The position numbers and the translations under genes are program-made. From Klebsormidium nitens (taxonomy: Eukaryota; Plantae; Klebsormidiophyceae), in the NCBI GenBank assembly GCA_000708835.1, contig DF237305.1, forward strand, positions 1-64,000: a DNA stretch of 64,000 nt. Direction: 5' to 3'. The notes under the pieces were generated by a model. It saw only the letters and a list, made by a program, of their open reading frames with translations. It was not told the origin of the DNA and searched no databases. Numbering within the stretch: position 1 is the stretch's first letter; each line of letters begins with the position of its first letter. This document shows, piece after piece, positions 1-64,000 of the stretch.

Positions 1-240
1 TTTAACCTCAAACCTTCCCGCGCCTCCCCGAACTGCCACGTGTCCATGACCAGTGGGCAAATGGTCAGAGCGGGTGAACGTGAAGAGTACAGATCCCGGT
101 TGTCCCCCCTTGCCATTGGCTGCGCTGTCCTACTACGGTACCTACGGTACCTACCTGAGAGAGGCTGAGGCTACGGTACCTCTCTAGCCTAGGCCAGGGG
201 ATTGAATACCGTAGAGGCGATGATGTGCAAACTAGGTACA

Positions 241-524
241 TACCGTACCAACACGCCGGTTGGGCAGATTTTTGCCCAATAATTAATTTCGATTGATAAT
301 GGACGTTTGAAAATTTGGGCAACTCGTTTTGGAATTTTTGAGAGATTTGGGCAACTCTGCATTTATTGCGGAATCCCTTCTTCTACCACTCAAATCTCAT
401 CAAAAAAGAAAAATAGAATTTTGAACCATTTGAAACATTGGGCAGAGTGGGTCGGAATATATCAAAATATTGGGCAAATTGTCAAAATTATTAATTTCTG
501 CCCAACCGGCGTGTTGGTACGGTA
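241..524. mobile_element. MITE-like non-autonomous DNA transposon, probably Tc1/mariner (Stowaway-like)
   Basis: Perfect 26-bp terminal inverted repeats: CCGTACCAACACGCCGGTTGGGCAGA at 243-268 and its reverse complement at 497-522. TA flanks both ends (241-242, 523-524). The interior is AT-rich and non-coding, with 7 copies of TTGGGCA/TGCCCAA across the element. Confidence 0.8.
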
Positions 525-730
525 CACCCGTAGGATAGTACATTGCATGGAACTGCCATTGCGGGGCGCAACGCGGAAAGAGAAGGGATCAAAACAAGTT
601 CTTCGTTCAGAGTGATGCAACAGTGCCAACACTCGATGACAGGAGCTCTCTCGCTTTCCATCGCTTCCCCTCGGATATGTAGCTGACCCCAACTAATACT
701 GGAAGAGCTCATTCAAATTCTGGAGCTGCA

Positions 731-3700
731 ATGGGTTATACTGCGCAGGACTTGTTCAAGACTAAGATATGCGAGTACTACAAGGAAGGACGTTGTCCAC
801 GTGAAAAATGTACCTTTGCTCACGGTGAAGCGGAGCTCAGAAGGCTCCCTCCCCAGAGAGGTATGCCATTTTAGTTGAGCTGCAATGAAGATGGTTGTCA
901 ATTCAGCGGTAGGATTCTATGCTCTGCCTGGATGCACCTCTGCTGGAATCAACATCTCGATCTTCTCATGGTTAGAGCAACCTTTTGTTTGGGGCTGATG
1001 ATGTGAGAACGTGTGCTTACTGCCAAACCTCTTCCCTTACTACAGGTTCATCTCATGTATTGACCTATATGAATCTTCCTGGCGCAACACTGTTTGTTAT
1101 TTTGGACACCACGATCTTATATTTAGGATCTGATACTCAGGGAGAGGTTACGACCAGTGGAGGGGTCCCCTTCCAGGTCATCTGGACAGGAGAGGTCCCA
1201 GACAGTATTCTCCAAGACCTAGGTCACGAACTCCACCCGACTACCGAGGTTGGTGTTAGATCATGCCCTGTTCCTGCCTTATAGATTGAAGGGGAGTTCT
1301 CAAGCGGTTGGTTTGTACAGTTGAGCCTGAACTTTGACATGTCCATATTAACTTCAATACCTTGAGTCTGCAGAATTCCACAGCCTCGAATATCCAGACA
1401 AAGCATTATGCATCAAACCCCCAGTACTTTGTTGGATGTTGCTATGCAGGACTCTTATCAACATGCCCAATGCAGGACTCCTATTGGAGAGCTCAAAGAA
1501 GGATCTTTCGATCAAACAGGCAAACCTGAAGATGGTTTTTCTTGAACAATTATGGCGGCCTTTGCGTTAAGTAGCTCATTCGTGCTGTTTGTACGAGTGG
1601 TAAGGACTTGTCAGCAAGTGGAAGCTCAGCTTGCTTATGCACTCTCAGGAAACCTTCGGGAGAGGCTTTTCATGGTGCATTATGCACTTTATGTAGCTGA
1701 GCTGCTGAGGGCCTGCTGGGAAGTTCTGTACTTTTTGAAGGGTAGAAAGATTTGAATCTCATCCTCTTTTCCAGCAGATACCAATGGTCGCTGGGAACCA
1801 CGCGCTCCCTTAGCGGAACGCCTTGGAGACAGGCGGCCACTCAGGCGCTCAGGGACACCAGGTTCTCCTTCCAGGCAGGTGGTCCTGGGCTCAGGCCCCT
1901 CCCATGTTAAGCAGCATGGCATTCTGCAGGCCTTGGAGAACTGGTGCCTCTAGAGTCTAGATTCTTGTTGGATTCAAGTTCCAGGAGATCAAAGAATTCA
2001 GGTAAAGTCGGTCTTTTGCTGCAGGTAGTTGAATGGCAGCCAGCGTCCTTTTCACAGCACTTTCATTCTTTCTACGCAGCCGAGAGCCCTCCCCTAAGCG
2101 TGCTCGAGTGGATGCCAGCCCGGATGCTCCCAGACACTCTTCTAGCAACGAGGGGCGGGGAAGAGAGCGGGACAGCGAGCGGGATGAGGACTCACATGAG
2201 AACGAGCGCGAGCGTGAGCGCGAGCGCGAGCGCGAGCGTGAGCGCGAGCGCTCTGCATCTCCTCAGCGGTCTCAGTCTCCCCTCAATGATGCTCGGCACG
2301 CGCAGCTTGCAAAGAGGGTAGGTGGCTAGGGTGACCCTTCTTGCAGCTGATGAACGAAGAAGTGTCCGCCTCTTTCATGCCACTGGAAGGAGCGCTACGT
2401 TGCCTGCTGCCATCTCAAATTGCAGATGAGGTCTTGTCGCTTCCCAGAGTTACCTTGTACTTGATTCTCGATCGCAGAAGACTGACACCCCCTGCTTGAA
2501 GAAGCTGGTCTACTTTCTCTTTGCCTACAGTGATCGCTCAATCGTAATATTAATCCTGTCTTGCGGATTGCCTGTGCAGCTTGCAGAGGAGAGAGCGGCC
2601 AATGAGGAGTTGGAGGCTAAGTTGGCTGCCTACGAGGATATCCGCTCGGAGCTTCCTGAGTTGCAAGCAGAGAATGAGCGCCTAACAAAGATCAACATGG
2701 CGCAGAAAGAGAAGCTGGAGATCATGCAGGTGTGCGATTGGCCTCCAGATTCCTCATCTGGTCACCGGAGCAATATCGTTATTGCTGGCCAGAGTATGCA
2801 AACAAACCTCCGTGTGTGCTATGGTTCATCTGAAAGCGGCACCACTACTGGGAACTATATATGTACTCCAGAGGCTTGAACTTCAAGGCCGTGATTTGGA
2901 GGCAAAGGAGTTGCAAAAGGGCTAGGGAGATACTGTTGAAGGATGCAGCCACCTTCACAATTGTCACTTATGGGAGACTACTACAGCAATAATCCCATTC
3001 AGGGCCCAATTGCTTTCAATTCCTGCTCACTCAGGTAAGTAGCCTTCATAGTGGTTAGCCTTTCATTAATTCAGCTTAGGCAATGAAGATCTGCTGGGGG
3101 TCATGACACAGGTTTTTCTGGTGGTGGCAGTCTCGTCTGCCAGGAGAGCCTTGAGATAGGTCAAAGCTTGTCTATTCACCACTTTGGGAGCACTCCAGTG
3201 CATGTTTTGTAGCGGGTATTGTCCTCTTTCAGACGTGTACTTGGGCAGGCCTGTTGGTTTCGCAGGATACTGCTCCCAGCTTTTTGCTGTGGACAGTTTG
3301 ACGCCTCTGCAAAATCACCTGACACAAACGTTCTAGTATGTTGTATAGACTGTCTGCTGGACATATTCGGTGGCAATGCTGAGCACTTAGAGGCAGACGG
3401 TGTGTTTGCAGGACTTGGTCGACAGAAAGAACAGGGACATTGTGGAGAAGGACATCAAGCTGGCCAAGCTCCAGAAACGGTCAAAGGCCGCGGAGGACAA
3501 CACGTGGTGGGTCTCCCCGTAGTCCCCACCCCCCCACCAGGCCAGACTACTGAATCCATTGTATCTGAGACTCTGGCATGTACTGCAGGGGTTCTGAGCA
3601 ACCTTCTTCTTCGCAAGGTGACTTTTGATCTAGATATAAAGAGACGTGAGGGGCGAAGTCAGAGTAACAAAAGACGTCAGCAAGGGTCCAGGGGCGGCGC

Positions 3701-4839
3701 TGCTGTGATGTGGCTGATCCATCCCGTCTTCCTGGTGGTGCAGGGCGGTCGGGCAGTTGAAGAAGCTGGCCAAGGCTGACCAGCAAAAGAGATTGTAAGC
3801 CATCAGTACTGCCTTATGCAGAAAGTTCTGGTTGACAAGCCTTGTATCTCGTTGGCATCCCTGTTATCAGTTTAACCCTTGTTTGAAACACTCGCTCTTG
3901 AAAGTTCACCATTTTACTCTTCATTTGAAAGTGTGGTTCCTAATCGGGTTCCACGTGCTCGTACCTTCATCGTGGTCTGCCATGTTGCATTCACCACCAT
4001 TTGCTTATGCAATTGATTGATCTGCAACTCCCAGGGCTGAGCAGCAGTACCGGCAGCTGCTGGACGAGGCCCTTGAGGTGCTGCGCGATCACCCCGCCCT
4101 GGTCGACGACGGCGCCGACGTGTTCGCCATCCCAAAAGCGGACGGCCTCCGCCTGGAGGGGCGGCAGAAGGCAGACCACGGCCCCGGGGCGAACGGCACC
4201 CTCGAGGAGAAGACCCGCAGGGCGGCAATTGTGGAGAAGTCCCCGATCAAAAACACGGAACCCCCAAACCACGAGATGCGGTCGCCGAACGCTATGGTGC
4301 TGCGAGAGAGGGGTCACGAGGGGGACGGTGATCCGCCGCTAACGCGAGAGGGTTCCGGTCGGTTGTGGCGGGCGGGGGCCAGACCGTATGGGGGGGGCCA
4401 GGCGAGGGGCGACGCCTGGGACGTTGCCAAAGGGGACGAGGATGGGGCGGCGAACAAGGGGGAGGCCGGCCTGGCGAAATACCCGGCAGATATGGAGAGG
4501 CTGACACGGAAGGTCCAGACCGCAGCACAGAGCGAGGTGGGAGGGGGCTTCTTCAAAACCCCGGCGAATGTGGTGCGCAATACCAAGCGCTTTGAGGAAG
4601 CTAGCGGCTTGGGCCCGGGGGCCAGGGGGAGAGGGGGGGCGACTGAGAAGGCACCGGCGGAGGAGCGCGCCACTGCTACCAATGGAGGGAGGTCGCCGCC
4701 GGAGGCGGGAGAGTACACGGAGACGGCCAAGGAGGAGTTCCGGAACATGGCGTATCCTATGCCCATTGTAAAGGACACGGTCATGCAAGTGAGTTGGACG
4801 GACCCGCTAAATCCACCATCCGTTTTCACAACGTCCTGA
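731..4839 (+). CDS. Multi-exon CCCH zinc-finger protein with RS/RE-rich region and coiled coil (plant C3H40-like architecture)
   Basis: Exon 731-860 encodes MGYTAQDLFKTKICEYYKEGRCPREKCTFAHGEAELRR (C-x7-C-x4-C-x3-H, with FKTK lead-in and FAHG.AELR). Later exons give RSREPSP/(ER)8, the coiled coil LAEERAANEELEAKL and DLVDRKNRDIVEKDIKLAKL, and a long last exon ending at 4839. Some internal exon edges are uncertain. Confidence 0.8.
2204..2251 (+). repeat. Coding hexamer repeat (GAGCGY)8 encoding (Glu-Arg)8
   Basis: Eight GAGCGC/GAGCGT units in frame inside a CCCH-gene exon. Confidence 0.95.
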
Positions 4840-6472
4840 GGACGCGTTTGACGTCTGCATGGTGTTCTAGATTGTCGTAGTCCCCATCGGCTCCACATGT
4901 GAAGCGGGAACTGGAAGGGAAGGCGAAGGTTTGTAAAAGTAGAAGCAAGGCTTTGGTTCTTTTCCAAAAGGTGGCTCAGAAGTTGCTAGGCACTTTCTTG
5001 ACGATGATTTCCGAATATGTGCTCTGGTCTCCTTGCAGGCATGTTATGAAGAGACTTCCGAGGCCGTCAATATCGGATAGGGCTGCCCCTTGAGTAGCTT
5101 CTCAGAGGCAAGAGACGAATGAAATGGTTCGGTTGAATGAATCTAGCGAGATGGCAACTCGAAAAGAGTTGTCGAGGACCAACTCTTAGAAAGCAGGTGC
5201 AGGGAGTGTCCATGCAATCTCGTGGGATCAGCGCAAGAGTGCTGGTTCAACAATACACGAGTATGTATTCACTTAACTTTATGTTACACCCTGGCGGATC
5301 CGAGTGTCGGCAGCTTGTGGAACTTCGGATAGTACATCAATAGTTGCGTACAGTGGTAAGGACTGTGTTGGGTACAGGGCCAGGCAGGAGGGAGCGCTTT
5401 CTGAACCTGTGAAAACTTGGAACACAACTGGAGTTGCTCTTGTTGGATACTGATATGTCCAAAGGAGAGACGCGTGTATTCAACGCCATGCATGATCAAC
5501 TCCTTTTATGAGGATTAAGTTTTAGAGTTCGAAGCCGCATGGGGTACATGTGCCGCAAGGGACAATCAAATGTTTCTGAGATCGTGGGTATGACGTGAGG
5601 CTGTTGTGACTTGTCCGATCGAACGTCGACGGTTGCATGATCGTGATTGGGAGGACAAGATGTATTTATGCTGTTGCTGCCAGTAGATTTTAAGCATGCA
5701 AATTACTGCGCAGTTCTAGACCGTAGCGTCGGTATGCATATGGTGTGTATTGAGACTTTCTATTATCCGATATATAAGCATTTTTGTTCTGCAAATATGA
5801 AGACATGCTGTGCAAACCTCACATGTGCTCATGCCCGCGGCCGCCCATGCGAAGCGTAGCTATATGGCTTATCTGACTATATCGCGAGCTTGAAAAGAGA
5901 TCGACTCATTATCCATCCGCACCGCAATTTTGTTCGCGGACTCACCGTCGCATGTTTGGACAAAGTCAAGATGCACATTGTCGCTCGGAGTCGTCTCGTG
6001 AGCGCTCATGCATGTCAGGATAACGTACTGATGTACTGAAAGTTTGCCATGGACGGTTCCTTTTCAAAGCTCAAGACTTGCCCTCTAGCAATATACAGCG
6101 ACACATGACGGCCGACCCGAAATCCTAGTGAGTCGCAAGCAAAGGAATGGGCAACTCGCCATGCGTGAAGAAAGACGTGGCCCACGTTCGTCCAGTAACG
6201 TACAGGCAATACATGCTTGCTCAAATCTGGCGCCTGACAGGCCGTGAACGTTTTCAGAATATACACAATTCAAGCCAGCTGAGCTGACTAGCGCAAGATA
6301 AAGTTGATCCCAGCAAGACAAAAACAGGCGCGGCAGTTCCTGTGGGCCATGTATCTGCTTCTGCAATGCTGCAAGGAGATTCAATTCAGAGAGTTCCAGA
6401 TCAGCACGCACGGTCAGTTCAGCGTACCGCACCCTACCCCTGTAGCTGCCATTTATTCCCCAGGGTGCCTTC

Positions 6473-9400
6473 TCAAAGGAGGGCAGCCACTTTCCCAAGT
6501 AATGGCTTCTCCCGTAGAGCCCTTTGGCTCGCCGGCTTGCAGCAGAGGGGGAAGCACGCGTCGGCTGCTCCATGGCCAACGAAGCCCACCACAAAGTCCG
6601 CGTCCTTCTCTAGTTGTTTCGCGTACGCCCTCACCTGCGCCTGCAAGATCGATCCGCTGACCCGTTACAAGCCAGCTTAGCAACAGAATATTGGACAATC
6701 AGAGTTTTTGGAGACCACAAGATACCACAACTTGATCATCCGCGAACAGTGGCATAAAGTTGTGCGAAATTTCTGAAAGAACCGTGGATTGCATTAACAG
6801 CTTGGGCTGTTCTCATGTTGGCCCACCGAAAGACGCATCGTGGCGGCGTTCTCCAAGTCCTTATGCTTTACTCTATTCTACGTTCCTCATGACCCCAAGA
6901 AGCAGACGAGCCGAAGGGTATCGCGCATGCGGAGACCAGAGCCGGCATCAATCTCACCTCGACGTCGCCCTTGGTGAGAGCGTCCCGGATGGCGGCCTCA
7001 TGCCCGTCCATCCAGAAGTCGGGTGCGTCTACGGGGACGACGCCCGGGAGGTAGCCAACCGAGCACTTGTGGGCGTCGAAGATCTGCTGCAGCCGCAATT
7101 CCAGAACGGCCTCCGCCTCGTTCCGCGTGCTGCCGTCGTACAGCGACTGTACAGGCAGCCCGGAACGGATGCTTCAATGTTGAAACAACTTATTTTCATG
7201 CCTATCTTTCATAGGATGCCTCATACCTAAACATTGAAGTAGTGCTTCCGTCGTACAGGGACTGTCCCTGTACAAAAAGTGCATGACGGAGGCTTTTAGT
7301 CGCACCTTTTCAGGGCCAGTCTGGCGCTTCCTAGCGGCCAGGAAGCGCACACACGCACCGGGGGGAAAGGGACTACGATGAAGCAGGTAATGTTTGGACG
7401 AAGCCGTCCCTCTCCGAAATCCTTTACAGGAGGGAGACGGAAACGGGGATGGTGTGACACCTTTCAGCCCAGCACCTGTCCTATGAGCGCTCTCGTCAGA
7501 AGAACTGCCAAGAACCTTCCAAAGTTGCGGAAGGAACGAACCGTTCTTAAGTTAGAGCGTTCAGGAGCGGAACCGCCACAATTCCCGCTCACAAGGCCGG
7601 AATGCTCCATTCTTACGTTAAGAGCTGCACACTCGTCTGCAGTTATCATCCCCCCTCGTCTCAAAATTGTCAACGACTTTGAAGCCAAAGGAGAGCGGCT
7701 CACCCGTACGAGCTCCTCCGTCGCCTGCAGCACCCAGGTCCCGATCGGCGTGACCACGAGGTGCACGTGGCCCCGGCCCCCCGGGCGGAGGTTGGATTCT
7801 CGGGCGACCCCCAGCAGGTCCGCAGTGGAGGGCAGATTGGGCCACGAGTCGGCCAAAATGGCGTGCGAGTGCCACGAGAAGGGGTCCTCTGCAACCTGGG
7901 GGGAGAAAACAAGCACCAAGCATCAGCGAAGAGCTCTTCTTGCTCGTTCTTGGCTCGGTGCAAACTTCCTTGTTTCACAGTCTGTTGTTTCAGCCATAAC
8001 AAACACTTGCGAGATCGGCTCTCTCTGGAGAAAAGGGTAACACCTAATCTTTTGGATTCTAAGAGCAGTAGTAGGTCTGGAAAACTCAAGCAGCAGAGCC
8101 GGAGAGGAGGTTTGGAAGTCGTCACAGAAGCACTGAGTGCAATCTGAGTCCGAACATGATCCACATTCTTTACAAGGAGCAGACTTGTTTATGGGGGACA
8201 CCTACAATGTCCTGAGAAGATGGTGAAGCCGTGGAAGCGCCTCAAGTTGCAACACAAGCCTACCAATCTGAGGGCAAGAGAACACTCAGGGAGCAGGTAC
8301 TTACAGAAGCAACCCTGTGGACTGAAGTGACCCCAATGCTAGAAACACAAGCAGCACGGAAGCTGAAGGCTCTCACAAGCCTTTGCTTACCTGCACGTGG
8401 TCATGTGAGCCTCGGCCGACGCGCGATGGCACAATCCCTAACAAGGCCTCCCCCTTGTTGCCAGTCCCGCGGTGCTTCAAAATGCCACCCCACTCACACT
8501 CCTGAAACGCGGCCGCACCACCAACTGCTTCCAGCAAATTAGCATAGAAAGTGCTGCCGTGCAGCCGCATGCGCTTCCACGTGGCGCCGTCCAATCTACT
8601 CCTCTCTAGCTCCGCTGCGCTCCACTCGCCAACGACGCAGCTAATTGTAGGAAGCGGGAGGCAGTCGGATGAGCTGTCGGAAATGCAGACGACCTCAGCA
8701 CCGTATTGCAACTTGCAAACGCTTGATGCTGGTTGTGGCAAAGCTGGCTCAATCTTGACTCCAGAGACCTTTCGTCTCTTAACACAGCGATCTCTGTCGC
8801 CGTTCCGAGCTGCGATTCCGAGAAGCTTTCGGGCAGTTGGTCTCGCACGCTTTGCCAGCCTTGCACTTTTCCGCACCTCCACGCACTGTCCTGCAGCCCC
8901 CAACTGCTGTCCCCCAATTCTTCCAACCTTGCAGCTGACGGCCGAGACTTCTTCCAAGGCCTCCACATCAATGACTTGCGTGCCCCAGTCCTCAGCTCCT
9001 ACTCCTTCCTCTCGAGCTTTGCCTAATTGAACCACCACTCCCGGGCCCCCTTCCACCAATTGCATTGGGACCTCAACACGCTTTACGGGTCGTTTGCTCA
9101 AACGCTCCCTCGTTTGACTGCCAAACTTGCGCCTCCTAGGACGGCCCTGCTGCCTCCGAGAGTCCATTCCTGTGACCTGCTTGTTGCCGTTCGTACTCTC
9201 TTTTCCCACTGCCGGCCGTCCTTCAACCGAGCAACTATTGGTCCCGCAGTTTGTCCGCGCTAAAGAAGCCCCTTTGCCGCCCTTCTTGACACCCAACCGC
9301 TTCTGCTGGCTGTGCTTGAGGCACATCGCTCTGTAGGGTTGCGCAAGAAAAGGGCACTGCCAGCCACTACCTGCGCGTCTGCTGCACTGACTCCCCTCCT

Positions 9401-9764
9401 GACTCCCCTCCCCGGCGGGGCACCCAGCTTTCTGCTGGCGGTCCGCAACGCTTGCTCCGTCCTCCAGCTTGCAAAAGACGACAACATGGGCCCCTTGGGC
9501 GCTCCCTAGATCTGCATGATCCTTCCTCTCAGTCGGCCTTCCCGAGGTTGTGGGCTCTTCAAACATGTCACTGAGCTTGCGAAGCCTTCGCCCCGGAAGG
9601 CCCTCAGAACCATTAGCCCGCACACGTTTCCTGGCCCGAGCCTCTGGGAAAGTGTTGAGGCCCACTGCTGGTGGATCTATGCAGGGAACGTTCTGCAGCC
9701 GCAGTTCCCGTCGGCTGGGGACATCCTCCGACTCAACCGCCTCACGAAACTTGTGGGCCAACAT
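6473..9764 (-). CDS. Putative nuclear protein: WRC zinc finger plus C-terminal JAB/MPN+-like metalloenzyme domain
   Basis: Exons 9764(ATG; exon may start near 9819)-8391, 7895-7704, 7146-6958 and 6640-6473 join through phase-0 GT-AG introns. WRC motif CSRRAGSGWQCPFLAQPYRAMCLKH (C-x9-C-x10-C-x2-H) at 9386-9312. JAB-like motifs: ECEWGGIL (8501-8478), FSWHSHAILADSWPNLPSTAD (HSH at 7871-7863) and HVHLVVTPIGTWVL. The 5' end may extend further upstream. Confidence 0.7.
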
Positions 9765-11731
9765 TTCAGACAGCTTTGAAGAATGACTAGCCGCGTGGCT
9801 TAACGTTGTAGTTTGTGACCTGGGAGAAGACAGAATGTGAGCTCAGTGAAGAAACTTAATCGACAAGACATCAAACAACATGTCTCTGTGTAAAGACTTT
9901 CTGATGGGAAGGAGGGACCCGGATACTAGTTTCTTCCAGGCGATAAAGCACTGGGCGGATCATAGCGAGACTGGGAACACAGCTCAGGGCGCGTAAGAAG
10001 CGATACCGCCCGTCAGAGTTTCTAATGTGCCCGGTCTTCTTGCCGAGAAATACCATCCGAAGCAACCAGACTTATGCAAACAGGTTCGAAGAATGTGGTG
10101 GAGGCAATCAACCAGAAGCCACTTGAAATGAACCTGACTTGAGTGGAACATATCATAGCTACAAGATAATGATAACGAGCTTTTATAACAGAGGGAATCT
10201 TAGCAGTCATTGTAGAACTCAGCGGGCCAACTTGTCTGTTGGCAACTGTGAGATGAGCGTTTGTGTCTGCAGAAGGAGATAAAGAAATCCCCATAGTGCT
10301 CTCGATGCAAGGGCACCACACTTATAATCCAGCTGCTTCATTAACCCTCGTGATCTGTCACCTAGTCACCTGGTCGCCCGGCCCGCCCGGATTTGCATTA
10401 CATGGGCGACAGTTTTATTTTGCAGCCACTCCTTCAAAAGACCAGTCGCCAACATTTCTTCTTCAAATGATGCACAGTTCTTTCTTCAAGCCACCCTAAT
10501 TTTGCAAAACCAAGTGCTTCAAGAGTCCAACGCCCACTTTGGGCAGTCTTACCTTGCGGGATGAGCAACCCCATCACTTGGGGATTGTCACCAACTACTG
10601 GCGGCAGAGATTGCATGGAAAAGCACTGTCGGGGAATCCAGGTGCCACTGATGCGTCCACGCTGCCTTGTGCTGCATAAGTCTAAGTCTAGAAATGTCTG
10701 GAGGTGCAATGGTACGAGAGCATTCAGGGCAACGTGCCAACTTCATCTACAGAGCTGCTATACTCAAGCGATCCACCACCCTGCAATGCACTTTAGCTTG
10801 TCGTGCCCCCGGTTGTGCCTTGTTATGCTAACAGACTTTATCTACAGCGCCCTAGAACCATTGAGGCCGGAGAAGGCAGACTGCAGACCTGTATTTCAAG
10901 GTGATGATAAAAGAGAGATGCGGATCAGTGCATGGTGACCTAGGACCAGGTAGTAGGTACTTCGTGCTTCGAAGTTCGCAGCACCGCCCAAATGCTCAGG
11001 TCGATCAGGGATCCCCTCAAGTATTAACGTAACCCGCCTTGGTTAAGACGCCTTGGTTAAGCAGTCTACCTACCTATCTACTCCAGCGCCGAGGCCCGTA
11101 CTTGAATCCTAGCCAAATCTCCTTTGTGTGGGTTAAGGTAAACCACACTTTGCCCATTCAACAGTGGAAGTGCAGACGTTGCCGCGTTTGCTCGCGCGCA
11201 GGGCTAAATGTGGCCGGCAGTAGGGAGAAACAGAGAACAGTTTTGCATTTTGAAAGGCAACGTATGGCATAGTGCATGATGCAACAGATGAAATTCTGCA
11301 AAGGCCGAATTGCGAAGAGCAAAATGCCTTTGGCGTCAGAACAGCAGGTGCGAGCTGGAGCTCAGCAATCATGGGGCAATTCTTGATTGATCAGCTCAGA
11401 TTTGCCAGACACCTGCGTCACCCTAAAGCAGTGTAGCACAACGAGGACCGCAAGACATTGCAAAAGCCTAAGTTAGTGAGGCCTGCAATCTACTGGGCTA
11501 ATGTGAACAGCGGATTGGTAACCCCGTCAACGTCACTGATGTTCCTTCAAATGGCACAATGGGGGAGAAATGTAGTGCAATACATGTTGACTGAGACCGA
11601 CAACCTGCCGGGCTGCCAGCTGGTAGGCAGCTGGAGGGCTGCATCTATTGACGGGCCGCTGAACGTGACAACATCAAACTTGATGCAATTAATATAAAGA
11701 CCTAGCGTTCGACAGGGCCAGCTAGCAGGCG

Positions 11732-14700
11732 ATGGGGGACTCGATCGCAAACGCATATCAAGGCCACCAGACAGTAGAGCTTCAAAGCCTGTTTGGTGGT
11801 TCTAGCAGCGGTGAATTGTCTCCAGAAATGCCGCACAAGGGGAATGCAGGGTGGACCGATCCCGCGTCAGAGCAGCTGAACGGGATTTGCAGCAGCTCTT
11901 CCAGGCCAGATCAGCTGGACGAGAATGCGACACTTGTCACCATCAGGAGCATCGAGCTGCTTCAGCGGAGCCTCTTGCGCGACGCTGGGTTTGCTGCGCT
12001 ATGCTTGGCCTCCGGAGGTGTTGTTGCGCTGTTGTGCTACTGGCGAGCGTCGTGGTACGCTAAACTGAGGTTTACAAGAGTTGGGGCTGGGGATCAAGGC
12101 GCGTCGCATGTTCTGGTAGAGAGTTTGGATAGCCTATTCACTGTCTGCCCACTTGAAACAGCCCGGGTGGCGACTGGAGCCAAGCATGGCGCGAGGTGGA
12201 CACAGAGTCTCCTCTCTGAGGTGGTAAGTAAACTTCCTCTCAGAGACATATGAGGCAGTGACACCCGTTTTTCTAGCCCGTCAACCACCAGCGGTAAGTG
12301 GGGAGTAGAACGGATCGGTATGAATGTCTAGGAATTGGAGACCAGCAACAGATAGCTGATGGTTTGACAGGCAACAAAGAATTGGCAACAAGCCACAGGA
12401 CGCGAGGTGCTCCCTCCAGAGGTGGTGTCAACAACCAGTCTCTCAATACCCCTGCTGCAGGTTGGCAGTGCCAACGGCCCCTGTACGTTTGGGTGGCGCA
12501 ATGAGCGCTTTTGGCAGACCCCGGGCGGGTGGTGCCGGCAGCGGCTGTCCCTCAAGCGCAGCTATGTGGATCTCCATGACCTGGCTGCACGGAACGCTAT
12601 GCAACTGGGCCACAACTGGGAGCAAGGTACTGAACTCCACATACTGAACCCAGCCTTCTTGGGGCTATTGTGAAGTCAGGTCTGCCTAGTGCTCCTTGCT
12701 ATCTCTCATAAAAGGATTTAGGTTTGTGCCTTTATTTTCGAGCTAGGGCAGTGGTCAGGAAGGTGTGCCCATGGGAGATTCTGTTTATGCTGTCTGCCAT
12801 ACCTCGAGTTCAATAAGGTCGCTGCTGTGAGGCTAACCTACAAACTCAAGGGAGTGAATGGGGTTCCGCTCTTGCAGGCGCCCAAGTTTGCACACCGGAG
12901 GCTCGGCGCTGGCTCACGTATGGGGACAACGTGCTGACAGTGGTAGTAACTCCGTTCATGTGAGCCAGTTGCGGCCACGCACGAAGTTTCATGGATCGAC
13001 TGCACCGAATATCGTGTCTGAATACTGGGGCTCGAGAATTTGTGGCTTGGCATGCTTGGCTTACTCGTTTTCTGCAGATCCTGAGATGGTCAATACCGAC
13101 TTGACTGAGTGAGGCGCGGTCTGTGCTGTGCAGCATTCTCCTGGTGCTGGAGTTCTTCAAGCCCTTCTTCATCTTCCAAGCTCTGGCTATCCTTATCTGG
13201 TGAGTGACGGGGGAGCGCAGCACATCATTGCAAGTTGTGAAATGCAATTGAATTTGAGTGTTGGATTGCACTTGGGTTTTGAAGGCACTCGTTCATGCAG
13301 AGCCGTTTGATTGAACTCGGAGTCGGCATGCTTTTGATACAAGGAAGTGCGAATCCACAATTGAGATAAAACTGAGTACATAATGGACTGACCCAACCCT
13401 GCTAGATTTCCGCCTTAGCGGACAGGGATTTGAGCTCTAAAAGCGCTTGCGTAGCTGCTGTTGACTTTTGTAAGCCGGGGTTTAAATATCAGCGCTACCT
13501 GGTCAAAGCTAGCGTGTTGTATATTTACAACCTCAAGAGACACACGTTTCGAAGTCTTGAGGTTTGGTACAGCCGATTGAGAGTTGTACTCTACTGGATA
13601 CAGGTTCCTCCAGAAATACGTCGTCTACGCTTACGTTATCCTGGCCCTCACCATCAGCTCCGCGCTCTTCAACGCGTTCGAGTCGTGGCGCAACCTGCAC
13701 GCCATCCAGAAGCTCGCGTCCTCCGAGTGCACCGTCCTGCGCGTCACCGCTCACGCCGATGGCGTCGACAAACCCCCGACGCTGCGCTCGGAGCGGGTCA
13801 AGTCGAGCCAGCTCATGCCGGGGGACCTCATCGAAGTAGTGCCCAGTATGATATTCCCCTGCGACTGCGTTCTGCTAACGGGGCAGGCCGTCATTAAGGA
13901 GGTGAGGGGACTAGTGAGGTACCGCTAGTTGCATTGCGCAGGATCGCGCTGGATTTGTCGGCGTTCGACAGTGCACGAGCCATCTTTGCGACCGCGTTTG
14001 GTGATCTGCGTATGGCAGCGCCTGACATTAGTCCTATCAAAGCGCCCGTGGGAGTAGTCACTGGCCAATGAGCCCCCACAGTTTCAACTTTAAGGAGATT
14101 GTTTGCCAATGAAGCGCCTCTGATGTTCTATGGTGATCGTGCTCAGATCGTTGTCTTGGCAAGACAACTCAAGAAGCTAGTTGGATGCTACGGCGATGGT
14201 TTGCTGAACCCGTTATCTCCTTGACTCTGCAGTCCATGCTGACCGGCGAGAGCGCCCCGGTGCTCAAGTCGAGCTTGCCCCTAGACCCCCCGGAAGGCGG
14301 CCGCGGTTACTACGACCCCGCCCTTGAGCGCGACTCCAAGTTCCGGCTGCTGTCCGGGACTAGTGTGGTGCAGATCAAGCGACCGGGCGCGCCGCCCGCA
14401 AACGATGGCAGCGGAGAAGGAGGACCGCTGCGCTCCGTGTGGGACTTCGGACTGCCGACTGATGCGGCCGGCAAAAAAAGAGTGAGCGGTATCAAGGCTC
14501 TGAGCCGCTCGAGCGCTTCTTACCTATATGGGAATGTATAGGATCTTGACGGCGTCTTCGCAGGCCGGAAGTGAACTATTGCAGCCTGCCGAGACGACTT
14601 TGGAACGGTTGATTGAAAAGCTTGAGTACGTGTGGTCAGACGTTTGCCCTACGCGTGGCGATACGATCTTATGTTTGTTAATGCACCTTGTGGTGTGAAA

Positions 14701-17700
14701 GGAGTTGGGGACGCGCTTGACCCGTGTCTTATCATGCACCTTAAATGGAGTATCAAGTGTTAAGATTCAACACTCGCCAGCCCAGGTGGAGTTCCTCTGA
14801 AGGTCAAGGATGGGTACCGGTGAGAAGCAGGTCACTTTTACGGTCAGCCTTTATAGCTACGTTTGAAGCTTTCTAATCCTAAAGCTTAGTCATCCTAAAG
14901 CTTACAACTTGTAAGTCTAAAAACATTTTCTCCTCTGCTCTTGTGGCAGATGCCGGTGGTGGCTGTGGTTGGCGCGACTGCGTACAACACGGCCAAGGGC
15001 CAGCTGGTGCGCGCGATCCTGTTCCCGAAGCAGGCCGCGCTGGACTTCGAGAAGAAGATGTACTACTTCGTGGTCAACCTGCTGCTCTACCTGCTGGCCG
15101 CCATCATTGCTACCATCGTCATCCAGCGCAACACGGTGAGGACCGGCTTCAGAGCAGTTCATTGCAGGGAAAAGATTCAAGAGACGAGCGTCAGCAGGAA
15201 GCCAAGCCGACGTGGCGATAGCCAGTGATTGATGTTACGAGCTTGTCTAACATGCACAAAAGCTGCAACGCAGATTCTGCAAAAGGGGCTTGCTAAATAC
15301 CCGAGCCCCATCCTTGAGCACTTGATACCGGATAACTCATCCAAAAAAAAATCGGATCGGTTGCGACCTTGAGTCATTGAAGCCCCACTTTTCCAAATAC
15401 ACGCAAGGCTTAAACGTCGCTCCTTCTCCCCCTTTCTGACAGAACACGGCGGCGCTGATCACGCTCAACTGCCTGAACCTGGTGACGATCGCCATCCCCC
15501 CCGCGCTGCCGCTCGCGCTGTCCATCGGGCTGTCCGTCAGCTTCGGGCGGCTGCAGGGCAAGAAGATCTTCTGCATCGCCCCCCCCCGCATCGTGAACGC
15601 CGGCCGCGTCAACGCCGCGTGCTTCGACAAGACGGGCACGCTCACCGAGGACGGCCTCAGCCTGCGCGGGGTGTGCGCGGTCCGGGAAACGGAGGAGGGC
15701 GCGCGCGCGCTCACGGCGATCCAGGCGGATGTGCAGAAGGCGTACCTGGAGGCGCACCAGGTGAGCAATGGGGGGCGGCACTTCTGGGCTCGTATCACGA
15801 AAGTTACGACGCCCGTCGACTCTGATGGATTCGAGAAGAGAAATAGGCGTGACAAGCTGAGGGAATTCTCTCTGCAAGAGCCAAGGACTGGGAATGATAT
15901 AACTGGCTTCTTGACAAGTACGAGAATCCACTGTTCACCGCCCCTTGATGCAACTGCGTTTGAGCGTATTGTTCTTCTTGTTCGCGGAAGGGCTGGGGCA
16001 AAAGAACGAAGGCACCTTGCCCTTGCTTTGCTTTGCCTCTCACGGAACCAAGAGTTTAAACCTACTGCTTCTTACTGTTGCGCATGCTAGGGAGCGCTTT
16101 GAGAAGGGCTTACTGCATCAACTTTCGTTCTTTGCCTCATTCAACGATACCGCTGAAACGCTCTTAACGCTTCAATCGTCTAACGTCCCTGTCTGCAGGC
16201 CTGCTCCGACAGCCAGTCGAGCAGCGTCCCCGCCGCCCGGTTGGCCCTGTGCCACGTGCTGGCCGCCTGCCACGGCCTGTCCTTGCTCGAGCAGTCCGCC
16301 CTGGAGCTCCCGGACGAAAACTGCCGCGACGACCCGCGGCCGCGCCGCAGCTGGAAGAGTGTGTTGGGTCTGGAGGGCGCGCTCGCGTTCCACCGCCACA
16401 GCGAGCAGGTGATGCCAGAGGGGGGTGCGTGCGAGGAGCAAAACGAGCCCCCCGCGCCGAGCTTCGTCGGGGACCCGCTCGAGGTCCAGATGTTCGCGCA
16501 AACAGGTGCGATCAGCTGCGGGCAGCTCGGCAGTTTCTGTTTTCATTGACGTCAGCCTTTGGAACCCGACAATGCAGCATCTGCGGCTTCGCTGAAGTCG
16601 GCGCGATACTTTCTTACCCATGTGGTGCCCAGCTCGTCACTTTGTTCCTATGACTGTAATTGCCAATCAGAGCGACGTGCACTGTGCGCCGAATTGCTTG
16701 GTCGGGAAGAGACAAGTTCTAGAGAAGGATTCCTCCGGTACACAAGCTTTGAGGAAATTTGACGGCGTCCTCACCTGCTTCAGGCTGGACGTACTCCGCA
16801 CGGCCCGACGATGCCCACTTCGTGCCCGCCGCTCCCGTGCACCCCTACTCCGTTTGGTCGCATCCCCTGCTCCCCCCCTCCGCCGACACTGTTCTGATCC
16901 CCCCCCCGGAGGAGGACGACGCGGGCCGCGCCGCGCTGGCGGTGCTGCGGCGGTTCGACTTTGACAACGAGATCCGCATGATGAGCACGCTCGTGCTGGA
17001 GCTGCCACCTGGCACGCTCGGGGGAGACCACCGCAGCGCCGCGCTGCTCGCGAAGGGTGCGCCGGAAAGGTACGGCGCCGCTCAGAGCGCGACGAGTGGA
17101 CTTGGCGGTTAAAATAGCATTTCCTGAAACGCTGGCCGATCTCTTTTTTCTCCATTATGAGATGAGGTGACTTGAAAACTGATCTCGGCGGAGAGCACTG
17201 CAGCGCTGCGCTGCTTGCAAAGGGTGCGCCGGAGAGGTACGGTGCCTCACAGTGTGTGACGGGTACATCTGGTCTCTACCAATCGTCCATCTCCTGATGC
17301 ACCTGCCCTTCCTCTTCTCGGTTGTCCTTTCAGGTGGTCCTCAAAGCTCACTCGTCTCTTTTACCCGGCTCCTGGTAACGGAAGCCTCCACCTATTGACT
17401 GACCGCGTGCGAAAATTTTCTCGTTGTCAGTTCCCTCACGCCCCCAAACCCCGCCGTGTGCAGCATCAAGGAGCGGTGCCTCCCCGCGTCCCTGCCCGTC
17501 GACTTCGAGTCTCAGCTGCAGGCGCTGGCCCTCAACGGCGACCGCGTCCTGGCGTGCGCGTACCGCGCGTTCCCGTGCACCGCCGCCACGCTGGACCCCC
17601 TCCTGCGCGCGCCGCGCGCGGACATGGAGAGCGGGCTCACGTTCGCCGGGTTCCTGGTGATGGAGAACAAGCTGAAGCCCGAGACGCCCGGCGTGCTGCG

Positions 17701-20700
17701 TCAGCTGACGGCGGCCGGCCTGCGCCAGGTCATGGTCACCGGGGACAATCCGCTGACTGCTATCGCCGTTGCCAGGTAGGCCCGGTGGTGGTTTCAGGTG
17801 TTTGGTTTGATCGTGCAATAAAGAAGTCTGCGTATGGTTCCCGTCTATCGCAGTCACTATGAGTTCATCGTACGTTCACTGCCGAATCGACGTACCCTCA
17901 AAGGCGTCCCCTGACGAGTCGAGAGCTTCGAAAACTGCAGATGGCTGAGGTTGACAAGAAGCTTCTCTTAACGGAATCTGATGGGATCGATTTTCGTGGC
18001 GGCAGGAAATGCGGCCCGTTCTTCTTGCGCCCCTCTCGGCGCACGTTCTTGCTGGACCGCGGCGAAGACGCGGCCGGCACGTCGGGGTCGGGGTGCGTGC
18101 TGCGAGACGTGGCCACGCAAAGCCAGCTGGACTTTGACCACCACTGGGGCAAAGGCGGAGGGGCGGACTTGGAGCAAGGCGCGGGTGACGCGGCGGTGAG
18201 CACAGCCCAGCTTGCGGCACCGGGCAGCGGATTTTTTGCAGACTTTTGGTTTGACAGGGCTATCTCATGTCCCCCGTATTGTGCCGCATCTTATAGACAG
18301 TAGGCTCTCAGATGTGGTTTGCTGTCCAATCTAAGCTGGAGGCGAGCGGTCTCGCTTCTCGAGGCTTTCAAATTACGATCTTTTGCAGTCCGGTCCTTAC
18401 TTTGCAGATGGATACGATAGAACTGAGAATCAAGCGGCAGAGGTTTTTAATGACCCTTTCCAAACAGGATCATCCCCGGATACTAAGGGTCCTTTTTGTC
18501 CTTCTCCCCAGTTCGGCGTCGACTTGGTGGTCACCGGGCGAGCCTTCCAGGCACTCCAGGCACAGCACAACGATTCTGGGAAAGACAGTCGGGGCAGCCT
18601 TCCTGGGACGTCAAGCCTTATCCATCCGGAGTCGCCGGGCGGGGCCGCCTTCTCCCCCTTCGAGAGCGTACTGGCGCGGGCGAACATCTTCGCGCGGATG
18701 TCCCCGCAGAACAAAGTGGACCTCATCACGGCGCTCATGGACCTCGGCTACACCGTCTGCATGTGAGCACCGCGAACGCAAGAGACAAAATCGGCGAATT
18801 TTATGCTTCTCTCCTGATTTCTCGTCGTAATAATGTATCTATTCCAGCCCACGGGCATCCAATGACGGTACTCCTCCCTACAGGCTGCTTATGAATCTCT
18901 CAAAAGATCAATGCCCCTAGAAAGAGAGATCAAGAGAGTAATAATCATGGTGTGCGCGCATCTGAGGGGTGCTCCGTTCACTCCGCAGGACGGGCGACGG
19001 CGCGAACGACTCGATGGCCCTCAAGGCCGCTGACGTGGGCATCAGCATCGCGAGCAAGGAGGTGGAGGAGGAGGACAGCGTCAACGCCGCGCCCAGTATC
19101 GCCGCGCCTTTCTCTACCAAGGCACGCCGCGCGTCCTCTCCAGCTCTTTTTGCAACCGCTCCTCAGCGCATTCGCCAGCGGTAGATTGCCTCGCTGATTT
19201 GTCCTCCTACCCCGGGTGTTCCTAGGACCTAAGCATGACCTGGCCTCGCGTTTCCCTTGTCCTCGTAAACAAAACACTGTATTGTTGGTGACAAACAGCT
19301 GTCTACTTACTTACCGAGGGCTTGAAACATGATTTGACACGCGAAAAGCAAAGGCGTCCGGGTAGCAGAACTGTGGCCGATCCTTCGGCACACGCGGACT
19401 CCTGAGGAGTCTCGCGGCATTCTCTCACAGCTGGACTCATGTGTTTTGCAGCTGGCGCACATCGGCGCGGTGCCGCTGGTGCTGGCGGAGGGTCGCAGCG
19501 CGATGGTGACGGCGGCCAGCATGTTCAAGTACATGTTCACCTACGGCCTCATCCAAACCACCTCCGTCATCGTGCTCTACAGGTAAGCCCCCCGGCCACG
19601 GCTGCTCTTGCGAAGGAGACGTTTACAAGTTTTCGTGAATAAGATGGCGTAGCACAAGAAGCGGCTCCCTCGCGGAGTTTTGTCACTCAAATGCCACCTT
19701 TCTCTTGATAGGTACCTTCGAAAGTTGAAAAGATCAGCGTCCCTCGCTTGGGGTTTTGGATGCTTTTTCCCTGTGCACGCCTTCCTTCCCATAGATGCAA
19801 CTTCCTTTCGAGCACGCGTTTCTCTCCCCTCTTGTCTCCGCTCTGATGGACGAACGATCATCCACTCAACCCACACTCCAGTCTCAAGGTCCAAGGCTGC
19901 TCTCTCAAGCTCGCTTTTCCTCGTGCGCTTGCCCAGGTTGCAGTTGGAGCTGTACCAGTACATGTATTTGTGGGCGGACCTGGCGCTGGTGTTCCCCATG
20001 GTGGTCCTCATTCCGTCCATCCTGCCGCGCCCCGACCTCACCCCGGGCCGCCCCGAGAGCGACCTGCTCGCGCGCTCTGTGCTCGTGTCCGTTTACGGCC
20101 ATTCCGCCATTCTGATCGCCTTCCAGGCGCTCGCCAGCCACTATCTGCAAACGCAGGTCAGCCCGCCGAAATCAGACGTGTAATGGGCAGGATTACAATC
20201 TTGAAAGAGGGGAACTGGTTGAAAATATCGTTGTAAGATAAGAGCACCAGGCTTTGCTCATTTATAAGGGCTTGATTTTATGTCAAAACATCATATGCTT
20301 GCAGATGTTGTTACGATTATAGGTACCCAAGAGATTGTATTTGGGGAGGTATAACAGCACTTGCGGTAGAACTCTGTTTTTATTGTAATGCCTTAATCTT
20401 TTGGCGGTGCTTGTTCCGCCTGTGTTTCTTGCTAAGCAAAGAACCGGATATCTTGGCAGGCAACAAAAGCCGTTTATGCGGCTCGAAAGAAAACGTTCTT
20501 CGGACGGAAGTATGTTCCCATTTGTCGTACGTTTTGGACGCTTCTGGTGGGCTGCCGTTGTGGGCAGCCACGTGTCTAATCACGTTCCTTGCTTTCTTGT
20601 TGCCAGTCGTGGTACCAGCAGCCGTTGCCCAACACGCCGGGCTTCGATGCACAGTTCAACCAGAACACCACGGAGTCCTGGCTCTTCTCCACCTTCCAGG

Positions 20701-21405
20701 TGAGCCCAACGACCCAAACTCTCCTCATTCTGGGCATATGGGCACAGCAACTTCTTCGTTGCCCTGCATCATCGTCGCACACAAGCATTACATGACTGCA
20801 CATCGCTTTTGATCGGTCGACGGTGCCAAACAACGGTGTGGTAATGACTACTGGAGTACACGCTGCCAGCCCGCCGCGATAGTACACCGCACAATTGTGC
20901 ACCTCACATTTGCTTCCACCCTCCCCGGCAGTACATCTTCCTGGCTTGGACCTTCGCCCAGAGCTTCGGCAAGTTCCGCGCGCGCATGTTCACCAACCTG
21001 CCGCTCTGCGCCGCGCTCGGGCTGCAACTCCTGATCTGCTCCGGCTTCCTGCTCGCGCCCACGCCCGCCGTGCGCCGCGCGTTCCGCATGGTCGACTTCT
21101 CCCCCCACCGCGGCTTCCTCTTCGGGCTGTGGCTTCTGGCAATGCTTAATGGAGCGGTGCACCTCCTCTTCGAGCGCTTTGCCGTGTTGCACCAGTCGGC
21201 CGAGCCGGACCCGGTAGACCCCCAACCGATCCTGCAAGAGCTGCGCGAGCAGCAGCGCGAGGCGGGCAGGGCGAAGTCCCGGGCGGCGGAGCGGGCTGAG
21301 AGTTGTTGGACGGAGGGCGGGCACTGTATTCCGACGAAGGTTAAGCCGGCACGGTATCAGATTGTGAGCCGGCAGACGTCGCCGATCTGGGCCGCGTTGC
21401 AGTAG
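11732..21405 (+). CDS. ATP13A: P5B-type P-type ATPase (ATP13A2-5/Ypk9-like, putative polyamine transporter), multi-exon
   Basis: Exons encode an N-terminal P5 membrane hairpin (LCLASGGVVALLCYWR), PGDL/FPCDCVLL, SMLTGES, the TM4 motif PPALPLAL, DKTGTLTEDG, KGAPE, MVTGDNPLTA, FARMSPQNK, MTGDGANDSMALKAADVGIS and EGR..MVT. Stop at 21405. PPALP indicates P5B; P5A has PPELP. Confidence 0.93.
17017..17273 (+). repeat. Local ~90-bp direct duplication of the KGAPE exon end plus 5' splice site
   Basis: 17017-17106 aligns with 17184-17273 (offset 167). Both copies carry ...AAGGGTGCGCCGGA(A/G)AG|GTACGG. Confidence 0.85.
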
Positions 21406-22430
21406 GGTATGAGTTGGGACAGAGGAAAACCTGCTTTGACAACCGAACTTCGTGATGCGGATGGTGATCCGATGGTCTCGTAAGTTTGATATAAATGTAC
21501 GTGGTGACCTTAAAGAGGCTCCTCTTTGTTCATCAGTGTGACGGAAACTAAGGCAATGCAATACATCTAAGGACGCAACACTTGCAAACGCAGACGAAAA
21601 TGCTGCTTGATTGAACAACTGATCACAAGATTACGTAGGGAGTGTGTAAGGAGTTCCGACTCAATGCAACTCTAGTTTAGTCTAACACATAGGTATAATT
21701 CAACGTTACATAATTCAAGCGTAAGCTATATGAGTCCGCGACGTGTCCTGATGAACGGGTACATTGCTTGATACAAAAAGACAGATCAACAATTCTTGCG
21801 AATGTTCTCTCAGGTTCAAATCTGCGGGCGCAACATGACGATATGGTCGCACTGCAATTCGGCCAACATTCAGAGACACGGTCTCACACACCATCATCCC
21901 GTATCCCAGGCCTGAGTGGCGAGACATGCTATGTTGCAGTGCAGCTCTTTTCGTTTGGACAGAACGCGTCCGACGAAGCTGGCGGCCGGCCTCAAGGCCG
22001 TCTAGGGCTGGGGGATCCCCCTTGACTCATGCTCCGGGACTGTCTATCAACCAGTTTTGGAACCCGAAACTATGTAGACTGGCTGGCCTTCTTGCTTGGA
22101 CCGAAGCGTGACCCAATTGTTAACCGTCCCTTGACCCAGCTGAGTGCTTTATCTCCCGGACACATATAGCTCGTCCAAAAGCAAAGTGAAAGCTTCTGAC
22201 CCCTCAGCAGAGTGATACAGGCCTGTGCAGGCCCCTTCAGCCATTACGCGCGCTTTCAGAGCTTCCGCAAGCGATGCAATAATGGTGCTGTTTGTTGACC
22301 GCAGGACCGCATACGTCCTCGCTTGCCCGCTTGCTATTTGGTACCATTTGGTTGTTGGGGTCTGAGGTGGTAAATGCCACTGTCCGTAAGTCTCTGCCAG
22401 TGCCAGCCACTAGCAATCTAACTTGGCACA

Positions 22431-24154
22431 ATGGAAGCCCCTGCAAAGCTTCAAAACTGTTACTGGATTTTACGTCACGGTCTGAGCAAGCCAAATGAGG
22501 CAGGCCTGATTGTGAGCAGTGTGGTAAGTTGACGCATTCGCCCACCCAATGCTATGAGTCTGCAGGTATGCTCCAGCTTGCATTGGTCCCTGCTCGGTGA
22601 TGCATTTTGCTGCATTCCTGCCACTATATATCTTGTCACCAGGTCAATAGCGTATTGCTGCCAGCAAATCCCGAACTTAGGCTGATGAGGATCTTGCAGG
22701 ACAATGGTGTGATGCCAGAGCATGGGCTTGCGGACGCGGGGAAGGAGCAAGCAAAGCAAGCGGGGAGGACGCTCAGAAATGTGAGCGAACCGTCCACCAT
22801 CATCCAGTTTGTGGGGCCAACTCTGGTGATGCAGAGCCCGTGTGGTGATTCAGACTGGGTTGCCTCTCTGATTGCAGCAACAGTTCAGCGGGAGAATATG
22901 CTGAAATGCTGAGCCCTTCTGCTACGCGAAGGACTTTTCTGCAGGCTTTGGTGGCAGAGAAGGTTGATGTGAGGACCCTGAGCATCTTTGCATCACCGTT
23001 CAGCCGAACACAAGAGACAGCGGCCATTGCTGCTGCGGAGCTGGCCCAAGATGGGGAAGGGCCAGAGAGCCCCTCAATACAGGTAACGCAGAGCAGTTTG
23101 TCTCCGAGGATTGTTGCGCAGGGCAAGAATGGTAGCAGACTTCAAGCAAATGTCTGGCGACTATCTGCAAGGAGATGCAACAGGTCTGGTGCTTGGGCGT
23201 TCTCACTGCGATCCTCAAGATGCAACTGTTTGTGCGCTAAAACGAAACATCAGGGCATGCCTTGGACTTGTTAAAGTATCTTGTCCTTTCCTGAAGCAGG
23301 AAGCTATTGAGTTGCGGGAGAGGTACTTTGGCCCAGACTTTGAACTGAGGTCGCATGAAAAGGTGGGTACTCAGCTGTTGTGATGCAATATGCTGATGCA
23401 AGTAGAGTGTTGTCAAAGGGCTGGAGTCAATATACCAAAGGTCTGACTATGTTGCAGATCCTCAATCCCCTTTTACCCAGCTACTTTTCCTTCCCAGCTA
23501 CTCTGAAAGCTCTTGATGCAAGGGAAAACCTACTGGGATGTCGTTCGTACTTCAGATTTGAAAAGAGCCCAGGTGGGCCAACTATAGATTCTCACGATGC
23601 GTTTGTCGAGCAGTATCCAGAGATCTGGGCTATGGATGCCAAGGACCCCAGCGTGGGGCCCACCGGTGGGGAGAGCGTCTTGGATGTGGCAGCCAGGCTG
23701 CAGGCCCTCGTAAGAAAGGTCGAATCTCAAACAAGCGGGTGAGTGATTTGCTGACGAAGCTGGACATGCTAGCTGTGTCCAACTTGTTTTGCAAGGATAA
23801 ACATAGTCCTATGACCAAGCTACAGCAGCTCTTTTGCCTCAAGGGGACTGTAAGAGTTGCGTTTTCCGACAATCAAGCTGACGAAATGATGCTCCATAAG
23901 AAGACGGCTTTACACTGTGTGCCTGAGCCAGACTGTCGGTTACTGTTTCCAGGAGACACGTGCTGTTCGTTAGCCACGGGGATACTCTGCAGATTCTCCA
24001 GGCTCTCTTGTCAGGAGCTTTCTTGTCGCAAAGCTTGTTAGCTGGTTCTGTTGAAACAGTTGTGTTGAAAGCTCTATCAACTCATAGAACATTTGCGCTT
24101 GGCACTGGTGAGCTGCGTAGGTTAGCGATCGCCCCGAACGAATCAGATGCATAG
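22431..24154 (+). CDS. Histidine phosphatase superfamily (phosphoglycerate mutase-like) protein, multi-exon
   Basis: Exons encode MEAPAKLQNCYWILRHGLSKPNEAGLIVSS (RHG motif), DNGVMPEHGLADAGKEQA, ASPFSRTQETA, ELRERYFGPDFEL, YPEIWAMDAKDP..GGES and VLFVSHGDTLQILQ, ending ALGTGELRRL. The start could lie further upstream. Confidence 0.88.
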
Positions 24155-25079
24155 TTTGACCACAAGGTGTTTCCTACTCTGATAAACGTGTTCGTCATCT
24201 GGTACCGAATCCCACAGCTTGAGTGTTATAAATTCGGATCAATCACTTTATTGCTTTCTTGATGCCATTTGGCCCGTACGTGGTCCGCGGCGCCGGCCCA
24301 GTTCTAAGTAACACCTGACCGGTACTATTCTTGGCTCAGGATTGAATAGGCTGAATTTATAGCATCGTGTCAGTTCGACCGCATACAAGTGACAGCCGCT
24401 GAGCTGTTGGCAACCATCGGGCCTCACGGCGATTGGACGTACAACCGGCCGCTTATCATTGGAACGCACTGAGGCACGCGTCTTGCAAGCATGCTCATGT
24501 GCGATTATACAAGTAGCCATTTCGTGACAAGCTAATGAGGCGATGAGAGGGATTCACGAGCCTGCATGCCACTTCATATAACTAGAGCATATACCCCTGG
24601 ATCCTGAATTATTGTGCACATTTGGAGGGCCAGCAGACCATTAATCGTGCAAGATCACATGCAGCTGCTAAATGATGAGCCCATGATTGCATGCAGGCGA
24701 TTGTCATTTTGATAGTTTCACAGGTGCATGCCGAATGCAGGGATATACCACGATTATACGACTCGTGGTTGTGAAACGCTGGACCGTTATATAACTAAAT
24801 GTAACTAGACCGTCCAGGGCCAGCCATAGTCAATGTCGGATACGTGGGCTGTAGTAGGCATGCACTGCCTTTGAGATGTTAAGGCCAGATTCGAGCGTGA
24901 CTGATAAAGCGAGAGCAGCACATCCATGGCGTATTGACGGTAGGCCACGTTCTTGACAAACAAAACCATGCCTTCAAAGCGGTGAGATGTCCCGCAGAAT
25001 CTAGGCAGGTCTGTGTCTCTCATCCTGCAGCTGACGACAGCATCTCTCACCTTCCACGGGAGAAAAAACTGCCCAGGCT

Positions 25080-28000
25080 CTACTTCAGCAAGGTTCTCAC
25101 AATCTGCTTCACGTTGAGCTTGGTGAGATCGGTGTAGGTCTGGCCACAACCGACGAACATGATGGGGGCGGATGAGACGTACACCATGGACAGCGCTGCC
25201 CCGACCTACAGCACAAGTCACACTCAATTAATCAGATGTACGGAATATATGCGAAGGTCTGCAGGCTCAGAAACCACAGACAGCCACGTTCTATTGCTTT
25301 CCATACTGATGTGAACAGGAGACTCACCGACTACAAACCTACTTCACTCTACTTCGTTGGACTCGAGTTCCCATCATACAAAATGACTTCGAAAACCCGT
25401 GCCGACAGACGAAAGTCCAAATTGACCTCCAAGCCGAAACAAATCATTGCAATCCCTGGCGCACGAGCTGGTCACATACACTAATGCAAAATGACAGTCT
25501 GCCATGAGTTCCAGGTAACCCGTCCCTGTGGTCGAGATCTTCAAAGATCTTATTGACAACCTGAATCCTGGGCATAGTCGCCTCGACGGATTGATTCGGT
25601 CTATTCAAAGCATAACAGCCAAGATAAAGGCATAATCTGGAAGGAGATAACCGGAATCACAGTTCCCTTGCACAGTCTTATGCTCGTAGCAACACAAGCC
25701 CGTCTCTCACCTTGTCATCGATGGTGTCGAACTTGGTGAGCAGGATGCCGTCGATGAGGCGCGGCGCGCTGCCAACCGAGAGGTCCGCGAGGCGCTGGTT
25801 GAACTTCATGAGCTGGTCCACGCCGTCGTTGCCCACGAGCGCCTCCCCCACAAACAGCACCAGGTCCGGCTGGTTCTGGTTGATCAGCTTAGACAGCGAC
25901 CGCATCAGCGGCTCGTTGTCCTGCATGCGCCCCGCCGTGTCCACCAGCACGACGTCGCGCTTCTCGCGCGCCGCCGCACGGATTGCATCGGCGGCCACCG
26001 CGGCAGGGTCCTTCTCGTAGCCGCGCTCGAACAGGGGGATCTGAAAGCATGCAGGCGGAAGGGGAATGAGAGGACTGTTTAGGGGATCACGAGCATGAGG
26101 CGAACCTCGAGTTTGTCAAAGACCTTTTGCTGACGCAGACAGTATGAATAAGGATAGGACAACTGCTTTGCAATAGTTTGATCCCCCATCAAGGATCGGA
26201 GAACGGGTGTGGCTACCCAACCCTGCACCTCCATTGCTTCGCCCGGCCTTCTATGACAAAGGCCTTCATTTCGTCGTTTGAACCTGAGATGACCAACAAA
26301 CTGAGGCACTGTTGATGAACCCCGACCGTTTGGAGGCTGCTTTAAGTAATACAATGGCAGTACAACGACAACCCCTACTCTGATGTCTGACATTCAATGG
26401 AAAGCGGGGAAACACATCTGACAACGATTCCACATGGTAGTCAACGTAGCAGTAACCCTTACATTCAGCCTGCGGCAGTGTGTCTTGAGCTGCTCCACTG
26501 CACCCGAACGGAAAGTATCACACGCAGCAATCATGACATTGATGTCATGCTGCAGGAGCCAATACGCGACCTGCACAGGGGAAGTTGTTCAAAAGAATCA
26601 GAGAAAGGACACATGGCCTGGATGACGCCTCAATCTTTCTGGACAGCAACGGTTTATTCAAACTCGTTTGCAAGAGTTGCGCCCCAGGCAGCCCGCATCC
26701 CATCGATCATCAGAGGAAGTAGGTGGATCTTGTCCAAGAAAGATGCTGCCTGCCCTGCTCGGACCGCAGCTGCGGCCTCACCTTGGACAGGTTGGTGGAC
26801 TTTCCGACCCCATTCACTCCCACAAAGACCACTGTGTAGGGACGCCCAGCCTCCTTGGCAGCATGCACATCCCGCAGGATGTCAATGGACCGCTTTGGGG
26901 TCAGGATCCGCAGCAAAGCCTCCTCCATGGCGGCCTGCACAAAGACACACCCGCTTAGCGCCCTTACAAAATTCCAAAACCTCGTGCACCATGCTACAGA
27001 ATCAAAAGGCTGATATCTTTTCTTGTCTGCGTCAATGGCAAAAATGTCTGCTTTTTCTCAGCACAAATCATAAGCTGACGTTGAGTTCAATGTGAGGTAC
27101 TCTCTAGAAACAGTCGAGTCTGATGTGAAGTAGACCAAAGCCTCCAGAGAGCAGCACAAACACAAACTTACCTTAACAGTCGACGAGACCAGAGAGAATG
27201 AGGCCTGCTTGCGGCCCACAATGCTGGTGGCAACCGACTCGCAGAGCTTCTCCGCAATCTCCTCAGCGACATTCTTGGTCATGAGGCGCTCCTTGAGAGC
27301 TTTCAGAGCCGGCTCCAAGTCCTCCTTCTCCAGAGCTGCCTTCCCAGCCACACTGCAGAGGGCGCACAAATTCAGTCCTCCTGGAACAACAGACGCCAAG
27401 CAGCCTCTATCAAGACAGGGCGGCCAACATTCCTTGGCCTAGCTCTCGTGACAAGAATCTTCCATGTGTGCAAGTGTTAGCAGGGATGAGCCCTGGAGGT
27501 CCTAAGGAACACGAAAGCAGCTTTGCATGCTGATTGCAAAGATGCTGCACGATGTGCAACTCGGCGACTCACCTTTGGAAAACTGATGCAAACCAGCCCT
27601 TCTTAGCAGGAGTCTTGGTGGTGGCAGTGACGGTGCCGTTTGACACTTCGTTCAGCTGTTCCTCCTCCTCCCCCTCCTCCTCATCATCGTCAAGATCCTC
27701 CTCAACATCCATGCGGCTCTTCCCACCGCCACTCACATCGATTGCGTCAATTACCTCGCTCTCAGTTCCCTCTGAATAATCCAGCTTCCTGTTGGGATCA
27801 GGGGTGTCGTCCCACACCCTTTTTCCCCGCGTACCCTTCTTGCCGCTGTCCGCCGCCGAGTCGCTGCCGAGCTTCTTGCCATCCGCAGGTTTGAGGGGGT
27901 CAGCCTTCTTGGTGCTAGGCCCCTTTCCCTTCCGCTTCTGGAGCTTGGACAGGTCAAAGGCAGTGGCTCCGTTTGCCCCATTGCTGACTGTCCCCACACT

Positions 28001-28712
28001 CTCTTCTTCGCTACTGTTGCCTCTACTATCGTCGGACTTGACTGCCTGGACCCCTAATTTGTTTTTCTCAGCTGCTGAGGAGCTGTCATCGTCGTCGCTC
28101 TCCTTTTCTTGTTTGCCTCCAGACGTTTTGTTCCCTCCCGTCTTTCCCGTTTGCTTCAGCTTATCCTTCCCCTTCTTGGTGTTCTCAAACTTGGTTATCT
28201 GCTTTGATCGTCGACTCTCCTCAGCCCGGGTCTCCGCTGCTTGAAGCATCCGCTGAAACTTGTCATCGAACCCCTTGTAGGAATACTTGCCCTCCTTGTA
28301 GGTTGGTGCAAACTCTGCTTTTACTGCAGCCAGGAGCTCCTCCACGTACAGCAACTGCAGAAGGTAACCTGGTCAGATCTCTGATTTATGAAGCACGCCA
28401 TGAAAGCTGTCCCAAGCAAAAGAATAACGAGAATAGCAAGCATGAAATAAACTGTGAGATCCATACAAGCTGCTGAAAGGAGCTCACCTGTAAGATCCGC
28501 TGGTATACTGCCACGAAGACCAGACCCAATTCATTGTGGAAGGTCCACTTGAGGGTGTACTCTCCTTGCGAGAAAGATGTTTCGCCTGAGCGCTCCTCCA
28601 GCAGGCACGACCGGATGAGCGAATCAACCGGATTCCCCTTCAGAGCGGAGGTCAGCTGGAAAGTCCACAGGACCAGGCCCCCCCGGGTGAAGATAGAAAA
28701 GTGGTCCAACAT
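25080..28712 (-). CDS. SRPRA: Signal recognition particle receptor alpha subunit (longin domain plus SRP GTPase)
   Basis: [16 protein letters not shown] (N-terminal longin domain), a charged linker, [16 protein letters not shown] (G1), [37 protein letters not shown], and last exon [31 protein letters not shown]-stop. Confidence 0.95.
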
Positions 28713-29317
28713 GGTCAGCAGCTCTTTTAGAAAGACCACCTGGATCGATTTAATGCGAGAAAGGATGACCAACAAGCTGCCTCAATCGGCTCTGTACACC
28801 TCCTCTGATATCCACCTACACTTTGCAGTTCTAAGTGAGTCCTCACGTCTTGGATCATTTGTTGCGGACGCCTGGCACCGCCATGGTCTGCATGCTTGCG
28901 CTTGAACTGTGCAGTCCAGAGCGGTTGTTGTCATTGACACTGACAGTTGACCACCGAGCTCGGCTCAGCTGCGAGCTCACCACTGTGTGGCGACCAAACT
29001 CGACTATTAGCTGACTCGATGGTCGCTAGCTTTTACGCATGATGCACAGAAAACCTTCTCGGTCTTGGAGCTCGCATGCGCGGCATGGAGACTAGCAAAG
29101 TTACCCAGTCTGCTGGCATGGACAGAAATGCGCAATGCAGCTCCTCTTCTTCAAGCATCGTACAAGTATGATCTATGGTGGTGCTCCTGGGGTTGTCCCA
29201 GCAAGTGCTCTTCTTTGTCCCTGGTGCTCAGGACAAGAGCAATGAGCCAGCCCGCAATCAAGCTTCAGCAGCGCCTAGCTCAAAATCTATATTGGACGAC
29301 CAATTGTGACTAGGTGG

Positions 29318-32231
29318 ATGAAAGACACTCTTTGGATCAGTCGCACAGAAGGTGTGGATTGCAGCACACAAGAGGTGCAGCTCTGCTTGGCATGCTTTCC
29401 AGCGGTGAGGAGAAGCAACAAATGTTTTGGGAGAGTGGAGTGGCATGCCAACAAAAGTCTAAATTGCTGCTGAGATTGTCGCTTGATTATCTATTTGCTT
29501 AGATGCACCAAACGAAGCTGCAAAAGTTCACTGCAGTCTTTAGAATGTCATGAGAACTGTGAAGTATGGAACACAGCTCCTTTCTAATCTCCCTTTTCTG
29601 GGCTTCTGATGCTCACATACTCTTCCTGCGTCCACCACCTGCTTCTTCCAGGCTGGGACAGGGGCCTGGGTTTTCAATCGGTTTGCGAGAGATCTTCCCC
29701 AAGACATTGAGGTGACGATCTTCTGATCACCCTGGTTAAGGGTTGAATTCTGCAGGCAATTCTAGGACTTTGATACGAGTGGTGGAGTAAGAGAGTCTTG
29801 CCTACGCACAACTTATGCCCTGTAATCAACAACTTTGACATGACAATTGGTGATTTGTGCTATCGTTTAGAAGGCCACGCCATCTGGGGCTTTGATTGGC
29901 CTCTAAAAGGTATCAAGTAGAGCACATCGATCGGTAGCGTCACTCATGACAAGCTGAGTATTTTTCATGAGATCTGCAGGTCCTGCCAATCGAGTATCCT
30001 GGCAGTGGGCAGCGATCTCTAGAAAAGCGGCACACTTCTATGCAAGACATCGTGCAACCATGTGTGGCAGCTCTACTACCGGTTCTGGCAGAGAAAGTAA
30101 GTCAGAAGAAGCCTCCATCAGATGCTTTTCTTGACACAGAACAATCAGAGCATGTTGAGGCTAGCTATGCAGATTCATGCAGAATATCGCTGCGCCTCTT
30201 GCGTGGCCCCTTCAGAGGCAGCTTCAGAGCACTTTCGGGATAAGAGCGTACGTTGTAATCTATGGAGAATTCTTGTCGATGCCTCCTCAATTGTAAATGA
30301 AGTTGGTCGGGCAGGTTGGTGGCAGCAATAGGTGGCGTGGCCCAACTCTATTTCTACATTGGATCTCGTCCTCCTACCGCTTATCCCTTTTTTGGTTGAC
30401 ATGCTCAGGTACCGTTGTTATCGCACATGATTGGATGTGTCATCCTTCCTCATCTGCAAATCTGAACCAAGGCTACTTTGTCTTGTCTTAAAACGCCTTA
30501 TCTAAGGATGGCAGGGTCGAAAGTGTCAAGGTACAGACGTTTCAATAACCCAATGACTGCTCCTAAGTGCACACCGGAGTGTTCGAGTATCACCCCAAGT
30601 GATGTCGCCTTGTGTGTCGGCAGCCAGTCGCTCTGTTTGGGCACAGCCTCGGCGCCTGGATCGCATTTGAAGTCGCGCACCAACTCGAAGAAAGAGGAGT
30701 TGCCCTGAAAAGGCTCTATGCTTGTGCTGAGAGGTGAGCACAAAGAGAGGCCATCCCCACACTAAAGAGCTGCCTCCTTCTCTGACCACCTCACTGATTC
30801 GAGAAACTTCTTTTTGGTTCTTGTATTGGACGTTATCTGGCATACTTTCGTCAAACAATCTGAGCTTTCCCATCAAAGTTGACGAAGTTTGACGTCCTTA
30901 AAAGAGACGACTTGAGCTTTTATCGTCCCTTTGCTGCAGGGCCCCTCATCTGTCTGCTGTGTCGTACGACGTCGACCCGACCACCTTCCACGTGCTAGAC
31001 GAGCCTGCGTTTTGGCACGCGTTTGAACGAAGATACGGGCTGCCACGTGCTCTGCAGGTCAGTCAAAGCTTGAGACACAAGGTGATGCAGGAGATGCCTT
31101 CTATCTTCCTACGCCAGTCGCACGTCGTTCTGAATAAACTGTATCGTTGCAGATGCTTCGTGTGGTGCGGCGAGTAACTGTAAGCTCGGTACTTACGAAG
31201 GCGGGTCCTGACATTGACCCGATGCTGCTCCTTGCAGACTGAGGTGGCGCGCAGGTTTGCGTACCCTCGCTTACGAGCCGACCTTGAAGGTGAAGCCTGC
31301 TGCTGTAGATACTCGAGATCTCCTGAGTCCATCTTCTTTGCTTCCATTCGTTCACTGGCATCGAAATAGTCGCCTGCGGAACGGTCAAATTCAAGCATAT
31401 AGCGCCTCACTCCTTTGAGTCGCTTGGAGCAATTGAACGGGATGTTGCAACTGTATCCGCTGGTTGACATTCGTGTGGCTTACTGCAGTTTTCGAGACCT
31501 ACGTGCCGAGCACCTCGCGGCGTCTTGACTGCGATCTAGTTGCAATAGGCGCGGAGTCGGACCCTCGGTACACTCCCGATCAGGTATGCGGAATGTCCAC
31601 AGGTTCAGCACAATCTTAGGTTGCCACGGAAGTAGCCATTGCTGAAGTACGTACGGAGGAATTGTGAATGTTCGGGGTCGAGCCTCTGTGATCGTTTTCT
31701 GAGAATGCAGCACGCATGCAAGCAGAACGTCCTTCTCGTTGGTCGTTTTAATAGCTTGCATCCCCGTCTCGGTCAGCAACTCGCCCTCGTTTTGAGAAGA
31801 CAGTAGCGATACGAATTACACCAGCATTTTGAATGGTTGTCTTCTGCCAGATATCTGCTTGGAGGCAGCATACTGCCGGAGCATTTGAAGAGAGGTGGTT
31901 TGCGGGTAAGTGCCTCGGGTTTCGGATTGCAAGTACAGATTTTTGAACTAACCCCTTTGTCTCTCGTCTTTATATCCCGCTGTCCAGCAATGTTCGGCCT
32001 TGCACTGTGCAATCTTCTTCGCCAAGTTGCCTCTTGCATCTGCGAATGTCTGTCGGGGGATGCTTTTGAAATCTCAACGAACCAGTCCTAGTATCTTATT
32101 TGACACATCGAACGAGCGAATGTGCAGGTGGACACCAGTTCGTGAGGGAAGATCCAGAAACGTTACTGGCGTACCTCAAAGAAGACCTGGCTCGTACAAT
32201 CCAGGGCCAAAACACGCCCACTGCAAGCTGA
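29318..32231 (+). CDS. Stand-alone type II thioesterase (GrsT/RifR/OLAH-like alpha/beta hydrolase), 9 exons
   Basis: Exons 29318-29404, 29652-29711, 29980-30096, 30624-30733, 30940-31057, 31238-31289, 31489-31583, 31851-31905 and 32128-32231 splice in frame by GT-AG. They give LACFPAAGTG, VLPIEYPG, ALFGHSLGAWIAFE (nucleophile GxSxG), RAPH, PRLRADLE, GAESD, AWRQHT and GGHQF. Confidence 0.88.
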
Positions 32232-32343
32232 TCCAAACTGGATCACTGAGCGGCTCAGGCCCCGGGCCTGCTTACAGACCGAAGTCCGGACCCCCTTCGC
32301 AATTGCCGATTCTCCAGAACCACCGCCCTAGCCTTCGGCCGCC

Positions 32344-35034
32344 ATGGATCGATTTGAGTGGCTGCGGGGCCAGTGCTGGCTGACCCCTTGGCCCGCTACC
32401 CCGCACGTGCCTCAGACTTCCAGGTCTGCCATAGACTGGGTATTCAGGGGAACGGCTTCATTCCACGTTAGCCAACAGGAGCAGTACGGCGGCTCCGGTG
32501 TGCACGATGACAGGGGACCTCTGACGCCTAACGCCCGACATCTCTTCTTCAAAACGGGACCGAAGTGCCACGACCCAACTGAGACAGTGAGTAATCTTGC
32601 TTGGCTGTTTGAGGGATTGACCGTGCTTCTCGAACCTCGACGAATATATTTGGGTACTTTGCCACAGCTTTCCGACAGTAGGTCCTCGTCTGCGTTGTTT
32701 GAGTCATTACGTCTTAAGTCGCGTCAGCGTTTCGAGGGACTTTCAAGCTCCTGCACGGCGTTGCAATTGATGCAGTGCGCGTCACACTCGGAGGGAGGAC
32801 CAGGAGTTTCCTTTTGCGCAGGCCTGCTGCGTGGGTGTTGTTCAACACTCCGCCAACGACTTGCGGCTGGTCTTCTGCCTGGCAGATCAAGACGTTTGGG
32901 AAATCGAAGCTTCTCAGGTGACCTGACACACAATCCACACCTGAAAAGTCGGATCTGCCAAAACGTCGGGAGGTTTTTGACGGCAAGTCGAGGCTGTAGT
33001 GGTCGAGGATTACGTCAAAGGTCATATTCCTTCCGACGCCTGCTAATTCTCGAGTCCTCAACCGCAAGACTGACTGGGGCTTGCTCCTCAAATGGTCAAT
33101 CCATAGTCCGTGCTCTTTCGAGCAAAGGGCAGATTCTTCGGAGTAAATCGGAACTTGTGCTGGAAAAATGGCTTCTCACTGCTGTTTTACTTTCACAGGT
33201 GCAACGGCTTGTGCTACAGGACAGTGAAGCCGAGGTCCGTCAAGAGAGGCCTGGAAAGTAGGCATCTTTGCATGGACAACCGTCTTATCTTGGCGCCCAC
33301 GTTTGCAGACAGTCGAGTTACTCTGCAGAAAGGTTGCCTTCCGCTTTTGCGGGTGTTTCTGGAACTCTTGGAACCCTTCTGGCGCCCTAGACTAGCGTAC
33401 AACGGCGTTGGTTCCACTTGTAATATCTCTCATCGAGGCGAAACGCTTTTAAATCTTTGGACTCTCTTCTTCGAAGCAAGTACGCGCTCGTACATATCCA
33501 GAACGCGAATAGAGCAAGTGTCCCCGTGTTTAAATGGAGCGTGCTCATTGGCCAAAAGCCCCGCAATATGAGTTTCCTTACTTTCTTGTCTATCTAAAGG
33601 ATCCATTGAGGCCTCTTTCTGCAAGCGCTCAGGACAAAGTCTGACAAGTCTCGCCCTTACTTCCAGGCTGCCGGCTGTCTTGAGCGTCATCTTCCGCCAC
33701 GTCGTCCTTAATCTCTACCTTTCGTCGCCCACAATCGCAGCAGAGGCGCCGCAGGTGCTCTCCAGGTTAGCGGCGCCCTGACCCCCGTCAAGGGTCAGGG
33801 GTGTCTTTCTAGATCGCTCGAAGTCTCAGCACCTTCTAAAGTGCTCGCAATTACTGCGGTGCTGTCGGCCATGTTATCCGCTGCGAGCTGAAGTTTGTTG
33901 TCCTTCGCAGGGTGGCGGACCTTCTCTCTCGAGCTTTAAAGAATGACAGCTCTGTGAGACTCACGTCAGGTAAGCAACGGGCAGCTCGAGCGGATCTGTG
34001 GCGCGTTCGATACTGTCTGAACGCTTCCCTCGTCAGATGCTGGTTCTTCACCGGCCCTGTTGATTGAATAGTCAGTCTGTTCCTTGCAGGAGGCGAGGCA
34101 GGAGCGCCACAGATGGCACGACCAGAGGAGCTTGCATGCAACTGGCTGCGCTCTGCCGACGAGCTGGCCGCCAGTGCCCGGAGTACCAGCAACGCCTTGG
34201 CAGCCACCGAGATCGTCGAGGGGGCGCTGACAGCGATGGTGAGCACAACTGCTTCTGGGGCCTTGCCGACCCGGGGAAAGAAGTCCCTGCACGACAGTAG
34301 CGTAGATGGCCAGGGTCCGTGCCGTTTACTTGCGAATGCGAAATTCTGAAGCATGGCTGCAGACGAGAAAAGCTCGGGGCTTTGACAGGGATGAACAACT
34401 GCGCCAAACGCATAGGTGGATTGCCCCAACATCAGGTCTCAACTTTCAGCTCGTCTCCTGCAGGCAGCCGCTGCTGTGACACGGGAAAAGGTTCGAGCAG
34501 CCGCAGGGAGTGTGCACAGAAAGTATCCGGTCAGCACGGATGCTGAGGAGGTGAGATGGTCATTGGGCACCCCGCTCTGATGCCATCTCATGTCGACCGC
34601 CAGATTCCCCGAGAAAAAAGCAACGGCATGCAAAGAGCTTTTGCATGCGTTGGCGACACGGCCTTCAATTGACTTTGAAGTGTGAAATGAGGAAAGCAAA
34701 CGTTGCCGGCTCCTTGTCCTTCCTCAGGAGGTCGTAAGGTGGATGCTGGAGAACCGTGGAAAGCACGAGGGAACGGCTACTGACGTGACTGCCAAGTTGC
34801 AAGCCCTCCTCCAAGAAGTGAGTTCTCAAGCTTCTTACGGATTCCAGTCACAAGCATTGAATGAAATATACGTGCCCTATTTCTGTGAAGCAATTGGATA
34901 TCAACCGTCCCTGCGATTCTGTTGCGTGCTGTAAACTGCAGAGGGCGGCGAAAAGCAACGCTGTGATCAAACCATTCAATCGTTGCCTAGCCTCAAACAC
35001 AACTTCTGTGTGTGCAGCAAAAGAAGCAGTATGA
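32344..35034 (+). CDS. Uncharacterised multi-exon protein (no family recognised)
   Basis: ATG in GCCGCCATGG context. About ten phase-compatible exons with GT-AG edges read e.g. ACCVGVVQHSANDLRLVFCLADQDVWEIEASQ / WSRITSKVIFLPTP..TDWGLLLKW / LPAVLSVIFRHVVLNLYL / EVVRWMLENRGK, with TGA at 35032-35034. One donor site (about 33397) is uncertain. Confidence 0.5.
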
Positions 35035-36063
35035 GACTCGCCTGTGGCTCCAAACAGTGGGCGCGGCGACTTAGAGTGGTCTGTATTGCCTAATATCGGT
35101 ACGTGGGGAGCCTACTAGCTTGTGGCTCATGCTTTATTGTCATGCCAGCTGTCATGTCAGCACACGACCATAGATACAATTATCCGCATCGTATGCATGC
35201 CCAAACGATCAAATGCACGTCAGATCGGTTCATGAGTGTGAATGAGACACCGGAATTACAACCACGCCCTCGTGACGTGGAGGAAAACTAACTTGCTGGC
35301 CATCGTACAGTTTGCATAGGTTCACTGTTGCCGCCCTATCTCAAACCTTAGAGTGAACAGAAGAAAGAATGCCTCAGCTGCATTCTTTCCCCAATTCACC
35401 AGTGCCCTCTATGCACTGACCAACATCTACACATCACTGAGACAATAATTACAACCAATTATTGTCTCTCCATTCTAGTTTGCGACACGAATCGGACAGG
35501 ACACAATCTGGCCTGACACCTGATCGAGTAACAAATTAAAAACTCTCTCTTGCAGCTCAATACAATAGTTCCTCGCGAGCAAAAATGGACATCTCAATCA
35601 ATCCAACTGCTAGCGAGCGGCCAGAATATACCTTCTGCTAACCAAGTTCCCCTCGACTCAATGGACATTATCAGTGTGCAACAGTTCAAGCGATCACTCC
35701 CCCCCCAGGTTAAATGGCCCTTCTACCCTCAATGCCCCCTGTCAATTCAAGCCTGTGCAAACGGTACCCCATTGCATGCCTACCTCTATTTACATATGCA
35801 ACTGTAAGTGCAACTGACCCAGCCACTCCCGAGCGTTCTGTACTTTCGAATCTGCACAACGCTGCATGAGGCAAATATGAGAGGCTGTTCGCATTCACTC
35901 GAGAAGCCAAATGGAACAATGAAGAGCGCAGCTCTGAAAGGGGGTTCAGATTACAAGAGACGCAGCACGCAACCACTCGGATTAACTCTGGCTTTGTAGT
36001 ATTCTTGTAAGTTGGCAAGCGTACCTTTCCTCTTCCGCGTGTAGGTGATCTCGCTTTGTCCTG

Positions 36064-39000
36064 TCACCAGAAAGGGCACCACCTGCAGACCAGCACGTGT
36101 GAATAAGTCCCAAAGAGGACCTTCGTTACACCATGGCAAGTGATACGCGCGAGTGCCCTGTTGATTGGCAGCAAGCGCAATTCTGAAATAATTTCTTCAC
36201 ATCGCCTTCTGACACGGACGCCACACTCTTCAGGACCGCTAAGAAAATCGCACCTCTCGCTTGAGGATCCGTCTCAGAGTCTACAACGTAACAAGGCACC
36301 AAATCTATGAGAAGTCATCTCGTAGCTGCTTCCATGCGAAGAATCCTCAAACCAGGTTTTCAGTGTGCTCACCCGATGTAGCTCTGGCACAGGTTCTCGT
36401 GGCTCATCGCCTGCGCGATCAGTTTCTGGACCTGCACCTTCACGGTCAGCCCCGGCTCCTCCCGCTCCGCGCCCGGGGCCCCAATCCCCGAGCTGGCCAG
36501 GAGATAGCTGCTGGCAGCCCCCGCCGCGCCTGGGACGCCCGCTGCACCAATTGGCGGGACGCCGTTGACCCCGAAGTCGCGCCCCGTCAGCTTGTTGCTC
36601 ATGCGTGTCATGACGGCGACGGCGCGCTCGTTCAGAACCTCGTTTGCGTCGCCCAGCTGCCCAACCGCCTGGCAAGACAGAGCAAAAGAGGATGAGTGGA
36701 GGAGCGTGCAGCTTGTCACAAAGCCAGTGAAACGCTTGTACAGGACTGGCAATTCTACGTTTCCGATTGAAGGACTCAGAAGAAGGTAGAAGTCGAGCAG
36801 GTGTTTGCAGGTGAAGCCATCTCAGCGCAGAAACACTCTAAAGGATCGAGACCTAAATTTCAGGAAAGTCTTGCTCCCAACAAGAACGGCTGCGGAGGTA
36901 AATGACGCCTTCACAACAACCCCAGGCGAGAATCGCTGACCTCCCGCAGTTCCTTTTCCCTGGCCCCTCGTTGTGGGGGCGAAGGCGGCGCCGCCTGTTC
37001 GTCGGCAGGCTGCGCCGGTTGGGCCCCCCGGGCCCCCGTGGGGTGGGTGCTGCCGTCCGCCAGGTGGAAGAGACGCCAGTTGATGAGGGGGTCGTGCACA
37101 AACGCCTGCACCACAGGAGCAAGGTCAGCAGCTGCGACTGCTGACGGAAGGGGGACGCGACACGCCAAACGTACTGATAGGGTGCCTCACAACTGGCCTC
37201 CGGCGCCTTTCTACGTGAGTTCGGCGCAAAGCCTGGATGATGCACAACTTGTGAACACCTGGGCCAATGTGCAGAGAAAGTTTCGCAACCGACAAAGAAC
37301 GTGCTGGCTGGTCGAGCCACGGCGTAGGGCTGTGAGGGACTGACCTCCATCATGGCCATGACGGAGTCCTTGTTCTGGCGCAGCACGGTCATCACGTTCT
37401 CGCACGTGCTGCGGAAGTTGCCCTCGATGCCGCTGACCTCCATGGCCTTGACCAGCATGCGCGTCAGCCGGAAGGGCACGCGCTCCGGGAACTTCTCGCG
37501 GTTCATGCTCGCCTCAAAGCAGTCGCCGAAGTCGATGTGGATGATCTTGCCGCTGCCGCAGAGAGGGGAGCACGTGTCAGGGTGAGCCACCAGCGTGGCA
37601 GGCGAGGATCAACATCGACAAACAGTACAGAATTGATTACTTGTTATGCCCGCGTGCGGTTTTACGGGAGTTTTTGATACAAACACCTTCATCACGAACT
37701 CCTTGAAAGCGAGGCAAAAGAGCGATAACACAGCTTCAATCGACGTACCTGTATCGATCGAGCATGAGGTTGCTGGGGTGCCGATCTCCCAAGCCGAGCA
37801 GATAGCCAACCTGAACGCAAAGGTAGCCGTGGGTCGTCAGCGGGCCGAGGAAGGCAGCAAGCGGCGGACACCGCAGAAGAAAGACTTGGCAAGCGTCGGA
37901 CAGACACGCCACTGCATAAGCATAGCCAGTCTGCTGTGAAGACAATCTGACGGCGTCTTGCCAGGCTGCTGAACGAGCACTTCGATCCCTTCAACCCCTC
38001 TTCTCCTTTCAAGCGCTTCCAGACTCTGTCCGGCAACCACCTCGTTTGACCTGCGTAATCCCCACCGGTCGATCCGAGAACTAGAGCCGCGTGGTAGCAG
38101 GGCGGCTCACCATGGACATGACGGCGAGGGAGCGCGTGTAGTTGGTGCGGCGGTCGAGCCAGACCTCGGAGGAGCGGCTCTTGAGCCAGAGCACCTTGTT
38201 GAGGTCGTTGCCGCTGGTGTTGTCCAGCGCGTGCTCGAACACCTCCACCTTGGCCATCAGCGGTAGCGCGTCGTAGTCGGGCGCGAACTGCAGCATCAGC
38301 CGGTGCTCGTGGTTCACGGGGACCTGCAAACATGACATAAAGAGATGCGATTGAAAGGAAGCAAGCCTCAAACAAGAAGCACTCAGAGGAGGCTGGCACG
38401 CTTTGTCAATGTGATCCATTAAGAGCTGAAGTACTTACGGAAGAGACCGGACAAAATGGGTAGGAACTAGGGAACCTGCCTCGCATGGAGGAATCTGTCA
38501 AAAGAGTTATTGACAGATAAGCACCAAAGCATTTGCAGTTCCTGACAGGGTTGTGAGCGCATGCGTCACCTTGCGTTGGTCGCGGTACTCCCGGATGAGC
38601 TGGTGCAGCGTGTCGCAGTTGGGCACCCAGCCGATGAGGCCGCTGTTGGGCGACAGCGGAATCACGCTGTACCGCTGGATCGCCAGGTCCAGCTCCGCGC
38701 TCTGCCGAGCATTCGCCAGCAGCGTGTTCACCAGCCCGAACAGCTGCTCAAAGAAAAAAGGGGCCAGTCAGCGGATGCAGGCGATAAGGGACGCGCGGAC
38801 GAGCTGGCTTCGTGCATGAGACGGAATCTCCGACTTCTCGCTTTGACACGGCTTCCAGTCGTGCAGATAGAGCGCTTCTTGAACGCAGGATTACTTGGCT
38901 TGTGTCGAAACGAGATGTCCAACGGCGGACTGTCACGAAAGATCACCGGAATGCTCTTCCAAGCAGCAGGTGACCCAATCTTGACCACCGACTTTGGCCT

Positions 39001-42000
39001 TGCCAGCACCAACAGCGCACGATAGTCTTGAGGCAAGGTGCTGTTGCATTGGCGCCCCCACCTGCATGACGCGCTCGTCCTGGCGCAGGTCCTCGTGGCC
39101 TTTGAGCAAGAACGTATACTCGACGCCGTCGCTGCCGTAGATGGTGCACTTGCGCGGCCGCTGCTTGGACGTGATCACCGTCAGCTGCGCCGCGAACGAC
39201 GCAATGGTCACCACCGGCGCGCCCGCGCGGTAGGTCCCAGGCACGGCCAGCTCTAGGTTGCGCGCCTGGACGAGCGCGGGGGACACGTACTGCAGCTCGA
39301 GCGTGGTCAGGCTGGGCAGCTGCTTGTTGATGCGCTTGAACACGTTGTAGTACAAGTCCCACGCCTGGCAGAACGTGGGACACGCGGGGTCACGGGTGGG
39401 TGAACGCAGCAAGGGAAAACAAGCACCCGTTGCAACTAGTTAGATAAAGGTGCAGATCTCGGGTATAGACACACGTTGTTGAGGTACAGCTCAATCGAGT
39501 TCTCAATGTACTATCTCAACCAAGCAAAAGAGCAAATCCGAGTGAAGCCGATCCTACTAGATGTCGTTGGCCCCACCTGCGTGATCTCGGCCTCCTTGCC
39601 GGTGCGCCGGAAGCGCATGCAGCACTCGTGCGCCTCCTGGAGCTCTCGCCCGTACGCCTGCAGGCACAGCGCGGGCTGTCAGAAACCGAGCGACCGAACC
39701 TCGCACAACATAGATTTTCAAAGAACTTCGCTTACATCTACCCAATGAGACCAGCTTTTCAGATACCTGCAGAGTCTTGTCCGGGCGCGCACCTGGCCGA
39801 AGGAGATCTCCTTGAGCGTCTCAGCGCCTTGCTTGTCCATCATGGCGTGCAGCGGCTCGAGCGCCTGCAGCATGCCCTCCACGTTGTGCTCGCCGAAGTA
39901 CAGCCGGCTCGCCTCCTCCAGCGCCTCGTGCCACATCTCGTGCCACAGGATGGCCATCCGGATCAGCTCCTTGCTCACCAGCTGCGCCTGCACGCGCGAA
40001 CGTACCAGAAAGGGATTAGCCGCAGGGCCGACGGCGCAAATATAAGCTATACACTTCGGAGGGAATAACCCGCAGGAAATACGATGCAAAAGGTTTTGGA
40101 GACCGTTGCATGAAGCAAGTTCATCGACGTAGCCAAAGCCTTGTAGCTAGCAAGCACGATAATTTTTGACTAGGTCCGTCTGACTAGGTCCTCCGAGTGT
40201 GTCGGTCTGCTACTGGTAAGTCGTTCCTCCGCGTTACTGTTGACCATTGTAAATGGGCTGGAGCGAGACAACTATTCTCTCAGAAGGGACCCTCGCAGCC
40301 ATGCCTGTTCACCTCCTGAAAACGTACTTTGCCAAACACTAGCTGCGAACACAACGGCCGAGCGGGTGCTACTGTGTGTACCTGCTTGACGAGCGTGGCG
40401 CTGTGGTTGCGCACGTTGTCCACGACGGCCTGCGCGGCCTGTTTGCGCGAGCTGCTCATCGACTTGCACGCCACCAGCAGCGGGTACATCAACGCCTGCA
40501 AGCACCCACACCGAAAAGTCAGAGTCTCAGCGCATCTTCAAGAACTGGAGATACAAGCTCCCAAGCTCGCTTCAGCTCCCCTTTCGACTTGCCCGGCAGA
40601 GCTTTGCTCTAACACCTAACCATAGTTCTAGAGTAACGCAAGCAGAAACGGCAGTCCAAAATGCAGCATACTACATGACTTTGTCCAGTGCCGACCAGAC
40701 AGGAACAACGTTGAGTTCGCCCAAGCGATTCCAGTGCAGAGTGAAACGCTGTGCCGGACCTGCGGGTGGTGGCGGCCGACCCTGGTGAGCAGCGCCTGGA
40801 TGAGGTTCCTGACGGCGGGCACGGGCGAGTGAATGCGCGCAATGATCTGCGGGATGACCACCAGCCACGTGTCGATGTTGAGCTGCTGGAAGCCCTCCTG
40901 CAGCGCCGCCTGCACGTCTGTCGCCGCGCCGTGGTTGAACCACAGCGTCAGCAGCCGCAGAATGTCCTGCGAGTGAAAGCGAAAGTTGGTCAGGCGATGC
41001 AGGAAAGAAGCGTTCTTGTTGAAGGTGATGATTGGAAGGTAACGCAACCACCACTTTGGAGACTAGGCGCCATTGAGAGCCTGCAAGCGGACTGCAGACA
41101 GAGCGCACATGCTCGTGGCAGAAGGATCCGTTGAGAGCAAGGATCCGCTGATATACGCGTTGATACGCAGGTCATACAGTCTGGTGCCAACTCTAGAGTA
41201 CGCACGACCAGGCGCATGCTTTCAGAACTGACCTGACCCCAAAACGAGCATCGAGGCCAACCTCCATATCGTACTTAGGTAGAACGGCTTACCTGCAGGC
41301 TGCCGTCCCCGCCCTTTTGGTTGGCGCTCCCCAGCGCGATTGACCGGAAGTACCCGTTCACGGCCGCGACCACATGCCTAGCCGCGGCGGCTGGGTTGTG
41401 CATAACTGTGTGGTGGCTCATGACAGCCGTGTTAAAGAGCGCCCACTTGTGCCACGCCTTGGCCCACCCCCGCGCGCTCTCGGTGGCTGCCGCCAGGCTG
41501 CTCAGGATGCCGCTGATGGCGTCATCATCCAGGCTGGCGCTCAGCGTCCAACGCCACGTGCCCAGCTTCAGGTAGATGCGCGCCAGGATGGGCACCCCGC
41601 CCACCAGGATCCCCNNNNNNNNNNNNNNNNNNNNNNNNNNNNNNNNNNNNNNNNNNNNNNNNNNNNNNNNNNNNNNNNNNNNNNNNNNNNNNNNNNNNNN
41701 NNNNNNNNNNNNNNNNNNNNNNNNNNNNNNNNNNNNNNNNNNNNNNNNNNNNNNNNNNNNNNNNNNNNNNNNNNNNNNNNNNNNNNNNNNNNNNNNNNNN
41801 NNNNNNNNNNNNNNNNNNNNNNNNNNNNNNNNNNNNNNNNNNNNNNNNNNNNNNNNNNNNNNTGAGCGCGGACGCGGACAGGCTCTGCGGGCCGGCTGCG
41901 CCGCTCACTACGGCCGCGCTGTGCTCCAGCTCGCCCGCCAGCTCCTGGGAGAGACGGTAGGTTTCGAAGTTGAGGACCGTCGTGCTGCTTGCATCAGGGG

Positions 42001-45000
42001 GCCAATTTGAGGATGCAAACTACTTGGGATCGCCAAAATCCCTGTGAAGACGAGATTCTGAAGAGTAGCGGGGAAGCCCGACCTGGCAGCATATCTGCAT
42101 CCTTCAGCTATACAGTTCAGCGTCTGTTAGATGTGCCCAGCTTGAATCTCGAGGAGCCGACAGCCAAGACGACGATCGCTCTGAAAGAAGCAAGCAGCCT
42201 TCACTAACCACCCAAAGCCCCAACAGGCTGCGCCGCTCTGACCTGCATTTGGTGGAAGGCGTCCATCCTGTTGCGGTCCCCGCCGAGGGACCATTGGTGC
42301 TTGAGGTAGGCCAGCATGACGGGCGGCTCCACGGAGAGGCGGCCCCCGCCCTCCTGTGCGGGGTCGTACTGCAACAGCTTCACCAGCGTCGCCTGCGACT
42401 GGCTCACGCGCCCGCTCTTGCGGCACAGCGACGCAAACTTGAGCCACGTGGCGATGTCCTGCGAGGGGGGCAGCACCAGCGAGCGCACCGCCAGCAGCGC
42501 CTGCCACACCTGCGGAGGGACCGAGGAGGAGCGATTCCGGTCAGGGCTGATAGGAGAAGAGAAAATAGCAAGCTTGATTGAGGAGAATTGAGTTCACAAA
42601 GATGGCACCATCAAACCAAGACCCCGGTCGTCCCTCAGAAGTATTGAGGCAACATCTCGACGGGTATCTGAGAGTTTCATTGCAAGGTTGCAACCAAGCA
42701 GGACATATATCGCTTCTCGACCTGACCCTAAGCAGCGGAACGCGATGAGTTCCCGGTCCTCATGGTCAGCTCCTTACCTCGACATTGCGCTGCGCCCCAC
42801 GGACCCTGTCCTGCCACATTCGTCGGATGAGCGCAGCACGCGCGTCGGCGGCAGCGTCAGCAGTGGGCAGCTGGCAGTAGTCGATGACCTCCTCCAGCTC
42901 CGCGAGCTGCTGCACGCGCACCATGTTGCCGTACGCGCGCTCGTAGCTCTCCAGCACCAGCGCGGCCAGTTCAGTAGCCAGCAGCTTGCGTGCGCGCTCC
43001 ACGTACATGCGGGCATCCGCATACTGCACACATAGGCCAAGACCTTGTCGTTTAGGCGTATTGGAGACAACTATGGATTAAGGAGATTTGTGGTGTGTCT
43101 TGCACAACTCTGAAACCAAGCAGAGTGTCTCATTCAAGGGAGCTTGACACCAATTGACTTTGATCTGGGGCGGCCTTCTCGGAAAGGAAAGGACTGTGTA
43201 CGAGATTAAAATGAAGCAATCAAGTGTGCGTAAAGTTCAAGGAAAGGCTGCTCCGGCCACAAAGCAGACACTATTATGCCGGCAAAATACACAACACGAA
43301 AACCAGTTGAAGCGCATGCACCAAATGGCCCCGCCTCACCTGTCCCCTCCTGACTGACAGTACGGCCCGGAAGAACGGCCCGTCGCTGATGCCGCTCCCG
43401 ACGCTGCCCCCTCGCGAGCCGCCCACCGCGTTCATGGGCATCCTGCGGTGTGCGTCGTCGCCGTCGTCCAGCACGCTGACGTACTCGTGCATCTCGTCCC
43501 ACTCGTTCAGGTTCCACGCCGCGCTTGCGGCCATGGGCGCCATCTCCAGCCGCGCCGCAGGCTCTGCGGGCGCCCACGTCTCGCGGCACAGCGAACCCAG
43601 CTCGTCCCAACGGGCGAGGGCTGCCAAGCACCGCATCCGTCCTGCATGCGAGAAAGAGGCGTCGTCAGAGGAAGGGCTTATTCAGCTGAATAAACTTGTC
43701 AAATCTAGTTCTTGAAAACACCAACGTCAGGATAACAACACGCGAAAAAAGGTATGGATTCTCTGTCGATGACCGCAGCTGTCTTGCTAAGAGGGGAAGT
43801 TTCGCGATAGCCCCACCTCGCCATTGTGCTAGAGGAGCCTAAAGGAGCGATCAAGCCGACTGCCTTTCTGTACTGTAAGCAGGCAAGCAGAGTCGCGCAG
43901 CTCCGAAGTGGGAAACAACTTCGCAGTCAGGCCCCGTCATGGGCCTCACCGAGCGTGGCTTCAAGCGCCTGGTGGTGCGTCTGCGCCTGTGCTGCTTTGA
44001 GTTCGTACGCCTCGAGCGCCTCGTCCCAGCGCTGCAGCTCCTCGTACCACGACTCCTTCAGCTCCACGCCCTGCTGCTGCTGCGCGTAGTGCAGGATGCC
44101 CACCGCCGCCTGTCACGACCACAGCATTTGGGCAGTCAGGCACCGCGCTTTGTACGGTTTGGACTTGCATACAACAGAGATCTTCCACGCCAGGCGATCA
44201 GTATACTGCAGTTGCACCTTTTCAGGGACTTTAAGAGCGTCCACATCTTCTCAGAAGTGCCCAGACTGCAACTTAAAGTGAATCTAGGAATACCTTAGGA
44301 TTCATCTGCATCAGAAGGGGACGCAGAAACAGTTGCTTGGATGACACGCAGACGAGCAGCTTCAAGATAAGCGACCATTGGACGCCTTTCTCCTTTTTCC
44401 CACTCAGAGTGGCTGTGCGCACCTCGTGCTGGTGCAGCTGGTTGTTGATATGGATCAGCGCCTCGACGGTGGTGGTGGGGCTCGTCTCGAACTCGCGCTC
44501 CTTGTAGTGCAGCGCCTTGGCAAACGCGTGGCACTTCTCCGCGAGCGCGCCCAGCGTGCGGATCTCCATGGGCAGCGGTTTCTCGTCGTGCTCCATGAAC
44601 TCGGCCAGGTTCAGCAGCGTCGCCAGGATCTCGGGCGGGATGGTCGGGGATGCGAAGGCGGCCTCCAGGCTGCGCACCAGCTGCTCCCGGTAGTTCTGCA
44701 CACAAAGCAAAGCAGGGTCGGCTCAGGGGCAAAGGAGAGGACGATGGAGGGCCCGACCGAAGATGTTCAGGGAGCTGTCCAAGGAGAAAGACTGATGGAT
44801 GGCCCGACATGATTGCTTTTGAAACACTAATTGGCAACAAGTGAGGTTTAAGGTCATCGTCCGACGGGGATCTCGCATAACTCAAGAGGAAGCAAATATA
44901 GGTCCCTCACCGGCGAGAGCTCGGACCAGCAGCTGACGAAGCCCGCGGCAAAGAGTTCTCGTGCAACATGGGGCTGCAGCTGCGCGAGGCCGGCGCAGGT

Positions 45001-48000
45001 GCGCAGCGCGGGCGAGGGCGACTCCTTGAGCAGCTCCACGCTGAAGTGGCGCATCCACTCCGCCCAGTCCTCGCGCGTACTACGCTGACTCGATTCCCAT
45101 GCGCGCCGCAGGGCACCCTCGTTCACCTATCACGCGGAAAAGGTACGTCAGAAGCAAGATACAGATGTGCCTGGGCTACTGCATTCTGTCCGGGCATCGT
45201 TCATCACTTCCCTGTCAAGCAACCTGCCTGCTTTCAAGACCGTAAAGGCGCTCGTCCGCTTGATTCTTCGTAAGTTCATCTTGTTTCGATTCACATAATA
45301 CTAGCGGTCTCCTTCGAGCATCACATCCGGAAGTTGACGAGCAGCAGCAACAATCACAGACTACAAAGGACGTTTGGACAGTGACTCTGTCGAGCAGAAA
45401 CCAGATCGACCCCATGAATGTTTATTGACGCCCTCACCCTCAGCACCCTGCCTGGCGCCATGGCAGCGTCGTCCTCCCCATCGACGCTCTCCCCGTCGGC
45501 CTGCCTGGCGCCGTGGTACACCTCCGAGAGGCTGCTCGCGTCACTGGGCGCGTGCATCAGGCTGCTCGCCTCCAGCACCACCGCGGGCTCGCGCCGCAGC
45601 ACGCGTGCAGCCACGCCCTCGAAGCGCGGGTGCTGCAAAACAAAGCCCAAGTTCGTGATTGCCAAATACTTCATCAGGCTTGTCTCGTTGTAGCCCACCA
45701 TCCATTTTGGCAGAAGAACTGAGCTTGGCACCCGATTCTCCTCCCTTAAGTCGGGGCTGTGCGTCATCCAGGGGCGGACTCGTCATGCAGCAGTCCCCTC
45801 TTTATCTAGTCTAGTGGGACCGTCTCATTCGTACACCCTTCTGAAGGCTGCTGTCACGCCCGCCGGAGATCATCGAAGGGCAATGGCGGCTCACGGTGAG
45901 GCGGTGCTTGTGCAGAAGCTTGCGGATGGAGGGGATGAAGATGGCGAAGTCGGAGCCCATGGCGCCCGCCAGCGCGCAGATGGCATCCATTGCGTCCTTA
46001 CGCAGCTCCTCCTGCGGCCTGCACGTGGCAGACAGACACACAGCGGCGTCAGCGGGTTGAACGGAGGCAACGAAAGCTCAAACCTCTAATCAAGGGTACT
46101 TTTAATTTAAACCCTATCTTCAACAAGGCGATATGCTAAGCATTCTCCGATGCTAGAGGTCGAAGTGGCCTGGACAGCCACTTCGCCTTGACTCCTTCAT
46201 ATCGATCAGGCCTGCTACCAAACGGCTGTGGGCTGGAGTCGTATGCTGGACGAGTGGTGTCCATGCTCGGGAGCTGACTGCTACAGCAGGTGGCGCCGCC
46301 CTGGTAAAGCACGTCTCTTGAGCCCGGTGCACTGCAGCAATAGTACCTCGCAAGGCCGAAACACACGGTTCAAGAGTGAGATGGTTCAAGTCGCTGACCC
46401 GTCGAGCACCCTGGTGAGCGGGTGCAGGATGGCGGACGCGTGGCCCGCGACGTGCATGGTGGGCAGCAGGCGCCCCAGCGTACGGATGGTGGCGCGCCGG
46501 ATATCCACGGGGGCGTCGACCACCGACGGCTTCAGCAGCCGCACCAGCGCGGGCAGGACCAGGTGCATGTGCTCGTCCATGCTGCCTGCGCAGCGGGAAG
46601 AGCAGAAGACGACTTCTTAAGGGCAGCAGAGGGGAGAAAATATTTTGTGTACGTTGTACAAGCTTGATCGTGGTCGATGGTGCGGCTTGGAAGGAAGGAG
46701 GTGCGAATGCAAAGCCGGTAGAGGGTTCCGCTTTGGAGCCCTCATGAAGGACATCCGCGAAGATACGGTTGCTCATAGTTGTGTTATTGTAATGAGCCGC
46801 AAAGAGGCGCTAATGCCACAACACATCGACCTACAAATTTCTAACAGGGGCACGCGACGATGACAGGGAGCTGCTTCGACCTACACCACTAAAGCGGCTG
46901 TGCCCAAGAGGGATGTTGGGCCGGGCTTGCTCACTCCCGAAGACCTCAAAGGCGTGCAGGACGGGCGGCACGGAGGCGTAATCGCCGGTCTGCTCGGCGA
47001 GCGCGAGGACCTGGACGCAGCGCGGCAGGATCTCGGGCAGGTGCGCGCGGAACTCGTCGTTGAGCGCGCGCGACAGCTGCTCCACCAAGTGCAGCACCTG
47101 CGGCAAAAGGACGCACAGCGTCAGGTAAGGGGAGACAGGGGGCGCCGAGACGACACTTGCTTGCATATAATGACCAAAGGGACAAAAGGACACAGACCAG
47201 GCCAAAGGAGCCGGCGGACGAGCAGGTTCTCGACATCATATCGACCAAGATTAGAACTCCGTCTATGATGTCAGAACCGCATTGCGTGTTGGGCCTCTGT
47301 TGCTTACCGGCAGGAGCAACGCGGGGTAGGACCAGTACTCGTGGATGAGATTGAGTAGCTCCGGCAGGTACTTGCGAATGTGCTGCGTCAGACGAGTCAT
47401 CCGTGAGCCCGCTAAGCCAGAACGCCAGCCAGGAAGCCACTTAAATAAGACGCCTGCTGAGACAGGCATCAGCAGATTTCGAAGCGCCTGCAGTACAAAC
47501 AGCAGAGACCGGCCCCGTGTCCCTTACCTGGCGCACGATAGCTACGAGTTGGGCCAGCTGGCGGAGCAGAAAGTCTCGCAGGGCGTCGTCGCACACGGTC
47601 ATCACGTGAAACAAGTCGGGGAGGACCTGCAGGCGGACACGCGCTGGATCAGGGAACAAGGACTCGAAGCGAGGAGTGGCCGCCGAGATGCATACCGCCC
47701 GAGAAGAGACTGGACAACCCCCTTCCGCCTCAAGAGTCATCAAGGACGCACAAGGGGAGGACGAGGTGATCCGCGCCGTCGTTCCTGAGTCGCAAGCCCG
47801 TGGTCAAAATATTGCTCAGATCGGTCTTCATTCGTGAAGCGAGAACTCGGAACAAATACAGAAGATCGAGAAACCGCTTCGCCTCGGATGGCAGAGACAG
47901 CGGTGCCGAGCACGGCGTCTCCTCACACTGCGCTGAAGCTGCAGCGGATTGTATGCGCTGACCTTGGGGAGGTAGGGCACGCAGGCGAGGCCCATGGCGC

Positions 48001-51000
48001 GGAAGATGTACATGAGGCTGCCCACGACGCGCTGGTGGTAGCTGGACATGGCCTTCTCGCGCAGGATTCGCATCAGCGCGTTGATGGCCACCGTCGGGTA
48101 GTACTCCTCGCTGCTCGTGCTCATCCCGCTGCTCGGCAACACCTCCCCCGGCAAGTCCGCCTCCACCAGCGCGCTGCGCGCCATCCCGCCGTCTGCGGGC
48201 GCTGCGGGCCGCCCGCCCTCCGCGTGGCCCGCCTGCAGCAGCATCTGGTTGCGCTTGTGCGCGTGCGGGTCCAGCGCGCCGATCACGCCCAGCACCTGTG
48301 ACGGGCAGCAGGGACAAACGTGAGGGGCAAGCTGCGGAGGACGCCAGGGTTTGCAAGCTGGCATTGATGCCGAGACTGAGGGCTTGGTTTGCAAAGGGGT
48401 CGCAAGACGAGGGTTGCTTGCTGGAAGGAGCCAAAGGGGAAGAACGAGATCCGGATGATATATCGCGTTAAGAGTATTCTGGATGACGCCCTTTGACTGC
48501 CTGCCTGGTCTGGACAAGTTAGACGGCCACGAGCGGGCTCTGGGGTGGTATGGGGGCATGCGGCGCACCTTGAGCACTTCGTGGCGCATGGCCCAGGCGT
48601 GCTCCCCGTTGAGCAGCCGCAGCAGCACCCCCAGCAGCTGCGGGAAGTCCGTGTACGGCACCACCACGTACCTGCACACGAGCCACAAAGCACGCGCCAA
48701 CTCAGCCGGACGTCACTGTGCTGTCCCCGAGATGAATTCAGATCTTCAGATCTTTGACGGAATAAGCGGAGCGATCGCGGGATGAATATGTCGAAAATGA
48801 CTCAACACTTTAGGATCGTACAGCAGGTTGAGCAGGTTCAAGGGCAGCAGCAAACATTCCCCTACTCCGTCGACTTGTTCCTAACACAGAGCGTGCGGTT
48901 CCTCACCCGGTGCTCTCCACGAGCTGCCCCAGCGTGCAGACGGCCACCTGGCGTCGCTTGCTATCGCTGCCGGTCCCGCCGTCGTGCAGCGCGTCCACCA
49001 CCAGCGGCATCAGCTCGCCCACGTATGGTCGCATCGTGCCGCCACCCTACACCAGGCAGCCAGGTTGGGCGCTTCGGTTGACATAAGGTCGATGCTCTTC
49101 TCGCAGTAGAGCGTCAACTCGATTGAGTCTACTCCAATCAAGCAGTCAATAACCACCAACAGACCCTCACGCACAGAAAATGGATTGAAAGAAGTTACAA
49201 ACAGGAGTGGGCTCGAGGCCAAGAGATGAGATTCCTTTTCGAAATTAACGAAAGTTTAAAAATCCCGCGCCAAGCGTTGTGAGACGTCATGCCGTCAGTC
49301 TTTCGCACCAGCAGCTTTGTCAACGGCCTGTGCTGGTCATGCGGCGTCGCTGCTCACCACTCTGGCAAGCTCTCCGACGGTAGCCAACACGTTTGTGATG
49401 ACGCCACTGCGGCCGCCCCCGCTGCTAGTTTCCCCAGTAGCAGCCCCCCCAGTGGAACTCTCCCGCAGCTGGGCGACCAGGGCCTGCGACACAAAAACAA
49501 GCTTTGAGCCACCTGATGTTAGGGCACCAGCCGGAGAATCAAGACAGTAAACGACAAATATGCAACAGAAATCTATTCTTACAAAATCCACCACTCTGAT
49601 CGCAGGGGCAGGAGGTTTGCACGTTCGGCTTACCGCATGCGCGTGACTCTTTATCCATGAACACGACAACTTACCTTCAGGACGGGCGCGATGTAGGGCA
49701 GAATGAGGCGCGGGCAGGCGTGCACCAAACAACCCAGCAGGCGTGCGCTTTCTTGCTTGTGCTTGCTGTCCGAACTGCACCCCACCGATCATGGAGATAG
49801 ATCAAAGAGCAGCCACGACACTTGAGGCGAGTGTCAGATGCCAGTAATCGACATAGGCCGGCTTAATCTGCAGCAACAGATTCGGCTCGTGTCCAGAGCA
49901 GGTTTTGAGAAGTGGGGTGCTGAGGATCACCTGTGCTCCAAGTCAGTGAGCAGCTGCAGCAGGTGGCGGCGCAGTGCGGGCAGCACGTACGCAGGGTTGC
50001 GCTCCGCCAGTTGGCCCGCCAAAGTGATGGCGTACTGGCGCACCTCGAACGACTGCAGGGCAGAGCTACCCCAGTCGATAAAAAAGCCGTGCGCAAGACT
50101 CAGGCAGGAAGTGAGCACAAAAGACTCACGATGTTCGTTGTATCAGCGCCTTCTCGTCTCCTCGTTGAGAGAGAAGAGCCATGAAAAGGTATCCAGCCGG
50201 CTTCAATGGTGCACTAGGACAGCTAAACATTCTCAAACTCGACAAGGAGCTCGCTCCGCATTTTTACTCCCAGCTTCCTCCCTGTCTCGTGTGGCCCAGT
50301 CTCACCTCGTCATTGAGCGCGATGAAGACGGCCCGCAGGCTGTCCGCCTGCGCAAGGTTCTCCTCGAAGCCGGCCCCCTCCGGCAGGCTCAGCAGCACGG
50401 CGCGGCGCACGCCCTCGTCTGCGTCCGCAACGGCCGCTACCAGCAGCCGCTCCAGCACTTCTTCCACTAGCACACGCTTGCGCCGCGAGCCTAGCGGGCG
50501 GCCGTCACGCGGCAGCCGCAGCCCCGCACCCGCCACGCTCGCCTTGAGCAGGCGGCAGCACGTGACGGCCGCCTCGCGCCGCGTGTGCACCTCGTCGTCG
50601 TCCAGGTAGCGCACCACGTGCTCGCGCACAAACTCAATCATGTCGTGCCCCTACGCACAGCGATGCCAGAGGACGATGGGTTGAGTGGAGGCACAAACAA
50701 ACATAACATTGGTTGCAGGAATTGAGTCGATGCAGCAGATGAAGAGCTGTTCCGCTGTCTCAACGTTGGGCTCTGCGGAGGCTGAAGTCCAAAAAGAAAC
50801 CTCGTTCACTGCGTGTGCATCGCCCGAGCTTTGGACACCGGCGCCCACATCAAGCTTTCTTATTGTCGTTGAATGATCCTGTTAATAAGCACAATCCAAA
50901 GGTCAACTGGCGAGGTGTGGCGTCGGCTCACGTTGAGGTCGAAGGTGGCGAGCGTGCGGAGGGCGAGCTGGGTGAGGCCGGCGGCGGTGAGCTCGGACTG

Positions 51001-53921
51001 GAGCACGGGGCTGCCCAGGCTGGGGCTGCGCGCAAGGGGGCTGGCAGCACTGGGGGGGCGGTACGGCTTCTTTGCCAGGATCAAGGATAGCACGTCCAGC
51101 AGGCGCTCCTGGATGGACGGCAAAAGGACGGGCAGGCTGCGAGAGGCGAGACGAGAAATTGGGTCAGGGGCGAGCTGGCAGGAAAGAGACGGCAGACACA
51201 GGGCTCCTGAAGCGTGTCTTGCGCATACAAGCAGTCTGTCGAACGAAGCTACCGCATCCGACAAGGTCAGGACGACGGCAGAGCTTCATCTGCAGAGCAG
51301 AGTTAGCATGGCATCATCCTTGTTTGCATGCAAAACTTTTCGAAGTCACAAGAGAGCCCCACGAGCCAATGAAGACGTACCTAGAAGCAATCTGCGCGAG
51401 GGACTCGACTAGGATGGGGCTGAGGCCCCCTTGAAAGAGGGGCTCCAGCAGGCTGCGTGCATGCTCGGTGTAGTCAGGCCCCACTGCCTGGGCCAGCTGG
51501 CCCACGCATGCCAGAGCCTCTGGGCAGGGGCGGCCCCGCCGAGAGGGCGCGATCTGGGGGCAGATTCAAAGACGAAGATCGGTGGAGAGCAAATCAAGAT
51601 TTAGACTCGAGAACCCCGACTTTTCCTCTGCCCCGGCAGAAAACTCGAGAAACAAAGAAGCGACACATGCAACTTCGAAGCTGATAGAAAGCGAAGGCAG
51701 AATACCATTCAAGCAAGAATTGAGAGCCAGGCGTGCCACGAGGTTGGTAGGTGGCCTCACCGCTTCTCTTAGGAGAGGCGTGATGGACGGCAGGTATGGC
51801 GTGAGGGCCGGCCCCACTGCCCCCGCCATCTCGCCAAGCGCTGCAAAGCCGGTGGTGCGCTCCGCGGGGTTGCGCATCACGCCCAATAGGTGCTCCATGC
51901 ACACCTGCGGCAACGCAAACATTCTTAATTACACATGTGTGGGCCACCTCCCTAGAAGTAAAGCATCGGCTTACGTTGGAGCATGAGCTGCGGTCGCCAG
52001 AGTAAGAGTGGACTCTCCATGAAGGCACGAGACTCGAATCTCTTGTGCGGAGCTGACCTTGAGGTAGCTGGCCACGAAGCGGTCGCGCAGGAAGTAGGCA
52101 ATGCGGGGCAGCAGTGCTGTGATGCTACGGCGCACCAGGCGCTCTCGGTGGTCGCGGTAGTTGAGCACGATCTTGGCGACTTCTTTGTAGCGCGCCATCA
52201 TGAACTCCCCCGTGTTCCTGGCCGCGCGGACACAACCACCAAGATCAGAGGCTCATCCCCACATAGTACAAGCCCTCGAAACGACCATTTGACAGGATGC
52301 TTCTCAGACAAAGAGAGGGAGTCCAGATCGACAATCGACATGATTGGGGTAGTAGATCGTCCGCTCGATACGACCACTGATCGCCATTATGAACTCGTGT
52401 CCGCTCGGCGCTTCTTAGTGCGGGTTTGCTCATTCCAGTCCATGCAATCGATCATCCCAATTGCGCATCGCAACCTTTTGACATCATTTGTGCGATGTTC
52501 CTCACCTCAGCAGCTCCCCGATTGCTAGCAGCGACCCATGGATGCTTTCCACTGATGCGGTCTTGTTGAGCCCCTTCTGCGTCTCCTCAAACATGCGGTA
52601 GTAGCCCTGCACGCGCCACCGCGTCTCGCGCTTCTCAATGACGCACAGGCAGGCACGCAGCGCGTCCACCGCACGCAGGCGCACCTCCAGCTTAGGGTCG
52701 CGCATCGCTGACCAAATGGCATCGATGAACACCGGGATGTGCACATTGAACACCGTTGGCGCGTTCTCCGCCATCTCCTGCGAAAGGTGCCGCAATTGCC
52801 CGACCTCAGCCCTGTCCAAGAGCATGGTTTTCTGGGCCGCTGATACACGTTTGATCTGACGTTCGTACTCGTACAAGGGCTTCAACGGCCAGCATATGAT
52901 GGTGGAAGGTAATCAAGAAGCCCTGTCGGACACGGACCCCGTACTTTTATGGCTACTAAGCTGCAGTCCTGGTTCACCAGCAGCACAAGCACAAGTGAGT
53001 GGGTTTACAAAGTGTCCCCGAAGTGGAGCCCTCTTTTACCTTGAGGATGAGCACAGCCGCAAACCTCTTGGATTCCACGCGTTCGCCCTGCAACCACTCC
53101 AGTGCACGTTTTACCTGCACAGAAGAAGAGCGCCTCCTTATGTCTTGGCAGAGTAGACTGGATGTCTGTCCATGGAAGAAAGTGGGAGTCATCGCTGGAC
53201 AAGAAGGCACTGGCTATCCTGCTCGCACCCCTGATTACACCACCTGCAAGGCAAACTGCTACCCGTTGGAGGCCCAGCTGATTCATACATTCAAGCGTAC
53301 ACGTCTCCCCTCCTTACTTGGAACTCCACCACATCAGCAGTGAGCGCCCCCCCTTCCCTGGCGAGGTGGCCCAGCGCCACGCTGGCGGCCACCATGACCG
53401 CGGGGTCCCCCTTCTCCTCAAAGATCTGGCGTAGGTAGTTGGCAAAGCGCGAGATCTTGGTGGCATTCTCCCCCAGCTGTACCCCAATCAGCTGGTCGAT
53501 GGCGCGCACCGCTCCCAGGTTGTCCGCCACCTCGCTGCGCGCCACCAGGGCTGAGATGCGCTCAAACAGGGTGTCCATGAAGCGCGTGAACGCCTCCCCC
53601 TGCAGGTCCCGCGCCTCCTCCTCCACGTACTCGCGCAGCGCGGCGGCGCCGTCATCCTGGCAGCAGCGCACCCAGATGAGCGGGTCACTGTCGCAACTTG
53701 GCGTTCCTTACAGGAGAAACCTTCGTACAACATTTGTGGCACTTTTGAGTGCAGCTGGCTTCAATTGGTCCGTCAACGAATCGTCATTTATGTACTTGAG
53801 AGAAATGCTGCCGGGAGGGTTTTGGGGGCCTTACCTCGAGCGTGGGGAGCCTGGTGCACAGGTCCGCCAGCAGCCTCCCCAGGACATCCTGCCCCCCGGG
53901 GGTCTGCCGGACGGGCTGCAT
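36064..53921 (-). CDS. TOR: Target of rapamycin kinase (HEAT-FAT-FRB-PIKK kinase-FATC), many exons
   Basis: Near residue-for-residue plant-TOR motifs: [127 protein letters not shown], and FATC ending LCQSYIG|WCPFW-stop (last exon 36082-36064). Confidence 0.98.
41615..41862. other. Assembly gap (248 N) inside the TOR gene
   Basis: Run of N between coding-looking flanks ...[10 protein letters not shown] and [20 protein letters not shown]. Confidence 0.99.
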
Positions 53922-54772
53922 TGCAACTGCTGCCGTGCTAGCCCGAGCGGGTGCTGCACCATACCATAGCTCCTCAAAGGGCAACTCCGCTACTTCCTCA
54001 TCGCTTACCTTGGGCTGGTGTGATGCATGAGCGGACGCATTCTCAGGCCTCACAGGCGGCCGCGGCTCAAACTCAGAGACCACGGAGAAATCCACGATGT
54101 GAGGAGGGGGGTGCAATGCCTGGGACACTCAAGTGCATGAGTGCAAAGCCCGGGAAACTGAGGTGCCTGGGTTCAAAGCTGGTAAACTCTTGTCACCACC
54201 GACAAGCAATTTTGCAGTCATGCAGCACCCACAAAAAGCTTCATCCAACACTGAGTAGCCACATGGCACACAGCACATGCCTGCATTCAGCGGGACTCAA
54301 CCACAAGCTCTGTCATATGGTGCGCCCAAGGACTAATGTAAGCTGGCTGGCAAGGAGAGATCAGAAAAACCCCACTGTTGATGTCAGAAGAAGGGCCAGC
54401 CATGGGCAGCGTCAGCGTTTTCCCAGCCCTTGCAGAAGCTCGAGCCTCAACTTCAAGGTGCAAATTGGCTCCGTCTCTTCTCAGCCGGCCGGCATGCTGG
54501 ACGGGGTATTCTACCGGGTAGCATGCCCGCCAGCTCTCAGGACCGCTTTCCAGCGCGACTTGGCTAACAAGAAATTCTTAGTCTCAACCGGGGAAATAAA
54601 CCGGTGCTACCAACCTGGTCCGGTGGTAGAAGACGAAACGTCGCGGTTGGATTTGAGGGAGTTCACACGGTGCTCATCCATCTTCGAGACACTTTGCTAT
54701 GCAGGAGCCTGCTTGGCATTGGCAAGAGTTCAACCTTTCATTGTCAAATTCCAACCTCAGACCTCTCCCTCA

Positions 54773-57447
54773 ATGGCGGCTGCTACCAGGCTCCTCTTTG
54801 AAGCCAGCTTTTTACCTTCAACTGGGACTTTCAGCGGAGGGGCTGGACACCGAGAAGATGCAGTCCGGCAGAACGACGGGAACCTTGCAGCAGAGCGCGT
54901 TGGGTGTTCTCACCACCGATGGCACCACCTTAACCCAAAGCCGATTCTAAGAGAGCCCACCGAATGTGGTGGCAGCAGACGGTATGTATGTGGATTGCCA
55001 GGTGGTCAAATTCATGGGCGCCACCGGCGACGTAATTTGGTGGTGGGAGTTTCCCACATGGCGTACCCATCATCAGACAATGAGCGGTCGACCAGCTCCA
55101 GCCTGACGGAGACGTCTGGACAGGTCCTCTTTCAGCGGCATCGCCCCAAGACAAAGTTCCAGTATGCATCTTCACTAGAGCAATTGGGTCTGGCGAGACT
55201 CTCCTCAACGGAGTCTCGAGAAGCGGCAGTGGCGATGGGCATCGAAGAGGTTGGGGATCAGGAGACGCCTGTCTGCATTGGCTTCACTGTTACCAAAGTG
55301 AGGGATTCGCACTGCCATGGTCATCTAATTCTGGCAGCCGGTGGTGCCCCGGTTTCTGCTTCGAATGGACTGGTTCGGAGGTCTTTGCAAACGCTCCTTC
55401 GGATGTCTGGGCACCTGATTGAGGGTGGTTATGTGTTTTGTTTGCACCTGGCCAGTGAAACTCATCCAAGCTCTTTAATATTGTATGCTTGCACTTTGTG
55501 GTCCTTTGACCCTTGAGTCATGAAAAGTTGCACACCTGCCGAGTGGTCATCTCCTGAAAGGGTTCACCTTCGACCACCATCTATCGCGACTGCTCGACGT
55601 TTTCAAGAAGACCTCTGAGTAGATTCTGAAGAGATTGAAGGACTCGTAGGAGCAGACTGGAAGAGTTACTTCTTTTGGAGTTGAAAGCAGTTGAGCAGCC
55701 CTCGTCAACCAACTAGTATGCTTGGGTCTCGACAGAGGTTTATGAAAGTACCCGCGAAGACGCAACGCCTACGGCTGGGAACTGCGATCCCTGCATTCAA
55801 ACGCTTTCCCCAGTGTCAATGTAGGAAGGAAGAGGAGACCTCAGGCTGGAAGGTGCAGCAGATACCGCGCTGATCGTGCCCTGTGCCAGGTAAGGCAATT
55901 CTCTTCCTTCAAACATGGTCTCAGATTTTCCTCTTTCAAAAAGCTGGTGTGGGAGCACATCGCTGGAATTGGTTCACATCGTTGGTTGGGGATCAACTAT
56001 CGAGAATGCATTCGAAAATCCTTATCTCTAGAGAATGGAGAACAAGATACTGTGAACAGTTTAGAACCTGTTTTCCAAAATGAAAGCTGCATTTCTGTTG
56101 GTTGAGAAAGTAGGCTATACATCGGGCTGCAGGTGTGCATGTTCAGTCGGTGTGCCCATCGAGGGTCCGTTCAACCTGCTACTAACTGCAAAACCGCTGA
56201 GAGTGGTGGGCCGCACTGTAGTTGGTATAGTGCGTGGGCGCAAGGATCAGGAGCTGGAGGACCTGGAGGAGGCAGAGGCAATGGCGGGGGCGCTAGACGA
56301 CGAGGCGTATGACCTGGACCTCGACGACAAGAAGTACTTCCCTCCAGAGTAAGCACCATGCGCTTCTCTTGAGAGGATGCACAATTTTTAACATTGCCGT
56401 GGATGAGGGCGTTCTTGACTTCGTGCGTAGTAGACGCGCTCATTTAAATTCAAAGGTCGAAACGAACTATCCTTTTCTACTGAAGCCTCTTCCGTTGACT
56501 TCCTGTTGGGGAGGATGCTCAGAAGGACTGCTCGATCTTGATCCTGGAACAACTGCCTGAAAGTTCACACTTGTCACTTTATGATTGCAGGGCAGCCGAA
56601 ATTGATCTATCGGAGTACATCAGACAGACAATTCTTCTCAAAGTGCCAATCAGGGTAAGACGTCTGCACCGTTAATCCACCTGCACGAAATCTGTAACCC
56701 CCCCGTTGGTCGACTCTGACGATGAATAAGTTGGTGGCAGCTTGGACCTTGGGAGATTTTAACCTGGAGCTGCCATGATGCGACAAGTCTCCCCATCTGA
56801 TTTTATTGGATCGTTCAGCTTCGGGTGCTTTTCAAAGAACTTTAAAGCTGGCATGCAGGACTCAATGATGCACTGTGCAAGATTCTCGGAAGTTTCGCTT
56901 CGAAGATTTCAACCTTGTCCCTTGGCCTATAGCACGTCGTACACCAGTTGCACCTCGAGTGCGTTGGACGAGCTCGTTTGAAAGATGACCGGACAACCTT
57001 TGCTTACTCAGCATCCGATTTTGAATGTCGCAAAGACAAACTTGATAGGGAAGGCCTTTTGATTCGGAATGTAATGTCTTTGCTTCCCAGGTTCTGTGCA
57101 AGGAGGACTGCAAGGGGCTGTGCATAGATTGTGGGGCAGATTGGAACAAGCAAAGTTGCTCTTGTGGTAAGTGTTACAACTCCTCAGTACATCGTTCTTT
57201 TGCTCCCTTGCCACTATATCTTCATTTGGCATTGACCATGGCTATCTAGCGGACTTCGGCTCATTGACCATGGCTAGTCAGCGGACTTCCGCTCATTGGA
57301 CTTGCGAAGGTTTATAGTGAAATTTCTTTCAACTCTCGGTTTGCCTTTGCAGCTCAAAAGAAGAAACTCAACAACACGGGGGCTCCTAAAACCAACTGGG
57401 GGTCGGACCTTGCGCAGCTCCGAGATCGATTACGGAAGGAAAGCTAG
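54773..57447 (+). CDS. DUF177/YceD family protein (plant DUF177A-like, plastid large-subunit rRNA accumulation)
   Basis: Exon 1 (to 55297) has a transit-peptide-like start MAAATRLL and QVLFQR..YASSLEQLGLARLSS..AVAMG..TPVCIGFTVTK. Later exons give DLRLEG..LIVPCARC (CxxC), PFNLLLT, DDKKYFPPE, EIDLSEYIR, VLCKEDCKGLCIDCGADWNKQSCSC and stop at 57447. Confidence 0.88.
57230..57293. repeat. Two-copy 32-bp tandem repeat in a DUF177 intron
   Basis: CATTGACCATGGCTATCTAGCGGACTTCGGCT followed by CATTGACCATGGCTAGTCAGCGGACTTCCGCT. Confidence 0.85.
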
Positions 57448-58575
57448 ACAGCGTCCTGGTGTCCAGCTACGTAAGCTTCGGACTTTTCCCTGTCGATAGT
57501 CCCTGCACAGCAAACCACTTTCCGAGACAAGACTGTCAGCGGTATGGACGGTAACTATCATTGTACAGTGCAGTTCGCTTCGCTTCAAGGCTTCACTTCG
57601 TGGTTCCTTCCAGATATCTGACTAGTGGAGAAAACGACGGAGCCAGTACAGGCCCACTCTAGTTATGCTGGTTGCCCTAGATGGCCGGGAGGCTGCACAC
57701 GGCCGCCCACCAGCCCGCAATTCATTTGTGTCAATGATGCGTGCAGCCTGCCGGCAGATGCCAGCGCTCCATATAAGGCCCGATCGAGCGAGGTTGATGT
57801 GTACTTGCAGTGATCCGTTCGGTTGACCTCGTAATCTATCATGAGTGCAGTCTTTCAGGCTAATGCAGCTCTAGCTGCATCGCATATCATGCAGTCGATC
57901 ATGCATGTTCTGTGCACGACTCGCAATTGACTGCAGCGCCATGGAAGTCGTCATTGAGCAAGAAACTTGGATAGTCCCTAGCTCAACCTTATAAGTGCCA
58001 CAATGGAATTGCGGATTTGCCTGTACATGTGTATACGCAAGTGCAAGTACGTTGATTGAAACAGTGCGGGCCTGCGGCTAGTCTCTTATGACTGGCACCA
58101 AGTGAAGTCTGGCTCAATGCATGTCGGAGCAGTATATTCACATGGCCGGTTGACAGCTCTAACTCGCACGCTGTTCAGCTTGACTTTCAAGATTTTACTG
58201 CCACACCTTGCAGTTTAAGCACCCACTTATAATAGTTTCGAGGCAACTCCTACATGTGTGTGTATCTCTGATGGATCCTTAAGGAGTGGTTCAATCTTAT
58301 GCCCAGAACTCCTTGTCGACCAACCAGATCATAGAACATTGGCCCTTATGGGATTCTACAGTCAGCACCGCTCCTTGGATCGGCACGAGCTTTCTAACAC
58401 AAAGCCAGGCTAAATTGATGCTTCCCATACCAGACCTGTTGGATCTGCAAGGAGGACGTCTACCAGAAGCAGTTTAGCCAGCACAAGTCAATGGTGCAAG
58501 TACAATCATTATCCTGATCGTGGAATAGTATGAAGATACCGCCAACATGGATTGGAAGAGTAACAACTCGATGGG

Positions 58576-59906
58576 CTAATATCGGCCAGCAAACAAGCCC
58601 TCCTCTCTTTGTTCGTTCCACTTTTCAACCTGCAAACAACCTAAAACAAATTAGCATGTGGAAAGGACAACAAGACATAACGCAAGCCACTCTTGCTCCT
58701 TGAATGACATGTTGAGGGGAGTAACATTGCAGATGCTATGACTCATACTGACAACTCTTCTTGCAAGGCCTCACTGCAACTGGATGCACCCATGTTGCAA
58801 CACGTCCAAGCATGCCCAACCTGCTTTGAAGAACAAACAAGCTCTGCAGAACCCCAAGCAAGTGAGCGAAGCGCGTGAGGAGAAAGCTCCAACGGGCAGC
58901 TTACCCATTCACCAGGACAGAGAGATCGATAGTATTTAGCATAGATGGTGCAATCCGAGTTGCCCTCGCCCTTCTCCCCAATGCACCTGGAAAATGAGCA
59001 TGCGGGTTCATCAAGACAGGAGGACATAACAAGGGGATCAAGGGACAGATATTGGAACCTAAGTGCATGGAAGGCACTAGGACGGACGCGGGTCCTTAAA
59101 GCACGGCAAATTCTGTACGAGTGTTGAAAAAGAGAAGCAGTCAAGGACAAGGCTTTCCATCTCTCCTCATCCACTTGTGCAGATTTGGGGGCACCCAGGT
59201 TATCACTTACTTGTGATATTCATTGTAGCGGGTGAAGCAATGTTTTGCCTGGTTCGTCGTTGGAAAACGGTAATCCATGGGCGCAGTCTTGATGTCGTCT
59301 AACTGCGATCATCAAACAGGGCGTCACAACTCCTGACTCTTCAAGCTCGTTGCAACACTGGCAAGCACAGAACAATCAAAGCATGGGCAAACTGCAACTC
59401 GTACTAACACACAACTTCCCAGCTACGACAATCAAATGCTCTGAGGATGAAAAGCGCTGTCCGAACAAGAATAGCAAGAATAGATCAGCACATTTGCCAC
59501 GTGAACGTGGCATTCCGGAGGATCCAACACCTAGTGGTACTCACAGTGATACTCTTCTTTTCTTCCTCCTCCTCCTCCTCCTCAGGCTCCTCTGCCTGCT
59601 CAGCTGTGGCCTCCTCTTCCGGTGCATTTGCAGCCTAGCAATTAGCGGGCAGAATGGCAATAAGCAGATTTGCAAAAAGTTAAATCACAAGCTGCCAGCT
59701 AGCGTAGCACATATTTGCGTGCAATCCTTTGTATCCAACTTTCTCTGTGCTAAGCCATATTCACGCAATCATGTACTCTTCTTAAACCAAACAGATTGCA
59801 TTTGACGGCCTCTCTGCCAATCAATGCGTTTGCTCACCTCAGATTCTTCAACAACATCTGGTGCCTCCGCCTCTGCCTCTTCCATTCGAGCGACCGTGTT
59901 CCCCAT
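58576..59906 (-). CDS. COX6B: Cytochrome c oxidase subunit 6B with acidic N-terminal extension
   Basis: Five exons: (MGNTVAR)MEEAEAEAPDVVEESE / AANAPEEE..EEEEEEEKKSIT / LDDIKTAPMDYRFPTTNQAKHCFTRYNEYHK / CIGEKGEGNSDCTIYAKYYRSLCPGEW / VEKWNEQREEGLFAGRY-stop. Start is 59906 or 59885. Confidence 0.93.
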
Positions 59907-60549
59907 TATCCTTGAGATGAGGCACACCTCCTGTGAGATGACCAGCAGCGTTGGCGGTCCCGGTTGCAAATCTGGTTTCTGGCCAAATTTTCTAGTCAAT
60001 CAGCAAAGCTGCCTATTCAGATGTGTGACATCCGAGGGCAATGTTAACGTACCGTGGCAAGGAAGAGGAGGAGCTCAGACTGCTGTGCTCCTGGCCTCCA
60101 ACCTGAGGACTGGCAGTGGGGTGGGGGCCGGCTTGAAGTTGAAGAACCAGCACTGGCAGCAGACGACCACCATTTCTTTGCAAATGTCGCCTTTGTCAGA
60201 TGAAACTAGATATGCGCACAATTGACCAAGCAAGCTCTCAAGAGTTCCATTGGCTGGCAGACACCCTCCAAACTTGAGACTGAGCTCGATTTGGGTCAAT
60301 CGAACGGCTCACAGTTGTCTGGGCATTGAGTCCTGAATGACATGGTCCAATGCTGATACCAATTGAAATGTACAATTTCAATGTACTGTCAGTAATTCTA
60401 ATAGCGCTAGCCTCATCCTTCATGTACGGTAGTACCGTAGGCAGTACCAACATTCCTACAGCTAGCTTACAATGTACTGTACATTCCTCCTGCATTGCAC
60501 GAGTTTGCACCATTTTGGAAGTTGGGCCAGCATTCTGGCAGTGGCAGCC

Positions 60550-63500
60550 ATGGTGGCCGCCACCTGTGCGAGGCTGCAGCCAGCTATTCTGCGCGGCTTT
60601 GAAAGTACAAAGCTCTCTCCTGTGAATGGTGAGGCTGCGGTTAGTCAGGCATATGCATATGCATATTCTGGTTGCGATACAGAGGAACAGTAGCTGCCAT
60701 TGAGCAATACCCACTTTCCATATGGTGCACCTGACAGCTCACTTTCTGGTGGTCTGATATCCAACGCGGTTTCAAAACTCAGCAATGCTGCGCAGAAGTG
60801 CTGGCGCATCTTCCTCGCTTGAAGAACTGAGTATGATTGGAAGTACTGCACTAACGCTTTGACGCCAACTCGCTTATAGGTGGCCCCGGCCAGCGGCAGG
60901 CACTCGCTGTGCCCCGCAGGTCAAGGAACTCGTGGTCCAGACTGCATTCCAGATGCATCCGTGCAGCCAAGGCTGTTGTAGAACCTGGGCCAACGGCTGA
61001 CTGCAGTGACCAACAAAGATGGACTTCCAACCGCTTCGGCCCCTCACGCAGGGAGCTTCTGGTCGCCACCACGGGAGGGCTGATTGGACTTCAAACAAAT
61101 GGTTGGAACTTGCCCCTCTGATGGTTGCTGGGCGCACCTCTTGATATGATCACTCCTGCTTAAGTGGGGGCCATTGCCCTGATGCTGAAAGAGATCATCG
61201 AAGAAAATGGAGTTTTTGAGGGGCATGCCCTATGTCGTTGCTGACATATGTCCCACTCCGTCGATTGGTGCAGTTGCTGAAGCCCAACCAAAGTCGCTGT
61301 ATGGATTCACCGTCAAGTACAAGGAGGAGGACCTTTCGTTGGGGAAATACAAGAACATGGTACGAAGAACAACGAGCTTTTCAGAGATTCGTCAAGGACA
61401 CTTTCTTGACCGGACACCCCATGTGTTATGAAATCTCAACCTTTGCCTGAAAGATGTGGGAGTTCCAAAAGAGAGGCTGCGACTGTATTCTTTCCTCTTG
61501 TTCAGGCCCGCTACTTACAGCGCCTTGTCCTTGTCTGTGCAGGTTTCGGTCGTTCTCAACATAGCATCTGCGTGACCCCTGCAAAACGTGAACTATCCGG
61601 GTAGGCCATGCCTGGAAAGCAGGGGTACTGTGGCTGCGCACTTCTTGTATTTGTATGTTAAACCTGGAAGTCTGGTTCACACAGAAGCTTGTGATGCTTC
61701 TTTTTTGTAGACTTGGAATGAACTTTCCACCAGGGGACGTCGCGTGGCTTAGTTTGAGGTAACCACAGGTTCTCAGCCAATGTTTCTCCTTGCCAGGTCT
61801 TCGCTACTTGTTCAACAAGTACAAAGATCAGGTATGGAAACCCAACACAACATGCAACTTGAGTTCAGAGTATTCATGGCCATTCAAAATTCACCAGCTT
61901 CTTGGTGGATGGGTGTCACAAGAGGGGCAGGGGCGTTCTCAAGCAGCCGAACGTATCCCAAGACTCGTAACTTGTCATTGTCTTTGGACCCTCATTCAGC
62001 GTGTTTGGTCAATCTAGTAAACAGGGACGAGTGGTGCCGTTTGTTAGGCCCTTGCACGGCCTGTTTTATATCTATACCATTTTTAAGCAGTGGTGCATCG
62101 GCCTGCAGGGGTTCGCGCTTCTTGCTTTCCCATGCAATCAGGTACGATCGAACACCTGTATTGTCTTTTAGTGACGAACAGATCCGTTGGCACTAAAAGG
62201 AGGTTCTGGCATTTGAATCAGCATAAGACTCTGTTCCCAAAACTTTTTGAAGGGCGAGGTTGGCTTTTATTCAGCTTCTTCGATAAGAAAAGGGCTGGTA
62301 GTTCTCCAGAAAGCTACCTCGAAGCATTTGAACCGGGTCCTGGGCCGTCGAGCTTACTTCGTCTCAGCCTACTGACCGCCCTCGATCTCTATGTCCGTCA
62401 GTTCGGAGGCCAGGCTCCAGGCAGCAGCGACGAAGAACGGGATTACGCATACTACAAGTTCGGCTTTGAGGTGAGCATCTATTCGCTTCCAGCACCTTCT
62501 CTAACATCTTGTAACACGAGTGCTGTGACGCAAGGACTGAACTGCTCAGGTCCTGGATAGCAAACAACATCAATCGAATATTTGGAACACCGCTGAAAAT
62601 ATTTGCGGATACTTCTGCTCATTCTGCTCGAACTCCGCCTGACCCCGTATCCTTTCTTCCGCTCATGACAGTTCCCCGTCTTCGACAAGGTGAGCCTGGT
62701 TGCCGAAGTTGTTGATGCTGCTCATCCACGGCCTCGGTATGGCCCATACGGGTGGGTCTTGCACGAGCGCGCCGCATGTTCGCTGCGATTTCAGCGCCCT
62801 CGTGGTGCGAAGGCAACCATGCTGCCCGTAGATTGTTAGGATGTGCTGAGGTTGTCGCTCTGCCATATGCGCTCGATTTCGGATGGTAGCTGCTGGAGGG
62901 GCGATCATGCGTCCGCTGTCGCCTCTGGGGCAGATCGACGTAAAGGGTCCTGCGATGTCACCTGTGTACGACTTCCTCAAGTCGAAGCAGCCGGGCGAGA
63001 TTGAATGGAACTACGTCAAGGTGGGTGCTATTGTGGACGTTGGTCGCAGATAAGATGTACCGAGTGCCTGTCTCATGTGAGGCATAATACCCACAAGTTG
63101 ACGCCTTGCTTGCTGGTGTAAGGAAAGGACAGCCGGCCGTTCGGGTTCGTCGGGCTGAAATTGTAGGAAGCGAAGGAGCAAGGCCATAAGAAGCGTCTGG
63201 GCTTTTCCCTTATTGGATATGACTACAAGGCCTTTTCTTATGCTCGTTCAGTTGTGCTCTTTCTGACTCGCACCACATGACAAGTTTACAGTTCCGCGAC
63301 TCTTGTTCGAGCTGTCGCAACCTTCGGAAGCGAAGCCTTGGGCCCTTTTTGAGGTTGGTCGCACGGACATGGATCGATGCAAAAGTTGCCTTTGCGAGCG
63401 AGGACATTGAGAACTAAATCACGATCAGAGGTGATCTACTTCGTCCCGCTAGGTTGGAAGAGAAGCGTATAAAGTCCGACCGCAAACGAATCTGCGAACC

Positions 63501-63887
63501 AGTTCTCGTTTCATCGTCGTTTTACCCTGGCACGTCAAGCGAACGGAGTGTACTTTTCTGGTGCAGTTCTTGGTGGACCGCAACGGCGTCCCGGTGCGGC
63601 GGTACAAGCCCGGCTTCGATCCCGTGGTGAGGCCCAGCCCGGAGCATGGTATCGGCACGCAGATCCGTCCCGTGACCCTGCACTTGCTGTCCGCCCAAGC
63701 TTCCCGTCTGTCTTCACTTGACGCACATGGGAATCGTTCAGTTGTGCTGTGCCGGATCAGAGGCGGATACCATCACGATATGGATCTGCACGATGATGCC
63801 AAGCCGCTTGTCTTGAAGTAACACCGCCGCCAAATTCTCTCCTGTTCAGAATTTCGAAGAAGATCTGGTGGCGACGCTGGCGGGAAG
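60550..63887 (+). CDS. GPX: Glutathione peroxidase (GPX/PHGPx family), selenocysteine-type, organelle-targeted; 3' end beyond window
   Basis: Exons encode a presequence, KSLYGFTVK..DLSLGKYKNM, VSVVLNIASA(TGA)PLQNVNYP, GLRYLFNKYKDQ, GFALLAFPCNQ, FGGQAPGS, FPVFDK, IDVKG..PVYDFLKS..IEWNYVK, FLVDRNGVPVRRY and NFEEDL. The last visible exon ends at a GT donor at 63888. Confidence 0.92.
61573..61575 (+). other. In-frame TGA at the GPX peroxidatic position (putative selenocysteine codon)
   Basis: Exon 61543-61600 reads GTT TCG GTC GTT CTC AAC ATA GCA TCT GCG TGA CCC CTG CAA AAC GTG AAC TAT CCG G. The TGA aligns with the C/U of the GPX NVASxC/U motif. Confidence 0.85.
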
Positions 63888-64000
63888 GTGAGCGACAGAC
63901 CAGTTAGCGCTTTAGCGGATCAGGCGCGAAATGCCAACTTCAAGAGGATCAAAAGGGTTGCCAGCTGCGGCCACGTCAGCCAAATCCTTTTTGCATTGCA

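Follow-up and report, generated by a model that had tools for sequence, protein, structure and literature searches.

JAMM/MPN+ enzymes have a canonical signature, E ... H-x-H-x7-S-x2-D. The JAB enzymes of proven activity are mostly peptidases acting on ubiquitin or ubiquitin-like proteins (reviewed in PMC3482391). More divergent branches are described by Zhang et al. (2012, PMC3482391). For Tox-JAB-2/DUF4329 they give E, H[ST]H, S, D as the signature, with versions reported from giant viruses, algal viruses among them; the DUF4329, Toxin-JAB1, and RadC types are argued to lack the tunnel for a Ubl tail and possibly to be nucleases. The WRC zinc finger is known from GRF and other plant proteins, and searches of work on WRC and GRF evolution turned up no mention of an architecture with a JAB-like domain. 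Nor was a description of a WRC-JAB pairing found elsewhere in the literature.

The window analyzed here, 64,000 nucleotides of contig DF237305.1 from the alga Klebsormidium nitens, contains the gene KFL_003560020, encoded on the minus strand in four coding exons with a 640-aa product. It is a host gene that probably joins a WRC finger to a C-terminal module with a divergent JAB/MPN+ core. Its features are as follows.

10553..10807, minus strand: 5' untranslated exon, about 255 nt in RNA contigs, 5' limit approximate
9820..10552, minus strand: 5' UTR intron, GT..AG, from RNA contigs
8391..9819, minus strand: exon 1, from the ORF and its translation; RNA contig coverage 8389-9821; matches database protein P0001
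9764 (ATG) to 8391, minus strand: exon 1 coding sequence, aa 1-458
9312..9386, minus strand: probable WRC-type zinc finger, C127-x9-C137-x10-C148-x2-H151; PF08879 match at aa 123-156
8391..8573, minus strand: putative JAB-like core, first half, aa 398-458; Atlas structure alignments begin at aa 398
7896..8390, minus strand: intron 1, phase 0, GT..AG; joint found in 4 of 4 RNA runs
7704..7895, minus strand: exon 2, aa 459-522, putative JAB-like core, second half, with the HLVVTPIGTW strand pair
7147..7703, minus strand: intron 2, joint found in RNA contigs
6958..7146, minus strand: exon 3, aa 523-585, mostly helical C-terminal extension; conserved HKCSVGYLP and PDFWM
6641..6957, minus strand: intron 3, phase 0, from RNA contigs
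6473..6640, minus strand: coding part of exon 4, aa 586-640 plus the stop at 6475-6473; conserved VVGF-x-GHGAA

The spliced translation is identical to P0001 over all 640 residues, so that assembly of the protein, as the first-pass annotation had proposed, gives the database product. That annotation had also predicted a clean phase-0 intron at 8390-7896, splicing of the 8391-9764 exon to the 7895-7704 exon, and both parts of the protein on one mRNA. RNA contigs bear out each of these: all three coding junctions are supported across four runs from four studies, the first intron among them; junctions are exact GT..AG; and two contigs from independent studies, 2566 and 2594 nt long, each bridge all four exons. 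Exonic contig depth is 10-20x intronic depth. Some intron-retaining contigs are present at low depth, and intron 2 holds an unused near-copy (22/24 nt) of the intron 2/exon 3 acceptor junction at approximately 7245-7268. Upstream, a loose 255-nt contig end maps from 10555 onward in four of four RNA runs, revealing the 5' untranslated exon; this carries an upstream ORF whose in-frame stop lies 30 codons ahead of the main ATG. The 3' UTR reaches at least 6204.

Orthologues with the same four-exon layout are present in two other genome assemblies, and their exon 2 products are 92% and 80% identical to that of K. nitens. One of these loci, in a sister species, is syntenic with K. nitens over about 12 kb; an SRP54-domain gene lies near the other, as an SRP-receptor gene does in the K. 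nitens window. The neighbours of KFL_003560020 are host genes, mTOR and the SRP receptor alpha subunit. KFL_003560020 is a genuine expressed host gene, so far found only in the Klebsormidium lineage. An endogenous giant-virus insert was considered and rejected: host neighbours, four introns, expression, and synteny in the sister species all speak against it.

Exon 1 encodes the N-terminus, which is poorly conserved, then the WRC finger, a linker that is basic and of low complexity, and the first half of the C-terminal module. Every finger ligand of the exact WRC spacing noted in the first-pass annotation at 9386-9312 is in place: C127 (9386-9384), C137, C148, and H151 (9314-9312), with W135 two residues before C137. 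The Cys/His pattern is conserved in all three orthologues together with GW[QH]CP. PF08879 matches fall at one and the same position in each, with 19.1 bits (E=1.1e-3) in K. nitens and 26.6 (E=4.8e-6) and 17.7 (E=2.8e-3) in the others, every score falling under the gathering score of 28.6 bits. The WRC assignment of aa 123-156 is reasonable but weak; the UniRef name of the product is "WRC domain-containing protein". Set within basic, fast-evolving sequence, the finger is likely to be the nuclear or DNA-targeting part of the protein. The basic, NLS-like patches (GRPRRRK, aa 207-213; KRRK, aa 329-332) and the VKIE SUMO-consensus site (aa 336-339) to which attention had also been drawn are present as described, but are not conserved in the orthologues, and therefore do not count as supporting evidence.

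Within the protein, conservation is highest in the C-terminal module (aa ~385-628). Its JAB-like core has a dN/dS of 0.145 versus 0.60 in the linker, which indicates purifying selection on the core. Five residues are invariant across the three orthologues: E424 (codon 8495-8493), H467 (7871-7869), H469 (7865-7863), S481 (7829-7827), and D484 (7820-7818). E424 sits in C-E-W-G-G-I-L, whereas E422 varies, so that of the three motifs singled out in the first-pass annotation, E-x-E-W-G-G holds except for its first glutamate; the other two, W-H467-S-H469-x11-S481-x2-D484 and H-L-V-V-T-P-I-G-T-W, are invariant. The full set of putative catalytic residues is thus there, with the lengthened spacer that had been remarked on: 11 residues from H to S, four more than the canonical 7. 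H467-S468-H469, itself invariant along with E, S, and D, has the H[ST]H form.

Sequence methods place the C-terminal module in no known family. Searches of Pfam, NCBIfam, PADLOC, PHROGs, and PDB sequences with aa 370-640 gave zero matches even at E<=10, and a Pfam scan of the module matched none of PF01398 (JAB), Prok-JAB, or PF14220 (DUF4329). Exhaustive phmmer against 1.84 billion representative proteins (E<=1e-3) returned only six Klebsormidium-type entries, fragments, to which a word-indexed profile search added nothing. The protein, and alignments of exon 2 and exon 3, were also scanned against IMG/VR and JGI metagenomes, where no relatives turned up, and tblastn against phage genomes gave only noise.

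Comparisons with individual JAB families by profile were likewise null. Neither hhalign nor hmmsearch of the module against a RadC profile (71 sequences, built from relatives of E. coli YeeS) was significant. A second profile, of 11 sequences, was built on phage OP1 ORF24, which is itself a weak DUF4329 match; hhalign against this family gave the best profile result (Prob 0.45%, P=0.13, with the HxH strands and W-x-N aligned), and hmmsearch against it was not significant. The two can be lined up at the level of motifs: E-x2-G-x-[IL], 40-43 aa, [FW]-H-[ST]-H, W-x-N, and A-D-L. An IMG/VR scan with the OP1-family alignment recovered only Xanthomonas-type phages; giant-virus versions were absent. 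Lambda K was rejected as a Prok-JAB seed, all 80 loci being at least 97% identical with only the end of the domain present. The JAB/MPN match that the first-pass annotation had expected from such searches therefore failed to appear, whether in Pfam at E<=10, in hhalign, or in hmmsearch.

All of the fold evidence has a single language-model family as its source. The ESM Atlas model of the module has an overall pLDDT of 0.46. Its core (aa ~398-522) aligns with DUF4329 at TM 0.64 over 107 residues, with Prok-JAB at 0.62 and 0.51, with RadC at 0.56 and 0.55, and with unnamed giant-virus clusters at 0.71-0.76; among the ten best core matches, every one bearing a Pfam family falls in the JAB clan. 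For the whole module the best neighbours are giant-virus clusters (feature score 0.93; 183/256 features in common; TM 0.63-0.68). The named neighbours are Prok-JAB, DUF4329, RadC, and Toxin-JAB1, with feature scores below 0.9, which the tool grades as a lead only; one Prok-JAB cluster among the structural neighbours is named Mov34/MPN/PAD-1. AlphaFold2 yielded no usable model, either for aa 372-640 (pLDDT 35.9) or for aa 385-530 with a three-orthologue fragment alignment (pLDDT 32.8), and the ribosomal-protein noise returned by Foldseek against the PDB for the low-confidence aa 372-640 model was disregarded. At that low confidence, the AlphaFold2 order of secondary-structure elements is JAB-like: a strand ends at HxH and a helix begins at S..D.

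The motif and the ESM Atlas results make it most likely that the core (aa ~398-522) belongs, as a divergent member, to the JAB/MPN+ metallohydrolase superfamily. On these models its closest kin would seem to be unnamed giant-virus proteins and versions of the Tox-JAB-2/DUF4329 type, and not Rpn11 or CSN5. The early suggestion of a divergent viral or bacterial JAB agrees with the Atlas neighbours and with the published Tox-JAB-2 description; the HMM and profile tests gave no significant match. Fusion of WRC to a JAB-like module is probably specific to this lineage. By analogy with solved JAMM enzymes, H467, H469, and D484 would hold a zinc ion, E424 would activate a water molecule, and S481 would support the transition state. 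The leading candidate for substrate, although a little short of probable, is a chromatin-associated nucleic acid or non-ubiquitin target; a ubiquitin-like isopeptide bond is a plausible second candidate, and anything else would be rather unexpected.

One origin for such a protein is possible, if on balance doubtful: a giant-virus Tox-JAB-2-like module was captured by a Klebsormidium ancestor and fused to WRC, creating a chromatin- or DNA-targeted zinc hydrolase. This hydrolase would be a nuclease or an unconventional isopeptidase with no land-plant counterpart, perhaps serving in genome surveillance or antiviral defence, in a genome that itself has many giant-virus insertions.

The same residues could instead belong to a JAMM isopeptidase of canonical type, a nuclear deubiquitinase or deSUMOylase recruited to chromatin by WRC and stripping histones or transcription factors of ubiquitin-like modifiers. 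Conservation of the complete E/HxH/S/D set, the predominance of Ub/Ubl peptidases among JAB enzymes of proven activity (PMC3482391), and the cluster named Mov34/MPN/PAD-1 all fit such an enzyme, yet Pfam JAB (PF01398) and Prok-JAB do not match, the VKIE site is not conserved, and the named neighbours lying nearest, DUF4329, Toxin-JAB1, and RadC, are the very types argued to be tunnel-less and maybe nucleases (PMC3482391). A canonical isopeptidase is unlikely. Slightly less likely again is that the module is not a JAB domain, having some other or new lineage-specific fold in common with giant-virus proteins, with a motif that is coincidental or marks a different metal site. Such a fold would be in keeping with uniformly negative sequence and profile tests, the AlphaFold2 failures, the low pLDDT of the Atlas model, and a spacer that departs from the canonical motif. 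What it leaves unexplained is that feature and structure comparisons, each taken separately, place the named Atlas neighbours consistently in a single clan; that the predicted secondary-structure elements place the motif residues as in JAB; and that H[ST]H and occurrence in giant viruses fit the published account of Tox-JAB-2 (PMC3482391).

Doubt might also attach to the architecture itself, if annotation had merged two genes or alternative transcripts. No support for this was found, the low-depth intron-retaining contigs being all that could be cited; the 2566- and 2594-nt contigs traverse four exons at 10-20x the intronic depth, and the exon layout is conserved in the two other genomes. The RNA contigs exclude a merger, and its chance is practically nil.

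The reading of a host WRC protein with a divergent JAB/MPN+ core, if correct, has several implications. Were the module to have JAB-type hydrolase activity, its WRC finger would be the first known to bring along an enzyme from the JAB superfamily. A streptophyte alga would be retaining, through purifying selection, a domain related detectably only to proteins of giant viruses. The Tox-JAB-2/RadC-like branch, which is poorly understood and for which peptidase and nuclease roles are both in play, would gain a eukaryotic representative that is expressed and tractable. It would also provide a data point on gene flow, virus-to-host or host-to-virus, near the origin of land plants. All this is of narrow scope: one algal lineage and a single-copy gene, with no known phenotype.

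Comparison with known systems places the protein between several of them. Its putative catalytic residues match, in type and in order, those of the JAMM deubiquitinases Rpn11, CSN5, AMSH, and BRCC36, but it has no PF01398 match and its H and S are spaced differently; among named Atlas neighbours, those nearest to the module are prokaryotic and viral JAB clades rather than Rpn11 or CSN5. Its P-S-x-A-D helix start resembles the H-N-H-P-S-G-x4-P-S-K-A-D of RadC, whereas RadC and Prok-JAB proteins (PF04002, PF14464; e.g., E. coli YeeS) have a spacer of 7 rather than 11, and the RadC profile tests were null. Tox-JAB-2/DUF4329 (PF14220) comes closer, in the signature formed by E424, H-S-H, S481, and D484 and in the TM of 0.64 to the DUF4329 model; phage OP1 ORF24 has 40 residues from E to HxH, and KFL_003560020 has 43. 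The algal module differs in having no PF14220 match, a longer loop from HxH to S..D, and a C-terminal helical extension of about 100 aa. Tox-JAB-2 is moreover the tip of a secreted toxin, accompanied by an immunity gene; KFL_003560020 is an intracellular, intron-containing, WRC-fused eukaryotic gene.

The Nucleocytoviricota clusters of the Atlas (195-313 aa) are the best neighbours of the module, with a similarity that extends from the core through most of the C-terminal extension. They are stand-alone proteins with no WRC finger, compared here by predicted structure and features only, and neither phmmer (E<=1e-3) nor the IMG/VR scans detected sequence similarity to them. At the other end of the protein, the likeness is to GRF and plant WRC proteins: W-x-C within the exact C-x9-C-x10-C-x2-H, a basic context, and occurrence in a streptophyte. 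KFL_003560020 has no QLQ domain, and hence is no GRF; it differs from WRC proteins generally in its sub-gathering PF08879 scores and in the partner of its finger, a JAB-like module.

The gene at 6473-9764 on the minus strand has four coding exons, and the introns between them are all phase 0 and bounded by GT..AG. RNA contigs add a 255-nt exon in the 5' UTR, spliced to 9819:

10553-10807, minus strand: 5' UTR exon
10552-9820, minus strand: intron of the 5' UTR
9764-8391, minus strand: exon 1, coding part
7895-7704, minus strand: exon 2
7146-6958, minus strand: exon 3
6640-6473, minus strand: exon 4, coding part, stop included

The 640-residue spliced translation is identical to the database protein known to NCBI as 'hypothetical protein KFL_003560020 [Klebsormidium nitens]' and to UniRef as 'WRC domain-containing protein'; only its WRC part is already annotated publicly. 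Logan contigs from four RNA runs, drawn from four different studies, were mapped onto 6200-10100. Three joints (6639/6957, 7146/7704, and 7893/8389) are common to all four runs, so that exon 1 is indeed spliced to exon 2, as the first-pass annotation had proposed. A single contig crosses all four exons in two runs (2566 and 2594 nt), and word depth is 22-95 in exons versus 0-6 in introns.

Within the 5' UTR exon begins an upstream ORF (M-Q-H-K-A-A-W...) that shares the main-ORF frame and stops 30 codons before the annotated ATG. No further ATG intervenes, so the annotated start is sound; the upstream ORF could provide translational regulation. Intron 2 contains, at 7245-7268 (minus strand), a near-copy (22/24 nt) of its own acceptor junction with exon 3, upstream of the acceptor in use by about 120 nt: ACAG followed by TC[CG]CTGTACGACGG[AC]AGCAC. 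A possible GT donor follows, defining a potential 14-codon mini-exon that no RNA contig from the four runs uses.

An exhaustive phmmer search (query residues 360-640; 1.84 billion representative proteins) yielded six entries, each an exon-sized fragment, from two other genomes. Genes rebuilt from the contigs, one from Logan SRR23617307 (L003) and the other from SRR14092358/60 (L001/L002; also JGI metagenome contig L176), both have the four-exon layout seen in K. nitens. The window is collinear with L003 from 15.8 kb to 4.0 kb, which identifies the L003 gene as a true orthologue from a sister species. On L176, an SRP54-domain gene lies 8 kb upstream; the window has an SRP-receptor gene at 27.5-28.3 kb, recognized by an ORF (27569-28354, minus strand) that hits the alpha-subunit N-terminal domain (E=1e-21).

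Conservation is unevenly spread. The linker is 44% and 24% identical to L003 and L001, respectively (residues 161-360), with a dN/dS of 0.60 between K. nitens and L003 (residues 161-384). Identities for exon 2 (residues 459-522) are 92% and 80%, and dN/dS for the JAB-like core (residues 398-522) is 0.145. E424, H467, H469, S481, and D484 are invariant across the orthologues; E422 varies. In these sequence comparisons, the C-terminal module is the part that selection preserves and the protein's functional heart. Within the core, residues 428-460 resemble residues 470-503 (window ~8483-8385 and 7862-7761), both having the pattern I-L...A-L-L-G-[IV]...G-R-G-x-H-x-x-V, and MAFFT consequently placed exon-1 fragments onto exon 2. 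This likeness may reflect chance or an old internal repeat.

The proposed WRC spacing is exact: C127-x9-C137-x10-C148-x2-H151, with W135, at 9386-9312. Pfam WRC matches the same spot (E=1.1e-3, 19.1 bits) and its counterparts in the two orthologues (E=4.8e-6, 26.6 bits; E=2.8e-3, 17.7 bits), all three below the gathering score of 28.6. Orthologues keep the ligands and a G-W-[QH]-C-P core but not the flanking sequence, and the element is accepted as a putative divergent WRC finger. The motifs GRPRRRK, KRRK, and VKIE are present in the K. nitens protein but unconserved in the orthologues, and therefore carry no evidential weight.

What, then, is the C-terminal module? Pfam, NCBIfam, PADLOC, and PHROGs gave no family match at E<=10, the PDB no sequence relatives, and scans of IMG/VR and JGI metagenomes no relatives. 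Neither hhalign nor hmmsearch matched it significantly to profiles of two JAB clades, RadC (71 sequences, seeded with E. coli YeeS) and the phage OP1 ORF24 family; the best local hhalign pairing, itself non-significant, sets F-S-W-H-S-H...S-W-P-N of K. nitens against Y-I-F-H-T-H...G-W-A-N of OP1.

Positive indications come from the ESM Atlas, in which the protein is included; its scores are leads rather than proof on the tool's calibration, and its feature and structure evidence share one language model. The nearest feature neighbours of residues 380-640 are unnamed Nucleocytoviricota clusters of 216-235 residues (score 0.93; 182-184 of 256 features common). The nearest by predicted structure are giant-virus clusters of 255-313 residues (TM 0.53-0.63), then DUF4329 and RadC. 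Named clusters alone, all scoring 0.78-0.85, comprise Prok-JAB (44 hits), DUF4329 (24), Toxin-JAB1, and RadC. For the core by itself, TM is 0.71-0.76 with giant-virus clusters, followed by DUF4329 (0.64), a Prok-JAB 'Mov34/MPN/PAD-1' cluster (0.62/0.51), and RadC (0.56/0.55); among its ten best Atlas hits, all family-bearing ones belong to one family or clan. Two AlphaFold2 runs on the shallow three-genome alignment reached pLDDT 35.9 and 32.8, and Foldseek with the first of these low-confidence models returned only noise. Their secondary-structure strings place W-H-S-H at a strand end, P-S-T-A-D at the next helix start, and then a beta hairpin (HLVVTP / GTWVLQ), which is the order seen in JAB. 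This offers independent but softer support, as do the hhalign pairing with OP1, the order of the motif residues, and the Tox-JAB-2 literature.

Motif, conservation, and language-model-based structure together make a JAB fold for the core quite probable. The first-pass annotation described the gene model, splicing, and motif positions correctly throughout. Its interpretation, a WRC finger joined to a divergent JAB-like module of viral or bacterial type, took the right direction and draws on the same three kinds of evidence; as a whole it is, on balance, modestly favoured. Its statement that no described WRC-JAB protein was known agrees with the literature searched, in which no such architecture appears.

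Kinship of the module with the giant-virus clusters is fairly likely. The gene is not part of an endogenous giant virus: it contains introns, is expressed, and keeps its synteny in a sister species. It lies in ordinary host chromatin with host neighbours, among them the SRP-receptor gene and a TOR kinase gene at ~36850-48700 (minus strand; exons ~36.8-48.7 kb), recognized by ORF fragments matching the mTOR (E=7e-36) and PI3/PI4-kinase (E=1.7e-23) domains. Two other long ORFs match nothing in Pfam at E<=1e-3: 53951-55516 (plus strand, 521 residues) and 32344-33261 (plus strand, 305 residues). K. nitens, a charophyte alga formerly named K. flaccidum, carries phycodnavirus-like core genes (PMC5294986), making a viral source of the module plausible; any such transfer is older than the split of the three compared genomes.

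Tox-JAB-2 (DUF4329) is defined by E, H[ST]H, S, and D, with versions in iridoviruses, mimiviruses, algal viruses, and phage OP1 (Zhang et al. 2012, PMC3482391). Divergent JABs including Tox-JAB-2 have been argued, like RadC, to be possible nucleases rather than Ubl peptidases (PMC3482391); no experimental test of this proposal was found in the literature searched. With neighbours of the Tox-JAB-2/RadC-like kind and a putative DNA-binding finger as partner, the module leans slightly toward a nucleic-acid or non-ubiquitin target over the substrate of a classical deubiquitinase. OP1 ORF24 (phage genome L166, 20486-20857, minus strand), the phage example of Zhang et al., is itself a weak DUF4329 match (E=6.4e-5; 23.3 bits against a cut-off of 28.6). 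In ORF24, N replaces S before A-D-L and the HxH-to-D loop is one residue longer, so both loop length and the Ser are variable within the Tox-JAB-2 clade. The Tox-JAB-2 literature fits the K. nitens module, which has the right residues of the JAB signature in the right order, with 43 residues from E to HxH versus 40 in ORF24.
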